DNA from: Chthoniobacterales bacterium
Lineage (GTDB): Bacteria > Verrucomicrobiota > Verrucomicrobiia > Chthoniobacterales > Chthoniobacteraceae
NCBI GenBank assembly: GCA_038207335.1
Contig: JBBQZX010000001.1
Span: 224,001 to 288,000, forward strand
DNA length: 64,000 nucleotides
Direction: 5' to 3'
Shown here: positions 1-64,000 of the stretch, piece after piece
How positions within the stretch are numbered: position 1 is the first letter of the stretch
Layout: each line of letters opens with the position of its first letter
Position numbers and translations under genes: made by a program
Notes under the pieces: model-generated
What the model was told of the DNA's origin: nothing
Database searches by the model: none
Seen by the model: only the letters and a program-made list of their open reading frames with translations

Positions 1-1
1 T

Positions 2-901
2 GATGACTTGATCGATCTGCTTCTGCATCGCCGCGATTTTCGCGGGCACCTCGGCGCTCTCTTTCTTTGCGGTATCCCGTTCGCCGATCGCCGCACCGAT
101 GGCTTTATTCGCCGCCGCGATGCGATCCGCGAACTGCTGCCGCACCTCCTCCGCCGCATCCCGGTCGCTCTGCGCATCTCGCATTTCCTTGCGAATCGTC
201 GCCACCTCCGTGCGCAGCGCCTTGGTCGCCTCCATCGCTTTCGCGCCCTCGGCCTCGGATTTCATCAGCGCCTCTTCGGCGCGATCCGCGCGAGTCTGTA
301 GCTTCGCTTGCATCTCCGCGGATTTCTCGGATTTCTGAATTGCCTCCTCGAGCTTGTGCGCGACATCCGCTTTCTCCGCAGTCACGCGCTCGAGTTCAGT
401 TTTTGCCACGGAAAGTTCGCGTTGCTGGCGCTCGAGGCGATCGGTGATTTCCTTAATTGGGTCGTTGCCGTTGCCAGTGCTACGAGGCGCCTCTGTCATG
501 CGAGCCGACGGTGGGTTCTGCGGTAATTCATCCGGGATCAACCCTTCGGCCGCGCCCGTGCCCGGTAGGGGCCCGGCCATGTCTTCATCGTTGGGCTTGT
601 CGCCGGGTTTGCCCACCTTCGGCTGAATGCGCGCGATCGCCTCTGTCGCGCGATCGTGCCGATGTTTCACGATCGGCGGGTTCCAGCTCGGCCAGCGCTG
701 CGTGATCGTGTCGAGCGTCGAGACGGCCTGTTTGTAGGCCTTCATCGCAGCCGTGAAGCTGTTCTGCCCCTCGGCCTTCTCGCCCTTTTGATAGGCCATG
801 TAGGCATTGAGAAAGTAGTCGCTAGGGTCGGTCGATTGGGCGCGTGCCGGAGCAAGCGAGAGGGCGATCGTGGCGATGAGAAAAAAGATGAACTGCCGCA
901 T
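2..901 (-). CDS. Secreted coiled-coil protein (N-terminal part only; runs off the left edge), possibly TPR-containing
   Basis: Not in the ORF track because it has no stop in the window. Manual translation from ATG at 901 gives MRQFIFFLIATIALSLAPARAQSTDPSDYFLNAYMAYQKGEKAE (signal peptide), then a Pro-rich linker and a long heptad coiled coil (ITDRLERQQRELSVAKTELERVTAEKADVAHKLEEA), open to the edge. Confidence 0.8.
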   Translation of the reverse strand, partial: MRQFIFFLIATIALSLAPARAQSTDPSDYFLNAYMAYQKGEKAEGQNSFTAAMKAYKQAVSTLDTITQRWPSWNPPIVKHRHDRATEAIARIQPKVGKPGDKPNDEDMAGPLPGTGAAEGLIPDELPQNPPSARMTEAPRSTGNGNDPIKEITDRLERQQRELSVAKTELERVTAEKADVAHKLEEAIQKSEKSAEMQAKLQTRADRAEEALMKSEAEGAKAMEATKALRTEVATIRKEMRDAQSDRDAAEEVRQQFADRIAAANKAIGAAIGERDTAKKESAEVPAKIAAMQKQIDQVI

Positions 902-943
902 GGGAGTGGAAAAAGGAGGCGCTGGTTTGGAAAAAAGCGCGCG

Positions 944-972
944 AATCTACTTGAGACGCTAAACCGATGCAA
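944..972 (-). promoter_or_regulatory. Sigma70-type promoter for the gene starting at 901
   Basis: Minus strand reads TTGCAT-17 nt-TAGATT, about 40 nt upstream of the ATG. Confidence 0.5.
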
Positions 973-1031
973 TCAGTTCTCCCACGCGCGCACAGCCACA
1001 GTTTCCACTTCAAAAACTCCCACTTCCTCTT

Positions 1032-1982
1032 TTGAACCGCCTTCCTGTCCCGCCCACGCCTCGCAAGCCTCATGCTGCCTGGATCGGCGGCGATGTGCTC
1101 GACGATTTGCGCGCAGCCGGCACCACCGCCCACCGCCTTTACTCCAGCCCCGACGTTTGGCTCGAGCGCTTCCACGAGGACGCGCTCATTTCGTATCAGC
1201 ACCCCGCCGCTCGCGATTCCGTGCTCACCGAGTTGCCCGCATTCAGCGAGACGCACGGACTCCGCTGGCGGCGGATTTTCGGAAAATATCTACCGCCGAA
1301 AAACGAAGAGCGAGCCGCTCCGCTGCTGCTGCGCGGCGATGCGAGTGCGTCGCTGGAGACGGTGGTCGAGGAGAGCGGGATGAAATTCGGACTGGATTTC
1401 GGCGCGGGATATTCCGCTGGGCTCTTCATCGATCAGCGGGAAAATCGCGCCCATCTCCGCGCGCTCGGCGTGAAGCGAGTGCTGAATACTTTCGCCTACA
1501 CTTGCTCCTTCTCCGTAGCCGCCGCGCTCGCGGGATCGGAGACCACGAGCATCGATCTTTCCAAAAAATCCATCGACCGCGGTTGCGACAATTTCACCCT
1601 CAACGGTCTCGACCCCGCGCGCCACCGCTTCTACGCGGACGACGTGCTCGAGATGCTCCCGCGCCTCGCGCGGAAAGGCGAGCGCTTCGACGCCATCGTG
1701 CTTGATCCGCCGACATTTTCGCGCGGGAGCAAGGGCCGCAAATTCCAAGTCGAGCACGATATGGAAGAACTCCTCCTCGCCGCGCTGGAGGTCGCCGCGC
1801 CTCGTGCCCGCGTGCTCCTTTCCACGAACTGCACGCGCATGAACCGCCCCGCGCTCGAAGCCGTCGCGCGCCACTGTCTGAAGATGACGCGCCAGACCGC
1901 GAGCTTTCACCACCAGCCGCCGCTCAGCGACGTGCCGGCAGAATTCGCCGCGCAAACTCTCTGGCTCACGTTGCGGAGTTAG
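1032..1982 (+). CDS. Class I SAM-dependent methyltransferase, RlmI/RlmK-like (rRNA methyltransferase family)
   Basis: Motifs GLFIDQRENR, VLNTFAYT, IDLS, VLDPPTFS typical of RlmI/RlmK catalytic domains. Confidence 0.8.
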   Translation: MNRLPVPPTPRKPHAAWIGGDVLDDLRAAGTTAHRLYSSPDVWLERFHEDALISYQHPAARDSVLTELPAFSETHGLRWRRIFGKYLPPKNEERAAPLLLRGDASASLETVVEESGMKFGLDFGAGYSAGLFIDQRENRAHLRALGVKRVLNTFAYTCSFSVAAALAGSETTSIDLSKKSIDRGCDNFTLNGLDPARHRFYADDVLEMLPRLARKGERFDAIVLDPPTFSRGSKGRKFQVEHDMEELLLAALEVAAPRARVLLSTNCTRMNRPALEAVARHCLKMTRQTASFHHQPPLSDVPAEFAAQTLWLTLRS

Positions 1983-2009
1983 ACGCGGCTACCGCTTTAT
2001 CACCTCGCG

Positions 2010-2459
2010 CTACGGCGCCCAGCCGGGAAGCTCCGATGCCTGCCGGATCCAGCTCGCCAGCAGTTCCTCGTTGAGCGGTTCATCCTCGTGGATGTGAAGG
2101 TAACGCGTCTCGTTGTTCTTTGACTCCCCGGGGGGAAGCGGACGCAACGACGTGCCGCGGAAAAAGGCGACCTTGATATACTTTGTGAGGCAATGAAACC
2201 CGAGGAACCATCCATGGCCTTCAATGCCATAAAAAGGCGTATTCCACTTCACGGCCTTTTGCACGCCGGGCACCGTGCGCACGATGAGCGCATCGAGGTG
2301 GCGCCCGACGTCGCCCTTCCATGCCGGCATGGCCGCGATGTAGGCCTGCACAGGGGCGTCCCCTTCGGCTTTCGCGATCTGCGGATTGCCGCCTGCCAAA
2401 AGGCTCGGTTTCCCCGCTGCCGAGGAATTCTTTGGGGGAAGCTGTTTGGCGCGTGGCAT
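2010..2459 (-). CDS. DUF1801 (YdhG-like) domain protein
   Basis: LLAGGNPQIAKAEGDAPVQAYIAAMP...KAVKWNTPFYG...YIKVAFFRG...WIRQASELPG pattern. Confidence 0.8.
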   Translation of the reverse strand: MPRAKQLPPKNSSAAGKPSLLAGGNPQIAKAEGDAPVQAYIAAMPAWKGDVGRHLDALIVRTVPGVQKAVKWNTPFYGIEGHGWFLGFHCLTKYIKVAFFRGTSLRPLPPGESKNNETRYLHIHEDEPLNEELLASWIRQASELPGWAP

Positions 2460-2622
2460 TTCGGGACGGGAGCAACGTGGCTGAGCAGAAGCAAGTTTAT
2501 TGAGGTTTCGCGGGAAAGGTGAGCGCTTTTTTGATGAAACTCATTGCGAGAAGCCGCGGGCTGGGTGAGGTGTGAGGGGTCGGTGAGATCGTTTCTTTGA
2601 TCGCCGGTCGCTCCCCTCCTAC

Positions 2623-5600
2623 ATGCTCAAGATTTCCCAGATCGCTGCCGTGGTTTTCCTGTTCGCGGCTTCGTGTTTTGGCGGCGATTCAGTGCTCGTT
2701 TTCAATGAGCTGAATTATCATCCGGCGAATGAATCGACGCAGACGGAGTGGCTGGAACTGCGCAGCCTTCAGGCGGTGGATGTGGACATAGGAGCGTGGA
2801 AAATCGCAGGCGGAATCGACTACACATTTCCCGAGGGAACCGTGATGCCGGGACTCGGTTACTTGGTCGTCGCGGCGACCCCCGGGCAAATTTCCGGTGC
2901 GCTCGGGCCATTCACGGGACAACTCGCGAATGGCGGAGAGACGATCCGCCTGCTGAATCGCAATGGGCGCGTGATGGATGAGCTGACTTACAGCGACAGC
3001 GGCGACTGGCCGGTGGGCCCGGATGGTGGGGGAGTGACTCTGGTCCGGCGGCGCGCGAGTGCTGGCATTGGGGCGAGCGAGTGGACGGCGAGCCCGCAGC
3101 TCGGTGGGACGCCGGGAGCGACGAATTTCATCACGACGCCGACGGATAGTTCGTTGATCGCGACTCGTTCGGCGTGGAGATATCGCGACGCGGATGCGGC
3201 GCCGCCCGCTGGCTGGCAGGCGAGCGCTTTCGATGACTCGGCTTGGACGCAGGCAAACGCGACTTTCGGCACGCCCGGGGGCGGCGCGACAACGCTGACG
3301 GTGACGGCGAATCTCGTGGAGCGATTCCGCGCGAGCGCGATCACGGGCGTGGCGGATGGTGCGGTCGTCTCGACATGGTTCGACAGCGCGACCGGCGACG
3401 GTGTCTCACAAAATGCGAGCGCCGGGGGCACCTCTCCGACGCTGCGGCTGAATGTGACGCCGAGCGGAAAACCGGTGGTCCGATTTAACGGGAGCAGTGA
3501 GCTGCGGACCACGACTTCGCCGGGGATCGGCGCGACCAACGGCTGCGTGTACTTCGTCGTGCTGAGAGCGATCGGTGCGCAGGCGGACGGGAACTATCTT
3601 CTCGACCGAAATATCACCAGCGGCGGCGCACCGCTGATGTCGTTGAAGCCGCAGAGCGGTGCGTTTGCGCTGCAAAAGCGCTACTCGGATAATTCCGGAC
3701 TCGGCGGGCCAGTCTCGACCACGCCCATCTCGACGACAGCTTTCCAGATCGTCGCCGTGCGGCGCAACCGGACGCAGAATCGCTTCGAGATGTGGGTGAA
3801 CGGCGTCATGGAATCCACAAACGCGGACACCGGCGGCGCGCTGACGCCCGACCCGGTGAATATCGGACGCCACGCGAGCAATGGCGTCGGCTTCAACGGC
3901 GACATTGCCGAGGTGCTCATCTACAACAGCGAACTCAGCGACGCCGATTTCCTGTCGGTCGGCACTTATCTCGAATCCGAGTACGGCCTCAATACCGCGT
4001 TCCCCGATGCCGCGGCTGCGACGCCGCTGTCGAGCACAGCTCCGACGAGTTATTTTCGTAAGGCATTTGCGTACTCCGGAGAGCCTGCGCGCACGACTTT
4101 GCGGCTGACTCATACAGTCGCGGATGGTGCAGTCTTCTACCTGAACGGCACGGAGATTTACCGCGCGAACATGCCGGGAGGCACGGTGATTCACACGACC
4201 GGGGCGTCTTCGATCGTCGCAAATCCCGGGTCAGTCGGGCCAATCGCCGTACCCGCATCGGTGCTGGTGCGCGGGCAGAATGTGCTTGCGGTCTCGTTGC
4301 ACAAAGCGAGCGGCAGCACGCGCGCGTTCTTCGATGCGGCGCTGGATTCGACGGAGGCGCCGCCCGATCCAAATGCCTCGGCGGCATTCGTCTTGAGCGA
4401 AATCTCCGGCGCCGGCGATCCGGGATTCTTCATCGAAGTGCAGAATACCTCTACGACCGCGGGAAACACCAGCGGGTGGGTTTTGAAGACGAGCGCGGGC
4501 GGGACATTCACGCTCCCGGCGCAGGCTGTGGCGGCGGGAGGCTTCGCGTCGTTCACGGCGGCACAGCTTGGATTGCCGACTTTCGATGGGTTGCGGCTGT
4601 CGCTCTTCGCGCCGGGAGGGAGCGAATTCCACGACGCCCGCCTCGTGACCGGCACCCTGCGAGGCCTGACGAATACAGGAGCGTGGGGCCATCCCACGAC
4701 CGCGACGCCCGGCTCGGCGAACCTTGTTGCGGTCACAGACGCCATCGTGATCAACGAGATCTTCTACCACGGCGTGGACGGCTCGCCGGAGCAGTGGATC
4801 GAGCTTTATAACAAATCCGTCGGTACCGTGGACGTCGGCGGCTGGAAATTTACCAGCGGAGTCACCTTCACCATTCCTGCCGGCACGACGATTCCCGCCG
4901 ATAGCTACCGCGTCATCGCGTGGGATCCTGTGGCGTTTGCTGCGTCGCATTCCGGTGTCTCGGCGCTTGGGCCGTGGAGCGGTTCGCTGAGTGGGAAAGG
5001 GGAGGTGATCCGGCTGGAGGACACCAACGGAAACGTCGCGGACGAGGTTCCGTATTTCGATGGCGGGCGCTGGAGCGAGTGGGCGGATGGCGGCGGCTCG
5101 AGCCTTGAACTGCGCGACCCGCGTGCGGACAACTCGAAGGGCGAGGCATGGGCTGCCAGCGACGAGAGCGGAAACTCGAGTTGGCAGAATTTCAGCTACT
5201 CCGGCTCCGGCGCGAAGAGCAACGCGAACGACCCGACGAACTACAACGAATTCGTGTTCGGCCTCCTCAACAGCGGGGAGTGCCTCATGGACGACATTAG
5301 CGTGAAAGACACCACCCTCGGCGGTGTTGAGCTGATCCAGAACGGCACTTTCAGCGGCAGCGTGCCCGACTTCTGGCGCATTATTGGGACGCACAGCGGC
5401 AGTATTGTCGGCGGGGCGTTGAAAATCAGCGCCACCGGCGGCACGGAGCACATGAGCAATCACGCGGAGACGACGCTGAAAAACGGTTCCAGCTACTACG
5501 ACATCTCGCAATACGACACTCTTCCTCACACGTATGCCGTCAGCTTCCGCGCCAAATGGCTCCGCGGCTCGAACCGCCTCGACCTTCGCCTCTGGCACAA

Positions 5601-8334
5601 TCGCCTCGCCAAACAGATACTCCTCAGCCGCCCCGCGACCGGCGGCACGCCCGGTGCCGTGAATGGCCAGCGCGTCGCGCATATCGGCCCCACTTTCGAC
5701 GCGCTCGCACATGCGCCCGCAGTCCCCGCCGCGGCACAAACCGCGACCGTGACCGTCCGCGTCGCTGACCCCGACGGTATCGGTAGCGTGCAGCTTTTCA
5801 CCTCGGTCAATGGCGCGGCTTTCGCGAGCACCGCCATGACGGCGAGCGGTGGCATTTACACCGGGACTGTCCCGGGGCAATCGGCGGGCGCGCTTGTGCA
5901 GTTCTACATCCGCGCGACTGATTCGCTCGGCGCAGTGTCGTTCTTCCCAGCCGCCGGGGCCGCCTCTCGGGCGATAATCCCCTGGCAGGATGGCCGTGCG
6001 CAACTCGTGCTAGGGAGCGGCAAAAGGCCGCATAACTTCCGCGTTGCGATGCCTACCGCCGACGCGAGCGAGCTCTACAGACCCGAAAATCTCATGGGTG
6101 ACACCGCCCGCCCCTGCACCGTGATCCTCGACGAAAATGAAATCTTCTACGGCGCAGGCGTCCGCCTGAAAAGCAGCGAGCACGGGCGTTTTGACGATCA
6201 GCGCTGCGGACTCACTCTTGAGTTTCCTGCCGACCAGCTCCTTTTCGGAATCAACGGCACCATTTCTCTGGATCGCTCCGGGGGACCCAGTGCCGGGCAA
6301 AGAGAGATCCTCCTCAAACGCCTCGAAAACACTGCGGGCGGCATCTACGCCTCGGAGGACGACCTCGCTCGCATCATCTCGCCCATCGGCACCGTGCCGC
6401 CCGCGAAATTCAACGGTGCCAATCTTTCCACCATCGCCATCCTCTCCAAATCCCGCCTCGACAAACAATACCTTGACGACCAGTGGCCGGGCGGAGGCAG
6501 CGGCTCCCAGCACAAATACGAACTGATCTACGTCCTCACGCAGACCATCGACCCTGCGGGAAACGTCACATCGATCACCTCCGCGAATGTCCTCTCCGCC
6601 GTCGCCGAGCTGCCGAAAATCCCTCAGGATAGTCCCGGGCCCAATGGCGGCGTCCCCGTCAGCAGTCTTGGCTCCGACAAAGAGAGCTACCGCTGGTATT
6701 GGCTCCTCCAAAATGGGCGCGATGCCGACGACTACACCGGCATCATGAACGTCACTAACGCCATCGGGCAGGCGTCAGGCACCTCGAGTTTCAATACCCT
6801 CGTGGATCAGTACGTCGATGTCAGCACATGGCTTCGCTCCTGCATCCCCGCTACGCTCTACGGCGTCACCGATAACTATCTCTCCGGCAGCAGGCACAAT
6901 ACCCTCATCTATTTCCCTCCCGGTCGGAAGGCCGTCCTCATGCCGTGGGACCTCGATTACCTTCAATCGAGCAACGTCACCACCACCTCCCTCACCAACG
7001 GCGGCGACGTCACCAAATTCATCGCAAACCCCGTCTGGAAGCGCCTCTTCTACGGCCACATGCTCGACATCCTGAACCGCTCCTTCAACACGACCTACAT
7101 GACGACGTGGGCCGACCACTACTCGAGCTTTGGCACCGAGAACATGACCGCCTACGTGAGCGCCTACCTCACCCAACGCGCTGCCTACGCCCGCTCGCAG
7201 ATTTCCCAGCCCAGCACAGGGATTCCCCCAGTCTCCTTCACCCGCACCAGCCCCAGCCCCACCACCGTCAACGCCCCCTTCGCCACCGTCACCGGCACCG
7301 GCTGGATCGACATCGCAGAAATCCGCCTCCAGGGCAGCACCAAGCCCCTCGCCGTCACATGGACCGGCGAGAGCACCTTCTCCCTCCAGCTCCCCATCAG
7401 CTCCGGGACCAAGACCTACACCCTCGTCGCCTTCAATAACCCCGGCGGACAGCTCGGCACCATCTCCACCACCATCACCGGCGGCGGCGGCATTTTCCCC
7501 GCAGCCGCAGGCGACCTCATCGTCAGCGAGCTGAACTACAACCCCCCCGGCAGCGGCGACACCACCGAGTTCATCGAACTCCAAAACATCAGCCCCAATA
7601 CCCTCGACCTCACCGGCTGCCACTTCGACGAAGAAGCCGGCCAGGGCATCGCCTACACCTTCCCCTCCGCGCGCCAGCTCATCCCCGGAGAGCGCATCGT
7701 CGTCGCGAAAAATCACGCCTCCTTCCTCACCATGTACCCTGGCGCATCCGCCCAGCTCGCTGTCGGCGAATACGACCCCAGCTCCCTCGACAACAGCGGC
7801 GAATCCCTCGTCCTTTACGCCGCCAGCGGCCTCGAAATCTTCCGCTTCACCTACGGCACCACCATCGCCAGCGCCAATGGCGGCGGCCGCACCCTCGTCC
7901 GCGTCATCTCCAGCACCCACCCCGACCCTGCCGACTACACCTGGCGCGCCAGCACCGCCAATGGCGGCAATCCCGGCACCACCGACGCCTCCCCGTTCAC
8001 CGGCGTCCCCCTCGCCGACGCCGACCGCGACGGCCTCACCGCCCTCATCGAGAACGCCCTCGGCACCAGTGACACCGTCGGCACCCCGCCTCCGTGGACC
8101 TTCATCAAAGACGCGCAAGGACGCTGGCTCTTCACCTTCCCCCGCGCCCTGAACGCCGACGACGTCACCCTCACCATCGAGAGCACCCCCGACCTCGCCA
8201 CCCCGTTCACCACCGCCGCCGCGACCCTCATCAGCTCCACGCCCTCGGGCAACACCGCCATTGAGACCTACCAAATCGTCCCGCCCGGCGGAGCCCCCAC
8301 GTTCTTCGTCCGGCTAAAAGCCACCCTCCGCTGA
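2623..8334 (+). CDS. Large secreted lamin-tail-domain / LamG-like / CotH-kinase family protein
   Basis: Signal peptide; repeated LTD starts (VFNELNYHP, VLSEISG, VINEIFYH, IVSELNYNP) with GTPG ends; LamG-like segment (FNGDIAEVLIYNSELS); CotH-like motifs (GVRLKSS, DNY...HN, LMPWDLD); C-terminal DADRDG...FFVRL. Confidence 0.8.
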   Translation: MLKISQIAAVVFLFAASCFGGDSVLVFNELNYHPANESTQTEWLELRSLQAVDVDIGAWKIAGGIDYTFPEGTVMPGLGYLVVAATPGQISGALGPFTGQLANGGETIRLLNRNGRVMDELTYSDSGDWPVGPDGGGVTLVRRRASAGIGASEWTASPQLGGTPGATNFITTPTDSSLIATRSAWRYRDADAAPPAGWQASAFDDSAWTQANATFGTPGGGATTLTVTANLVERFRASAITGVADGAVVSTWFDSATGDGVSQNASAGGTSPTLRLNVTPSGKPVVRFNGSSELRTTTSPGIGATNGCVYFVVLRAIGAQADGNYLLDRNITSGGAPLMSLKPQSGAFALQKRYSDNSGLGGPVSTTPISTTAFQIVAVRRNRTQNRFEMWVNGVMESTNADTGGALTPDPVNIGRHASNGVGFNGDIAEVLIYNSELSDADFLSVGTYLESEYGLNTAFPDAAAATPLSSTAPTSYFRKAFAYSGEPARTTLRLTHTVADGAVFYLNGTEIYRANMPGGTVIHTTGASSIVANPGSVGPIAVPASVLVRGQNVLAVSLHKASGSTRAFFDAALDSTEAPPDPNASAAFVLSEISGAGDPGFFIEVQNTSTTAGNTSGWVLKTSAGGTFTLPAQAVAAGGFASFTAAQLGLPTFDGLRLSLFAPGGSEFHDARLVTGTLRGLTNTGAWGHPTTATPGSANLVAVTDAIVINEIFYHGVDGSPEQWIELYNKSVGTVDVGGWKFTSGVTFTIPAGTTIPADSYRVIAWDPVAFAASHSGVSALGPWSGSLSGKGEVIRLEDTNGNVADEVPYFDGGRWSEWADGGGSSLELRDPRADNSKGEAWAASDESGNSSWQNFSYSGSGAKSNANDPTNYNEFVFGLLNSGECLMDDISVKDTTLGGVELIQNGTFSGSVPDFWRIIGTHSGSIVGGALKISATGGTEHMSNHAETTLKNGSSYYDISQYDTLPHTYAVSFRAKWLRGSNRLDLRLWHNRLAKQILLSRPATGGTPGAVNGQRVAHIGPTFDALAHAPAVPAAAQTATVTVRVADPDGIGSVQLFTSVNGAAFASTAMTASGGIYTGTVPGQSAGALVQFYIRATDSLGAVSFFPAAGAASRAIIPWQDGRAQLVLGSGKRPHNFRVAMPTADASELYRPENLMGDTARPCTVILDENEIFYGAGVRLKSSEHGRFDDQRCGLTLEFPADQLLFGINGTISLDRSGGPSAGQREILLKRLENTAGGIYASEDDLARIISPIGTVPPAKFNGANLSTIAILSKSRLDKQYLDDQWPGGGSGSQHKYELIYVLTQTIDPAGNVTSITSANVLSAVAELPKIPQDSPGPNGGVPVSSLGSDKESYRWYWLLQNGRDADDYTGIMNVTNAIGQASGTSSFNTLVDQYVDVSTWLRSCIPATLYGVTDNYLSGSRHNTLIYFPPGRKAVLMPWDLDYLQSSNVTTTSLTNGGDVTKFIANPVWKRLFYGHMLDILNRSFNTTYMTTWADHYSSFGTENMTAYVSAYLTQRAAYARSQISQPSTGIPPVSFTRTSPSPTTVNAPFATVTGTGWIDIAEIRLQGSTKPLAVTWTGESTFSLQLPISSGTKTYTLVAFNNPGGQLGTISTTITGGGGIFPAAAGDLIVSELNYNPPGSGDTTEFIELQNISPNTLDLTGCHFDEEAGQGIAYTFPSARQLIPGERIVVAKNHASFLTMYPGASAQLAVGEYDPSSLDNSGESLVLYAASGLEIFRFTYGTTIASANGGGRTLVRVISSTHPDPADYTWRASTANGGNPGTTDASPFTGVPLADADRDGLTALIENALGTSDTVGTPPPWTFIKDAQGRWLFTFPRALNADDVTLTIESTPDLATPFTTAAATLISSTPSGNTAIETYQIVPPGGAPTFFVRLKATLR

Positions 8335-8501
8335 CCCGGCGGAGCCTCTCCTCCGGTGTGGGAGAAAATCGCGAGCCCGTCCTGCTCTGATCGCGACTTG
8401 GAAAGTCGAGCGCGGGAAATCCACGGAGCCATTTCCTGTAAAGGAGATGCGTCCCCGAACACCTTCCCGCGAATGGATCAGGGCCCTTCCTTCCAAACGC
8501 C

Positions 8502-9917
8502 TCAACGCGGGGACCCACCCGCCACCTCCGCCAACAACGCCGCAGCCTCCCCCACGCACGTCTCAAACGGATCCGGCATCAACAAAGGCGCGCAGCCATC
8601 CACCGCGATCGAATCCCAATTCACCACAAACGCCGCCTCACTCCCCATCAGCCCCGCCACCGCCGCCCCCCGGCCCGCCGCCCTCGTATCCCCAGGCGGC
8701 CGAACTGATGCCGCAGCCGCATCGATCCGCGCATTCCAATCCGCAATCCGTGGCGCCGGCTCGATCCCCCCCAGAAACCCCTTCGCCGGATCGATATGAT
8801 GATATTCCAGATCGAGACTCTCCAGCCACGGATCATCCCACTCCACCCCCTCGCTGTCCCGGAACGTCTCCAACAGCCACCGCTTCGTCACCCAATCCAC
8901 CCCCCCCAGCAGCCGCGAATGATCCTCCCGGAGCGCCTCCAGCGTGAATCCCCAACTCTCCAGAATCCAATCCGTCTCCCCATCCCGTCCCGCCAAAACC
9001 CGCCGAGCGTGCGCCAGCAAGGTCTCCTGGATTTCCAAAGCCCCCCGCTGCCTCCCATCCTCCAGCATCACCTCCGCCCGCCCGGTTCCTTCGTGCGAGA
9101 TCTTCCGCATCGCGATCACCGCATCGGCTAAAATGACATCCACAGGCAGCGAGCGCTCCTCCAGCATCGTGAGCACGAGCGAGGTCGTCCCGATCTTCAG
9201 CGCCGTGGCAAAAGGGCAGACATTCGAGTCGCCGACGAGCAAGTGCAGCCGGCGATATCGGCGGAAATCCGCAAGCGGCTCATCCCTCGCATTGATGATC
9301 GAGCGGTTGAACTGCACCCACTGGTAGATGTCGTTCACCATGTGGTCCGCGCGCTGCGAAAGCTGAAAATCCACCTTCACGCCCGCGGGCGGGGAACCCG
9401 GATCGAACGCATATTCGCGCGCCACACCCACCCGGCCACTCCCGGTGAAGATCTGCCGGGTGGCGAGAAAGGAAAGGAGCGTCCCGATCCCCGCCTCATC
9501 GAACTCGGTATCGCGCCGCATGAGGTAATTCTCGTGACAGCCAAAGGTCGCATCAGTGCGGTGATCGATATTGTTCCGGTAAAAGGCCACCTCACCGTCC
9601 GCGCCCATCTTTTCCACCGCCGCCTGCAAAAGCCGGTCGCCCGCGAAGTCGTAAGCCACCGCATCCACCAGCGAACGACACTCCGGGGAGGCGTATTCGA
9701 GGTGCCCCATATCGATGTAAATGCGGCCGCCATTCCGCAGAAACCCGCCATTCCCCGGCGGCTCCTCGTAGTCCCGATAGTGCCGGTCCAGCGCGCCGAC
9801 TTTATCGACGCGAAACAGAAAATCCTTCACCCGCACCGGCCACGCATCCGCTCCGCCAACCCCCGCCCCCGAGACCAGGCAGCCATATTCGGTTTCGATG
9901 CCGACGACGCGGTTCAA
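8502..9917 (-). CDS. Pup/UBact ligase-deamidase family protein (PafA/Dop family; sequence is more PafA-like)
   Basis: GIETEYG, NGGRIYIDMGHLEYASPEC, TFGCHENY, FLATRQIFTGSG, SQRADH, RSIINARDEPLAD, YRRLHLLVGDSN, LKIGTT, DWVTK, DLEYH. TTG start. Confidence 0.9.
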   Translation of the reverse strand: MNRVVGIETEYGCLVSGAGVGGADAWPVRVKDFLFRVDKVGALDRHYRDYEEPPGNGGFLRNGGRIYIDMGHLEYASPECRSLVDAVAYDFAGDRLLQAAVEKMGADGEVAFYRNNIDHRTDATFGCHENYLMRRDTEFDEAGIGTLLSFLATRQIFTGSGRVGVAREYAFDPGSPPAGVKVDFQLSQRADHMVNDIYQWVQFNRSIINARDEPLADFRRYRRLHLLVGDSNVCPFATALKIGTTSLVLTMLEERSLPVDVILADAVIAMRKISHEGTGRAEVMLEDGRQRGALEIQETLLAHARRVLAGRDGETDWILESWGFTLEALREDHSRLLGGVDWVTKRWLLETFRDSEGVEWDDPWLESLDLEYHHIDPAKGFLGGIEPAPRIADWNARIDAAAASVRPPGDTRAAGRGAAVAGLMGSEAAFVVNWDSIAVDGCAPLLMPDPFETCVGEAAALLAEVAGGSPR

Positions 9918-9929
9918 GGCGCGCCCCGG

Positions 9930-10634
9930 TCAGTGCGCGAGGTAGAGGATGCGCCCGCACTGCTCGCAATGCGTCACCTCCCGAGCGGCACGGACCTTTG
10001 CTGAAGTCGCCGCCGTGATTTTCATGTGGCAGCCCATGCAGACATCGTGCTCCAGAGCGACCACGGCACTGTCGCCCTTGCTCCCGAAGAGGCGGTTGAA
10101 AGTATCGAGCAAATCCTCGTCCACCGCCTCCGCGAGCTTCGCGCGCTCGCTCTCCAACCCATCGAGCTGCGCCGCGATGGCCGCGAGTTTCTCGTCGAGA
10201 TTCTGCGATTGCCGGGCGACCTGCGCCTTCACCTCCGTCGCGCTTTTCTCCAGCTCCGCGGTGGCCGCCTTTTGCTGCTCAGTCGCCTCCATCAGCTCCA
10301 GCTCGCGATCTTCGATCTTCGAGATTTCATCCTCAAAGCGTTTCACTTCATTCGTGAGCGCTTGGAATTCCTCGTTCTTCCGCGTCTGGAATTTCTGCAC
10401 GTTGTACTTCGCAATCGTGTCCCGCTTCGACTGAGCCTCCACCTCGAGCTTCTTGCGCTCGACCTCGATCTCCTTGCCCTTGAGCTTGCCTGCCTCGAAC
10501 TGCCGCCCGCTCGCCGCGAGGCGCTCCTCAAAGTCCTTGCGCTCCGCCGGAGCGAGCTTGAGCTCCAGTTTCAGCGAGCGGATTTTACGGTCGCGGTCTT
10601 GGAGGATAAGGAGCTTTTCGATCTCTGGAAGCAT
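9930..10634 (-). CDS. Coiled-coil protein with C-terminal C4 zinc ribbon (DUF164 / CT398-HP0958-like)
   Basis: LLILQDRD start, long coiled coil, C-terminal CMGCHM...CEQCGRILY. Confidence 0.88.
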   Translation of the reverse strand: MLPEIEKLLILQDRDRKIRSLKLELKLAPAERKDFEERLAASGRQFEAGKLKGKEIEVERKKLEVEAQSKRDTIAKYNVQKFQTRKNEEFQALTNEVKRFEDEISKIEDRELELMEATEQQKAATAELEKSATEVKAQVARQSQNLDEKLAAIAAQLDGLESERAKLAEAVDEDLLDTFNRLFGSKGDSAVVALEHDVCMGCHMKITAATSAKVRAAREVTHCEQCGRILYLAH

Positions 10635-10641
10635 GGGGCGG

Positions 10642-10671
10642 AGTGTGCGGGGATGTGCGCGGCGGCGTCAA
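10642..10671 (-). promoter_or_regulatory. Putative near-leaderless sigma70 promoter for the zinc-ribbon/pafA pair
   Basis: Minus strand TTGACG-18 nt-CACACT-7 nt-ATG(10634). Confidence 0.35.
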
Positions 10672-11120
10672 CGCGCAGGGGGTCGAGTCATGATGAATTT
10701 CCCGTGGTCGTAGCTCGACTTGTAGTTCGAGACGAAGCGCTCAGGCGTGGCGGTCCCGTCAAAGGTGTACACGCCGCCGAAGATCGCGGCGAGCTCATGC
10801 GTGCCGTGAAAGTGCAACTCGTCCCCGCGCCGACGGCCCTCCAGCGGCACGTCGTAGCTCTTGGAAAAGGTGAGCCAGTTCGCCTTGAAATGCGCAGAGT
10901 ATCGGCTTATGCCGGGCTTCGCTTGCGGGTTCGGCGGGAGCGCCGTGAGCGTGCAGTGGAGGGCACCGCCGGAGTTCTGATGATGCTCGCTGGTCCAGCG
11001 GCCCACCCATTTTCCAGCGAAAGGATCCGACTCGCCGCCAGCGCTTCGCGATGCTGCGGGATCATGTGTGGCACAGGCGGAGAGAGCGACCGCGAACGTG
11101 GCTGCGAGGAGAGATTTCAT
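10668..11120 (-). CDS. Hypothetical lipoprotein
   Basis: Lipobox ALSAC; beta-rich body (WVGRWTS, GGVYTFDG, DHGKF); 4-bp overlap with the upstream gene. Confidence 0.7.
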   Translation of the reverse strand: MKSLLAATFAVALSACATHDPAASRSAGGESDPFAGKWVGRWTSEHHQNSGGALHCTLTALPPNPQAKPGISRYSAHFKANWLTFSKSYDVPLEGRRRGDELHFHGTHELAAIFGGVYTFDGTATPERFVSNYKSSYDHGKFIMTRPPAR

Positions 11121-11872
11121 TGGGTGTTTTCGTTCAGGAAGACGCGCATTTCCTCTTCGTCGCCGTGAAAGGTGACGAGCGTGCAGATGCCGTCTTTCTC
11201 GATGATCGCCGAGATCAGCCCGCCGTCGTCGAAGATCTTCCAGTCCGGCTCGCCGTCGAGCTTCACGCCGAAATCCGCCGCGCGAAAAACGGCGATGAGC
11301 GAATCGTGGCTGTCGATGGCGATCTGCGCGACGGGATGCCCGTCCTGCTTGAAAACCCGCGCGCCGACTGCGGAAAGGCGCGCGATGCCGGGTGGCAGCG
11401 CAAAGCCTTCAAAGCCGTGCATGTAAAAGATATCGCCGAGTTCGCCAGCGGTGGAATGCGTGCGCTCGAGTTCCGCGCCGCTCATCCTGCCCGCCACCGC
11501 TGCGATCTTCTCGACCGCGCCGCGGCCGGGAAAATCGCCCCGATGATCGAGCGTGGTCCACGTGAAAAAGCCGATGGTGAGCAGCGCCCCCGCCAGCGCT
11601 GCGAGGATCGCGGGGTGGAAAATATGCGTCCGCAGCTTCACCGGCGCGGCGGTTGCATCGGACGTCGCGCCAGCGCAAATGCACGATGTTTCAGGTGGCT
11701 CGATCGCGCGGATTGCATCGATGATTTCCTGGTCGAACACGAGCTGCGCCTCGAGCTTCGCTCCCAAGACCGCGTCGCCTTTCGCGATCTTCGCGGCCTT
11801 CGCAATCCTTGCATCCATCGGCCTCTCCGCTCGGTAGCAAGGCAGCAGCGCCTCTGCCGCTTTCGGACTCAT
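11117..11872 (-). CDS. Putative transmembrane anti-sigma factor
   Basis: Helical N-terminal domain (FDQEIIDAIRAIEPP), one TM helix (AILAALAGALLTIGFF), extracytoplasmic domain; coupled (4-bp overlap) to the ECF-like gene. Confidence 0.6.
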   Translation of the reverse strand: MSPKAAEALLPCYRAERPMDARIAKAAKIAKGDAVLGAKLEAQLVFDQEIIDAIRAIEPPETSCICAGATSDATAAPVKLRTHIFHPAILAALAGALLTIGFFTWTTLDHRGDFPGRGAVEKIAAVAGRMSGAELERTHSTAGELGDIFYMHGFEGFALPPGIARLSAVGARVFKQDGHPVAQIAIDSHDSLIAVFRAADFGVKLDGEPDWKIFDDGGLISAIIEKDGICTLVTFHGDEEEMRVFLNENTQ

Positions 11873-12288
11873 TGCGCCGCCTCCTCGCGGCTCCGCGCGC
11901 GCTGCAGAAATGCGCGGGCGCGGGTGAGAGTCTCAGCCAACCGGTCGATATTCATCCCGAGAATTTGCGCGATTTGGTCAGGCGAAAATGGATCGAGATA
12001 AAACAGCGCCAGCGCGCTGCGCTCCGGCTCCGGCAGCGAATGGAAGCGATCCGCGACCGTGCCGGTTTCGCTCTCCGCGTCGCGGGAAATCTCCATGCAG
12101 CGCTGCCGGATGCGCGTCGCCAGCCACGCCGCGCGGCGCGCTTCATCGCGGATGTCGGCGATGCGCCGCTCACCTTCTCGCAGCGTCTCAGAAAACGCCC
12201 GTTCGGCCGCTGCGTGGTCGCCCGTGAGAAGCAGGGCGAATCGGTAAAAATCCGCAAGGCCGGCGCGGGGGAGCAGCTCGTGTTGCAC
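11869..12288 (-). CDS. Short, divergent ECF-type sigma factor
   Basis: Region 2-like YRFALLLTGDHAAAE...WL and region 4-like LPEPERSALALFY...IAQILG...LTRARAFL; only 139 aa. Confidence 0.7.
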   Translation of the reverse strand: MQHELLPRAGLADFYRFALLLTGDHAAAERAFSETLREGERRIADIRDEARRAAWLATRIRQRCMEISRDAESETGTVADRFHSLPEPERSALALFYLDPFSPDQIAQILGMNIDRLAETLTRARAFLQRARSREEAAQ

Positions 12289-12350
12289 GCCGCCGTTTAT
12301 TTCAAATCGCGACGAGAAACCACAAGCGCCGAATCGCGCGCCCGGTCTCG

Positions 12351-12379
12351 TTGACTTGCATTTCCCGGCTCCGTATCTT
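12351..12379 (+). promoter_or_regulatory. Sigma70-type promoter for the PTP-RpiB-GlyA gene
   Basis: TTGACT(12351-56)-17 nt-TATCTT(12374-79), 20 nt before the GTG start. Confidence 0.6.
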
Positions 12380-12399
12380 CCGCGCTACTCATTTTTCTC

Positions 12400-14589
12400 G
12401 TGAAGCACGTCCTTTTCATCTGCACCGGAAACATCTGCCGCAGCCCAATGGCGGAGGGGATGTTTCGCGAAATGGTGAAAGGCCGCGGCGACGTGATCGT
12501 GAGCTCCGCGGGCGTCGGCGCAATCCACGGGCAGCCGCCGAGCCTTCATTCCGTCGAGGTCCTGCGGCCGTGGGGCATCGAGATCGCGCGCCAGCGCAGC
12601 CAGCCGCTGAGCAAATATTTGGTCGAGGAAGCGACGCACATTTTCGCAATGACGCGCGGGCATCTCGAGACGATCCGCACGCTCTTTCCCGAGGCTGCGG
12701 AAAAGGGATACCTGCTCTGCGAATTTGAGCCGAAGCTCCGCGGCGCGCCCGACGTGCCGGACCCGATCGGGCTCGGGATCGACGCCTATTTCCAATGCCG
12801 TGACACGCTGAAAATCGCACTGCCGGGCGTCCTCAAATTTGTCGATAAACCCATGACCACCACGCCTCAACCCGCACCCGCTACCGCAGCTCCCGCCCGC
12901 GTCCTCCGCGTCGCACTCGGCGCAGATCACGGCGGCGTCGAACTCAAAAAAACGATCCACGCCGCGCTCACGAAAAAGGGATACATCATCTCCGACTTCG
13001 GCGTGAACACGCCGGACGTGTCGGTCGATTATCCGGATTTTGCCGAGGCGGTGAGCCGCGATGTGGTCGCGGGCGGTTCCGATTTCGGCATCCTCGTTTG
13101 CAAAAGCGGCATCGGCATGAGCATTGCCGCAAACCGCCATCCGCAAATCCGCGCGTCGCTCGTCGATAACGCCGAGGACGCGAAACTCACGCGGATGCAC
13201 AACGACTCAAACGTCCTCTGCCTCGCGTCGAATCACGTCGAAGCCGTGAACGTCAACCGCATCGTCGAGGCGTTTCTCGTCACGCAATTTGAGGGCGGAC
13301 GCCACGCGCGCCGGCTCGAAAAACTCGATCAAATCGGCGCGGCAGTGCGCGGAGCCGAATCGCTCGCGGAGGCCGACCCGGAGATTTTTGCAGTGATCGA
13401 GGCAGAGTCGCGGCGGCAGTTTGAAAACATCGAGCTCATCGCGTCGGAGAATTTCACGAGCCGTGCGGTCATGGAGGCGCAGGGCTCCTGTCTCACGAAC
13501 AAATACGCCGAGGGCTACCCGACGCGCCGCTGGTACGGTGGATGTGAAAATGTCGATGTCGCCGAGCAACTCGCGATCGACCGCGCGAAGCAGCTTTTCG
13601 GCGGCGAACACATCAACGTCCAGCCGCACTCCGGCTCGCAGGCGAACATGGCGGTCTATTTTTCCGTCCTCCAGCCCGGCGACAAAATCCTGACGATGGA
13701 CCTCGCGCACGGCGGCCACCTCACGCACGGGAACCGCGCGAATTTTTCCGGCCGCTTTTTTGAAATCTCGCACTACGGCGTGAGCCAAAACGACGAGCGG
13801 ATCGACTACGACGCACTCGCGCAGCACGCCGCGGAATTCCGCCCGAAGATGATCACCGCCGGTGCTTCCGCCTACTCGCGGGTCATTGATTTCAAGCGCA
13901 TGCGCGAGATCGCGGACTCCGTCGGCGCGCTGCTTTTCGTGGACATGGCGCACATCGCCGGGCTCGTCGCCGCGGGCGTGCATGCAAGTCCCGTCGAACT
14001 TGCCGATTTCACCACCACCACCACGCACAAAAGCCTGCGCGGCCCGCGCGGCGGCATCGTCATCTGCAAATCGCAATACGCGAAAGGCATCGACTCGCAG
14101 GTCTTCCCCGGCATCCAGGGCGGACCACTGGAGCACGTCATCGCGGCGAAAGCCGTCTGCTTCCACGAAGCGCTCCAACCCGGCTTCAAAGCCTACGCGC
14201 AGCAGATCGTGAGCAACGCAAAAGCACTCGCCGCGCGCCTCGCGCAGAACGGATACCGCATCGTCTCCGGCGGCACCGACAACCACCTCATGCTCGTCGA
14301 TCTGCGCCCCGCCGGCATCAACGGCAAACTCGCGCAAGAGACGCTCGACCACGCCGGCATCACCGTGAACAAAAACGGCATCCCGTTCGACACCGAGAAA
14401 ATCACGCTCGGCGGCGGCATCCGCGTCGGCACTCCGGCGGTCACGACGCGCGGGATGAAAGAGGAGTCCATGATGGAAATCGCCGACCTCCTCCACCGCG
14501 GACTCCAGCAAAAAGACTCACCCGCCGAGCTTGAAAAAATCCGACTCGAAGTGCGTGAAATGATGCGCCGCTACCCGTTGCCGGGGTGA
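12400..14589 (+). CDS. glyA: Triple fusion: low-molecular-weight protein phosphatase + ribose-5-phosphate isomerase B + serine hydroxymethyltransferase
   Basis: CTGNICRS and DVPDP (LMW-PTP); ADHGG, DYPD, CKSGIG, HNDSNVL, FEGGRH (RpiB); [36 protein letters not shown] (SHMT PLP lysine), all in one ORF. Confidence 0.95.
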
Positions 14590-14692
14590 CAGCCGCAGCA
14601 GCGGCGCTTGGCATTCGCGCTGCGATGCTCTGAAGCCATGGCGGCTGAAGTTCCTGCGCAGTGAGTTGAGGTCGTTAAGCGACTTGGGTGCC

Positions 14693-15505
14693 ATGCCTTG
14701 CACATTCACTCATCCGCTCGCTGTTGTGCCTTTTCGCCGGTTGTGCCCGGCGAGGTTGAGCTATGCGGCATTGGTCGTTGGCAGCATGTCCCCGGACTTC
14801 GGCTATTACTTGGGGCAGTTTCCGTTAGCTCGATTCGCACATACGATTCCCGGCAGCTTCGCCATCTGTCTGCCGTCGGGCTTGCTGGCCCTCGTCATCT
14901 TTTACTGCCTGCGCCGTCCGCTTTGCTTCATCCTCCCGCAGCCGCACCGAGCCGCGCTTACGCCGTTGTCTGAAGTGCGAGCACTTCTTGACTGGCGAAG
15001 CCGGCTCGTCGCCGTTGCCTCCCTTTTGCTGGGTGCGTGGAGCCACACCATCTGGGATTCGTTTACCCATGAAGGCGCGTGGACGGTGCGCCACCTTGCC
15101 GTATTGAGGGCACCACTCCTTCAGATCGGTGGGACGGCGCTTCCCACATCCTACGTTTTGCAACAAACGAGCACTTTCGGTGGCGGCGCTGTGCTCGCGG
15201 TGATGTATTTCCTTTGGCTCCGACGACAACCCTGTGCGCCTGCCGCGAGCGACCGCTTTTCCTCCGACGGTTGGCGATATGTTCTTCTCGGCTCGCTTGT
15301 TGTCATCGCACTCCTCGGCGCCATTCCCTCGGCTCTCCGCATGGCTTCGCTTTTCGAAGGCTACACCGCGCTCCGTGTTTTCGTATTTCGCACCGGAGTT
15401 TATGCGTCCGCGATTTTCCTCCCGGTAATCGCCTTCTCGGCCTGCGTTCTACACGCCGTTCACCGGAGAAGCTCACAGCCGACAGCCGAGAAAATCGAGG
15501 GATGA
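14693..15505 (+). CDS. DUF4184 family membrane protein (putative metal-dependent hydrolase)
   Basis: MPCTFTHPLAV, GSMSPD, AHT, SHTIWDSFTH motifs; ATG at 14693 preferred as start. Confidence 0.8.
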   Translation: MPCTFTHPLAVVPFRRLCPARLSYAALVVGSMSPDFGYYLGQFPLARFAHTIPGSFAICLPSGLLALVIFYCLRRPLCFILPQPHRAALTPLSEVRALLDWRSRLVAVASLLLGAWSHTIWDSFTHEGAWTVRHLAVLRAPLLQIGGTALPTSYVLQQTSTFGGGAVLAVMYFLWLRRQPCAPAASDRFSSDGWRYVLLGSLVVIALLGAIPSALRMASLFEGYTALRVFVFRTGVYASAIFLPVIAFSACVLHAVHRRSSQPTAEKIEG

Positions 15506-15554
15506 CGCAAAGAGTGTGGTGGGCGCAAGTCGCAGTTTTGGGGAGTAAATGAGA

Positions 15555-16340
15555 TCAGCGGCAATGCAAGGCGATGTCAGATATGAGCAGCGCCTCGGCA
15601 TTTTCGCCGTATGGAGCTTGCGCAGCGGGGCTGCCATCTGGCCCCACGATGAGGGAGCAACCGATGCAGCTTCTCCCTTTCCACGGACCCGCGGTGACTG
15701 GCCCGACGTTGCTCGCGCCCGCGATCCAGATGCCGTGCTCGCGCGCGACGCGTCCGTAGCAATCGCGCCACAGCGCGCCGTACGGCTCGCGGGCTTGATC
15801 GTGATCGGACGGGACCGCCCACGCGCACGGTGAGACGATGAGTTGCGCGCCCATCAGCGCGAGCGTGCGCGAGATCGCTTCGCCGGGTGCAAACGCGTCG
15901 GCGCAAATCATGACGCCGAGCGTGCCGAGCGTCGTGTGCGCCACGGCGAGGCGGTCGCCGCGGGCGTAAAGGTCCTGCGCGAAATCGAGTTCGTGGATTT
16001 TGCGATGATGCAGGAGCAGTTCGCCTTCCGGCGAAATGAGCACGGCGGCATTGAACCGCAGCAGGCCCGCCACCTCCACCAGTCCGGCGCAGAGATGCAC
16101 CCGCTCGCGGCAGGCGATGGCGCGTAATCTCTCGAACGGTGCACCGCCTGGAATCGACCCCGCGGATTCGCGCGCCGACGGATGAGTCCAGCCGCAATCC
16201 AAGGTCTCCGGCAGCAGCACCAGGTCCGCGCCGGCCGCCGCCGCCTCGCGCACACGCTCCTCCGCGCGTGCGAGATTTGCCTTCACGCGACCGGGCTCGA
16301 CGAGCATTTGCACGAGGGCGAGGCGCAGCGAGCAAGGCAT
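15555..16340 (-). CDS. Carbon-nitrogen hydrolase (nitrilase superfamily)
   Basis: Catalytic E (LLPE), K (HRKIH), C (MICAD). Confidence 0.88.
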   Translation of the reverse strand: MPCSLRLALVQMLVEPGRVKANLARAEERVREAAAAGADLVLLPETLDCGWTHPSARESAGSIPGGAPFERLRAIACRERVHLCAGLVEVAGLLRFNAAVLISPEGELLLHHRKIHELDFAQDLYARGDRLAVAHTTLGTLGVMICADAFAPGEAISRTLALMGAQLIVSPCAWAVPSDHDQAREPYGALWRDCYGRVAREHGIWIAGASNVGPVTAGPWKGRSCIGCSLIVGPDGSPAAQAPYGENAEALLISDIALHCR

Positions 16341-16494
16341 GGTTCCGATAGAAACATACGAATTTTGCCACGCAATTCATCCCGGGGTTCCGACCGACCC
16401 GGCGCGCGCGGCGGATGCTCGCAAATCCGAATGGGCCTGCAACAATCGGCGCATGAATACGCGGTTCATGCAAAGCGCTCCCCCAGTGAAGAGG

Positions 16495-18615
16495 ATGATG
16501 AGTTTCCCACGCGCGATGCTGCCGCTCCTGCTGGCGTTGGCGGCGCTTTCGGGCGCAGCGTTTGGCGCTGACGCGGATGCGCGGTCGGGCGAGCTGAAGA
16601 CGCTCGACGGTTATTTTCCCTTCGCTCCATCGGAGTCGCGGGCGGCTTGGGAAAAGCGCGCGGATCAAGTGCGGATGCGGGTTCGTGTGGCGGAGGGCAT
16701 TTGGCCGGAGCCGACGCGGACGCCGCTGAATGCGGTGGTGCATGGGCGGATTGAGGGAGACGATTACACGGTCGAAAAAGTCAGCTTCGAGTCGATGCCG
16801 GGACTTTTCGTTACGGGAAATCTTTACCGTCCGCGCGGCGAGGCGGCGTTGAAAAGGCCGGCGATTTTGTGTCCGCATGGGCACTGGGACGAGGCGCGTT
16901 TTCAAGTTCTAGGCAATGCGGAAATCGCGAAAGAAATTGCTTCGGGCGGTGAGTTTTTGCCGAACGGCGGGCGCAGCATGTTCCAGTCGCTTGGAGTGCG
17001 ACTCGCGCGCATGGGGTGCGTCGCGTTCGTTATCGACATGCTCGGATATTGCGACAGCAAGCAGCTCGATTTTGCACTCGTGCACAAATTTGCGAAGCAG
17101 CGTCCGGAGATGAACACGCGGGAAAATTGGGGCCTTTTCAGCCCGCAGGCGGAGGCGCACGCGCAGAGCGCGATGGGCTTGCAGACTTGGAATTGCGTGC
17201 GCGCGCTCGACTTCCTCACTTCGCTCCCCGACGTCGATCCGGCGCGGCTCGGCTGCACGGGCGCGAGCGGCGGCGGCACGCAGACGATGCTACTCGGAGC
17301 GATCGATCCGCGGCTGGCGGTGGAGTGCCCGGCGGTGATGGTTTCGACAGCGATGCAGGGCGGATGCACTTGCGAAAATGCGTCTCTGCTGCGCGTTGGC
17401 ACGGGTAATGTCGAGTTCGCTGCGCTCTTCGCTCCGAAGCCGCTCGGCATGACCGCGGCGAATGACTGGACGAAGGAAATGCCGACGAAAGGCTTCCCGG
17501 AATTGCAGCGCCATTTCGCGATGATGGGCGCGCCGGAGCACGTCGCGCTGTGGCCATTTCTGCAATTTGGGCACAACTACAACGCCGTCAGCCGCGCGAA
17601 AATCTACGCGTGGTTCAACGAACACTTCGCGCTGGGCCTCGCGCCGGAAAAGCTCGTCGAGCGCGAGTACACGCTTCTCCAAAAAGACCAGCTCACCGTC
17701 TGGGACGCCGCGCATCCGGCTCCCGCGGGCGGTCCGGATTTCGAGCGCGGGCTGCTCCGCTGGTGGAATGACGACGCGCAAAAGCAGATCACGGCTTCAA
17801 CGGCGCAATTCCGCAAAATCGCCGAGCCCGCGTGGGAGATCATCCTCGGGCGCACGCTCGCGGAGGTCGGCGGGGTGGAGTTCGACCTCCAGTCGAAAGT
17901 GGAGCGAGATGACTACTGGGATCTTACGGGTCTCATCCGCAATACGACCTACGGCGAGAACGTCCCCGCGCGCTTTTTACATCCGAAAAAGTGGAGCGGC
18001 AAGACGGTCATCTGGCTCGACGAACGCGGGAAGATCGGGCTCTTCGACAAAAAGACGATCCGCCCGGAAGTCCGGCAGTTGCTTGATTCCGGGGCGAGCG
18101 TCATCGGCCTCGACCTCTTCCAGCAGCCGGAGAATCCCACCCAAACGCGCCGCGTTTCGAACCCGCGCGAGGCCGCCGCATACACCTTCGGCTACAACGA
18201 CGCGCTCTTTTCGCAGCGCGTCCACGACATCCTCACCACCATCGAGTTCATCCGCAAAAACGACCACGCGCCGCGCAACATTTCGATCGTTGCGCTCGAC
18301 TCCACGGGCCCGCTCGCCGTCGCCGCCCGCGCCCTTTTCGGCCCGGCGCTCTCGCGGGTCGCGGTCGCTATCCACGGCTTCCGTTTCGATGGCATCCTCG
18401 ACCTCCGCAACCCCGGCTTTCTGCCCGGCGCGGCCAAATATGGCGGGCTTGCCGGCCTCCTCGCGCTTGGCGCTCATGCGGAGGCGCGCGTGCTCACGGG
18501 CGATTCCAGCCTCGCCACCACCACCCGCGCGTTTGCATCGGGTGCGCCGCTGGTGACGTTCGCGGACGCCTCCAGTCCCACCGCCGATTCGATCCGCTGG
18601 GTCATCGCGGACTGA
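16495..18615 (+). CDS. Secreted alpha/beta-hydrolase (acetylxylan esterase-like, two-domain PVC type)
   Basis: Signal peptide after MMSFPR; VTGNLYRP, LCPHGH, GCTGASGGGTQT nucleophile elbow, GGCTCEN, GHNY. Start uncertain. Confidence 0.8.
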   Translation: MMSFPRAMLPLLLALAALSGAAFGADADARSGELKTLDGYFPFAPSESRAAWEKRADQVRMRVRVAEGIWPEPTRTPLNAVVHGRIEGDDYTVEKVSFESMPGLFVTGNLYRPRGEAALKRPAILCPHGHWDEARFQVLGNAEIAKEIASGGEFLPNGGRSMFQSLGVRLARMGCVAFVIDMLGYCDSKQLDFALVHKFAKQRPEMNTRENWGLFSPQAEAHAQSAMGLQTWNCVRALDFLTSLPDVDPARLGCTGASGGGTQTMLLGAIDPRLAVECPAVMVSTAMQGGCTCENASLLRVGTGNVEFAALFAPKPLGMTAANDWTKEMPTKGFPELQRHFAMMGAPEHVALWPFLQFGHNYNAVSRAKIYAWFNEHFALGLAPEKLVEREYTLLQKDQLTVWDAAHPAPAGGPDFERGLLRWWNDDAQKQITASTAQFRKIAEPAWEIILGRTLAEVGGVEFDLQSKVERDDYWDLTGLIRNTTYGENVPARFLHPKKWSGKTVIWLDERGKIGLFDKKTIRPEVRQLLDSGASVIGLDLFQQPENPTQTRRVSNPREAAAYTFGYNDALFSQRVHDILTTIEFIRKNDHAPRNISIVALDSTGPLAVAARALFGPALSRVAVAIHGFRFDGILDLRNPGFLPGAAKYGGLAGLLALGAHAEARVLTGDSSLATTTRAFASGAPLVTFADASSPTADSIRWVIAD

Positions 18616-18645
18616 ACGTGCCTTCATCACCCCCGAAATCCGACC

Positions 18646-19005
18646 CTGAAAACCTCCCTCGTCCTCCCCATCGTCCTCGCTCTGGCCGTGCTCACCCCCG
18701 GTTGCGCGCTTTTCAAGCACCCGCCTAAGCCGCCGCGCGCCGAGGTCGTCGGCATTCCCAGCTTTGTTGGCACGGTTGCTGTCGTCGATGAGGACGATCG
18801 CTTCGTGCTCATCGACACCGACTACACGAGCACCCTCGAGCCCGGCACCGAACTCAAAACCCTCACCGGCCAAACCGAAACCGGCACCCTGCGCCTCAGC
18901 CCCGAGAAGCGCCGCCCATTTTTCGCGGCCGACATCGTCTCGGGCGCTCCGAAGAAAGGCGACCGCGTGCTGCAGATCATCCGCAAGACCGTTCCCCGGC
19001 AGTGA
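18646..19005 (+). CDS. Small hypothetical lipoprotein
   Basis: A complete signal peptide (KTSLVLPIVLALAVLTPGC) needs a start at CTG 18646; the ORF track starts at GTG 18688. Overlaps the sialidase start by 4 bp. Confidence 0.6.
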   Translation: MKTSLVLPIVLALAVLTPGCALFKHPPKPPRAEVVGIPSFVGTVAVVDEDDRFVLIDTDYTSTLEPGTELKTLTGQTETGTLRLSPEKRRPFFAADIVSGAPKKGDRVLQIIRKTVPRQ

Positions 19006-20150
19006 GATTCCTCCTCGCATCTCTCCTCGCCGTCACCGCGATCTTCGCAGACGAGCCCCGGTTCACGCCCGTCTTCATTGGAGGTCAGGATGGCTATCCG
19101 GTCTATCGGATCCCCTCCGTCGTCGTTGGGAAAAGCGGCACCGTGCTGGCATTTGCGGAGGCCCGGAAAAGCCGCACCGATCAGGCGCAGAACGACATCG
19201 TCCTCAAGCGCAGCACCGACGCCGGCGCCACATGGGGACCGCTCCAGCTCATCCACGACGACGGCGCGAACTCCCTCAACAACCCCACGGCCCTCGTCGC
19301 CGACACCGGCCGCATCTTCCTCCTCTACCAGCGCATCCCCGGGCACCTCACCGAGCACAGCAAAGACAAAATCGCCGCCGGCTACGACGGCCCGGACATC
19401 TACCGCACCCTCCTCGTCACCTCCGACGACGACGGCGCGACCTGGACTCCCCCGCGCGACATCACCCGCGGCACCAAGCGCCCCACCGGCGCCACCACCG
19501 TCTGCAGCGGCCCCGGCATCGGCATCCAGCTCACGCGCGGCCCGCATCGCGGCAGGCTCATCGTGCCCTTCAACGAAGGCCCCTACGGTCGCTGGAACAA
19601 CTACGCGGCATTCAGCGACGACTCGGGCGAGACCTGGCGCTGCGGCGCGGATGTCCCGGGCGCATTCCTCGGCGACCGCAGCCAGGTGAATGAAGTCCAG
19701 ATGGTCGAGCTCAGCGACGGCAGCGTGCGGCTGAACTCCCGCCAATTCGCGGGCGCCAAAATGCGCAAGAACGCCATCAGCCGCGACGGCGGCCAGACCT
19801 GGACGCACGTCGAGGACGTCCCCGCGCTCCGGGACCCGAGCTGCATGGCCTCCATCTTCCGTTTCGACTTCGACGAGGCGAAAGGCCGCATCCTCTACAC
19901 TGGTCCCGACAGCCAGCGGCGCGACACCGGCACCCTCCACCTGAGCACCGACGACGGCGCGACATGGCCCGTGAAAAGAATCCTCTATCCCGGTTCCTTC
20001 GCCTACAGCGTCCTCACGCGCCTCGCGGATGGGAAAGTCGGATGCCTCTTTGAAGCCGACGATTACCGACGCATCGTCTTCGCCACCCTCCCGCTCGATT
20101 GGCTACTGGAACAGCCCGCGACGGCCCCGGCCAACCCCGATTTGAGATAA
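19002..20150 (+). CDS. Exo-alpha-sialidase family (GH33/BNR-repeat) protein
   Basis: Signal peptide, YRIP motif, five Asp-boxes (STDAGATW, SDDDGATW, SDDSGETW, SRDGGQTW, STDDGATW), AYS. Confidence 0.88.
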   Translation: MRFLLASLLAVTAIFADEPRFTPVFIGGQDGYPVYRIPSVVVGKSGTVLAFAEARKSRTDQAQNDIVLKRSTDAGATWGPLQLIHDDGANSLNNPTALVADTGRIFLLYQRIPGHLTEHSKDKIAAGYDGPDIYRTLLVTSDDDGATWTPPRDITRGTKRPTGATTVCSGPGIGIQLTRGPHRGRLIVPFNEGPYGRWNNYAAFSDDSGETWRCGADVPGAFLGDRSQVNEVQMVELSDGSVRLNSRQFAGAKMRKNAISRDGGQTWTHVEDVPALRDPSCMASIFRFDFDEAKGRILYTGPDSQRRDTGTLHLSTDDGATWPVKRILYPGSFAYSVLTRLADGKVGCLFEADDYRRIVFATLPLDWLLEQPATAPANPDLR

Positions 20151-20241
20151 GACAGTCGCCTTCAACCCGGACGACCCGCTCGTGAATGGTTCTGGGCCGT
20201 TTCTGCCAGTCGCCTCTGGGCTGAATGGGCGCTGCGACGCG

Positions 20242-21336
20242 TTATCCCATCGCCGCAAGCCATTCGCGGTGGATTTTGGGGGAGATTTCGGAGGGCTTGA
20301 TCTCGCTGCGACCTCCCCAGAAGACGTTGGTGTAGCTGACGGGGATGCCGCAGTCCGCGAGGTGCGCGTCGATCGCGGCTTTGTGGGCGAAGATGCGCTC
20401 TTTTTCCGTCCCGTGGCCGACTGCCATGATGTTGACGTTTTTGAAGCCCGCCCCGCCCTCGCGCCAATAGGCGTGCGTGAGGAACTCGTGGCGTCCGACT
20501 TCACCCCCGGCCTCGACCTCGCGACCCGGCGGCACGGCCCAGTGGAAAAGCGCGTTGAAACGCGTCACGCGCTGTCCGCCGGCGCTCGGCTTCACATGCT
20601 CCAGAAACGTCGAGAAACGCCCGATCACCTGCCGCGAATTCAGCCCCTCCGCAGTCGCGCAAAACGTCTCCAAATCCACGCCCGCTTCCGCCGCGCGCGA
20701 CGCCCACGGATTCGCGCCGATTTCGTCCGGCGTAAATTCGCGCTTCAGGGCGAGGAGGACATCCCACTCCTGTTGCGTGAGCTCCACCGCGCCGACCCGG
20801 ATCATCCGCGCGGTTTCGGGGATGCGGTCGCCGGGCTCGATGGTCTTGCGCCGCACATGGCCGACGCCGAGCGCGAAGATCCCCTTCGCTGGCATGAGCT
20901 TGAAACGCTCGCAGCCCGTGTGGCGCAACAGTACCTCGCAGTGCGCCGCGAGCGACTCGCCGACCGGGACTTTCAACGTCGTCCACAGCCGATACTCGCT
21001 GCCAGCGGTCTGATGGTCGGTCGAACGGACGACGACGTGCCCGCTGAACGGGTCCTTTTGAAACATGAAATCGAAAGCGCCATTCAGCTTTTCCTCCGGC
21101 ACCGTCCACGCCACGAGCGCGCCCTCCGCGAGATTGCTCGCCACGAGCGTCTGCCGCACGCGCCGGATCGTCCCCGCCTCCAGCATCGCGCGGATGCGGG
21201 CGTGGACCGTGTCGATCGGCACGCCTGAAAGACGCGCAATTTCGAGAAAAGGCTCGCGGACAAAGCCGGCGATCTTGTCCTCGGAAACCGCGAGGATCTG
21301 GGCGTTGACGGGGTCGGAATGTTCGATCGGAAGCAT
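20242..21336 (-). CDS. Fused AhbA/AhbB-like siroheme decarboxylase (Lrp/AsnC-like fold)
   Basis: Two tandem HTH+Lrp units (REPFLEIA...GTIRRV...GHVVVR; NPWASRA...IGRF...NALFHW...THAYWR...NIMAVGHG). Confidence 0.7.
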   Translation of the reverse strand: MLPIEHSDPVNAQILAVSEDKIAGFVREPFLEIARLSGVPIDTVHARIRAMLEAGTIRRVRQTLVASNLAEGALVAWTVPEEKLNGAFDFMFQKDPFSGHVVVRSTDHQTAGSEYRLWTTLKVPVGESLAAHCEVLLRHTGCERFKLMPAKGIFALGVGHVRRKTIEPGDRIPETARMIRVGAVELTQQEWDVLLALKREFTPDEIGANPWASRAAEAGVDLETFCATAEGLNSRQVIGRFSTFLEHVKPSAGGQRVTRFNALFHWAVPPGREVEAGGEVGRHEFLTHAYWREGGAGFKNVNIMAVGHGTEKERIFAHKAAIDAHLADCGIPVSYTNVFWGGRSEIKPSEISPKIHREWLAAMG

Positions 21337-21346
21337 GGGACCGCCG

Positions 21347-21374
21347 ACACTAAACAGCGCGCCTCCGATGACAA
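21347..21374 (-). promoter_or_regulatory. Putative sigma70 promoter for the ahbAB-like gene
   Basis: Minus strand TTGTCA-16 nt-TAGTGT-10 nt-ATG. Confidence 0.35.
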
Positions 21375-21484
21375 CTCCGCGCCTGTCTCAGCGGCATTCT
21401 ATTTCATGCAACTCTACTGCTTCACTGCTTGTTCCTAGAGGTTGACAGTTCTCCGCTCCGCAGATTCAGAATGCGCCGAAGCGG

Positions 21485-24166
21485 ATGACATCAGCATCAC
21501 AGGATTCACCCGCAATCATCGGGCGATGGAATGTCTCACTCGATAGGCAAGGCGAGGCCTCCCGCGACGCGCTACGCCCGCTGGCTGAGCGGCATTGGTA
21601 TTGTGTCTATGCGTGGTGGCGGCGCGCAGGCGTGGATGCTGAAAAAGCAGACACTGCCACTCTCGCGTGCTTCACGCGCTGGCTCACGAGCGAGCCTCCT
21701 GCGCGGGAGGAAACCAATGCTACGCGGATGCGCGAATGGCTGCCCGCGCGCCTCGCGGAACTCGCCGAGCGTGGCGTAAAGCTGACCGATCCCGCCGCCA
21801 TCGCGATCGATCCCGAATCGGCCGAGCGCCGCTATGCCAGCGAGCCGGAAGGCGATCCCGACACCGTCTTCCACCGCCGCTGGGCGCTCACGATTCTGGA
21901 ATCCACGCACGACCTTTTGCGCGACGAACACGCCGCCGCGAATCGGGACGAGATGTTTGAGGATCTCGTTCCCTTCATCCGCTACGGCGGCACCGGCGAG
22001 GAGCGCTACAAGGCATTCGCCACGGCGCACGCGATGAGCGTGGGCGCGGCGCACCGGGCCGTGTTCGAGTTCCGCACGCGCTACCGCGAAGTCCTCCACG
22101 ATTTCATCCGCGACACGCTCGACGATGCCGCGGACCTCGCCAGCGAGATGACCTCCCTGCTCTGCGCGTGCGATTTCACCCCGCAGCAGGTCACGAGTCT
22201 CATGGCCGCCGCCGAGGACGACGGCGCACCCGCGGATCGCGTGGAGCATCCTCTCGCGCGCCGCCAGTTGCCCCCTGAGGAAATGCTCGCCCGCGCCATG
22301 CAGAGCGTCCAGATGAGCAGCGGCGGCGCGCACGGCTGGGAGCCCCCGACCGTCGAGGAAACTGCGCGGCTTTTCCCCGGCTACGAGGTGCTCGGCCTCC
22401 TCGGCCGCGGCGGCATGGGCGCGGTCTATCAGGCGCGGCAGACCTCGCTCGACCGACTCGTCGCCATCAAGCTCCTGCCGCTCGAGGTCAGCGTGGACCC
22501 CACTTTCGCCGACCGCTTCCGCCGCGAGGCGCGGGCGATGGCAAAGCTCAACCACCCGAACATCATCGCCGTCTTCGACTTCGGCACGACCATCGAGGGC
22601 CACCTCTTCATCGTCATGGAATACGTCGATGGCGCGAACCTCGCGTACATCATCCACCACAGCGGCCTCGACGCTGCGCAGTCGCTCTCCATCGTCGAGC
22701 AGGTCTGCTCTGCACTCGGCTACGCGCATGGCAAAGGCATCATCCACCGCGACATCAAGCCCGCCAACGTCATGATCGACACCGAAAGTCAGGTGAAGGT
22801 CGCCGACTTCGGCCTCGCCCGCCTCATCGACAACGCCGCGCCCGACCTCGGCCGCACCACGACCGGCACCGTCATGGGCACGCCCGATTACATGGCCCCC
22901 GAGCAGATGCGGGACATGAACGTCGATCACCGCGCCGACATCTACAGCCTCGGCGTCATGAGCTACGAAATGCTCTGCCGCGAAGTGCCAAAGGGCGCCT
23001 TCCGGCATCCCAGCGTCCGCACCGGCTGCGACCAGCGCATCGACCACATCGTCCTCAAGGCCATGCAGCAGGCCCCCGACCACCGCTACCAGAGCACGCA
23101 GGAGATGAAAGCAGACGTGCAAGCCGCGCGCACGCCGCGCATCGTCCCCGCACCGCAACCCGCCGCGCCGAGGCCAAAGCCACCCGCGCTCGCCCAGCGC
23201 GCGCTCGCCAAGCCCGTGCGTCCGTTCGCGCCATTGCCGCCGCCTGCGGCGAAAGGGCGCGCGCCATTGTACGTTGCCATCGCCGCCGCCATCATCGCGC
23301 TCATCGGCGGCGGTATCTATTTCGCAAAGGTGAAGCCCAACGCAATGACCCAAAACGCCACGAGCGCCCAGCTTCCCTCGCTCGCCGCCGCGACCAAGGA
23401 TGCACCGTTCGTGAACACCCTCGGCATGAAGTGCGTCCCCGTGCCAATCACCGGCGGGCCGACGGACGGGCAGCCCGTGCTCTTCAGCGTGTGGGAGACG
23501 CGCGTGCAGGACTACGAGGTATTTTCCCAGGAAACCATACGCCTCTGGCCAAAGGTCCAGTTCGAGCAGGGGCCGACGCATCCCGCAGTGAATGTGACAT
23601 GGGAGGATGCGACGGCATTCTGCGCGTGGCTCACCGAACGCGAGCGGAAGGTTGGTAAGATCAGTGCGGGCGAAGCCTACCGACTGCCGAGCGATCACGA
23701 GTGGAGCTGCGCCGTCGGCATTGGCGGGCAGGAAAATGCGGAGCGTCCCGCCGAAGAGAAGGTTGGGAAACTCGCGAATCTTCGTCCGTGGGGAATCGCG
23801 TGGCCGCCGCCGAAGGAAGCAGGAAATTACGGCTCGGAGGAGTTGAGGCGCGAAATCGAGACGGGCAAATTCGTTTCAGGTTATGGAGGCGTCATCGACG
23901 GATATTCGGATGGATTCGCGCACACCGCGCCGGTTGGGAGTTTCACGCCCAATGGGCTCGGCCTCTACGACCTCGGTGGGAATGCGTGGGAGTGGTGCGA
24001 AGACAGGTTCAACAGCCTACAACAGGACCGCGTGGAACGCGGAGCTTCGTGGGATAACCGCAACCCTGGGGAACTACTGGCGTCGCACCGCAATAAAAAT
24101 GCGTCCACCTTTCGCTCTCCCACCTCCGGCTTCCGCGTTGTTCTGGCGTCAGCGCCCTCTGGATAG
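21485..24166 (+). CDS. Fusion: degenerate ECF-sigma-like domain + Ser/Thr protein kinase + TM helix + FGE-sulfatase (CLec-fold) domain
   Basis: N-terminal HWYCVYAWWRR, AERRY, FHRRWA, FRTRYRE (PVC ECF pattern); LGRGGMGAVY, VAIK, HRDIKPAN, DFGLAR, GTPDYMAPE; TM helix; ATKDAPFVNTLGM, HPAVNVTW, RLPSDHEW, GLYDLGGNAWEW, RGASW, GFRVV. Confidence 0.88.
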   Translation: MTSASQDSPAIIGRWNVSLDRQGEASRDALRPLAERHWYCVYAWWRRAGVDAEKADTATLACFTRWLTSEPPAREETNATRMREWLPARLAELAERGVKLTDPAAIAIDPESAERRYASEPEGDPDTVFHRRWALTILESTHDLLRDEHAAANRDEMFEDLVPFIRYGGTGEERYKAFATAHAMSVGAAHRAVFEFRTRYREVLHDFIRDTLDDAADLASEMTSLLCACDFTPQQVTSLMAAAEDDGAPADRVEHPLARRQLPPEEMLARAMQSVQMSSGGAHGWEPPTVEETARLFPGYEVLGLLGRGGMGAVYQARQTSLDRLVAIKLLPLEVSVDPTFADRFRREARAMAKLNHPNIIAVFDFGTTIEGHLFIVMEYVDGANLAYIIHHSGLDAAQSLSIVEQVCSALGYAHGKGIIHRDIKPANVMIDTESQVKVADFGLARLIDNAAPDLGRTTTGTVMGTPDYMAPEQMRDMNVDHRADIYSLGVMSYEMLCREVPKGAFRHPSVRTGCDQRIDHIVLKAMQQAPDHRYQSTQEMKADVQAARTPRIVPAPQPAAPRPKPPALAQRALAKPVRPFAPLPPPAAKGRAPLYVAIAAAIIALIGGGIYFAKVKPNAMTQNATSAQLPSLAAATKDAPFVNTLGMKCVPVPITGGPTDGQPVLFSVWETRVQDYEVFSQETIRLWPKVQFEQGPTHPAVNVTWEDATAFCAWLTERERKVGKISAGEAYRLPSDHEWSCAVGIGGQENAERPAEEKVGKLANLRPWGIAWPPPKEAGNYGSEELRREIETGKFVSGYGGVIDGYSDGFAHTAPVGSFTPNGLGLYDLGGNAWEWCEDRFNSLQQDRVERGASWDNRNPGELLASHRNKNASTFRSPTSGFRVVLASAPSG

Positions 24167-24255
24167 CCAGCTCAGACAACAACCACGCTCACTACCACCA
24201 CGAAGGACGCGCCATTTGTGAACAGGGTCAGCTCGTGCTGCCTTGCGTGGATTCT

Positions 24256-24906
24256 TCAAAAGCTATCCGTCGGCGCGCGCCGATATTGTTCGCGGCGGCC
24301 GAGTTGGGCGGCGTGATGGACCAGATCTTTCGCCACGATCGAGGTGAAGAGCCCGACGCTGACACCCGCTCCGCGCAGCTTTTGGGCGACCCACAGGTTG
24401 CACATTTTCGGAAAGTAAAAGTGGCCGCGCGCGAGGTAGAAGCGGCTGTCTGGAAAGTAACCCGGGCCGATGGGAATCGGCTTCCCCGCTGGATCGAGGG
24501 CGAACGTGGCGTCGAATTCGCGGATGAGCGCACGGGCATTTTCTGCCGGGATGTCGAAGCGAATCACATCGCTGTGCGCAAATCTCCGCGCGAGCGCGCC
24601 GCGCACCGGGACGACATGCAGGGTGGTCGAATCGAGGCCGAAAATCGCGCGAAAGATCGTGAGGGGATCGACATGGCCTTGGTAGAAGCGGGATGCGCCC
24701 CAGCCGATGACGACGATGTCGGGGCGCGGGTCGGTGGTGATCATTTCCGCATGGGGAAAATCGCGCGCCCGGAAGGCGAGGGAGGAGTGAAAGCCATTGC
24801 TCACGAGCCACACGGGAAGCTCCGGATCCGACGGGCCGGCGATGCCGCCCGCCGCCCCGCAAAGCAAAACCGAGAGGCAAAGAACGAAAGCGCGCGACCG
24901 ATTCAT
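24256..24906 (-). CDS. DUF2459 family protein (exported)
   Basis: Signal peptide; SNGFHS, IGWG..FY, FYLARG, CNLWVAQKL. Confidence 0.75.
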   Translation of the reverse strand: MNRSRAFVLCLSVLLCGAAGGIAGPSDPELPVWLVSNGFHSSLAFRARDFPHAEMITTDPRPDIVVIGWGASRFYQGHVDPLTIFRAIFGLDSTTLHVVPVRGALARRFAHSDVIRFDIPAENARALIREFDATFALDPAGKPIPIGPGYFPDSRFYLARGHFYFPKMCNLWVAQKLRGAGVSVGLFTSIVAKDLVHHAAQLGRREQYRRAPTDSF

Positions 24907-24929
24907 GCGCGCACATTAGATACCCACCC

Positions 24930-25688
24930 GTGACATTGCCAAACGCCTCCGCGCCGACGATCAGCGTGATAATCCCCGTCTGGCGCGACCTCGAAGCGTT
25001 GCACGGCTTGGTGCCGTTTCTGCTATCGCAGCCCAGCGTGCGCGAGGTGATCGTCGCGCTCGCTGATGCCACGCCCGCGGCGCTCGCCACGGTGGAGCAT
25101 CTCGGCGCGCGAGTGATCGACGCGGGCACTCCAAACCGCGGCGCGCAGATGGATGCCGGTGCCGCCGGGGCCACCGGCGACTGGCTGCTCTTCCACCACG
25201 CCGATACCGAAATCACCGCCGCGCACATCGCCTCGCTCGCCGCCGTGTCGGACCGCGACGTGCCCGGCGGCGCGTTCTATCGCCGCTTCGATTCACGGCA
25301 TCCCCGGCTCATGTGGCTGGAGCCGATCGAGCGTTTCCGCAACCGCACCTCCGGCGCGCTCTACGGCGATCAGTCCATTTTCGCGCGCCGCGATGCCTTC
25401 AACCAACTCGGCGGCTTCCGCGGCCTGCCGCTCATGGAGGACGTGGATTTCACGCGCCGAATGCGCCGTGCCGGGCGCGTGATTTTACTCGATCCGCCGA
25501 TCGCCTCCTCGCCCCGCAAACACATCGCGCGCGGGTCTTGGCGCACCACTTTCCAAAACATCCTGCTGCTTGTGCTCTACTCGGTCGGCGTCTCACCGCG
25601 CCGTCTGCACGCATGGTATTACCCCGCATCTGCGGGAGAAACTTCGGACATTCGAGGGTCGCAGGTGGCGCGAGCGCCGAAGCCATGA
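24930..25688 (+). CDS. GT2 glycosyltransferase, TIGR04283-like (arsenosugar/ArsS-associated)
   Basis: ISVIIP, RGAQMDAGA, LLFHHADT, YGDQSIF, GGFRGLPLMEDVDF, SSPRK, L..WY. Confidence 0.85.
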   Translation: MTLPNASAPTISVIIPVWRDLEALHGLVPFLLSQPSVREVIVALADATPAALATVEHLGARVIDAGTPNRGAQMDAGAAGATGDWLLFHHADTEITAAHIASLAAVSDRDVPGGAFYRRFDSRHPRLMWLEPIERFRNRTSGALYGDQSIFARRDAFNQLGGFRGLPLMEDVDFTRRMRRAGRVILLDPPIASSPRKHIARGSWRTTFQNILLLVLYSVGVSPRRLHAWYYPASAGETSDIRGSQVARAPKP

Positions 25689-25694
25689 GATAAG

Positions 25695-27152
25695 ATGCTC
25701 GCCATGCCCGCCACCACCCCACAGCCTCCATCCAAATGGCGTGCCCGCTGGCACGCCTTTCGCCATCCCGTCGCCGAGGAAAAGGCCGCGATCCTGCGCG
25801 ACCGCTGGGCCTCGCTCCCGGCCGAGCTGCAGACGCCGAATCAAATCTCCGGACGGCATCTCACGCACTGCGGCTTCACGCTCGGCGCGAGCTTTTGCTC
25901 CTTCCACTGCACGCACTGCTACCTCCCGCAGAATGCCAACGACGTGCCGCTCCCATCGCTCGCGCAGATGAAAGACCAGATCGCTGCGAACCGCCGGATG
26001 CAGGGTCCGGGCGGCGGATTGCAGATCACGGGCGGCGACGTGGCCGACGCGTATTGGCGCAGCGGCCGGCAGGAGGAGCTAGTGGAAATCGTGCGCTTCG
26101 CCTACTCGACCGGCCTCGTGCCGATGCTGATGACCCACGGGCAGACGCTCATCGAGCACCCAGAGTTTTTAGAAAAGCTCGTCGTCGAAGGCGGCTTGCG
26201 GCAGGTCGCCGTGCATGTCGATATGACGCAGGCGGGCCGCCACGGATACCCGATCGGGCGGATCAAATCGGAGGCAGACTTGCATCCCGTGCGCGAGGCC
26301 TTCACCGAGCTCGGATGGCGCATCCGGGAGAAGACGGGCGCGGCGCTGGAGTTCGCGCACAACTGCACGGTCACGCGCAAGAACATCGATGGCGTGCCGG
26401 AGATCATCCGCTGGGCGCTCGCCGATCCGCGGCGCACGCAGCTCTGGCGGATGCTCAGCTTTCAGCCCGAGGCCGACACGGGCCGCACGATCTACTCCGA
26501 GCGCCCGATCACGCCGGCGCTGACTTGGGAGAAAATCTGCGAGGGCGTCGGCATGGACCTGCGCCGGGATGTCAGCATCTTCGGCCATCCCGACTGCAAC
26601 TCGTGGACTTCGCTGCTCGTCTCGCAGACGACCGGCGCGATCTTCCCCACGCTCCCCGACGACTCGAAATGGGACGCGATCCTCGGCCGCGTGCTCGAGC
26701 GCATCGGCGGCATTTCGTTGATGAACGACGACGCCGGTACGCCGCCATTTCGCATCCTCGGCGCGCTCGCGCACAATCCGCTGCTCGCGGTGAAGCTTCT
26801 CGCGTTCATGGCGAAATTCGCGGTCTCGGGCAAGATCCCCGCCGCCGTATCGCGCGATCTTTTGCGTGGAAAGGTGCACACCGTCGGGATCGGGATGCAC
26901 AATTTCATGGACGCCGCCGTCGTCGCCACCGCGGCGACCGACCCGGTCATCAAGTCGCGCCTCGACTCGTGCGTCTTCAAAGGCGCGGTGCGCGAAAACG
27001 GCGAGTGGACCGCCGTGCCGATGTGCCAGATGAATCAGGAGCGCTGGAGCAAAGTGTACGACGAACGCCTCGCCGATCCCGAGCTGCGGAATAAGCCCCA
27101 AGCCAACCGCATCCAAGCAACAGTGCCGCACGAAGAGCCGGTTGGCGTCTAA
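25695..27152 (+). CDS. Radical SAM protein of unknown function; C-terminal half resembles the Tes/MJ0619 family
   Basis: CSFHCTHC (CxxxCxxC), LQITGGD, SFQPEADTGR, HPDC, HNFMD, RLDSC, VPMCQMN. Confidence 0.8.
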   Translation: MLAMPATTPQPPSKWRARWHAFRHPVAEEKAAILRDRWASLPAELQTPNQISGRHLTHCGFTLGASFCSFHCTHCYLPQNANDVPLPSLAQMKDQIAANRRMQGPGGGLQITGGDVADAYWRSGRQEELVEIVRFAYSTGLVPMLMTHGQTLIEHPEFLEKLVVEGGLRQVAVHVDMTQAGRHGYPIGRIKSEADLHPVREAFTELGWRIREKTGAALEFAHNCTVTRKNIDGVPEIIRWALADPRRTQLWRMLSFQPEADTGRTIYSERPITPALTWEKICEGVGMDLRRDVSIFGHPDCNSWTSLLVSQTTGAIFPTLPDDSKWDAILGRVLERIGGISLMNDDAGTPPFRILGALAHNPLLAVKLLAFMAKFAVSGKIPAAVSRDLLRGKVHTVGIGMHNFMDAAVVATAATDPVIKSRLDSCVFKGAVRENGEWTAVPMCQMNQERWSKVYDERLADPELRNKPQANRIQATVPHEEPVGV

Positions 27153-27163
27153 TTTTCCAACAC

Positions 27164-28330
27164 ATGAACCCATCCGAAATGCCCGTCGAAACCGCCGTCA
27201 AACAACGCTACGCCGCAGGTGCGCAGGCGCAGGAAGCAGCGCTCTGCTGCCCGGTCGATTACGATCCGCAATATCTGAAAGTGATCCCGCAGGAAGTCAT
27301 CGAGCGCGATTACGGCTGCGGCGATCCGAGCAAGCATGTGCGCCGCGGAGAGACGGTGCTCGACCTCGGCAGCGGCACCGGAAAAATCTGCTTCATCACC
27401 TCGCAGGTCGTCGGACCGGAGGGCCGCGTGATCGGTGTGGACATGACCGACGCCATGCTCGAAGTCGCGCGCCGCAACGCGCCGATCGTCGCCGAGCGCA
27501 TCGGCCACGCGAACGTTGAATTTCGCAAAGGCCGCATCCAGGACCTCGCGCTCGATTTGGAAAAGCTCGACGCCGAGCTGAAGTCGCGTCCCATCGCGAG
27601 CGCCGACGCCTTTCTCGCCGCCGAAGACCTCGCGCAGGAACTGCGGCTCAAGCACCCGCTCGTCGCCACCGAATCCATCGACGTCGTCGTCTCGAATTGC
27701 GTGCTGAACCTCGTCGAGCCGCGCGCCAAGCGGCAGATGTTCGACGAGCTTTTCCGCGTCCTGAAAATCGGCGGACGCGCAGTGATCTCCGACATCGTGG
27801 CCGATGAAGACGTGCCAGAGGAAATGCAGAACGACCCCGAGCTCTGGAGCGGCTGCATCTCCGGCGCGCTCACCGAGGGCGATTTTCTCGAGGCATTCGA
27901 GAACGCCGGATTTTACGGAATGCGGATTCTGAAACGCGACGAGGAGCCGTGGCGCACGGTCGGCGGCATCGAGTTTCGCTCCGTCACGATCGAGGCGTGG
28001 AAAGGCAAACAGGGCGCGTGTTTCGAGCACAATCAGGCGATCGTTTATCGCGGTCCGTTCAAGGCGGTGCTCGACGACGACGACCATCACATCACGCGCG
28101 GCGTCCGCCATGCCGTGTGCGACAAGACGTTTCAGCTCTTTAAAAAAGAGCCGTATGCGGAGCACTTCGACTTCATCGAGCCGCTGACCCCGATCGCCCC
28201 GGAAGCCGCTCTGCCATTTGATTCCGGGCGATCGGAACTCCGGCATCCGCGCGAAACCAAGGGCCTCGACTACGACGCCACGAGCGAGGAATCGAGCTGC
28301 TGCGGCTCGGACGGCGGCGGTTGCTGCTGA
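27164..28330 (+). CDS. arsM: Arsenite S-adenosylmethionine methyltransferase-like protein
   Basis: LCCP, YGCGDP, LDLGSGTG, GVDMT, SNCVLNL, WSGCISGA (ArsM Cys positions present); Cys-rich C-terminus SCCG...GCC. Confidence 0.8.
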   Translation: MNPSEMPVETAVKQRYAAGAQAQEAALCCPVDYDPQYLKVIPQEVIERDYGCGDPSKHVRRGETVLDLGSGTGKICFITSQVVGPEGRVIGVDMTDAMLEVARRNAPIVAERIGHANVEFRKGRIQDLALDLEKLDAELKSRPIASADAFLAAEDLAQELRLKHPLVATESIDVVVSNCVLNLVEPRAKRQMFDELFRVLKIGGRAVISDIVADEDVPEEMQNDPELWSGCISGALTEGDFLEAFENAGFYGMRILKRDEEPWRTVGGIEFRSVTIEAWKGKQGACFEHNQAIVYRGPFKAVLDDDDHHITRGVRHAVCDKTFQLFKKEPYAEHFDFIEPLTPIAPEAALPFDSGRSELRHPRETKGLDYDATSEESSCCGSDGGGCC

Positions 28331-28334
28331 TGCG

Positions 28335-29291
28335 ATGAATCGGTTCGACACCGCCATCGCCGAACGCGGTCGCACACTGTATCGCGACGCCCCGGAGATT
28401 CTGCAAATCAACGTCGGCAAGCTGTGCAATCTCACCTGCTCGCACTGCCACGTGAATGCCGGACCGTCGCGCAAAGAGATCATGACGCGGGACACGCTCG
28501 ACCGGATTCTCGATTGGTTTGCCGACACCGACCTCCCGACGCTCGACCTCACTGGCGGCGCGCCGGAGATGATTCCCGACTTCCGCCACGCCATCGAGCG
28601 CGTCCGCGAAATGTCGCCGCGCCGCCGGATCATCGACCGCTGCAACCTCACGATTCTGCTGGAGCCCGGCTACGACGGACTCGCGGAATTTCTCGCCGAA
28701 AACGAAGTCGAGATCGTCGCCTCGATGCCGTGCTACTCGCCGGAAAACGTGAACGCGCAGCGCGGCGACGGCGTCTTCGATGGGAGCATCACCGCGCTGC
28801 AACTCCTTAACCGCCTCGGTTACGGCACGCGTCCCGAGCTCCCGCTGCATCTCGTCTATAACCCGAACGGCGCAAAGCTCCCCGGCCCGCAAGCCGAGCT
28901 CGAAGCCGACTACAAACGCGAACTCGCCGAGCATTTCGGCATCACGTTCAACAGCCTCTACACGATTACGAATCTCCCCATCTCGCGCTTCGCCAGCTAC
29001 CTGCGGCACGAGGGGAAATACGACGAATATCTCGCGCTGCTGATCGAGTCTTTCAACCCCGCGACTGTCGATGGCCTCATGTGCCGCAACACGATCAACG
29101 TGAGTTGGCAGGGCGAAACGCACGACTGCGACTTCAACCAAATGCTCAAGCTCCCGCTCGCCGGAAACGGCCGCGCTTTCGTCTGGGACCTCGATCCCGC
29201 CACGCTCGCAGGTCTCCCCATCGCCACCGCCGACCACTGCTTCGGCTGCACCGCAGGCGCCGGCTCGAGCTGCGGCGGCTCACTCCTCTAA
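28335..29291 (+). CDS. arsS: Arsenosugar biosynthesis radical SAM protein (TIGR04167-like, DUF3641 C-terminus)
   Basis: LQINVGKLCNLTCSHCHV, DLTGGAPE, DRCNLT, ASMPCY, QRGDGVF, LVYNP, LMCR, DCDFNQ, HCFGCTAGAGSSCGG; ATG at 28335. Confidence 0.9.
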   Translation: MNRFDTAIAERGRTLYRDAPEILQINVGKLCNLTCSHCHVNAGPSRKEIMTRDTLDRILDWFADTDLPTLDLTGGAPEMIPDFRHAIERVREMSPRRRIIDRCNLTILLEPGYDGLAEFLAENEVEIVASMPCYSPENVNAQRGDGVFDGSITALQLLNRLGYGTRPELPLHLVYNPNGAKLPGPQAELEADYKRELAEHFGITFNSLYTITNLPISRFASYLRHEGKYDEYLALLIESFNPATVDGLMCRNTINVSWQGETHDCDFNQMLKLPLAGNGRAFVWDLDPATLAGLPIATADHCFGCTAGAGSSCGGSLL

Positions 29292-29292
29292 A

Positions 29293-30138
29293 ATGAAAAC
29301 AAACAACCTGAAATCGCTCGTCGTCATCGCCTGCGCGGTCGCGTTCATCGCCATCACCACCGGCTGCGCTACGGCCAAGGAAAAGCCGATCACCGTCGCA
29401 TTCCCCGCCGGCATCCACCACGAAGCGTGGGACGCGCTCGTGAAGAAATACGTGAACGAAAAAGGCCTCGTGGCCTACGCGAAATGGAAGGCAAACGCCG
29501 CCGATCAAAAAGCGCTCGCCGACTACCTTGCTCAGTTCGGGGCGAAGCCCGAGCCGGCGGCAAAAGGCGACGAGCTCGCGGCTTCCGGGATAAACGCCTA
29601 CAACGCCTTCGCGATCCACACGATCCTTGAAAACTACCCGGTCGAAAGCATCCACAAAATCTCCGGCGTCTTTGAAAATCGCGCCCATCTCATCGGCGGC
29701 AAAAAAGTCGCCCTCAACGACATCGAGCACGGCACCATGCGCCCGCTGCTCGGATACCGCGCGCACGCCGCGCTCGTCTGCTGCGCGCGCAGTTGCCCGC
29801 CGCTCCGGCGCTTCGCCTACACCGCCGCCGGCCTCGATGGCCAAATCGAAGTCGCCTATACGAACTGGCTCGCCCGCGAGGATCTCAACAAATACGAGCC
29901 CGACAAAAACCAGGTCGAGATTTCGAGCATCTTCAAGTGGTTCAAGGAGGACTTCGAAGCCGCCGGGGGCGTGCCGAAAATCCTCGGGATGTATGGCCCG
30001 CTCGCTCAGCGCCCGTTCCTCGCGAAAGGCGGCTACAAGATCGAAAACCTTCCTTACCACTGGGGTCTGAACGACCAAAGCGCCCTCGGCAAAGACTACT
30101 CGAAGAGCGACCTGATCTTCGACCACATCTTCAAGTAA
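29293..30138 (+). CDS. DUF547 domain lipoprotein
   Basis: Lipobox TTGC; GLVAY, INAYNA, LNDIEH, HAALVCCARSCPPL, SSIFKWFKEDF, YHWGLND. Confidence 0.85.
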   Translation: MKTNNLKSLVVIACAVAFIAITTGCATAKEKPITVAFPAGIHHEAWDALVKKYVNEKGLVAYAKWKANAADQKALADYLAQFGAKPEPAAKGDELAASGINAYNAFAIHTILENYPVESIHKISGVFENRAHLIGGKKVALNDIEHGTMRPLLGYRAHAALVCCARSCPPLRRFAYTAAGLDGQIEVAYTNWLAREDLNKYEPDKNQVEISSIFKWFKEDFEAAGGVPKILGMYGPLAQRPFLAKGGYKIENLPYHWGLNDQSALGKDYSKSDLIFDHIFK

Positions 30139-30182
30139 GCAGCGGCGCTCGTGACCTGCGAGGAGCGAGAATTCTGCACTGA

Positions 30183-31196
30183 CTACCGCCCGAAGAACCC
30201 TCGCAGCTCCGCTCGGAATTTTTCCGCTTCCTCGAGATGCACGATGTGGTCGGAGCGCTCGAACCAGATTAGCCGCTTCCCATGCGGTGCGCGGAGTTTT
30301 GCGAAATAGTCCGCGCCGAGCGTCGGACTTAGGACAGTGTCGCGGCGGCCGAGGAAAAACGCGACCGGCACGTCGATTTGCGGTACCTCGTATTCGAGAT
30401 CGTGGCTCCACGCATCGTGCTCCAGCGCGTGTCCGGAAAACTTGATCCCGCGCAGCGTGTCGAGGTCGTCCGCAAGCGAGTAATACGGCGATTGCAGCCC
30501 GAGCCAAATGTATCGCGAGAGCGTCATCTCGTGCTTCACCGGCGGCTGAACAGCTTTCGTGATCTTGTTCACTTCGCGTTCGAGTTTCCGCGTGGCATAC
30601 GGCGGCTCGCCGATCTCGTGGAGCCGCTCCGCGACGTTTTGAAAGCCCCGCGCCTCGGCCACCGCGATGCCCTCGCGATGCAGCAGGAGCTCCGAGTGCG
30701 GCACACTCACGAGCTGCGAGATGCCGATGTATCCGCGATACAGCTCCGGCACCCGGTGCAGCGTTTCGACTGCGACAAGGGTGCCCCACGAAAAGCCGAC
30801 GAGGTCGATCTTCTTCTGCCCGAATCGTCGCATGAGCAGCCGCGTCAACTGCTCCGCATCGCGTGAGATTTTTGCGAGGCTCATTTCGCTGAGCGGGATG
30901 CCGGGATCGAACGATTTACCCGCGCCGCGCTGGTCCCAATACACCATTGTGAAGTCGCTCTCGAGTTCTGCGTTGTAGTGCGAGAACGGCATTTCCGGCA
31001 GGCCCGGACCGCCGTGGATGAAGAGCAGCACAGGATTTGCGGCATTTCGACCGCGGATGAAAATGGTCTGCTCTCTGCCGCCGAGATTCACCTTTTCCTC
31101 GCACGAAATGCCGGGTGCCGCGAGCGGTGGCTGCTTCGTCGTCACGCATCCGATAAGAAAAGTCGCTGCGATAAGCGCGATCGGGCGGAGGTTCAT
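30183..31196 (-). CDS. Alpha/beta-hydrolase lipoprotein (proline iminopeptidase-like family)
   Basis: MNLRPIALIAATFLIGC lipobox; HGGPG, WDQRGAGKS, GFSWG, GRRD, SDH. Confidence 0.85.
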   Translation of the reverse strand: MNLRPIALIAATFLIGCVTTKQPPLAAPGISCEEKVNLGGREQTIFIRGRNAANPVLLFIHGGPGLPEMPFSHYNAELESDFTMVYWDQRGAGKSFDPGIPLSEMSLAKISRDAEQLTRLLMRRFGQKKIDLVGFSWGTLVAVETLHRVPELYRGYIGISQLVSVPHSELLLHREGIAVAEARGFQNVAERLHEIGEPPYATRKLEREVNKITKAVQPPVKHEMTLSRYIWLGLQSPYYSLADDLDTLRGIKFSGHALEHDAWSHDLEYEVPQIDVPVAFFLGRRDTVLSPTLGADYFAKLRAPHGKRLIWFERSDHIVHLEEAEKFRAELRGFFGR

Positions 31197-32308
31197 TTCG
31201 ATGTTTGGTAGCGCGCGAGGAAGGCGCGATCGATGCGATCTTTCAGCCAAAACGAAGCGCGCCCGAGCCAGTGAAATCCACGCCAGCGGGCGAGTCCAAT
31301 GCCGCTGCCGAGATTGAGGATGAGGAGACAATGGGCTTGCGGATGAAACTCGCGGAGCGGATCGCCCGAGAGAGTCGCGAGTAGATTGTGGAAGATCACG
31401 GGCGCTTGCCGGATGGCATAAACGCCGACTTTTGACAGGTCGCGGTCGCGCATTTTCACGCAGTCGCCGCCGCCAAAGATGCGGTCGTCGCCGGTCGAAC
31501 AGAGGTGATGGTCGATGAGCAGCTCGCAGCGGTCGCTGACCGGCAGCCCTGTCTCCGTGAGTATTCGCGGCGGATGAAGTCCCGTGGCATTGACGAGAAA
31601 ATCGAACGGCACGCGGTCTCCGCGCGTGGTGACCGCGTGACGATCCTCGATGCGTGTGACGCCGGAATCGAGTTGCACGGCGATCTCGTGTTTTGCCAGC
31701 CAACGCTCCAGCGTGCGGGCACCGCCTTTTGAAAACCCCGAGAGCAGTCGCTTGCCTCGCGCGAGAATTGTGATCTCCGCGCGCTCACCGAGCAGCGCGC
31801 GGACATTCGCCGCGATCTCGGAGCCGGACGCGCCGCCGCCCGCGATGACTACGCGCGGCGAGCCGGGCGCGGCTTCGAGTTCGCGGCGCAGGCGCGCGAG
31901 TTCGTGGAGCGGCTTGATCGGGAAGACGCGATCGGTCGCGCCGGGGATCGCGTGGACTTCGCTGCCGAGATTGAGCGACAGGACGTCGTAGGAAAGTGAC
32001 TCGCCGCCCGCCAGTCGCACGGTGCGCTTGCGCGGGTCGATCGACTCAGCGCGGTCTCGGATGAAGCGGCATCCAGCGCCGCCTCGCTTCACGAGCGCGG
32101 CAATATCGACCTGATCCTGCTCCGGCGTGTAGCAGCCGCCGACGACACCAGTCGCGAGGCCGGAATACCAAAAGTTTTCCGGCGCCACGACGACGAGTTC
32201 GAAGCCGCGTTGCGTGAATTCCGCTGCGCGGTTGATCGTGTAAAGATGCGCATGTCCAGCGCCGATGAGCAGCGCGCGCTTGCGCCGCGGATCGGCTTGA
32301 GTGCTCAT
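31193..32308 (-). CDS. FAD-dependent pyridine nucleotide-disulfide oxidoreductase (type resembling the SelD N-terminal domain)
   Basis: IGAGHAHL, YSG, YDVLSLNLGS, PIKP, GGGASGSE, GGGDC, KVGVYAIRQ, WLKDRIDRAF; ATG at 32308. Confidence 0.8.
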   Translation of the reverse strand: MSTQADPRRKRALLIGAGHAHLYTINRAAEFTQRGFELVVVAPENFWYSGLATGVVGGCYTPEQDQVDIAALVKRGGAGCRFIRDRAESIDPRKRTVRLAGGESLSYDVLSLNLGSEVHAIPGATDRVFPIKPLHELARLRRELEAAPGSPRVVIAGGGASGSEIAANVRALLGERAEITILARGKRLLSGFSKGGARTLERWLAKHEIAVQLDSGVTRIEDRHAVTTRGDRVPFDFLVNATGLHPPRILTETGLPVSDRCELLIDHHLCSTGDDRIFGGGDCVKMRDRDLSKVGVYAIRQAPVIFHNLLATLSGDPLREFHPQAHCLLILNLGSGIGLARWRGFHWLGRASFWLKDRIDRAFLARYQTSK

Positions 32309-32922
32309 TTCGAGGACTCCAGATGCGGAAACGCCGCGACCGCGCGGAGCCAACTCGCGGCATCGTCCACGTCTTCCACCGCGTCGAGTTCGCGCCATTT
32401 TAGACCCGCTCCGCGAAGTCGATCGCGCGTCTCTTGGAGCACGCTCGCTGTGCTCCAGGCGATCTCGCGAAACAACTCGGGTTGCGTGGAACGGAGTGCG
32501 AGAAGGCAATATCCGCCGTCATCGGCGGGCACGATCACGGCGTCGTAATTGAGGAGTTTCGCGACCTGCCGAAACGTTCCCTCCGACAAATACGGGCAAT
32601 CTCCTCCGATGAAAACGAGCGGCGCGAAGTTGCGGGTGAAGTGCGCGAGCATCGCCGCGGAAAGCCGCGCGCCGAGGTCGCCGTTGCTTTGAGCGGAATA
32701 GTCGTGCGCGTCGCCGAGCCACTCGCGCATCGCGGGTTCCGCATCGGCGGGCGCGAGGCAAATGTGCGTGCGCCAGCCGCGAGGGATTTCCCGGAGCTGA
32801 TGCTCGACGAGGCGGCGATAGGCGTCCGTTGCAGCAGGGAAGCCAATCTCGCGGGCGAGCCGCGTTTTCACGAAGCCTTCGACGGGCGCTTTGAGCATCA
32901 GCAGCACCGTCGGAGCTGTCAC
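32305..32922 (-). CDS. TIGR04282-like / DUF2064 glycosyltransferase (CofC-like fold, ArsS-associated)
   Basis: KAP..GFVKTRLA, Q..GDLGARL, IGGDCP, PADDGGY, IAWST, DVDD. Confidence 0.88.
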   Translation of the reverse strand: MTAPTVLLMLKAPVEGFVKTRLAREIGFPAATDAYRRLVEHQLREIPRGWRTHICLAPADAEPAMREWLGDAHDYSAQSNGDLGARLSAAMLAHFTRNFAPLVFIGGDCPYLSEGTFRQVAKLLNYDAVIVPADDGGYCLLALRSTQPELFREIAWSTASVLQETRDRLRGAGLKWRELDAVEDVDDAASWLRAVAAFPHLESSK

Positions 32923-33470
32923 TTGAGGAAATCGAAGAACGGCGAGCTTTTCAACTGCGCGCGTTTCTTTTCATCGAGCAGCTTTCCAAATTTCTCATTG
33001 TACGGATGCACTCTCTGGGCGGGCTGGCCGTCGGCCACTATCGGGCGGTTTTCGTTTGCCCATTGAAAGATCGAGCCCTCGAGATTCGAGACGTTCGGCA
33101 CGCCGGCTTTGATGAGCTTTTCTGCCAAACTGGAGGAGCGATATCCGACCGAGCAATAGGTTACGACTGGGCGGCCCTTCGGCAGCGTCGGCAGCACGTC
33201 GGTGAGGTTTGCTGAAGGATCTACGCGGCTCGCGCCGACTAGATGGCTCACGTCGAACTCGGCTTTCGTGCGCACGTCGAGCAGCAGCGGCTTCTCGCGA
33301 TTCGAGTCGTGGAGCCACTTCGCGAGCTCGGCGGTGGAGAGTTGAGGCACGTCGCGAAATTTATCGCGCACGGTTTGTTTCACCTTGGCGAAAGCCGCGT
33401 CGTCCGCGCGCACGAAGCCGGTGCAGAGGCCGACGAGAAAGATGATCTGCGAAGGCTTGAGGAAGCTCAT
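32919..33470 (-). CDS. Exported rhodanese-like domain protein
   Basis: Signal peptide; LLDVR..EFDVSHL.GA, YCSVGYRS active-site loop, NLEGSIFQWANE, VHPY. Confidence 0.85.
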   Translation of the reverse strand: MSFLKPSQIIFLVGLCTGFVRADDAAFAKVKQTVRDKFRDVPQLSTAELAKWLHDSNREKPLLLDVRTKAEFDVSHLVGASRVDPSANLTDVLPTLPKGRPVVTYCSVGYRSSSLAEKLIKAGVPNVSNLEGSIFQWANENRPIVADGQPAQRVHPYNEKFGKLLDEKKRAQLKSSPFFDFLK

Positions 33471-34325
33471 TTAGTTGCGCTCGTTCGCCTGCATCTCACG
33501 TTCCTGCCACGGATGCGTGGCGAAGAACGGATTGTTAATTTTTTCCTGCTCGACGGTCGAGAGGGGGCCATGGCCGGGGCAGAGAATTGTCGGGTCGGGG
33601 AGGGTGAGGATTTTCGCGAGGTTGTTTTTGAGCGCGTCGGTGTAGGAAACCATGCCGCCGCCCATCGAGCCCGCGAAGACGGCGTCGCCGACGATGGCGA
33701 GCGGCAGTGCGAGGCCGGTGATGACGTAGGTGATGCCGCCGACCGAATGGCCGCTCGTGAGGAGCGTCTTGATCGTGAGATTTCCGACCGTGAATTCGCG
33801 GCCTTCCGCAAACGACTCGGCACCGTCGAGCGGTTCTCTTTCTCCGACAAAAACGGATGCGCCGGTCTGCTCGACGAGGCGGTCGAGGTCGAAAATGTGG
33901 TCGCCGTGCGTGTGGGTGAGGAGGATGGATTTCAGCGTGAGGTCGTGCGCTTTCAAGGCGTCGAGGATGCCGGAGCAATCCGCGCCGGTGTCGAACGCTG
34001 CGGCTTCACGCGCCGCTGTATCCCAGACGAGATAGGCGTTCACTTTCATGTCCTCGTACGAGGTGTTGAATTGCGCGAGACCCTCGAGAGTGATGGGCGC
34101 GGGCTGCCATGATTTGTGACCTGACGCCGCGAGAGCGTCGGCTCCGAGGCCAAGCACTGGAGCCACTTTGCGGGCGGCGACTTCATTGAAATGACCCTCG
34201 CGCAGACGTTGGATTTCGAGTGCTTGGATGCCAGTCTGGACGGAGAGTTCGTTGTCGGAAAGTTTGAGGCCGCGCATCGCTTTGGAGATGATGTCGCTGG
34301 CGTTGTCTTCGAGTGGGATGCGCAT
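33471..34325 (-). CDS. MBL-fold metallo-hydrolase with N-terminal HTH-like domain
   Basis: THTHGDH, GHS, GDAVF, PGHG motifs; N-terminal helical extension. Confidence 0.85.
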   Translation of the reverse strand: MRIPLEDNASDIISKAMRGLKLSDNELSVQTGIQALEIQRLREGHFNEVAARKVAPVLGLGADALAASGHKSWQPAPITLEGLAQFNTSYEDMKVNAYLVWDTAAREAAAFDTGADCSGILDALKAHDLTLKSILLTHTHGDHIFDLDRLVEQTGASVFVGEREPLDGAESFAEGREFTVGNLTIKTLLTSGHSVGGITYVITGLALPLAIVGDAVFAGSMGGGMVSYTDALKNNLAKILTLPDPTILCPGHGPLSTVEQEKINNPFFATHPWQEREMQANERN

Positions 34326-34422
34326 GATGGGATGTTGAAACATCGCACGCGAACGGGCGAGCGCGCGGGTGATAACGGGTGCACGGGTGCGGGCTCCGCG
34401 GAGTTCGCGGGCCGACGCGCCG

Positions 34423-35652
34423 CTAGACCTCGGGGATCGTCGCTGGTGCTGGGGCGGTTTCTTTTGCGGGGCCGACGGCGGAGATGAGGAGCATCGCGAG
34501 AAGGAGGATGCCGCCGCTCGCGTAGAATGCGATGCGGGCGTAGTATGTGGCGGGGCCGGAGGCGTCGAAGGTGAGGAGATAAAACGCTAGCATCGGGCCG
34601 ACGAAGCGGCCGAGGCTGCCGGCGGATTGCATGAGGCCGAGGACGCGGCCTTGCGCGCGTCGGGTGGTGTGCTTGGAGGCGAGGCCGTTGAGAACGGGCG
34701 TGACGAAGCCGTTGCCAACCGCGATGCCGGCGCAGACCGCGAGCAGCCCTCCGAGGCTTTCGGTGTGGGCAAAGGCGAACATGCTGATGGCGAGGATGCC
34801 GGAGCCTGCGAGTGCGAGTTGCTTCTCGATCGGCTTTTTCAGAAGACGCCGGATGAGCCCGCCCTGCACTAGAACGCCAATGACGCCGACGTATGCGAGG
34901 ACGTAGCTGGAGTGCGCGATGTTGAGATTGAGGCGATGTTCGCAGAAGAGCGCGAAGAGCGCGGTCATCATGGAAAAGCCCGCGATGGAGGCGAGGTAGG
35001 CGAAGATGAGCATCGCGATCATGCGGCCGTGGCCAGTCTCGAAGACTTCGCCGAGCGTCGCCTTTTCGTGAGCCTGCACGCGGTGCTCGGGGCCGTGGGT
35101 CTCGGGGAGGAATGCGATGACGAGCGCGACATTCACGAGCGCGAGGCAGGCGGCGAAATAGAATGGGACGGCGACGCCGTATGCGTGTCCGAGCCAGCCG
35201 CCGAGGGCGGGGCCGATGATGAAACCTAGGCCGAATGCAACACCGATGAGGCCCATGCTTTTTGCGCGATTTTCCGGTGCGGTGACGTCGGCGATACATG
35301 CCTGCGCGGTGGCGATATTTCCGCCGCTCGCGCCATCGATGATGCGGCCGAGAAAGAGCATCCAAAGAGTGTTAGCCGCGCCTAAGATTGCGAATCCGAT
35401 CGCAGTGCCGAAGATGCTGCAAACCAGCACGGGTTTGCGTCCCACGCGATCGGAGATTTTCCCGAAGATCGGCCCGCAGACGAGCTGGAGCAGCGAGTAA
35501 ATGCCGACGAGCCAGCCGAGCTGCATCGGGGAGGCGTGAAATTTCGAACCTTCGGCATAGACCGGCAGGACGGGGATCATGATCCCGAAGCCGACCATAT
35601 CGATGAAGATGGTGAGGAAGATGAGGAGGAGCGGAGAGCGGGTGCGTGGCAT
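34423..35652 (-). CDS. MFS transporter (DHA1/TetA-like efflux family)
   Basis: GKISDRVGRKP motif A, GRIIDG, GFIIGPALGG motif C; about 12 TM helices; ATG at 35652. Confidence 0.9.
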   Translation of the reverse strand: MPRTRSPLLLIFLTIFIDMVGFGIMIPVLPVYAEGSKFHASPMQLGWLVGIYSLLQLVCGPIFGKISDRVGRKPVLVCSIFGTAIGFAILGAANTLWMLFLGRIIDGASGGNIATAQACIADVTAPENRAKSMGLIGVAFGLGFIIGPALGGWLGHAYGVAVPFYFAACLALVNVALVIAFLPETHGPEHRVQAHEKATLGEVFETGHGRMIAMLIFAYLASIAGFSMMTALFALFCEHRLNLNIAHSSYVLAYVGVIGVLVQGGLIRRLLKKPIEKQLALAGSGILAISMFAFAHTESLGGLLAVCAGIAVGNGFVTPVLNGLASKHTTRRAQGRVLGLMQSAGSLGRFVGPMLAFYLLTFDASGPATYYARIAFYASGGILLLAMLLISAVGPAKETAPAPATIPEV

Positions 35653-35737
35653 GGCGGCGGGTGGTGGAGGATTCAACAATCGGCGGGCGGGGCAAGGAGC
35701 GAATGGGGCCAAGAACGATGAAGAGGGCGACTCGTCC

Positions 35738-35765
35738 TTGCCGATGCGCTTCTCTGCCCTACAGT
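35738..35765 (+). promoter_or_regulatory. Putative sigma70 promoter for the SNF2 helicase
   Basis: TTGCCG-16 nt-TACAGT-11 nt-ATG(35777). Confidence 0.4.
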
Positions 35766-35776
35766 CCCCGCCCCAA

Positions 35777-38700
35777 ATGTCCTTCACCCTTTCCGCTCCA
35801 GCCCGTGCCGCGGGGCACAAATTCCTCGATCGATACCCCGCGCAGATGGCGCGTCGCGGCATGGGATATTTCGTCGGCGGTGCGGTGCAGGACGTGATGC
35901 CGATGAACGGCAAGGAGAGCTTCAGCGCGGTCGTGAGCGGGACGCGGAATTACAAAACGATGCTGGCTTTCGATCCGGCTGTGAAACGATGGGTGGCGCA
36001 GTGCAACTGCCCGATCGGCGTTCAGTGCAAGCACGCCTACGCGCTGATGAAAACGCTGCTCGTCGTGCCGCTCGGCGGCGAGGTCGCGGGTGAGGCGACA
36101 CCCGCCGTTCCCGTTGCGAAGCGGGTTCGCAGCGCACTCGCGCCGGCATTGACCGAGGCGCTCGGGCGTCCGCTCACGGCCGCGGAGGCGAAATTTCTCG
36201 AGACGATCGGGAGTGTTTTTGCGGAGGCGAAAGTGGCGCGCTCGATGACGGTCGGGGATTTTGAAAAGCTCGGCTTCGAGCTGTCGGGTCACTCCCGCGA
36301 TCGGGTCGCGCTGTGGCCTTATTTTCCAGACGATGAGCGCGAGTTCTGGCTCTACGTCGCGCTGCATCTCGAGGAGCTGGGGATTCACATCCCGGCTTTT
36401 CTCGTGCCGATCAGCGACCCGGAGCCGGTGCGCGAGACGGTGGAAAATTGGAAGCGCCGCCGCGAGATCGAGCGCTGGCAAAAGCTGCTGTCGCATCTGC
36501 ACGAGGACGTGCCGGTGGCGCCGCCGCGTGAGCTGGATTTGCAACTGCGTTTCGGGCCGGATCATGTCGTCATCGAGTCGAGGCGCGCGGGCGAGGTGGA
36601 GTTTGTGCCAATGAAGACGCCGCAGTTTCGCGCGCTGGAGACGATCACGCCGAGCGAATGCACGCCGGAGGCGGCGCAGCTTTGCCAGTGGCTTTCGGAG
36701 CGTGCGGAGTTCGGGCACGAGCCGGTGCTGAAGTATTTCGAGTCGGACGCGCAGAGCATCCTCGGCGAAATGCTGCGCGTGCCGTGGCTCGGGAGCCGGC
36801 TCGTCTCGCAGAATGGCGCACCTCTTGCCCGACCTGCTGAGCCCCTGCGCTGGGAACTCGCGGCGGCGGGCGATGCGGAGGATTATCGGCTGCGTCTCGT
36901 GGAGCCGGATGGCGATCCGGCGGGGCCATTCCTCGCGGTTTTTCAGGGCGCTCCGACGCTTTATCTCATGCGGCACACGGTCTGGACTGGCCCGGAGGTG
37001 GATGCCCGCGCGATCGATCCCGGCTCGGAAGCGCGCATCCCGGCGGCTGCCCTAGAGAGCGGACATGGCGTGCGTTTTCTCCGACGGATGGGCGTGGAGA
37101 TTCCACAGCGGCTTCGGGAGAAAATCCAGACGTTCGACGTCATGCCGCTCGTGCGGTGCGAAATCCAGGCGACGTGGCCGGGAGCGAAAGAGGAGACGTG
37201 CATCATCGAAGTCGTCGGCGAGTCGAGCGATGGCGGGATGAAGATGGTGCTCGCGCCGAATGGCTGGCGGCGCGTGGAGGCGAACGACGCGCAGCGCGAC
37301 ACGAATGTTTTCTACGACCGGACGCCGCTCGCATTCGTGCCGGCCGCGATGGAGCCGCTCGCGATGAAATGGGACGAGCACGCGCTGCACTGGCATTTGA
37401 AGGTGACGAAGAAGTTCGCCGATGTTTTTGCGACGTGGCTGCAATCCCTCCCGCCCGACCTGCCGCTCGACCTGCGCGGGGAGCTCGCTTCTTTTCAAAA
37501 AGCGGCCGTCGCGGGGACTGTGCGGCTGGATGTGGAGGAGGCGGGCGTCGATTGGTTCGACCTGCGCGTCGTGCTCGATGTGTCGGAAACAGAGCTGACG
37601 AAAGAGGAGCTGAAGCTTCTGATGGACGCGCGCGGCGGCTGGGTGCGGCTCGGCACGAAAGGGTGGCGGCGGCTGAAATTCAATCTCACCGATGAAGACG
37701 ACGGCCAGCTCGCACAGCTCGGCTTGAGCGTCGGCGATTTCTCCAGCGAGCCTCAGCGGCTGCACGCGCTGCAGCTCGCGCACAAGGCGGCGCGGCGCTT
37801 CCTGCCGGATGAGCAGTGCGACCGGATCGAGCGGCGCGCGGCGGAGTTGCAGGCGCGTGTGAACCCGGAAATCCCGAAGGCGATCAAGGCCGAACTGCGG
37901 CCGTATCAGCGCGATGGGTTCCACTTTCTGGCGTATCTCAGCGCGAATAATTTCGGCGGAATCCTCGCCGACGACATGGGTCTTGGCAAAACGCTGCAGA
38001 CGCTGACGTGGCTCGTTTGGCTGCGCGAACAGACCGTGGAGCCGTTGCCCGCGCTTGTCGTTTGTCCGAAAAGCGTGACCGACAACTGGCGCGCGGAGGC
38101 CGAGCGATTTGCGCCCGGCTTGCGCATCCGCGTTTGGTCCGGTGGCGATTTGTCGAAGCTCACGCGGGAAACCGGCACCGCGGATTTGCACGTGATCAAC
38201 TACGCGCAACTGCGCTCCGTCGGCGCGCCGCTGGCGAAGGCCGAATTCCTCGCGGTCATCCTCGACGAGGGGCAGTTCATCAAGAACCCGAGCTCGTCCA
38301 CGGCGCAGATCGCGCGGTCGTTGCGCGTCTCGCATCGCCTGATTTTGAGCGGCACGCCCATCGAAAACCGGCTGCTCGATTTGTGGAGTCTCATGGCATT
38401 CGCGATGCCGGGCGCGCTCGGCAGCCGCGCGCAATTCGTCAAACTCTACGACGGAAAAGAAGACCAGTTTGCACGGCGCCGGCTCTCCGCGCGCGTGCGC
38501 CCGTTCCTGCTTCGCCGGACGAAATTGCAAGTCGCCACTGACCTCCCGGATCGCATCGAGGAGGACCTTTACTGCGAACTCGAAGGCGAGCAGAAGACGC
38601 TCTACCGCGCCGAACTGAAGCGCGCGCAGCAGATGCTCTTGCGCATCAACTCGCCGAAGCAGCTTGCGCAGGATCGCTTTCACGTCCTCACGTCGCTCAT

Positions 38701-39265
38701 GCGACTGCGGCAGATTTGCTGCCATCCGCGGCTCATCAAGCACGAGTCGCGCGCGGAAAGCGCGAAGCTCGAGGCGCTCATCGACCAGCTCGAGCCGCTC
38801 ATCGACGAAGGGCAAAAGGTCCTCGTCTTCTCGCAGTTCGTCCAGATGCTCGACATCCTCAAGGCCGAGATGGAGAAGCGCAAATGGCCGCACTTTTACC
38901 TCGCCGGGCAGACGGAAAATCGCGGGCAGCTCGTGCGCGATTTCCAGTCGCAGGAGGGCGCGTCGGTGTTTCTGATTTCGCTAAAAGCGGGCGGCTTCGG
39001 GCTGAATCTGACGGCGGCGAGTTATGTCGTGCTGTTCGATCCGTGGTGGAATCCGGCGGTGGAAAATCAGGCGATCGACCGAACGCACCGCATCGGACAG
39101 ACGAATAAAGTCATCGCGTATCGGCTGCTCATCAAAGGCAGCATCGAGGAGAAAATCCGCGCGCTGCAGACGAGCAAACGCGCGCTGGCGGACGACGTGC
39201 TGGGCGAGGAGAAGTTCGCGCAGAGCCTGACGCTGAACGACCTGCGGCACCTCTTCGAGGACTGA
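35777..39265 (+). CDS. SWIM zinc finger + SNF2-family helicase
   Basis: CNCPIGVQCKH (SWIM); LRPYQ, LADDMGLGKT, DEGQ, SGTPIEN, LRQICCHP, VFSQF, SLKAGGFGLNL, WWNPAVENQAIDRTHRIGQ. Confidence 0.92.
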   Translation: MSFTLSAPARAAGHKFLDRYPAQMARRGMGYFVGGAVQDVMPMNGKESFSAVVSGTRNYKTMLAFDPAVKRWVAQCNCPIGVQCKHAYALMKTLLVVPLGGEVAGEATPAVPVAKRVRSALAPALTEALGRPLTAAEAKFLETIGSVFAEAKVARSMTVGDFEKLGFELSGHSRDRVALWPYFPDDEREFWLYVALHLEELGIHIPAFLVPISDPEPVRETVENWKRRREIERWQKLLSHLHEDVPVAPPRELDLQLRFGPDHVVIESRRAGEVEFVPMKTPQFRALETITPSECTPEAAQLCQWLSERAEFGHEPVLKYFESDAQSILGEMLRVPWLGSRLVSQNGAPLARPAEPLRWELAAAGDAEDYRLRLVEPDGDPAGPFLAVFQGAPTLYLMRHTVWTGPEVDARAIDPGSEARIPAAALESGHGVRFLRRMGVEIPQRLREKIQTFDVMPLVRCEIQATWPGAKEETCIIEVVGESSDGGMKMVLAPNGWRRVEANDAQRDTNVFYDRTPLAFVPAAMEPLAMKWDEHALHWHLKVTKKFADVFATWLQSLPPDLPLDLRGELASFQKAAVAGTVRLDVEEAGVDWFDLRVVLDVSETELTKEELKLLMDARGGWVRLGTKGWRRLKFNLTDEDDGQLAQLGLSVGDFSSEPQRLHALQLAHKAARRFLPDEQCDRIERRAAELQARVNPEIPKAIKAELRPYQRDGFHFLAYLSANNFGGILADDMGLGKTLQTLTWLVWLREQTVEPLPALVVCPKSVTDNWRAEAERFAPGLRIRVWSGGDLSKLTRETGTADLHVINYAQLRSVGAPLAKAEFLAVILDEGQFIKNPSSSTAQIARSLRVSHRLILSGTPIENRLLDLWSLMAFAMPGALGSRAQFVKLYDGKEDQFARRRLSARVRPFLLRRTKLQVATDLPDRIEEDLYCELEGEQKTLYRAELKRAQQMLLRINSPKQLAQDRFHVLTSLMRLRQICCHPRLIKHESRAESAKLEALIDQLEPLIDEGQKVLVFSQFVQMLDILKAEMEKRKWPHFYLAGQTENRGQLVRDFQSQEGASVFLISLKAGGFGLNLTAASYVVLFDPWWNPAVENQAIDRTHRIGQTNKVIAYRLLIKGSIEEKIRALQTSKRALADDVLGEEKFAQSLTLNDLRHLFED

Positions 39266-39276
39266 CGCGCTGCGGC

Positions 39277-42200
39277 TTAGTTTCCGAGGAAGCGCGCGTC
39301 CGGCGACTCCACTCGGAGCACGTCCGGCAGCGCTTTCGCGTCGAGCTCGACTGTGATCGTGTGGACGCCGGCGGCGAGGTCGGCCGTCACTTTCGGCTCG
39401 GACGCCACGGCGAGCGCCTGGCCGTCGAGCCACGCTTTGTTCACGCCGGTGAAGGTCAGGTGAATCTTGCCGCCCGCTTGGAACTGCGCGCTCGCGCTCA
39501 CCTTCTCGCTTCCCTCCAGCGACTTCACGCCCTCCGCGAGCGCCTCCCGGAGCAGCCGCCCATCGGTGAGCGTGAAGACCGGGACGGTCGGGCGCGGCTT
39601 CACCAGGTCGTTCATCCCCTTGGTTGAGAGCGTCCAGACCAGCGCTGAGTGTCCTTGACTGGCGTCGAAGCCCCCCGGCTTTCCGAGCTGCGCGAGGAAG
39701 GCGAAAAGATTCCACCTTTCCCGCTCGGGCAGCGCATCGACGAGGCCCGCGGGCATGATCGAGCCGATGTTTTGCGTCGAGGCGATGTTCGCCTTCACCA
39801 CCGATTGCTCGTTCCCGGCGGCGTCGCGTAGGAAGACCTCCGTCGCCGTTTCACGCGCCTGGATACCCGTCGCCACGGTGCCGTCCCTCAGCGTCAAAGC
39901 CACGGCGTTGTAGCCTTCCTTCACCTTCGCCGCGGGGTTCACGACGCTCTCGATGATGTAATCCAGCGGCGCGCTCGCCCCGATCGAAGTCATATCCGGC
40001 CCCACCTTTCCGCCCGCCCCTCCGATCGCGTGGCAGACCGTGCAGCCGAGCGTCGCGCGGCGATACACCAGCTCGCCGAGCACCGGGTCGCCGTCGCGTT
40101 TGGTAAAGTCGGCCATCCAGGCGACATCGCGCGGCACCTTTGCATCGGTCGCGGTCATGCCGGCGAGCGGGGCGAGCGCGACCAGCAGCTTCTCGCCGCG
40201 TTTGCCCGCCTCGCGTGAGGCGCGGATGCCGGCCTCGGCGACGGGCTTGGAAAGTGCGGGCGGCAGCTTGCCGGGCAGCGTCTCGGCGAAGCCCTTTGCC
40301 GCCAGCAGACCGCGCCACATGTCCACCAGCTCCGGGTCGAAACCCGGCAGCGCCAGCACTCCGGCGAGATGCTTCGCCGCCGCCGCAGGGTTGAGCGTCG
40401 CCAGCGTCACGAATGCCTTCCGGCGATTCATCGGCGATGCATCCTCGGCAAACGTCGAGAGGAACGGCTGCCTGCCCTTTGCCACGGCCGGGTCGAGCAG
40501 CGCCTCCACCGCGCGTGCCGCCGCCGGGCTCCCGAGCGCGCGCAGCCCCTCGCAAATCGCATCCGCCAGCGGCTCATCCCGCTCCGCCGGGCCGCTCGCC
40601 AGCTCCGTCGCCATGAAGTCCGCCATCGCGTCCAGCTTCCAGTAGCCCATCGCGCGGCACACATCGCCCAGCGCCTCGCGCTGCCCGTAGATGATGAGCT
40701 GCCACGCCTCCAGCTTCCCGTTTTTGAAAGGACTCCCCGGCCGGACTCCGCGCACCCGCGCCGCCTCGGCCAGCGCCGCCGCCATCCGCGCCGCCACCGG
40801 GCCGGGGACGCGCAACGCTGCGTCGTCGATCTCGGCGATCCCCCACCGCCCGGGGTCGCCGTCCTGATTCACCCCCGCGATGAGCCGCCGGTAAAGCTCG
40901 CCGAGTTCCTTCGGCCCGCCCGCCTTCCCGATCAGCTCGATCCACGGCCCCGAGCCATCGAGCGGCATCTTGCCGCTGGCGTAGAGCTTGGAAAAAGCGG
41001 CGCTGGCGAGCGACGGCTCGATTGCGCCGAGCCCGTAGGCGAGCTGCTTCTCGTGCCCCTCCACCTTCCACTCGCCGCTCGCGATGGCGTCGGTCCACGG
41101 CTTCGCGAGATCATTGATGGAAAGCCACGCGGCGTACTCGAGGAAAGGATCGCCCTCCGACTTCACAGCGGCATCGAGCACAAGCGCGGCGCTCTTCGCA
41201 GTCCCGATCCGGGCGAGTGCGCGGATGGCCAAGACCTTTTGGCGCGGGTCCGGATAGGCAAGGTGAGACGCATAGTCAGGTAGGGCGTCATGAGGAGTGA
41301 GCCCGCCGGTGATGAACTGCATCCGGCGCGCCTGCTCCTTCTCCCAATGATTCTCCGACTGTTCGCTCTGCGCGAGTTGAGCTGCGGTCTTCCCGCCCAG
41401 CGGCTCCCACTTCACCACCGGCGCGCCTTTCTTCACCACGCGCCAGATGCGGCCGCTGTGGTGGTCGCGGCGTGGGTCGCGGAAATCCACTTCGCCGTGA
41501 TTGATCACCGGGTTGCTCCAGTCCGCGATGTAAAGCGCGCCGTCCGGGCCGAGCTTCACGTCGATCGGGCGGAAGCTCACGTCGTTCGTGCGGATGAAAT
41601 CCGGCTGCTCCTTCGCCGCGTAACCCGCCTGCGGCTTCTCCCCCTTCGCCAGATCCTCGATCGCAAACCGCACCACGCGGTGGGCGCGGAAGTCGCAGGT
41701 GATCGCATTTCCCTGCCAGTCGGCGGGGAAGACCGGCGAGTAGATGAGCTCCAGCCCCGCGAATTTCGGATACGACCCCGGGCTGATCGGCGGCGCGATT
41801 TTCTTCCCCCCCTCGTAGGCCGGATAGACCCCGCCGGGGATCACCCACGAGATGCCCGTCGAGCCCGCGCCATCGGTGGCAAAGGACTGCCCCGCCGCAT
41901 CCATCTGATGCCCCCACGAGTTCCACCAGCCCTTGGCGAAGACCTCCAGCCGTTCGGTGCGCGGATCGTAGGCGAAGATGCCGCCGCTATTGAGCCGCAC
42001 GATGCCCCACGGCGTCTCGATGTGGCTGTGGATATAGACGCTTTGGTTGAAAAAGAGGCGTCCATCCGGCCCCCAATGCAGGGTGTGGATGATGTGGTGC
42101 GTGTCCTCCGTGCCGAAGCCGCTCAGGACGATGCGCTTTTCATCCGCGAGCCCATCGCCCGTGGTATCGGCGAAATGGAGCAACTCCGTGGATTGCCCCA

Positions 42201-44412
42201 CGTAGCAGGCGGCGCGAGGGGTGGTGGAATGCTTGTAATCAAACGGCTTGATCAGCTCCTTCATATGCTTGAGGTCGAGGGGCTCGACATTGGCGTAGGG
42301 TTCGACGACCGGAACATCGGAGAGGGAAAGCGCGGGCGATTCCTGCGCCCTTTCAGGGCGCGCGCCGTCGGGGGTGGGTGACCCCGGGCGTTGCCCGGGG
42401 CTAATATCCGCCAGCCCTCCGGGCTGAAGAGGGGCCGCGGGTTTGGCGTCTTTTCCGGGCAGCCCGGAGGGCTGTGGGATATTAGCCCCGGGTGAAACCC
42501 GGGGTTTTGAGTCGCCGGTGGCATCCGCCCCGGCAGGGGCGGGGGAGGCGGGTTGCAAATCGGGCTCGACGCCGGTGGGGACGAGGAGGCCGGCGGCGAA
42601 GACGGTGGATTTGTCGGCTTTTCCGTCGTGATCGGTGTCTTCGAGGATGAGCACCTTGTCGTTGGCCTCCTGGCCGGGGGCGATCATGGGGTAGAGCGAG
42701 GAGGAGGTGACCCAGAGCCGTCCCTGCGCGTCCCAATTCATCTGGGTCGGCTTTTCGAGGTAGGGGTTCTCGGCCCAGAGGGTGATCTCGTAGCCGTCGG
42801 CGATGGTGAACTCCGGGAGCGGACGAAGGGGTGCGGCTTCGGAGGCGGGGGGCGTGGCGGGCGTGGCGTTCCCTGCTGCTCCGGGGAGCTGGGAATTGGG
42901 GTTTCCTGTGCTTCCTGCTGCACTTCCGAGTACGGATTCGCGACTTCCCGTATCTCCTGCCGCTCCTCCGAGTACGGATTTGCGATTTCCCGTATCTCCT
43001 GCCGCTCCTCCGAGTACGGATTTGCGATTTCCCATATCTCCTGCTGCTCCTCCGAGTACGGATTTGCGATAATGAGGAGGATTGCTCACATTTCCGGGCT
43101 CGGAAATGCCTCCAACTGTCTCGTTTTGCTCATTCCCGGCTTTGGCGTCGCTTTTCCCGACACTTCCCGCCGGATTTCCGGGCGCGGGAGGCGGCTGCGC
43201 GGATGCTGCCTCTGGACTGGCAGAAACGGCCCCATTAGCATTCGTCCCCGCCGCTGCGCTGGCCGGGAGGGCTTTGAGCCGGTCGATCTCCTTTTCCGCG
43301 GCCTCGATGAGGGGGTCGTATTGCGGCATCTCGGCGGCATTGCGCCCCTGCTCGTTCTTGCGAAAGCCAAAGAGATACGTGGAATTCGCCGGCCTCCACT
43401 GGTGGAAGTAGAGGTCGTTTTTCGCGATAATGGCGGCACGGAGGGCCTGCGAGCGGGTGTTCGAGGCTTTGATTTGTGCGTCCCGCTTCAATTCGTCCCC
43501 GCCCGGTGGCTCGAAGGAGGTGAAGTCGTCGCCGCCGTGCCAATTCATTGCGCCCGACACCTTATGCATCAGATCGATGAGGTACCCTTTCTCGTTAAGA
43601 TGGATGCCGTTGGCGGTGAGGTATTGCTCCTCCGTTTTTGGCGAAAAGGGCTCGTCGGGATGGGCCGAGTAAAGATCGACAAACCGCGCCCCTCGTTCCT
43701 GCGCGAGTTCCTGGATGGCCTTGTTATATAAGGCGAGCAGGGCATTGTGCGCCGCCGGGTCGGGGAGGCCGGGGCGGGTGGCGCGGAGGTCTTCGTGCCG
43801 GATGGGGCCGAGGAGGATGAAGCGGACAGCGGTCGGGGCGGCGGCGGCGGTGGCGCCCAAGGCTTCGACGGTGGAGCCGGTGATGGGAACGAGGCTGGGG
43901 ATCTTGAGCGCGGCGGCGGGCGGAGGAGTGAGCGTGCTGGCATTCGCGGAGATGGCGTTCATGAGGTCGCCCAGTTCGCGCTTGAAGCGGGCGGGGGACA
44001 TGGGCTCGGTGCCGTAGCGGGCGGGGTCGGGGTTGAGGCTGATGTCGCCACTTTCATCCGTGATCTGCTGGAGGCTGGCGGCCATGCCGTAGCCGAGGAT
44101 GACGACCGTGGGCCGGACGGAGGCGATTTGTTCCTTCAGCCGATCCCAGCCTTTTTCGACGGGGTCGAAGCTGGCGCGGGACCAGCCGCGGGGGGTGTCG
44201 GCGCTGAAGGCGAGGTTGCGGACGGTGAAGTGGCGCGTGGGAAATTGCTCGTGGATGCGGGTCTCGAGGTATCCGTAGGTGCCTTCGCGCTCGAGGAGGG
44301 TGTCGCCGAGGAGGAGGATGCGGTCGCCGTCGAGGATGTCGAAGGGCGCGGGGTCGGCGGCGCGGAGGACGGCGGTGGTGAGGAGGAGTGCTGCGAGGAG
44401 TAGGGGACGCAT
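39277..44412 (-). CDS. PVC-type heme-binding CxxCH protein: SGNH/GDSL-like domain + putative membrane-bound dehydrogenase propeller + HEAT-like repeats + cytochrome c
   Basis: Signal peptide; LLGDTLLE and NGIHL; KPTQMNWD, LEDTDHDGKAD, GFGTEDTHH, WGPDG, FRPIDVKLGPDGALYIADW, HGEVDFRDPRRD; CTVCH...VGPDM...SIMP. Confidence 0.88.
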   Translation of the reverse strand: MRPLLLAALLLTTAVLRAADPAPFDILDGDRILLLGDTLLEREGTYGYLETRIHEQFPTRHFTVRNLAFSADTPRGWSRASFDPVEKGWDRLKEQIASVRPTVVILGYGMAASLQQITDESGDISLNPDPARYGTEPMSPARFKRELGDLMNAISANASTLTPPPAAALKIPSLVPITGSTVEALGATAAAAPTAVRFILLGPIRHEDLRATRPGLPDPAAHNALLALYNKAIQELAQERGARFVDLYSAHPDEPFSPKTEEQYLTANGIHLNEKGYLIDLMHKVSGAMNWHGGDDFTSFEPPGGDELKRDAQIKASNTRSQALRAAIIAKNDLYFHQWRPANSTYLFGFRKNEQGRNAAEMPQYDPLIEAAEKEIDRLKALPASAAAGTNANGAVSASPEAASAQPPPAPGNPAGSVGKSDAKAGNEQNETVGGISEPGNVSNPPHYRKSVLGGAAGDMGNRKSVLGGAAGDTGNRKSVLGGAAGDTGSRESVLGSAAGSTGNPNSQLPGAAGNATPATPPASEAAPLRPLPEFTIADGYEITLWAENPYLEKPTQMNWDAQGRLWVTSSSLYPMIAPGQEANDKVLILEDTDHDGKADKSTVFAAGLLVPTGVEPDLQPASPAPAGADATGDSKPRVSPGANIPQPSGLPGKDAKPAAPLQPGGLADISPGQRPGSPTPDGARPERAQESPALSLSDVPVVEPYANVEPLDLKHMKELIKPFDYKHSTTPRAACYVGQSTELLHFADTTGDGLADEKRIVLSGFGTEDTHHIIHTLHWGPDGRLFFNQSVYIHSHIETPWGIVRLNSGGIFAYDPRTERLEVFAKGWWNSWGHQMDAAGQSFATDGAGSTGISWVIPGGVYPAYEGGKKIAPPISPGSYPKFAGLELIYSPVFPADWQGNAITCDFRAHRVVRFAIEDLAKGEKPQAGYAAKEQPDFIRTNDVSFRPIDVKLGPDGALYIADWSNPVINHGEVDFRDPRRDHHSGRIWRVVKKGAPVVKWEPLGGKTAAQLAQSEQSENHWEKEQARRMQFITGGLTPHDALPDYASHLAYPDPRQKVLAIRALARIGTAKSAALVLDAAVKSEGDPFLEYAAWLSINDLAKPWTDAIASGEWKVEGHEKQLAYGLGAIEPSLASAAFSKLYASGKMPLDGSGPWIELIGKAGGPKELGELYRRLIAGVNQDGDPGRWGIAEIDDAALRVPGPVAARMAAALAEAARVRGVRPGSPFKNGKLEAWQLIIYGQREALGDVCRAMGYWKLDAMADFMATELASGPAERDEPLADAICEGLRALGSPAAARAVEALLDPAVAKGRQPFLSTFAEDASPMNRRKAFVTLATLNPAAAAKHLAGVLALPGFDPELVDMWRGLLAAKGFAETLPGKLPPALSKPVAEAGIRASREAGKRGEKLLVALAPLAGMTATDAKVPRDVAWMADFTKRDGDPVLGELVYRRATLGCTVCHAIGGAGGKVGPDMTSIGASAPLDYIIESVVNPAAKVKEGYNAVALTLRDGTVATGIQARETATEVFLRDAAGNEQSVVKANIASTQNIGSIMPAGLVDALPERERWNLFAFLAQLGKPGGFDASQGHSALVWTLSTKGMNDLVKPRPTVPVFTLTDGRLLREALAEGVKSLEGSEKVSASAQFQAGGKIHLTFTGVNKAWLDGQALAVASEPKVTADLAAGVHTITVELDAKALPDVLRVESPDARFLGN
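42345..42542. repeat. REP-like inverted doublet (REPIN/BIME-like) inside a CDS
   Basis: 42381-42426 and the reverse complement of 42460-42505 match at 40/46 nt, each with two internal hairpins; outer hairpins GCGCCCT-TTC-AGGGCGC (42345-61) and CCGCCCC-GGCA-GGGGCGG (42525-42). Confidence 0.8.
42872..43069. repeat. 42-bp tandem repeat, 4 copies plus a degenerate fifth, coding RKSVLGGAAGDTGN
   Basis: CCGAGTACGGATT recurs at 42926, 42968, 43010 and 43052 with no unique spacers. Confidence 0.95.
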
Positions 44413-44505
44413 GGTGAGGAGTGGAGCGGGTTTAGAGGCGGGTGGGAATGCTGCAGGGTGGCTATTTTGGCGGCAGGAAGCGCGGGGGCGGCGAAGGGTG
44501 CGGCG

Positions 44506-46212
44506 CTAGGACTTTCGCATGGCCTGCTCGACGATGAGGGCGGCAAGGCTCTGGGTGGCGGTGTCGAGGTCGGCGAGGGCGCGCTTCAGGGGCTCGGCGG
44601 CTCCGGCGGCGAGGGCGCTCTCGACTGCGCTGACGTGTGTGGCGATGAGGGCGCGTTCACTTTCGCTCAGCTCGGAGCCGACCTGGGCGAGGGCGCGCTG
44701 GACGGCGGGGAGCATTTCGTCGGCCTTTAGCCGGGCCTCGGTGAAGATGCGCTCGTTCACGTCGTCGAAGGCGTGCTCGAGGGAGTCTTCGAGCATTTTC
44801 TCGACGGCTTCGTCGCTGACATCGACGGCGCTCTTTACCTCGACGATGCGCTCGGCGCCGGTGGCGGTGTCGCGGGCGAGGACGTGGAGGATGCCGCTAG
44901 CGTCGATCTCGAACTGGACGCCGACGCGGGCGCGGCCCTTTGGGGCGGGGGTGAAGTCGAGGTCGAACTGGCCGAGGGGCCAGTTGTCACGGGCCATTTC
45001 GCGTTCGCCCTGGAGGATGGCGATGCGCATGGCGCGCTGGCCGGCGACGGCGTTGGTGAACATTTCGCCGGCCTTGATGGGGATGGTGGAATTGCGCGGG
45101 ATGATGACGCTCATGAGGCCGCCAAAGGTCTCGATGCCGAGGGAGAGCGGGGTGATATCGAGGAGGAGGACATCGCGCACGGCGCCGGAGAGGATGCCAG
45201 CCTGGATGGTGGCGCCGAGGGCGACGGCTTCGTCGGGGTGCTGGGAGATGTCGGGCTCGCGGGCGAAGATCTCGGCGACGAGGCGCTGGAGGCGAGGCAT
45301 GCGGGTCTGGCCGCCGACCAAGATGACTTGGTCGAGATCGCTCGGCTTGAGGCAGGCGTCGGCGAGGGCGCGGGCGCAGTGGGGGCGGACGCGTTCGAGA
45401 ATGGGAAGTGCGATGGCGTCGAGCTCGGCGCGGGTGAGGGTGAGGGCGAGGCTTTGGTCTTCGTGGAAGAAGGGGAGGTCGATCTGCGTCTCGGAGTCGG
45501 TGGAGAGGCGGTGCTTGGCGGCGATGGCGGCTTCGCGGAGTCGGGGGTTGTCGGAGATGCCGGCTTTTGCGGCGAGGAAGGCGACGAGCGCGGCGTCGAT
45601 GTCGTCGCCGCCGAGGCGGGTGTTGCCGTTGGTCGAGAGGACTTGGAAGATGCCGGCGTTCAGCTCGAGGATCGAGATATCGAAGGTGCCGCCGCCGAAG
45701 TCGAAGACGGCGATCTTCGAGCGGTCGCGGAGTTTATCGAGGCCGTAGGCAAGGGCGGCCGCTGTCGGTTCGTTCACGATGCGCTCGACGGTGAAGCCCG
45801 CGAGTTCGCCCGCGGTCTTGGTGGCGTTGCGCTGCGCGTCATTGAAATACGCGGGCACCGTGATGACCGCGCGGCTGACCGCGTGGCCGAGCGCGCGCTC
45901 GGCGTCGGACTTGAGCTTGCGCAGGATGAGCGCGGAGATTTCCTCGGGAGAAAAGGTCTGCCCCCGGATGGTGACGCTCGCCCCGCGCTCGCCGATGAGG
46001 CGCTTCACCGAGGCGACCGTGGCCTCCGGCTCCAGCGCCCGCATCCGCGCCGCCGCGCGCCCGATGATCGGCTCGCTGTCTGCTGGAAAATGCACGACCG
46101 ACGGCGTGAGCCGCTCGCCATCCGCGTCCGCGAGCAGGATGGGAAAGCCGGCGTCCATGACGCCGATGAGGGAATTAGTAGTGCCGAGGTCGATGCCGAC
46201 GATGAGAGACAT
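44506..46212 (-). CDS. Hsp70-family chaperone (short DnaK/HscA-like paralog)
   Basis: GIDLGTTNS, VPAYFNDAQR, NEPTAAALAYG, DFGGGTFD, LGGDD, VLLLDITPLSLGIET; 568 aa with no long acidic tail. Confidence 0.9.
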   Translation of the reverse strand: MSLIVGIDLGTTNSLIGVMDAGFPILLADADGERLTPSVVHFPADSEPIIGRAAARMRALEPEATVASVKRLIGERGASVTIRGQTFSPEEISALILRKLKSDAERALGHAVSRAVITVPAYFNDAQRNATKTAGELAGFTVERIVNEPTAAALAYGLDKLRDRSKIAVFDFGGGTFDISILELNAGIFQVLSTNGNTRLGGDDIDAALVAFLAAKAGISDNPRLREAAIAAKHRLSTDSETQIDLPFFHEDQSLALTLTRAELDAIALPILERVRPHCARALADACLKPSDLDQVILVGGQTRMPRLQRLVAEIFAREPDISQHPDEAVALGATIQAGILSGAVRDVLLLDITPLSLGIETFGGLMSVIIPRNSTIPIKAGEMFTNAVAGQRAMRIAILQGEREMARDNWPLGQFDLDFTPAPKGRARVGVQFEIDASGILHVLARDTATGAERIVEVKSAVDVSDEAVEKMLEDSLEHAFDDVNERIFTEARLKADEMLPAVQRALAQVGSELSESERALIATHVSAVESALAAGAAEPLKRALADLDTATQSLAALIVEQAMRKS

Positions 46213-46252
46213 GCGCGGACTGAACGCGCTGGCCCCGCGCGAGGAAAGCGCG

Positions 46253-46276
46253 TTGTCGCCGGGATCGCCGATCCCG
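46253..46276 (+). repeat. REP-like palindrome, degenerate copy
   Basis: TTGTCGCCGGGATCGCCGATCCCG, 21/24 identical to 51988-52011. Confidence 0.55.
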
Positions 46277-46287
46277 CGCGCTGGCCG

Positions 46288-46539
46288 CTACATCTGCGGC
46301 TCGGCCTTGAGCTTCGCGCTCATGGCGTTCTGAAACTCCTGCAGCTTCTCGATGACCTCCGGGCTCCGCGCCAGCACGGTCTTCGCCAGCTTTTCAAGAT
46401 GCGCCGGATTGCGCTGCCCCAGTTCGGAGAGGGCCATGATGATCGAAAAGACATTGTAGATGTCGTGCTTCGTCTTGCTGAAGACCGCGAACATTTCCTC
46501 GAACTCTTCGCGCGTCATCTGGAATTTGGTGTCGGACAT
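46288..46539 (-). CDS. Small helical protein resembling a stand-alone histidine-kinase H-box (DHp) domain
   Basis: KHDIYNVFSIIMALSEL followed by an amphipathic helix; typical codon usage. Confidence 0.6.
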   Translation of the reverse strand: MSDTKFQMTREEFEEMFAVFSKTKHDIYNVFSIIMALSELGQRNPAHLEKLAKTVLARSPEVIEKLQEFQNAMSAKLKAEPQM

Positions 46540-46606
46540 TGGATATTGCCTCTAGTCGTGCCGGGTTGGTTCTGCTTTGTTTCGCGGTTCGCTTTTTGCC
46601 CTGAAA

Positions 46607-49570
46607 ATGCCCGCGCAGACTATAAAGATCATCGGTGCGCGCCAGCACAATTTGAAGAACCTGACGCTGGAGATTCCGCGTGAGAAGTTGGTCGTCATTA
46701 CCGGCATGAGCGGCTCGGGAAAGTCCTCCCTTGCCTTCGACACGCTCTACGCCGAGGGCCAGCGGCGCTACGTGGAGAGTCTGTCGGCCTACGCGCGGCA
46801 GTTCCTCGATCAGATGCAAAAGCCGGACGTCGATTTCATCGAGGGGCTCTCGCCGGCGATCGCGATCGAGCAGCGCAGCTCGAGCGGAAACCAGCGCTCT
46901 ACCATCGCAACGACGACCGAGATTTACGACTACCTCCGGCTGCTCTTTTCGTCGATCGGCCAGCCGCACGACCCGCACACCGGAGCGCCGATTTTCAAGC
47001 TCACCCCGCAGCAGATCGTGGATCAAATCGAGGCGCTCCCGGCCGAGTCGAAGATCGTGCTGCTCGCGCCGGTCGTGCAGAGCGAGGTGGGGGAGTTTCG
47101 CGATGTGCTGGAAAAGCTGAAGCGCGAGGGTTTCGTGCGCGCGCGGGTCGATGGCGAGATCGTGGAACTCGGCGGACCGGAGCCGGTGAGGCTGCAAAAA
47201 GGCGCGCGGCATGTGATCGAGGCGGTGGTCGATCGGCTGGTCATCCGCGAGGGCGTGCGGACGCGGCTCGCGGACTCCGTGGACACCGCGCTGAAGTGGG
47301 GCGGCAGTCGCCTGAAAGTCCTGCAGCAGCTTGATTCCGGGGCGTGGCACGAGCTGAAATTCTCGACGGATTTCAGCAACCCCGAGACCGGCTACACGCT
47401 GCCGCAGCTCACACCGAAGCACTTCTCATTCAATAGTCACCTCGGCGCGTGCCCGGTTTGTCACGGGCTCGGCACCGAGCAGGTCTGCGACCCGGATTTG
47501 ATCGTCCCCGACGACGAACTCCCGCTCTCCGCCGGCGCCATGAAGCCGTGGGCAAAAGCCCCCGCGCGGATGCAAAAGTATTACGCCAGCGTGCTCGGCT
47601 CGGTGGCGAAAGCGTTCGGCGTTTCGACCGAAACGCCGTATCGCGACCTGCCCGCGGATTTCAAAAACGCGCTGATGCACGGCACCGGCGAGCGCGCCAT
47701 CGCGATGGATGTCGGCGGGGCGAACAGCGACAAACCCTTCGACGGAATCGTCGCGCATTTGCAGAACCTGCACGACACGACGGACAGCGAGCTTTCGCGC
47801 CAGCGCATCCGTCTTTTTATGAGCAGGCGGACTTGCGCGGCCTGCCACGGCGCGCGGCTGAAGCCGGAAATTCTCGCGGTCACGGTGAAAAGCTCGCGCC
47901 TCCCGGATGCCAGCGTCGCACACGCCGAAGACCTCCGCGGACGTGCGGCGCGCGCTCTTTCCGGCGAGCTGAGCATCTACGATTTCTGTCGGCTCACGAT
48001 CGCCGAGGCGCGGGAGTTCATCGAAAATCTCGTGGTCAACGAGCAGCAGAAATTCATCACGACCGAGGTGCGTCGCGAGATTTCGAACCGTCTCAGTTTT
48101 CTCGTGGAAGTCGGCCTCGGATACCTCTCGCTCGATCGCGAAAGCGGCACGCTCTCCGGCGGTGAAGCGCAGCGCATCCGCCTCGCAACGCAGATCGGAT
48201 CAGGGCTCGCGGGCGTCCTCTACGTGCTCGACGAGCCGAGCATCGGTCTGCATCAGCGCGACAACGACCGGCTCATCGGCACGCTGCGGCGACTGCGCGA
48301 TCTCGGCAATTCCGTCATCGTCGTCGAGCACGACGAGGACACGATCCGCGCCGCCGATCACATCCTCGACCTTGGCCCCGGCGCGGGCGTGCGGGGCGGA
48401 AATCTCGTCGCGCAAGGCACCCTCGATGACATTCTGAAAGTCGAGAATTCTCTGACGGCGCAATACCTCAGCGGGCGCGCGAAAATCCCCGTCCCGAAAC
48501 ATCGCCACCAACCGCAATACGTCGCGCCTGACCCGAATGCGAAATACTCGACGAAGCCGTCGAAGTCGTCCGTGGCGGGGTGGATAACCGTCGTGAATGC
48601 CACGGAAAACAATCTCCGCAACGTCACCGCCGCGTTCCCGCTCGGCTGCATGACATGCGTCACCGGCGTCTCCGGCTCCGGCAAATCCACGCTCGTCGAT
48701 GACATCCTGCGGCGCAGTTTGTTCCGCCATTTTTACCGCTCAAAAGACCGCCCCGGGAAGCACGAGCGCATCCTCGGGCTCGAGCAAATCGACAAGGCGA
48801 TCATCATTGACCAGACGCCCATCGGCCGCACGCCGCGCTCGAATCCTGCGACCTACACCGGCGCGTTTTCACCCATCCGCGATCTCTTCGCGGGGATGCC
48901 CGCGTCGCGCATCCGCGGCAACGAAGTCGGGCGCTTTTCATTCAACGTGAAGGGCGGGCGCTGCGAGGCGTGCCAGGGCGACGGGATGAAGAAAATCGAG
49001 ATGCACTTTCTCGCCGACGTGTATGTCGAGTGTGAGGTCTGCCGCGGGCGGCGTTACAATCGCGAGACGCTGGAAGTGACTTACAAGGGCAAGAACATTG
49101 CGGACATTTTGGAGATGACCGTCGATGAGGCGTCGCGCTTTTTTCGCAACGTGCCGACGATCTCCGACAAGCTCATCGCTCTCGAAGACGTGGGTCTGAA
49201 TTACGTACGGCTCGGGCAATCCGGCACGACGCTTTCCGGCGGCGAGGCGCAGCGGATCAAGCTCGCGGGCGAGCTTTCAAAACGCGCGACGGGACGCACC
49301 GTTTACATCCTCGACGAGCCGACGACGGGGCTGCATCACGCCGACATCCACAAGCTCCTCGAGGTGCTGCAGAAACTGCGCGATTCGGGTAACACGCTCA
49401 TCATCATCGAGCACAATTTGGAGGTGATTAAATGCGCCGATTGGGTCATCGATCTCGGCCCTGAAGGCGGTGCGGGCGGCGGACGGATCATCGGCGAAGG
49501 GACGCCGGAAACGATCGCGGGGATTGAGGAGAGCTACACGGGCAGGTATTTGCGGAGGATGCTCGCATGA
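46607..49570 (+). CDS. uvrA: Excinuclease ABC subunit A
   Basis: GARQHNLKN, GMSGSGKSSLAFDT, two LSGGEAQRI signatures, LDEPS/LDEPT, CEACQG/CEVCRG zinc finger. Confidence 0.98.
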   Translation: MPAQTIKIIGARQHNLKNLTLEIPREKLVVITGMSGSGKSSLAFDTLYAEGQRRYVESLSAYARQFLDQMQKPDVDFIEGLSPAIAIEQRSSSGNQRSTIATTTEIYDYLRLLFSSIGQPHDPHTGAPIFKLTPQQIVDQIEALPAESKIVLLAPVVQSEVGEFRDVLEKLKREGFVRARVDGEIVELGGPEPVRLQKGARHVIEAVVDRLVIREGVRTRLADSVDTALKWGGSRLKVLQQLDSGAWHELKFSTDFSNPETGYTLPQLTPKHFSFNSHLGACPVCHGLGTEQVCDPDLIVPDDELPLSAGAMKPWAKAPARMQKYYASVLGSVAKAFGVSTETPYRDLPADFKNALMHGTGERAIAMDVGGANSDKPFDGIVAHLQNLHDTTDSELSRQRIRLFMSRRTCAACHGARLKPEILAVTVKSSRLPDASVAHAEDLRGRAARALSGELSIYDFCRLTIAEAREFIENLVVNEQQKFITTEVRREISNRLSFLVEVGLGYLSLDRESGTLSGGEAQRIRLATQIGSGLAGVLYVLDEPSIGLHQRDNDRLIGTLRRLRDLGNSVIVVEHDEDTIRAADHILDLGPGAGVRGGNLVAQGTLDDILKVENSLTAQYLSGRAKIPVPKHRHQPQYVAPDPNAKYSTKPSKSSVAGWITVVNATENNLRNVTAAFPLGCMTCVTGVSGSGKSTLVDDILRRSLFRHFYRSKDRPGKHERILGLEQIDKAIIIDQTPIGRTPRSNPATYTGAFSPIRDLFAGMPASRIRGNEVGRFSFNVKGGRCEACQGDGMKKIEMHFLADVYVECEVCRGRRYNRETLEVTYKGKNIADILEMTVDEASRFFRNVPTISDKLIALEDVGLNYVRLGQSGTTLSGGEAQRIKLAGELSKRATGRTVYILDEPTTGLHHADIHKLLEVLQKLRDSGNTLIIIEHNLEVIKCADWVIDLGPEGGAGGGRIIGEGTPETIAGIEESYTGRYLRRMLA

Positions 49571-51987
49571 GAACGCTCGCTCTTTTCCTCGCCCTCGTCG
49601 CCACGGCATCCGCGAGCAATGGCGTCCAACTGAAGCAAGCGCGCCAAGCTCTCGCCGAGGGCATCCCGCAGGTTGCGATCCACAAACTCCAAGCGGTGCT
49701 CGTCGCCGGCGATCTCGAGGAAGAAGAGCGCGCGGAAGCAGTGCGAACTCTCGGCGAAGCGTTCCGCGCCGATGGGCGACACGGCGAAGCGCTCGTGGCG
49801 ATCCAGTCGCTTGTGAATGCGCGTGATCCCGCCGCGCTGCTGCTCCGCGCTGAGATTCTCGCGAGCGCGGAACGCTGGCAAGAGGCTCTGCCGATCTTTC
49901 ACGCGCTCGCCGAAGCGGACATCTCCGCGCGACTCGGCGAGGCCGAGAGCCTGCACGCGCTCGGGCGCGCAGTGGAGGCGATCGCGGCGCTGGAGGTCGT
50001 CGTGAATTCCCATCCCGAACTGACCGCCGCGCGGCTGCGACTCGCCGACTTATATATCGAATCCGCGCAGGCTAAAAAAGCGCGTGCGCTCCTCGCGACG
50101 GCGAGGCTCGGCGGCGGAAGCGATTCGCAATGGCGCGAGCTGATCGAGGGTCGCCTGCTGCTGCTGGAGGGAAATCCCGCGGCCGCACACAACGCCTTCG
50201 ATCAAGTGTTGAAGCGGGCGGAGCGGATTTCGGAGCCGATGATCGTCGCCGCGACTTTCGGTATCACGGATGCAGGAATCATTACCGAGGGCTACGACGC
50301 GGCAGATCGTTCGATCGAAAACTTCATCTGGCAGCATCCTGACAGCGGGTATCTGCCGCAGATGTTCCGTCGGCTCGACGACATGTATTCGCACGAGGAA
50401 GACCCGCGCGAAAACGAGCTGCAACGCTGGGCTCAAAAGCCGCAAACGCAGCGCGCTGCGCTGGCCCGCTACTATCTCGCCCGGCTCCAGCGGCAGGAGA
50501 AAAAGACCGAGAAAGAAAAGGCGACGCTCGATACTTTCATTCAGACATATCCCGGCCATCCACTCCTCCCGAAAGCCTACGAACGGCTCGCCGACTGGCA
50601 TCTTTTGAAATCCGATTTCGCGGGCGCGATCAGCGCGTTGGAGGCCGCGGAGCGCGTCGCCGGGAGCGATGCCATGCGCGCAGAAATCGAGCTGCGAAGC
50701 GGGCTCGTGCACTATCGCGCCGGGGAATTTCTGCTCGCCGCAAATCTCTTCGACTCCGTCGCAAAGCGCGCGCCGGAGCTGCGCGAGATCGCGCTTTTCA
50801 ACGCCGCGCTCGCCGCGCTGAATCAGAAAAACTTCGACGGCTTCCTCGAGCGCTACCGCGAGCTCACGGCGCAATTTCCCGCCAGTCCCCTCCGTAGCGA
50901 AATCATCCTGGAGCAAGGCCTGCTGCAGGCGCGCACCAGCGATGCGCGCGGACGCGAAACGCTCCTCCGTTTTGTCGAGCATTTCCCCGCGCACCCGCGC
51001 ATCGGCGAGGCTCGCATCGCGCTCGCCGAACTCGCGCTCGCCGCCGGCGACATGCAGGACGCCGCGCATTTCCAGCTCGCCGTCGGCGAGGCCAGCACCG
51101 CGCCGGAGCTGACCGACCAGTCGCAGGTTCTCGCGATTTTTCTCGCCGAGGCGCAGACCCCGCGCCGCGACGGAGACGTCGCCACTCTCGCGCAGAAATT
51201 CCTTCGCGAGCGCCCCGGCTCGCCGCTCGTCCCCGAGGTGCGCATGAAGCTCGGGCAGGTTTATTTTCGCGCCGCCGATTTCGCAAACGCCGAGACGCAA
51301 TTCACGATCCTGGCGACCGAGAATCCCGACGGTCCGTACGCTGAGACCGCGCTTTTTCTCGCCGGCGAATCCGCGATGAAAAGCATCAACACCGGCTCGG
51401 TCGATCGCGCGCTGGAGCTGTTCGATCGAGTGGCAAAACGCGACGGGCCGATGAAACTGTACGCGCGCCAGCAGCAGGCGATCGTGCAGAGCCGGCTTGG
51501 CAAAGAGGTCGAGGCGGTGGCGCTCTACGACATCATCCTCGCGGCGCAGCCGCCGCCGGACGCCGAGTTGCGCTTCGCCGCGTTAAGGGGAAAAGGGGAC
51601 AATTTTCTCGCGATCGGAAGCAAGCAGCCCAAGCAGCTCGAAGCCGCCGTCGCCGTGTTCGACCAGCTCGCGCGGCTCGACGGCGTCACGCCCGCATGGC
51701 GCAACGAAGCTCTCTACAAAAAGGGCAAGGCGCTCGAGCAGCTCGCGCGCATCCCCGCCGCGCTCACCGCCTACTACGACGTGCTCGCCACGACCGCCGC
51801 CGATGGCCGCGAATTCCTCTGGTATTACAAAGCCGGCTTTGACGCCGCGCGCATCTTCGAGGCGCAGGAGCAGTGGAAACCGGCGATCGGCATCTACGAA
51901 AAAATGGCAGTGCTGGAAGGCCCGCGCGCCTCCGAGGCCCGCGAGCAGACGAAGCGCCTCCGCCTCGCGCACTTCATCTGGGATTAG
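49567..51987 (+). CDS. Secreted tetratricopeptide-repeat protein
   Basis: Signal peptide; many TPR-like helix pairs (YPGHPL, FPASPL, FPAHP, PGSPL, PDGPYAETALF); 4-bp overlap with uvrA. Confidence 0.85.
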   Translation: MRTLALFLALVATASASNGVQLKQARQALAEGIPQVAIHKLQAVLVAGDLEEEERAEAVRTLGEAFRADGRHGEALVAIQSLVNARDPAALLLRAEILASAERWQEALPIFHALAEADISARLGEAESLHALGRAVEAIAALEVVVNSHPELTAARLRLADLYIESAQAKKARALLATARLGGGSDSQWRELIEGRLLLLEGNPAAAHNAFDQVLKRAERISEPMIVAATFGITDAGIITEGYDAADRSIENFIWQHPDSGYLPQMFRRLDDMYSHEEDPRENELQRWAQKPQTQRAALARYYLARLQRQEKKTEKEKATLDTFIQTYPGHPLLPKAYERLADWHLLKSDFAGAISALEAAERVAGSDAMRAEIELRSGLVHYRAGEFLLAANLFDSVAKRAPELREIALFNAALAALNQKNFDGFLERYRELTAQFPASPLRSEIILEQGLLQARTSDARGRETLLRFVEHFPAHPRIGEARIALAELALAAGDMQDAAHFQLAVGEASTAPELTDQSQVLAIFLAEAQTPRRDGDVATLAQKFLRERPGSPLVPEVRMKLGQVYFRAADFANAETQFTILATENPDGPYAETALFLAGESAMKSINTGSVDRALELFDRVAKRDGPMKLYARQQQAIVQSRLGKEVEAVALYDIILAAQPPPDAELRFAALRGKGDNFLAIGSKQPKQLEAAVAVFDQLARLDGVTPAWRNEALYKKGKALEQLARIPAALTAYYDVLATTAADGREFLWYYKAGFDAARIFEAQEQWKPAIGIYEKMAVLEGPRASEAREQTKRLRLAHFIWD

Positions 51988-52013
51988 TTGTAGCCGGGAT
52001 CGGTGATCCCGGC
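51988..52013 (+). repeat. GTAG-type REP-like palindrome directly after a stop codon
   Basis: GTA-GCCGGGATC-GGT-GATCCCGGC: perfect 9-bp stem whose first G completes a GTAG tetranucleotide. Confidence 0.6.
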
Positions 52014-52139
52014 GGCGGGTTTCTTCGGGTCTACTAGCGCGCTCGTCCAGCGTGCTTTTTTCTGGGAAAAACACGCTCCTTTTCCCCTCGATACACGTTT
52101 TCACCAGCGCGAACATCGCCCCGGCGATAACGCCGCGTT

Positions 52140-52796
52140 ATGCCGCAAATCTTCACCCGTGCCTCGAATACCTTCGCGCGCGCAGGCATCGTGTTCGCTG
52201 TGCTGTGCCTCGGTGGCGTTGCTTGGGCGACCTACACGGTCTGGTGGTCGCCATACATGACCGGGGTCGATGCGCCTCGTGCGCAGCCCGTGCCTTTCAG
52301 CCACAAACACCACGCCGGTGAACTCGGGATTGACTGCCGATACTGCCACACCGGGGTGGAAAGCGGGCGCTTCGCAGGGCTGCCGCCGACCGAAACGTGC
52401 ATGACCTGCCATTCGCAAATCTGGACCGATGCGCCGCTGCTCGCGCCCGTCCGCGCGAGCTGGCGCGACGGAAAGGCGATCGAGTGGACGCGCGTGCATG
52501 ACCTCCCGGACTTCGTTTATTTTGACCACTCGATCCATGTGCGGAAAGGCGTCGGCTGCGCGGAATGCCACGGGCGCGTCGATGAAATGCCGCTCACCTG
52601 GCAGGCAAAGCCGCTCTACATGAAGTGGTGCCTCGAATGCCACCGCGCGCCCGAGCAGCACGTGCGGCCACCCGGCGAGGTCTTCAATATGAGCTGGGAG
52701 CGGCCCGCCGAGCAGCGCGCGCGCGGGCTCGCACTGGCCGGGGCCGCGCATCTTGACACGACGCACATGATGGATTGCTCCGCCTGCCACCGATGA
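52140..52796 (+). CDS. actA: Alternative complex III pentaheme cytochrome c subunit
   Basis: N-terminal TM; QPVPFSHKHHAG; five CxxCH (CRYCH, CMTCH, CAECH, CLECH, CSACH). Confidence 0.92.
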   Translation: MPQIFTRASNTFARAGIVFAVLCLGGVAWATYTVWWSPYMTGVDAPRAQPVPFSHKHHAGELGIDCRYCHTGVESGRFAGLPPTETCMTCHSQIWTDAPLLAPVRASWRDGKAIEWTRVHDLPDFVYFDHSIHVRKGVGCAECHGRVDEMPLTWQAKPLYMKWCLECHRAPEQHVRPPGEVFNMSWERPAEQRARGLALAGAAHLDTTHMMDCSACHR

Positions 52797-55705
52797 AAGC
52801 GCGCCTCGATCACTGGCGAAGCTTGGAAGAATATGCGGACTCGCCGGAGTGCCGCGAATGGCTCGAGCGCGAGTTTGCGCCGATGGCTTCCGAATGGGAG
52901 GACGCGGTGAGTCGGCGGCGGTTTTTGAAGCTGATGGGCGCGTCGCTGGCACTGGCCGGGCTCGGCGCATGCACGCGTCAGCCTCTCGAAAAGATCGTCC
53001 CCTACGTGACTCAGCCCGTCGGCATGGTGCCGGGCGAGCCGCTGCATTTCGCGACTTCGCTGACGCTCGGCGGCTTCGCCCGCGGAGCGCTGATCGAGAG
53101 TCGCGAGGGGCGTCCGGTGAAGGTTGAGGGAAATCCCGCGCACCCGGCGAGCCTCGGCGGCACGGATGTTTTCATGCAGGCTGCGACGCTGGATTTATAC
53201 GATCCGGGCCGCGCCAAAACGGTGACGCACGCGGGCGCGATCGTGACGTGGAACGACTTCCGCACCGCGCTGGCGGGCGAACTCGCGCGGCTCGCGAATC
53301 AAGGCGGGGCGGGAATTCGCGTGCTGACTGGCAATGTGACTTCACCGACGCTCGGCGCGCAAATGCGCGCGCTGCTGGCGAAATATCCCGGCGCGAAATG
53401 GCACGTCTGGGAACCGCTCAATCGCGACGCAGCGCGGGCCGGTGCGGAGCTGGCATTTGGCGTTCCGCTGGATGTCGTGTGCGATTTTGAAAAGGCGGAC
53501 CTGGTCGTGTCACTGGACGCCGATTTCCTCGGCACGGGCCCGGCGCAGCCGAGATACGTGCGCGACTTCGCAAAGCGCCGACGCGTGGCTGAAGGCGTCG
53601 AAAATCTGAACCGACTTTACGTCGCCGAGCCCACCCCCTCCATCACTGGCGCGCGCGCCGACCACCGCATCCCCACCGCACCCGGCGTCCTCTCGCAAAT
53701 CGCTGAGGCTCTCGGCACCGAACTCGGCGTGATCTCGAAACAGCTCGACGCCGCCTACGACTCGGCCTTTGTCACAGCCGCCGCTGCCGACCTGCTCGCG
53801 CATCGCGGACGCTCGCTTGTGCTCGCCGGCGAGAGCCAGCCCGCGCACATCCACGCGTTCGCGCACCAAATGAATGCCGCGCTCGGGAACGTCGGCGAGA
53901 CAGTACGGCTCATCGCGCCCGTCGATGAAAATCCCGTGAATCGGACCGCATCCCTGCGCGAACTCGTCGGGGATTTGGAGTCGGGAAAAGTCGAACTGCT
54001 GGTGGTGCTCGGCGGCAACCCGGCGTTCGACGCGCCCGCGGATTTCGCATTCGCCGAAAAGATGCTGCGTGCAAAAACCTGCGTCTTTCTCGGCACGCAC
54101 CCAAACGAAACGGCGGCAGCCTGCGACTGGCAAATCCCCGCCGCGCACGAGCTGGAATCGTGGAGCGATGCGCGGGCCTTCGACGGCACCGCGGGCATCG
54201 TGCAGCCGCTGATCGAGCCGCTTTATACCGGAGCCGTGACCCCGCACGAGTTCATCGCGGCGATGCTCGGCGAGGCCGTGCCGTCGAGCTACGAGATCGT
54301 GCGGGACTTCTGGCGCGAGCAGAAAGTGTGGGAAGACTTCGAAGCCGGCTGGGAGAAAGCCGTACGCGGGGGAGCTATCGCGGACACAGCTTTTGCGTCG
54401 AAGCCAGCCGAGGCGCGCACCATTACCCCCGAGACGAAGGCAACGCCCAAAGGACTCACTCTCCTCTTCCGCGCCGATCCAACGATCCACGACGGCACAT
54501 TTTCCGGCAGCACTTGGCTTCAAGAACTGCCCAAGCCGCTCACGAAACTCGTCTGGGACAATGCCGTCCTCATCAGCCCGCGCACCGCAGCGCGGCTCGG
54601 CTTGACGACCAACGACCTCGTGGAACTCACGAACGCCGCGCGGCAGGTCGTTGCCGCGATCTTCCTCATCCCCGGCCAAGCTGACGACACACTCACGCTA
54701 CACCTCGGCTACGGTCGCCGCATCGGGAATGCCACGGCGACCGGCCACGGCTTCGACGCCTACCCACTTCGGATGTCCACCGCAATGGACAGCACCGAGG
54801 TCACGCTGCGAAAGACCGGCGAGACATATCCGCTAATCACTACCCAGCAGCACTTTGGCCTGGAAGGTCGCAACCTTCTCCGAGTTGCCACACTCTCCGA
54901 GCTGCGTGACAAGCCGACTGTCATTCAGGACATGGGAAAGATTCCCGCCCCCGACGAAACGCTCTACAACCCGCACGAGTTCCCCTCAAAGCACTACGCT
55001 TGGGCGCTGACGATCGACCTCAGCACCTGTGTCGGCTGCAACGCGTGCGTCGTCGCCTGCCAGTCCGAGAATAACATCCCGGTCGTCGGCAAAGAGGAGG
55101 TCCAGCGCGGACGCGAGATGCACTGGATTCGCGTCGATACCTACTTCGCCGGAGTGCCGGAAAATCCCGGGACTCACTTTCAACCGGTGCCCTGCATGCA
55201 CTGCGAAAACGCTCCGTGCGAAGTCGTCTGTCCCGTCGCGGCGACCTTGCACGATTCCGACGGCCTCAACGTGCAAGTCTATAACCGCTGCGTCGGCACG
55301 CGCTACTGCTCGAACAACTGCCCCTACAAAGTCCGGCGCTTCAACTTCCTCGAATACAACGGAGGCATCTCGCCCGTCGAGAAGCTCGGCAAGAATCCGG
55401 AAGTCTCCGTCCGAAGCCGCGGCGTCATGGAGAAATGCTCCTACTGCATCCAGCGCATTGAGTCCGCCCGCACCACCGCGGCCATCGAGGAGCGCCGCGT
55501 CCGCGACGGCGAAATCACACCCGCCTGCGCCCAAGCCTGTCCGGCCGAGGCGATTACATTCGGCGACCTCAACGATTCGACGAGCCGCGTTGTAAAGCTC
55601 AAGGCAACGAAGTTGAACTACGGAATGCTCGCCGAGCTAAACACCCGCCCCCGCACCACCTACCTCGGGCGCATCACGAATCCGCAACCGGAGGCGCGCG
55701 CATGA
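52793..55705 (+). CDS. actB: Alternative complex III molybdopterin-oxidoreductase-like / Fe-S subunit
   Basis: WRSLEE, SRRRFLK (TAT-like), EGRPVKVEGNP; C-terminal CVGCNACVVAC, CMHCENAPCEVVC, CVGTRYCSNNC, EKCSYC...ACAQAC. Confidence 0.92.
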   Translation: MKARLDHWRSLEEYADSPECREWLEREFAPMASEWEDAVSRRRFLKLMGASLALAGLGACTRQPLEKIVPYVTQPVGMVPGEPLHFATSLTLGGFARGALIESREGRPVKVEGNPAHPASLGGTDVFMQAATLDLYDPGRAKTVTHAGAIVTWNDFRTALAGELARLANQGGAGIRVLTGNVTSPTLGAQMRALLAKYPGAKWHVWEPLNRDAARAGAELAFGVPLDVVCDFEKADLVVSLDADFLGTGPAQPRYVRDFAKRRRVAEGVENLNRLYVAEPTPSITGARADHRIPTAPGVLSQIAEALGTELGVISKQLDAAYDSAFVTAAAADLLAHRGRSLVLAGESQPAHIHAFAHQMNAALGNVGETVRLIAPVDENPVNRTASLRELVGDLESGKVELLVVLGGNPAFDAPADFAFAEKMLRAKTCVFLGTHPNETAAACDWQIPAAHELESWSDARAFDGTAGIVQPLIEPLYTGAVTPHEFIAAMLGEAVPSSYEIVRDFWREQKVWEDFEAGWEKAVRGGAIADTAFASKPAEARTITPETKATPKGLTLLFRADPTIHDGTFSGSTWLQELPKPLTKLVWDNAVLISPRTAARLGLTTNDLVELTNAARQVVAAIFLIPGQADDTLTLHLGYGRRIGNATATGHGFDAYPLRMSTAMDSTEVTLRKTGETYPLITTQQHFGLEGRNLLRVATLSELRDKPTVIQDMGKIPAPDETLYNPHEFPSKHYAWALTIDLSTCVGCNACVVACQSENNIPVVGKEEVQRGREMHWIRVDTYFAGVPENPGTHFQPVPCMHCENAPCEVVCPVAATLHDSDGLNVQVYNRCVGTRYCSNNCPYKVRRFNFLEYNGGISPVEKLGKNPEVSVRSRGVMEKCSYCIQRIESARTTAAIEERRVRDGEITPACAQACPAEAITFGDLNDSTSRVVKLKATKLNYGMLAELNTRPRTTYLGRITNPQPEARA

Positions 55706-57030
55706 CCCAGAAGCGCAAGCCCGAGACCTACGAGGCGATCACCGCAAAGGTTAGCGACATCGTCCTTCAGCAGAAGCAGCCGCGCGGTTGGATACTGGGC
55801 TTCGCCGTCGCCTTCCTTCTGGTTATGGTGCTGATCTTCTCGATCGCATACCTATTCCTCCGCGGCGTCGGAATCTGGGGTATTAATGTACCCGTCGCAT
55901 GGGGCTTTGCGATCGTGAACTTCGTCTGGTGGATCGGCATCGGCCACGCTGGCACACTCATCTCCGCCTTCCTTCTACTCATGCACCAGGAGTGGCGTAC
56001 ATCCATCAACCGCTTTGCCGAGGCGATGACCCTTTTCGCCGTCGCCTGCGCCGGCCTTTTCCCGCTCCTGCATCTCGGCCGCCCGTGGCTCTTCTACTGG
56101 CTCTTCCCTTACCCAGATACAATGGGAGTGTGGCCGCAATTCCGCAGCCCGCTGGTATGGGATGTCTTCGCCGTCTCGACCTACTTCATCATCTCGCTCG
56201 CTTTCTGGTATGCCGGCCTCATCCCCGACCTCGCCACACTGCGCGACCGCACAAAGAATCGCTGGCAGCAAGTCGTTTTCGGCATCGGCGCGCTAGGCTG
56301 GCGCGGCTCCGCGAGCCATTGGGCGCGGCATCAAAAGGCCTACATGCTACTCGCCGGCTTAGCCACGCCATTGGTCGTCAGCGTTCACAGCGTCGTCTCG
56401 TTGGACTTCGCAGTCGGCATCGTCCCAGGCTGGCATTCCACCATCTTCCCGCCTTACTTCGTCGCCGGCGCGATCTACTCCGGATTTGCGATGGTCCTCA
56501 CTTTACTCATCCCCCTGCGACGCCTCTACGGCTTGGAGAGGATGATCACCTTCACCCACATCAATAACTCCGCGAAGATCATGCTCGCGACCGGCTGGAT
56601 CGTGGCCTACGGCTACATCATCGAGGCGTTCATGTCATGGTTTAGCGGCAACCGTTACGACGCCTTCATGATGGCCAACCGCGCGACCGGCCTCTACGCG
56701 ACGACCTTCTGGATGCTCATCACTTGTAATCTTATCTTGCCGCAAGCCCTCTGGTCGTCGCGCGTACGCGCAAACATGCCGCTCCTGTGGGTCATTGCCA
56801 TCATCGTGAATATCGGCATGTGGCTTGAGCGCTACGTCATCGTCGTTACCAGCCTGAGCCGCGACTTCACGCCATCGGCATGGGGAATGTACGGCGGCAC
56901 AAAATGGGACTACGCGACATTCTGGGGCACCGTCGGCCTCTTCGCCGCGCTCCTCTTCCTCTTCATGCGCCTGCTCCCGGCCATCTCCATGTCCGAGATG
57001 CGCGCCGACTTGGAAAAGGAGAAGCGCTAA
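55702..57030 (+). CDS. actC: Alternative complex III NrfD-like quinol-binding membrane subunit
   Basis: NFVWWIGIGHAGTLISA, RFAEAMT, HLGRPW, SPLVWD, SVHSVVS, PPYFVAGA. Confidence 0.92.
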   Translation: MTQKRKPETYEAITAKVSDIVLQQKQPRGWILGFAVAFLLVMVLIFSIAYLFLRGVGIWGINVPVAWGFAIVNFVWWIGIGHAGTLISAFLLLMHQEWRTSINRFAEAMTLFAVACAGLFPLLHLGRPWLFYWLFPYPDTMGVWPQFRSPLVWDVFAVSTYFIISLAFWYAGLIPDLATLRDRTKNRWQQVVFGIGALGWRGSASHWARHQKAYMLLAGLATPLVVSVHSVVSLDFAVGIVPGWHSTIFPPYFVAGAIYSGFAMVLTLLIPLRRLYGLERMITFTHINNSAKIMLATGWIVAYGYIIEAFMSWFSGNRYDAFMMANRATGLYATTFWMLITCNLILPQALWSSRVRANMPLLWVIAIIVNIGMWLERYVIVVTSLSRDFTPSAWGMYGGTKWDYATFWGTVGLFAALLFLFMRLLPAISMSEMRADLEKEKR

Positions 57031-57570
57031 GTGGACACTCCCGTCTCAGTGCATGGGATCGTGGGTGAATTCGACACCGCCGACGCTCTCCTTGCAGCTT
57101 CCCGCGAAGCCTATCGCCTGGGTTATCGAAAGATGGACGCCTACTCACCATTCGCCATCGAGGGACTCGCGAAAGCGATTGGCTTCCGCAAAAATCGCGT
57201 GGCCCTCCTCTGCCTCATCGGCGGCCTCACCGGCGGCATCGGCGGCTACTTCATGCAATGGTATGCCATGGCCGTGGACTACCCGCTGAACGTCGGCGGA
57301 CGCCCTCTCAACAGTCTGCCGATGTTCATCCCTATCACATTCGAGGTGACCATCCTCGGCGCCGGGCTTGCCGCCGTCTTTGGGATGCTCGCTCTCAATG
57401 GCCTCCCGCGTCCGCACCATCCCATCTTCGCCGCGAAGAACTTCGACCGCGCCACGACCGACAAGTTCTTCCTCTGCATCGAAGCCACCGACCCGCTCTT
57501 CGATCACAAAACAGTCATCGGCTTCCTACAAAGTCAGAACGCCCACCAAGTCTCGGAGGTGCGTCCATGA
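57031..57570 (+). CDS. actD: Alternative complex III subunit (DUF3341)
   Basis: DAYSPFAIEG, YPLNVGGRP, FIPITFEVTIL, DKFFLCIE. Confidence 0.88.
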   Translation: MDTPVSVHGIVGEFDTADALLAASREAYRLGYRKMDAYSPFAIEGLAKAIGFRKNRVALLCLIGGLTGGIGGYFMQWYAMAVDYPLNVGGRPLNSLPMFIPITFEVTILGAGLAAVFGMLALNGLPRPHHPIFAAKNFDRATTDKFFLCIEATDPLFDHKTVIGFLQSQNAHQVSEVRP

Positions 57571-58130
57571 GACTCACTTCCGTCCTTCTGCTCCTACTCC
57601 TCACAGGCTGCCGCCAAGGCATGTACGACCAGCCAAAAGCAAAGCCTCTCTCCCACAGCGAGTTCTTCTCCGACGGCCAATCCTCCCGTCCGCTCCAGCC
57701 TCACACGATCGCCGTCGAGGCCAATCCGCCCATCCCCGAGTTCACAGCCACGCATCCGGACGGCACACTCGTTACCACCCTGCCCATCTCGCTCGATAAA
57801 GCACTCCTCGAACGCGGTCGCGAACGCTACGACATCTACTGTTCTGTCTGCCACGACCGCACCGGCTCGGGCCGCGGAATCATCGTCCAGCGCGGCTTTC
57901 CGCAGCCACCGTCGCTCCGCGTCGAGCGCCTCCGCGCTGCTCCCATTGGCCATTTCTACGACGTCATCACGAATGGCTACGGCGTCATGTTTTCTTACGC
58001 CTCACGCATCGAGCCGCATGACCGCTGGGCCATTGCTGCCTACATCCGCGCCTTGCAGTTCGCCGTCACCGCCGCGCCCGCCGATCTGACTCCCACCGAG
58101 CAGCGTACACTGAGTCTCGCGACACCATGA
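57567..58130 (+). CDS. actE: Alternative complex III monoheme cytochrome c lipoprotein
   Basis: Lipobox LTGC, MYDQPK, CSVCH, GYGVM, DRWAIAAYIRALQ. Confidence 0.88.
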   Translation: MRLTSVLLLLLLTGCRQGMYDQPKAKPLSHSEFFSDGQSSRPLQPHTIAVEANPPIPEFTATHPDGTLVTTLPISLDKALLERGRERYDIYCSVCHDRTGSGRGIIVQRGFPQPPSLRVERLRAAPIGHFYDVITNGYGVMFSYASRIEPHDRWAIAAYIRALQFAVTAAPADLTPTEQRTLSLATP

Positions 58131-59278
58131 AGCGTTTCCGCACAATCGCTCTCGGCATCGGCGCGCTGGCCACGATCGTCTGCATTCTCGGCGCCGTGCT
58201 CGGCGCCGGCACCTTCATCCGCTCCTATCTCGTCGCCTATCTTTTCTGGCTCGGCCTCACGCTCGGCGGCTTCGGCCTCATCATGCTTCACCACCTCGTC
58301 GGCGGCTGCTGGGGTTACGCCACGCGGCGCTTCTACGAGGCGGGTCTTACCACGCTTCCGCTCGTGGCGCTTCTAGCCATTCCACTTTGCTTTGGAGTCC
58401 ACGAAATCTACGGCTGGGCCATGCCGTCGCAGGTCGCCGTCGAGCCCGTACTGCAGCATCGCCACGCCTACTTGAATCTCCCGTTCTTCATCGTCAGGAT
58501 GATCGTCTATTTCACCGCATGGATATGGCTCGCGCGCGTCCTTCTGAACTACTCGCGCGCTCAAGACATCACCAGCGATCTCACGCCCACGCGCCGCCTC
58601 CGGATGCTCAGCGGCCCCGGTCTCATCCTTTACGTTCTGAGCGCCACTTTCGCCTACGTCGACTTCATCCTCGCACTGGAGCCCGACTGGTATTCCACAG
58701 TCTATCTCATCCTCATCATTGTGGGCCACACTCTCGCCGTGCTGTCGCTCGGCATCATCCTTCTGCGTGTCTTTTCAAAAGCCGAGTCCTTCGCCTTGAT
58801 GCTGACACCCAAGCACTTCCACGATCTCGGCAATCTGCTTCTCGCCTTCGTGATGCTCTGGGCCTACATTGCGTTCTCGCAAATACTCATCATCTGGAGC
58901 GGCAATCTTCCCGATGAAATCTCATGGTATCTCCACAGGAGTAGTCCCGGCTGGAAAGCAGTCGCGCTGATCCTCGGACTCTTCCACTTTGCCATCCCGC
59001 TGGCCCTGCTTCTTTCACGAGGATTGAAATTTCAAATCTCGCTGCTTTGCGCAGTCGCCGCGCTCGTTCTGGTGACACACGCGGTCGATGTCTATTGGCT
59101 TGTGGTCCCTTCGTTTCAAGCACACGGACTATCCCACTCCGTTCCTCTCGAGTTCACAGCCTTCCTAGCCATCGGCGGCTTTTGGTCAGCCACCTTCATC
59201 ACGAATCTTCTGCGACACTCGCTCGTGCCCAGGAACGCCGAAATCGAAACACGATTGGAAGGAGCGCGCGCGACATGA
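58127..59278 (+). CDS. actF: Alternative complex III membrane subunit
   Basis: About 10 TM helices; YLNLPFF, LEPDWYST, HDLGNLLLAFVMLWAY, IIWSGNLPDE. Confidence 0.88.
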   Translation: MKRFRTIALGIGALATIVCILGAVLGAGTFIRSYLVAYLFWLGLTLGGFGLIMLHHLVGGCWGYATRRFYEAGLTTLPLVALLAIPLCFGVHEIYGWAMPSQVAVEPVLQHRHAYLNLPFFIVRMIVYFTAWIWLARVLLNYSRAQDITSDLTPTRRLRMLSGPGLILYVLSATFAYVDFILALEPDWYSTVYLILIIVGHTLAVLSLGIILLRVFSKAESFALMLTPKHFHDLGNLLLAFVMLWAYIAFSQILIIWSGNLPDEISWYLHRSSPGWKAVALILGLFHFAIPLALLLSRGLKFQISLLCAVAALVLVTHAVDVYWLVVPSFQAHGLSHSVPLEFTAFLAIGGFWSATFITNLLRHSLVPRNAEIETRLEGARAT

Positions 59279-59682
59279 GCGGCAACTCGAAATGGGAGCG
59301 CCGCGACGTGGACACAACTCTGCTCTACGGGATCATGGCGCTTTTTATCATTTGCGGAGTTCTCGCATTCATGGCCTGCAAAGGGACGATGGTGATCCTC
59401 AACAAACACTCCGGGCCGCTAGCCACCGCACCGACTCAAAGCGCCTTTCCCGAGCCTGCGCTTCAAGTCGCGCCCGGCCTTGCGCTGGAGGCATTGCGGA
59501 AATCCGAGGCGATAGAACTCAATTCCGCCGCGTGGATCGACCGTGAGCGCGGCGTCGTCCGCATCCCGATCGATCGAGCGATCGAGTTGCTCTCAAAGCG
59601 CGGATTGCCCGAGACCACCGAGCGCCTCACGCCGCTGCAACTCCAGCAACAAAGACCCGAAGAAAGGAAGGGAATGCCGTGA
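59275..59682 (+). CDS. ACIII-associated single-TM protein (ActG-like)
   Basis: WERRD, one TM helix, PEPALQ, WIDRERGVVRIPIDRAIELL; lies between actF and the sco gene. Confidence 0.7.
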   Translation: MSGNSKWERRDVDTTLLYGIMALFIICGVLAFMACKGTMVILNKHSGPLATAPTQSAFPEPALQVAPGLALEALRKSEAIELNSAAWIDRERGVVRIPIDRAIELLSKRGLPETTERLTPLQLQQQRPEERKGMP

Positions 59683-60470
59683 GAATTTTTCTGGCCATCC
59701 TGGCTCTGATGTTGGTGCTTTCGCCCGCTCGTGCTGCTTCCGATGCGGCGTTGCGCGAGGTGCGGTTCGATCAGAATCTAAATCGACGCATCTCTCTCGA
59801 CGCACCTTTCCTCGATGAGTCGGGCCGCTCGGTAACTCTTGCCAACTACTGCAACGGACAGAAACCCGTGCTCCTCGTCATGGGTTACTACGGTTGCCCA
59901 ATGCTTTGCACGCTCGTCGCAAACGGCTTGGTCGAGAGCCTGCATGACCTGCGCTCCGACATCGGCAAGGACTTCACCGTCCTCCACATCTCCATCGATT
60001 CCCACGAAGGCCCACGCGAGGCAGCGACAAAGAAGGCGACCTACCTGAAACGCTACGGACGTCTCGGCGCCGCAGACGGCTGGCATTTTCTCACGGGTAA
60101 CATCGCTTCAATCGAGCGCGTCGCCTCCGACGTCGGATTTCACTACCTCTACGACACGGAAACCAAGCAATACGCGCATCCCAGCGGCTTTGTCGTTCTG
60201 ACGCCCGAAGGCCGAATCGCGCGCTATTTCTTCGGGGTGAATTTCTCACCGCACGAAATGCACGCGGCATTGGTCGATGCCGGGCGCAACCGGATCGGCG
60301 CCGCCGTGGAGCAGGTGTTCCTGCTTTGCTTTCACTACAATCCAATTACCGGCAAATACAGCTTTGCGATTCTTTCGCTCCTGCGCATCTGCGGCGTCGC
60401 CACCGTTCTCGCGATCGGTTGCTTCATCGTCGTCAGCGCGCGCCGCCGCCTTTCGAGCCAACAGCAATGA
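59679..60470 (+). CDS. SCO/SenC family copper chaperone
   Basis: YYGCPMLC (CxxxC), WHFLTG, YAHPS, C-terminal CFHYNP..GKY plus TM helix. Confidence 0.9.
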   Translation: MRIFLAILALMLVLSPARAASDAALREVRFDQNLNRRISLDAPFLDESGRSVTLANYCNGQKPVLLVMGYYGCPMLCTLVANGLVESLHDLRSDIGKDFTVLHISIDSHEGPREAATKKATYLKRYGRLGAADGWHFLTGNIASIERVASDVGFHYLYDTETKQYAHPSGFVVLTPEGRIARYFFGVNFSPHEMHAALVDAGRNRIGAAVEQVFLLCFHYNPITGKYSFAILSLLRICGVATVLAIGCFIVVSARRRLSSQQQ

Positions 60471-61408
60471 ACGCCTTTCAGCTTTTCCCTGAACAGGCTT
60501 CCAGCGGTGCGCGAGAGGTCGATTGGCTGACGTTCGGTCTCGTAGCGGTGACTGGCTTCTACTTCCTTATCGTCTTCCTGCCGCTCGTCTATTTCTCGGT
60601 GAGGTATCGGGTCGGTTCAAAGGCCAGTCGCGAAAACCCTGCCCGCGGTTCGAACTTGATCGAGGCAAGCTGGACGATCATCCCGGCGATCATGTCGCTC
60701 GGTCTCTTTGGTTGGGGTGCTGCCGTCTATTTTCATCTCCGCAAAGCTCCCGCCGATGCCCTGCGGGTGAATGTCGTTGCAAAGCAGTGGATGTGGAAAC
60801 TTCAGCACGCCGAAGGCAAGCGAGAGATCAATGAACTGCACATCCCCATTGGACGCGCAGTGCGGCTCATAATGACGTCACAGGATGTCATTCACTCGTT
60901 CTTCGTTCCGGCATTTCGCGCGAAGCAGGATGTGATTCCGGGAACCTACACCTCCGAATGGTTCAAGCCGACACGCGCGGGCGAGTACCATCTCTTCTGC
61001 GCGGAGTATTGCGGCACGGAACACTCCCAGATGATCGGGCGCGTGGTGGTCATGCAACCGGCTGAATACCAGCGCTGGCTCACGGTCGGAAATGTCGATG
61101 TGTCAATGGTTGAGTCTGGCCGCCGGTTGTTCACACAGCTTGGTTGCAGTGGATGTCACATGGGAAGCGGTTCGGTCCGAGCGCCTCGACTCGAAGGGAT
61201 CTTCGGCAAGCCGGTGCCGGTTCAAGGCGACGGCTTCGTCGTGGCCGATGAGCGTTACATCCGCGACTCGATCCTCATGCCTGCCGCGCAGATTTCAGCA
61301 GGTTACGAGAATCTCATGCCGACCTTCAAAGGCCACATCACGGAGTCCGACCTGATGCAACTCATCGAGTATCTCCGCATCCTTTCCGCCGACGCCCCGC
61401 GACCATGA
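60467..61408 (+). CDS. coxB: Cytochrome c oxidase subunit II with C-terminal cytochrome c
   Basis: [31 protein letters not shown] (CuA), CSGCH...MP. Confidence 0.93.
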
Positions 61409-63015
61409 GTTACCTCACGAAACAGACACTCCGCTCGTGGTTTTTCGCGACCGATCATAAGCGGATCGGCATCCTGTATCTCATCACGATCCTCTTCTTT
61501 TTTACTATTGCCAGCGTCGCCGCCGCGATGATGCGGATCGAGTTGATCACGCCGCAGGGTGACTTCGTGACCAATGAGACCTACAACAAGCTCTTCACGC
61601 TGCACGGCGTGCTCATGGTTTGGTTCTTCCTCATCCCATCCATCCCGGCGGTCCTCGGAAACTTCGTGCTACCGCTGATGCTCGGAGCGCGCGATGTCGC
61701 GTTCCCGAGGCTCAACCTGCTGAGCTGGTATATCTTCATCGCCGGGGGAACGCTGGCGCTTTGGTCACTGCTCCACGGCGGCGTTGACACGGGCTGGACA
61801 TTCTACACGCCGTACAGCTCGACCTATGCAAATGGCCACGTCGTCAGCATGGCGATGGGTATCTTCGTCGCGGGCCTCTCGTCGATTCTTACCGGGCTGA
61901 ACTTCATCGTGACGACGCATAAGATGCGCGCGCCCGGCCTCACTTGGTTCCGCCTCCCGCTCTTCGTTTGGTCATTGTATGCCACGGCCCTCATCATGGT
62001 GCTCGCGACTCCTGTCCTGGCCATCACGCTCGGCCTCGTGTGTCTGGAACGCTTCTGGGGCGTAGGCATCTTCGACCCGCGTCTCGGCGGCGATCCTGTG
62101 CTCTTCCAGCACTTGTTTTGGTTCTACTCGCACCCCGCAGTGTACATCATGATCCTCCCCGGCATGGGAGTCGTGAGCGAACTCATTACCTGCTTCGCGC
62201 GCAAGCGAGTGTTCGGTTACTCGTGGATAGCCTGCTCCAGCATGGCGATTGCATTGCTGGGGTTTGTGGTGTGGGGGCATCACATGTTTGTCACTAGCCA
62301 GTCGGTCTTCGCGGGCATCGTTTTCTCGCTGCTGAGTTACATGGTTTCGGTGCCATCCGCGATCAAGGTGTTCAACTGGACCGCGACTTTGCACAAAGGC
62401 TCGATCACCTTCGACACGCCGATGCTTTATGCACTCGGATTCATCGGATTGTTCACCATCGGCGGGCTCACGGGCTTGTTTCTCGCAGCGCTCGGCTTCG
62501 ATGTGCATGTGACTGACACTTACTTCGTCGTCGCGCATTTTCATTACATCATGGTCGGAGGAATGGTGATGGCCTTCATGGGCGGATTGCATTTCTGGTG
62601 GCCGAAGATCACGGGCCGGACCTTTCCAGAACTCACGGGAAAGATCGCGGCATGGACGACGTTTCTCGGCTTCAATCTCACGTTCTTCCCCCAGTTCATT
62701 CTCGGATACCTCGGGATGCCGCGCCGATACCATGCCTACCCGCCGGAGTTCCAGTTCTTCCACGTTCTTTCGACAGCGGGCGCGTCGATCCTGGCTGTGG
62801 GATACTTCATGCCTTTCTGCTATCTCCTTTGGTCGCTGAAGTGGGGCAGTGTCGCGACCTCGAATCCATGGAAAGCGACAGGACTGGAATGGCAGACACC
62901 TTCACCGCCGCCGGAACACAACTTTGCCGAAGTGCCGACGGTGTTGAATGGGCCTTACGACTACGATGCGGCGAAGAACACCTTTTGTCCGCAAACGGAG
63001 GAAGGCTATGTCTGA
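61405..63015 (+). CDS. coxA: Cytochrome c oxidase subunit I (A2 type)
   Basis: [43 protein letters not shown]. Confidence 0.96.
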
Positions 63016-63658
63016 CCGGCGCGCGGAGAGCGCGTTGAGCGATCAGTTCGAATCCGTCGAGCAACAGCACGGGGCCGACCTGTTCGGTATGTGGATTTTT
63101 CTCGCGACCGAAGTTATGTTCTTCGGCGGATTGCTTGTCGCGTACGCTGTGTATCGGCACGCCTATCCGCATGGCTTCGACCTCGCGAGCCACCGGCTTA
63201 GTGTGGTTTTCGGGACGGTGGATACTGCTGTCCTTCTTTGCAGCAGCCTCACGATGGTGCTAGCTGTGCGGGCGCTGCGACTGGGGCAGCGCCTGCCTTC
63301 GATCGCCCTCCTGCTTGCTACCGCGACGCTTGGGTGTGGATTTCTAGTTTTGCACGGCACGGAATACTACCACGAATGGCAGGAGCATCTCGTGCCCGGG
63401 CGATACTTTCAATTTGAAGGGCCGCATTTGACGGAGGCGCAGTTGTTCTTCTGGCTGTATTTCGCGCTCACGGGACTGCACAGCTTCCACGTCATCATCG
63501 GCGTCGTGCTCATGCTCGTCCTCGCAGCTTCGGTCTTCGAGCGGCGACTCGATGCCGAGCGTTACATTGCTTTGGAAGTGTCCGGCCTTTACTGGCACTT
63601 CGTCGATATCGTGTGGGTCTTCTTGTTCCCGCTGCTCTACCTGATTGGCCTACGCTGA
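63008..63658 (+). CDS. coxC: Cytochrome c oxidase subunit III
   Basis: [42 protein letters not shown]. Confidence 0.93.
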
Positions 63659-63667
63659 ACTCCTGCC

Positions 63668-63967
63668 ATGTCTGCGCCCATCGTCGCCATAAAGGTCTAT
63701 CTAAAGGTCTGGGGAGCATTGCTCCTCCTCCTTGCCCTGACAGTCGCCGCGGCTTACGTGCCGATGGGAGAATTCCATCTCCCGGTGGCGCTCGCGATTT
63801 CCGTGACGAAAGCCTTCCTCATCGTCTTCGTCTTCATGGAGATCAAATGGGGTGGAAGGTTGCTCCACCTCGCCGCCATCGCAGCGCTCCTCTGGCTGGC
63901 GATCTTCTTTGTCCTTACCTTCAACGACTACCTCACGCGCGACCTGCCGTCCGCACTCGTTCGATAA
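63668..63967 (+). CDS. coxD: Cytochrome c oxidase subunit IV family protein
   Basis: Three TM helices, KAFLIVFVFM, DYLTR; last oxidase gene visible in the window. Confidence 0.85.
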   Translation: MSAPIVAIKVYLKVWGALLLLLALTVAAAYVPMGEFHLPVALAISVTKAFLIVFVFMEIKWGGRLLHLAAIAALLWLAIFFVLTFNDYLTRDLPSALVR

Positions 63968-64000
63968 ATTGAATCATGGTTGAGGAATGACGCCGCGATT

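Follow-up and report, generated by a model that had tools for sequence, protein, structure and literature searches.

A Tes-like radical SAM enzyme encoded in an arsenosugar-type operon of a Chthoniobacterales bacterium: a candidate for a route to arsenic-containing lipids

Two groups of radical SAM enzymes frame the analysis reported here. GDGT-MAS (Tes; M. jannaschii MJ0619; PDB 7TOL and 7TOM; family model NF045702), an enzyme of archaeal lipid synthesis, is described as abstracting a hydrogen from a terminal lipid carbon, with the radical being parked on a cluster sulfur (PMC9433317). The same account gives it two N-terminal metal domains, a rubredoxin (C9X2C12X20C33X2H36) and an [Fe4S4]N domain (C73, C77, C80 and a His), and states that Met439 and Tyr459 do not vary at all across 1000 archaeal homologues (PMC9433317). 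ArsL and ArsS, on the other hand, are reported to add carbon radicals to As(III), forming C-As bonds, and in ArsL a C-terminal RCCLKC motif is reported to bind As(III) (10.1101/2024.02.01.577332).

The window analyzed here is a stretch of 64,000 nucleotides (64% GC) from a Chthoniobacterales bacterium (GCA_038207335.1, contig JBBQZX010000001.1, positions 224,001 to 288,000), in which an open reading frame on the + strand (25695..27152), starting with ATG, encodes a radical SAM protein of 485 aa that we refer to as rSAMx (also P0001). Its GC content at third codon positions is 0.86, which in DNA of 64% GC matches the expectation for a real gene. All of the motifs named in an earlier sequence-only reading of this DNA were found in the translation, namely CSFHCTHC (C68, C72 and C75), SFQPEADTGR, HPDC (C301), HNFMD (H402), RLDSC (C426) and VPMCQMN (C444).

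The gene is the second in a tight operon of five, in which the successive intergenic gaps are 6, 11, 4 and 1 bp. The operon opens with a TIGR04283-like GT2 glycosyltransferase (24930..25688, + strand; 181.3 bits against a TIGR04283 cut-off of 182, with a match to PF00535), and rSAMx is followed, on the same strand, by an ArsM-like SAM methyltransferase with a Cys-rich tail at its end (27164..28330), by the arsenosugar radical SAM enzyme ArsS (28335..29291; TIGR04167, 429.5 bits, cut-off 300; DUF3641) and by a DUF547 protein (29293..30138; PF04784, 63.2 bits) with a signal-peptide-like N-terminus and an invariant CX4CP. The ArsM-like protein matches Methyltransf_31 and lies below the cut-offs of the more specific models, of which NF040538 is the best (336.1 bits against 500), followed by PRK11873 (204.9 against 263) and NF038099 (124.5 against 400). 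ArsS most probably begins with the ATG at 28335, 4 bp past the stop of the ArsM-like gene. Family models and coordinates thus bear out the neighbors that had been claimed for rSAMx, with the glycosyltransferase 6 bp upstream, the ArsM-like gene 11 bp downstream, and ArsS next.

Convergent with the operon is a gene for a TIGR04282-family arsenosugar-associated transferase (32305..32922, - strand; match at window positions 32356-32904, 162.7 bits, cut-off 134), which a profile search of the contigs of the source genome placed at G000:C1:256356-256904 (-). With ArsS, the TIGR04283-like protein and the TIGR04282 protein, the window and genome carry an arsenosugar-type set, and contig C10 of the same genome holds a second TIGR04283 gene (199.2 bits) together with MerA-like and VTT genes. 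An open reading frame on the + strand at 24235-24933 was rejected as a gene; it had no family match, and the real gene there encodes a DUF2459 protein on the minus strand.

A profile built from 29 rSAMx sequences matched 7TOL with an E value of 7.1e-27 over profile positions 53-438, the alignment extending to residue 502 of the 526 in the chain, while the next match, SkfB, had an E value of 5.6e-7. A search of the PDB with the single sequence (phmmer) gave only spurious pentatricopeptide matches, and the profile was required. The AlphaFold model of rSAMx (pLDDT 91.1) likewise retrieved 7TOL with Foldseek (E 5.7e-15, TM 0.58; runner-up E 4.9e-7, TM 0.34), and VIA aligned 352 residues of GDGT-MAS with model residues 35-471 at Z 30.1, an rmsd of 3.5 A and 22% identity, the runner-up fold having Z 17.8. 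GDGT-MAS is therefore the closest solved relative of rSAMx, in the C-terminal cluster domain as well as in the radical SAM core. The likeness to Tes/MJ0619, which had been proposed from the order of motifs, is backed by both the profile and the structural comparison, the best structural match being GDGT-MAS and not a protein outside the Tes-like fold. Among the matches listed, 4 of 120 rSAMx homologues carry an old MJ0619 annotation (JGI naming).

The rSAMx family is real and conserved: a database search recovered 635 proteins at E <= 0.001, and 466 representative clusters turned up in a set of 1.84 billion. Its members carry conserved cysteines for two predicted Fe-S clusters. The CX3CX2C radical SAM cluster motif (C68, C72 and C75; 25896..25919, + strand) is invariant in all 29 aligned relatives. 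The C-terminal domain (residues 297-447; 26583..27035, + strand), whose counterpart in the alignment with GDGT-MAS is the [Fe4S4]C domain, contains the predicted ligands of an auxiliary [4Fe-4S] cluster, C301 (29/29), C426 (28/29) and C444 (28/29). It also contains the near-invariant H298 and H402, the latter present in 28/29 rows. The complete list of cysteines in rSAMx is 59, 68, 72, 75, 224, 282, 301, 426 and 444; beyond the cluster ligands only C59 is conserved (24/29 rows), and as it is the sole cysteine ahead of the radical SAM motif, the N-terminal Cys-rich metal sites of Tes are missing, as had been noted. Neither the As(III) sites known from ArsM nor ArsL's RCCLKC tail has a counterpart in rSAMx, as the 29-row alignment shows no Cys pair or triad of that kind. 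As read from the sequence, helices 349-359 and 362-377 are hydrophobic, and they are the one hint at a long hydrophobic tunnel to the 5'-carbon of SAM such as is expected of Tes/GDGT-MAS.

To place the locus in its genomic context we used a sample of 301 genomes from the same order as the source, of which 50 contain rSAMx. A TIGR04283-like gene is found in all 50, DUF547 in 49 and ArsS in 43, while the corresponding numbers among the 251 genomes that lack rSAMx are 57, 22 and 57; in 18 genomes rSAMx and ArsS are on one contig and no more than 10 kb apart. Viewed from the other side, rSAMx is present in just 43 of the 100 ArsS-positive genomes, and it is therefore an optional branch. The coupling extends to gene fusions. 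The glycosyltransferase and rSAMx are joined in P0110, P0002 and P0264 (230 bits) and in L111 (719 aa), L112 (738 aa) and L117 (798 aa), rSAMx and DUF547 share a single open reading frame in P0163, and the locus in G278 reads ArsM, MIP channel, ArsS, glycosyltransferase~rSAMx fusion, VTT, MerA-like, DUF547, TIGR04283. These data demonstrate a tight genomic coupling of rSAMx to the arsenosugar-type set of ArsS, TIGR04282, TIGR04283 and DUF547 genes, and a role for rSAMx in an arsenosugar-type system is well supported. Its constant partners, which the sequence-only reading had not singled out, are DUF547 and the TIGR04283-like glycosyltransferase.

The linkage to arsM and arsS anticipated in that reading is partly supported: it holds within the order and is rare in the distant clade. 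Loci of relatives were collected with an 18-sequence sub-alignment, and their open reading frames (57-76% GC) were called with GC3 weighting, the calling of longest open reading frames having yielded antisense artefacts. About half of the close-clade loci have no ars genes inside the fetched flanks. For the distant, Actinomycetota-like clade (30-38% identity), ArsS is near 3 of 80 loci and ArsM near 2 of 80; where both flanks of a distant locus extend to 4 kb or more, each is found at 2 of 17. Even within the order the linkage is incomplete: ArsM was screened in 5 of the 7 rSAMx-positive genomes that have no ArsS match, and neither ArsS nor ArsM-like genes were found in four of these, G059, G065, G165 and G288, which are 91-97% complete. 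Two of the four, G059 and G165, also keep the glycosyltransferase fusion and the VTT, MerA-like, DUF547 and TIGR04282/TIGR04283 genes.

The constant partner in the distant relatives is not an ars gene; it is the exported DUF547 protein, which is near 62 of 80 loci. The relatives of this protein share an invariant CX4CP, with two invariant cysteines, nearly all have signal-peptide-like N-termini, and 9 of 24 have a lipobox; the prediction from sequence is export for DUF547 and a cytoplasmic location for rSAMx. Lgt-like genes adjoin distant members in 25 of 80 loci, which might have been taken as a sign of lipid chemistry, but given the lipoboxes they are more simply read as serving the processing of DUF547 lipoproteins. 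No fold relatives of DUF547 were found with Foldseek (best E 1.7) or VIA (best Z 4.3 over 48,161 chains), and none of the literature titles listed, which concern plants, parasites and phages, gave a bacterial function for it.

Overall, rSAMx is a likely candidate for attaching arsenic to lipid tails or for tailoring them in some other way. Our preferred reading, which we put forward tentatively, is that rSAMx forms an arsenic-containing lipid by joining a carbon of a lipid-like alkyl chain to trivalent (methyl)arsenic. The enzyme would abstract hydrogen from an unactivated carbon of the chain; the auxiliary cluster (C301, C426 and C444, H402 taking the place of the labile Met439) would hold or relay the radical, as in GDGT-MAS; and the carbon radical would then be trapped on a trivalent (methyl)arsenic species to give the carbon-arsenic bond. 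Handling of the product at the membrane would then fall to the fused or adjacent glycosyltransferase, the DedA/VTT membrane protein, the MerA-like flavoprotein and the exported DUF547 protein. A lipid chain is proposed as the substrate on the basis of the homology with GDGT-MAS and the hydrophobic helices of the C-terminal domain, and arsenic as the radical acceptor by analogy to the C-As chemistry of ArsS and ArsL. Several observations argue against this proposal: the module is kept in the four genomes in which ArsS and ArsM were not detected, ars genes are seldom near rSAMx in the distant clade, the sequence has no Cys pair or triad like an As(III) site, and fewer than half of the ArsS-positive genomes have rSAMx. 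Furthermore, where the length of the chains in natural arsenic fatty acids has been explained, it was by a starter unit carrying the arsenic and not by functionalization of the terminus. A bolder version is doubtful. In it, the rSAMx family would constitute a third, mechanistically distinct class of C-As-forming radical SAM enzymes, one that activates the inert terminal carbon of a lipid chain in the way of tetraether synthase and makes arsenic hydrocarbons as well as arsenic fatty acids, and the exported DUF547 protein would serve it as a dedicated partner in the envelope.

The retention of the module in genomes without detected ArsM and ArsS is also what one might see if rSAMx carried out Tes-type chemistry on carbon only, coupling or tailoring alkyl tails through a C-C bond, cross-link or similar, with ArsM and ArsS alone making the As-C bonds. 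The substrate would then be an arsenosugar lipid, or the carrier lipid of the glycosyltransferase/DedA/DUF547 module, and we regard this as possible though rather doubtful. rSAMx has the architecture of GDGT-MAS, down to the three cysteines for the auxiliary cluster that serves C-C coupling; the GT2 to which rSAMx is fused has weaker matches to polyprenyl-phosphate sugar transferases (AglJ and PpgS); acyltransferase genes adjoin rSAMx in L019 and L021; and the module includes a VTT/DedA gene, although its sole NCBIfam match, to the undecaprenyl-phosphate transporter UptA, is a distant likeness at most (20 bits, cut-off 250). However, we know of no membrane-spanning or tail-linked arsenolipid, the tight nesting of rSAMx in ArsS- and DUF547-positive genomes would be left unexplained, and the Met439 and Tyr459 that are invariant in the archaeal enzymes are replaced. 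The same glycosyltransferase fusion, together with translational coupling, suggests that the two enzymes act in turn on a single small molecule, and so could instead indicate re-use of the Tes-like fold on a polar intermediate of the arsenosugar-type pathway, for example the ArsS product, an adenosyl or ribosyl arsenical, or else the donor of the fused glycosyltransferase. The identity to GDGT-MAS of merely 22% is consistent with such a change of substrate, as is the fact that the top NCBIfam-scoring relatives besides Tes are TrsS selenoproteins, whose substrate is not known. We nonetheless consider a non-lipid substrate unlikely, as the entire C-terminal helical domain, which forms the lipid pockets in GDGT-MAS, is kept and confidently modelled with its hydrophobic helices, and the module occurs without ArsS.

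The near-constant presence of DUF547, in 49/50 rSAMx-positive genomes and at 62/80 distant loci, raises the question of whether the DUF547 protein is itself the substrate, a residue (in CX4CP, for example) being modified by rSAMx prior to export in the manner of the anaerobic sulfatase-maturating enzymes. The P0163 open reading frame, which holds both domains, and the two invariant cysteines of DUF547 would fit such a role. Yet 22 genomes have DUF547 without rSAMx, and thus DUF547 does not need rSAMx; the nearest fold belongs to a lipid enzyme rather than to an RRE- or SPASM-containing peptide maturase; the glycosyltransferase fusion points to small-molecule chemistry; and C-P-P-L-R in the window copy, which could be read as a formylglycine-type CxPxR, was discarded as such a motif because it is not conserved. 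Such a maturase role is improbable. Finally, rSAMx could be a general bacterial synthase of membrane-spanning lipids, of the brGDGT or diabolic-acid type, with an incidental arsenic neighborhood. Bacterial Tes homologues have been proposed to function in brGDGT synthesis (PMC8941075), and the many close-clade loci without ars genes in their fetched flanks are consistent with this. It is very improbable given the strong phyletic nesting with TIGR04283 (50/50), DUF547 (49/50) and ArsS (43/50), and given that NF045702 misses rSAMx while matching a different locus of the genome (C37, 93 bits); the rSAMx family would also fail the E < 1e-50 filter described in PMC8941075.

Arsenolipids, some of which are cytotoxic, occur widely in marine food webs, and to our knowledge no enzyme is known for their formation. 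A 2024 study still refers to "several yet unknown pathways" (PMC11009773). Our literature searches turned up no publication that places a Tes-like enzyme in arsenic clusters, and the terms "arsenic" and "arseno" have 0 occurrences in the text of a review from 2026 on radical SAM enzymes that modify lipids (PMC13459092). In rSAMx there is a concrete, cloneable and testable candidate for a route to arsenic-containing lipids, and one that comes with a defined set of partners in the glycosyltransferase, DedA/VTT protein, MerA-like flavoprotein and DUF547 protein. If it does represent a third C-As-forming class, rSAMx would be the long-sought arsenic hydrocarbon and arsenic fatty acid synthase; whatever its substrate, it is a minimal bacterial version of tetraether synthase with two predicted clusters, and as such is useful for learning how an auxiliary cluster handles alkyl radicals.

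Compared with the known systems, rSAMx is by far most like GDGT-MAS in structure. It has the radical SAM core, three conserved cysteines placed as in the [Fe4S4]C domain, where a cluster is predicted, and the FMD, R..C and P.C..N motifs in the same order. It differs in being bacterial and encoded in an arsenosugar-type operon, in having neither the rubredoxin nor the [Fe4S4]N domain, and, by our own count on the 7TOL profile alignment, in the replacement of Met439 by His402 (His in 28/29 rows) and of Tyr459 by Gly430, a position at which V, L, G, A, I and M, none of them Tyr, cover 28/29 rows. The Tes model NF045702 (cut-off 450 bits) gave no match to rSAMx at E <= 0.001, nor at the locus in a whole-genome search, and together with the missing N-terminal domains and the two replacements this rules out orthology with Tes. 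Distant rSAMx relatives score as well against TrsS (NF045646) as against Tes (11 of 14 scanned, maximum 99.6 bits), but the family scores are far under the cut-off of 490, and the rSAMx of the window has no match at all; TrsS, a radical SAM (seleno)protein, is itself no more than listed in PMC13188914. Orthology with ArsS or ArsL is likewise ruled out, as neither family model (TIGR04167 or NF040542, respectively) matched rSAMx in the family-model scan. Unlike ArsS, rSAMx has no DUF3641 domain, and the true ArsS is encoded two genes downstream; unlike ArsL, it has no RCCLKC tail, its last cysteine being C444 with none at the C-terminus. What it shares with both is that it is a radical SAM enzyme encoded beside ArsM, and the chemistry proposed for it would, by analogy, be the same in principle, the addition of a carbon radical to As(III), except that the radical would reside on a substrate carbon following hydrogen abstraction rather than on a fragment of SAM.

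rSAMx (protein P0001) is encoded from an ATG start at 25695-27152 (+) as 485 amino acids, with a third-codon-position GC of 0.86, and is the second gene in a tight, co-directional five-gene operon. The gene 6 bp upstream (24930-25688, +) encodes a TIGR04283-like GT2 glycosyltransferase that falls just short of the family cut-off (181.3 of 182 bits), and the one 11 bp downstream (27164-28330, +) an ArsM-like methyltransferase, whose best model, NF040538, gives 336 bits where 500 are required. ArsS follows (28335-29291, +; TIGR04167, 429.5 bits, cut-off 300), the ATG at 28335 most likely being its start and leaving a 4-bp gap, and a DUF547 protein (29293-30138, +) ends the operon after a further 1 bp. 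Both the placement of rSAMx between glycosyltransferase and arsM and the radical SAM motifs quoted in the sequence-only reading were recovered, the gaps and family matches agreeing and all of the motifs being found in the translation. The best NCBIfam model for the ArsM-like protein is of the arsinothricin type, the arsenosugar-type model scoring only 124.5 bits, and the protein has a Cys-rich end, C-G-S-D-G-G-G-C-C (28301-28330, +).

Just upstream of the operon is a gene for an 893-residue protein (21485-24166, +) in which a C-terminal FGE-sulfatase/SUMF1-like domain (PF03781, 97 bits) is fused to a Ser/Thr protein kinase domain (PF00069, 180.8 bits), followed by a DUF2459/TIGR02117-like gene (24256-24906, -) that lies beneath a longer, probably spurious, plus-strand ORF (24235-24933); its homologues adjoin the rSAMx cluster in loci L022 and L024. 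Convergent with the operon, at 31193-34343 (-), are genes for a Pyr_redox_2 flavoprotein, a TIGR04282-family transferase (32356-32904, -, 2.2 kb past the operon; 162.7 bits, cut-off 134), a rhodanese and a metallo-beta-lactamase-fold protein. Elsewhere in the same genome, contig C10 carries a second TIGR04283 gene (199.2 bits) that adjoins genes for a VTT/DedA membrane protein and a MerA-like flavoprotein disulfide reductase; these are the remainder of the usual rSAMx module, lying apart from the window operon.

Searched alone against Pfam, rSAMx gave a single weak match, PF04055 at 24.8 bits where the gathering score is 29.5, and no NCBIfam model matched it better than E 6.7e-5, so that the ArsL, ArsS, TrsS and Tes models all miss it. 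At E <= 0.001 it has 635 relatives in the database, the top 120 of them 69-83% identical. The family is a small one: a search of 1.84 billion proteins gave 466 representative clusters. A profile from 29 diverse full-length members (alignment A1) matched the tetraether-lipid synthase GDGT-MAS (Tes; PDB 7TOL/7TOM) with E 7.1e-27, profile positions 53-438 on chain positions 110-502, the second-best match being SkfB (E 5.6e-7). An AlphaFold model of rSAMx built on A1 (pLDDT 91.1, pTM 0.90) again placed GDGT-MAS first, both in Foldseek (7TOL, E 5.7e-15, TM 0.58; DesII next, E 4.9e-7, TM 0.34) and in VIA-align (Z 30.1, rmsd 3.5 Å, 22% identity over 352 aligned residues, model 35-471 on chain 59-499), where viperin gave a core-only match (Z 17.8). 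The likeness to Tes/MJ0619, which the sequence-only reading had drawn from the order of motifs, is thus borne out by profile and by fold.

Of 14 distant family members scanned, 8 gave weak scores with the Tes model and 11 with the TrsS model, in every case well short of the cut-off. In the ESM Atlas, 18% of the proteins in one look-alike cluster carry an MJ0619-type zinc ribbon, and JGI gives four of the best 120 homologues an old MJ0619 annotation, since corrected. When the window's own genome was searched as a whole, the Tes model did not match the window rSAMx and matched a second locus, on contig C37, in an 804-residue open frame (93, 30 and 21 bits); the NF045702 matches of this more Tes-like frame (C37:26542-27885, +, outside the window) include the N-terminal zinc-ribbon region.

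We examined the neighbours of close relatives (49-84% identical) by tblastn at 30 loci in GTDB species genomes, 16 of which have flanks of 4 kb or more on each side. DUF547 was found at 16 of the 30 loci (11 of the 16 with long flanks), the TIGR04283-like glycosyltransferase at 15 (10), ArsM at 10 (8), ArsS at 9 (8), and the MerA-like flavoprotein and VTT at 7 each (6 each), the fullest cluster comprising glycosyltransferase, rSAMx, ArsM, ArsS, a true TIGR04283 protein, MerA-like, VTT, DUF547 and DUF1223. All loci come from MAGs labelled Verrucomicrobiota save L013, labelled Alphaproteobacteria, whose layout, coordinates and identities are those of L014 from a Chthoniobacter MAG of the same study, probably through a binning or labelling error. 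In genome G278 (locus L117) ArsM and ArsS are separated by a gene for a MIP-family channel (6434-7312; TIGR00861, 185 bits), which could be an arsenite entry route and which lies immediately ahead of a fused glycosyltransferase-rSAMx ORF.

The same 301 genomes of the order were then queried with rSAMx, ArsS, DUF547 and the TIGR04283-like protein and the tables compared by hand; the figures are counts rather than statistics, the genomes being related and not independent. rSAMx was matched in 50 genomes. ArsS was matched in 100 (43/50 with rSAMx against 57/251 without), DUF547 in 71 (49/50 against 22/251) and the TIGR04283-like protein in 107 (50/50 against 57/251); without the unpublished genome G173, positive for all four, these become 42/49, 48/49 and 49/49. 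The sole rSAMx-positive genome lacking DUF547, G254, has a fragmented rSAMx, and ArsS occurred in 61 of 71 DUF547-positive genomes against 39 of 230 DUF547-negative ones. Taken family by family, the enrichment was strong in f6 (18/18 against 2/12) and absent in f14 (10/13 against 18/26). The pattern is nested, ArsS and TIGR04283 being widest, DUF547 narrower and rSAMx narrowest, which fits rSAMx as an optional late branch of an arsenosugar-type system.

Seven rSAMx-positive genomes (G059, G153, G045, G065, G165, G203 and G288) gave no ArsS match, and a search for ArsM in five of them found it in G153 only. Two of these genomes, G059 (96% complete, a single contig) and G165, encode glycosyltransferase-rSAMx fusions, of 719 and 738 residues, together with VTT, MerA-like, DUF547 and either TIGR04282 (177 bits) or TIGR04283 (213 bits); such modules count against strict arsenic dependence. 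In G059 (L111, 8859-9794) and G153 (L116, 9185-10129) rSAMx is directly followed by a third radical SAM gene, a small one (311-314 residues; Rv1681-like, 88-90 bits; TIGR04167 only 52 bits), which, at the usual place of ArsS, may stand in for it.

At 80 metagenome loci of more distant relatives (30-39% identity to rSAMx, GC 42-76%; neighbours by tblastn), 17 of them with flanks of 4 kb or more on each side, DUF547 was again the commonest neighbour (62/80; 15/17), followed by Lgt-like (25/80; 7/17), VTT (13/80; 8/17), glycosyltransferase (11/80; 4/17), MerA-like flavoprotein (10/80; 5/17), rhodanese (6/80; 4/17), ArsS (3/80; 2/17) and ArsM (2/80; 2/17), with further thiol-redox neighbours (DsbD_N, Thioredoxin_9, AhpC, DCC1 and CMD). 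In the wider family, single ORFs join the radical SAM protein to DUF547 through a lipobox-like linker (P0163), to a full TIGR04283 domain (P0264, 230 bits), to an AglJ-like GT2 (P0155) and to a thioredoxin-like (seleno)protein domain (P0150). The arsM/arsS linkage by which the sequence-only reading proposed to judge homologues is partly supported: within the order 43 of 50 rSAMx genomes have ArsS and 18 have both on one contig within 10 kb, and among the distant loci either gene is seldom nearby.

The DUF547 proteins are predicted to be exported; their N-termini resemble signal peptides, and 9 of 24 relatives carry a lipobox. CX4CP is invariant among them, and they also have INAYNA and YDW motifs. 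The DUF547 model is confident (pLDDT 90.3) and without a match among solved structures, the top Foldseek hit having E 1.7 and the top VIA hit, among 48,161 chains, Z 4.3. The family-wide core is a putatively cytoplasmic Tes-like enzyme with a predicted exported, Cys-bearing DUF547 protein, membrane and redox helpers often being present. The arsenic genes are an attachment to this core in some lineages, most clearly in the window's own.

The data establish for rSAMx its fold, two cluster-binding motifs and a place in an arsenosugar-type gene neighbourhood, and its chemistry is directly testable. The original observation is confirmed, and the interpretation offered with it partly supported. Terminal C-As bonds are found in arsenic fatty acids and hydrocarbons of natural origin. 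By analogy with GDGT-MAS, in which the terminal lipid carbon lies 3.5 Å from the 5'-carbon (PMC9433317), the 5'-deoxyadenosyl radical of rSAMx would take a hydrogen atom from an unactivated carbon in a hydrophobic chain. The radical would then be passed to, or held at, an auxiliary cluster with three Cys ligands, where His402 replaces the labile Met, and a trivalent arsenical might quench it to give such a bond, the neighbouring ArsM-like enzyme supplying or finishing methyl groups. As(III) is described as quenching the adenosyl radical in ArsS and the aminocarboxypropyl radical in ArsL (10.1101/2024.02.01.577332).

We lean slightly towards a lipid-like substrate within the arsenosugar-type system, and hold quenching on the arsenical, proposed by these analogies, to be less likely than not. 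The weightiest rival, carbon-only tailoring of the tails of an arsenosugar lipid or carrier lipid, comes only a little below it. That the substrate is a polar pathway intermediate seems improbable, maturation of DUF547 by rSAMx decidedly so, and an arsenic-independent synthesis of membrane-spanning lipids the least probable of all.

We found no description of this family in the main texts of the literature on arsenosugar and arsenolipid radical SAM enzymes, glycosyltransferases, ArsS, Tes homologues and pathways, and a 2026 review of lipid-modifying radical SAM enzymes (PMC13459092) contains neither 'arsenic' nor 'arseno'. Besides its radical SAM cluster, GDGT-MAS carries a rubredoxin iron and two further clusters, [Fe4S4]N and [Fe4S4]C, which makes four metal sites in all; [Fe4S4]C is held by three Cys and the labile Met439 (PMC9433317). 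C59, in contrast, is the sole Cys of rSAMx ahead of the radical SAM motif, so both N-terminal metal sites are absent, as the sequence-only reading had held. Within A1, C68, C72, C75 and C301 are conserved in 29 of 29 rows, C426 and C444 in 28, H298 in 26 and C59 in 24. Residue numbers in the paper and in the PDB construct differ by 20, as derived from C102, C105, N108 and A109 on the profile alignment. On that basis Met439 corresponds to His402 (His in 28 of 29 rows) and Tyr459 to Gly430 (V, L, G, A, I or M in 28 of 29, none of these Tyr), whereas both residues are described as completely conserved across 1000 archaeal homologues (PMC9433317). Orthology with Tes is ruled out by the missing N-terminal sites, the replaced Met439 and Tyr459 and the miss by the Tes model. 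rSAMx would also fail the filter (E < 1e-50) with which Zeng et al. selected the bacterial Tes homologues proposed for brGDGT synthesis (PMC8941075). It is a distinct, unpublished Tes-like radical SAM family, predicted to bind two clusters where GDGT-MAS has four metal sites, and tied to an arsenosugar-type system.
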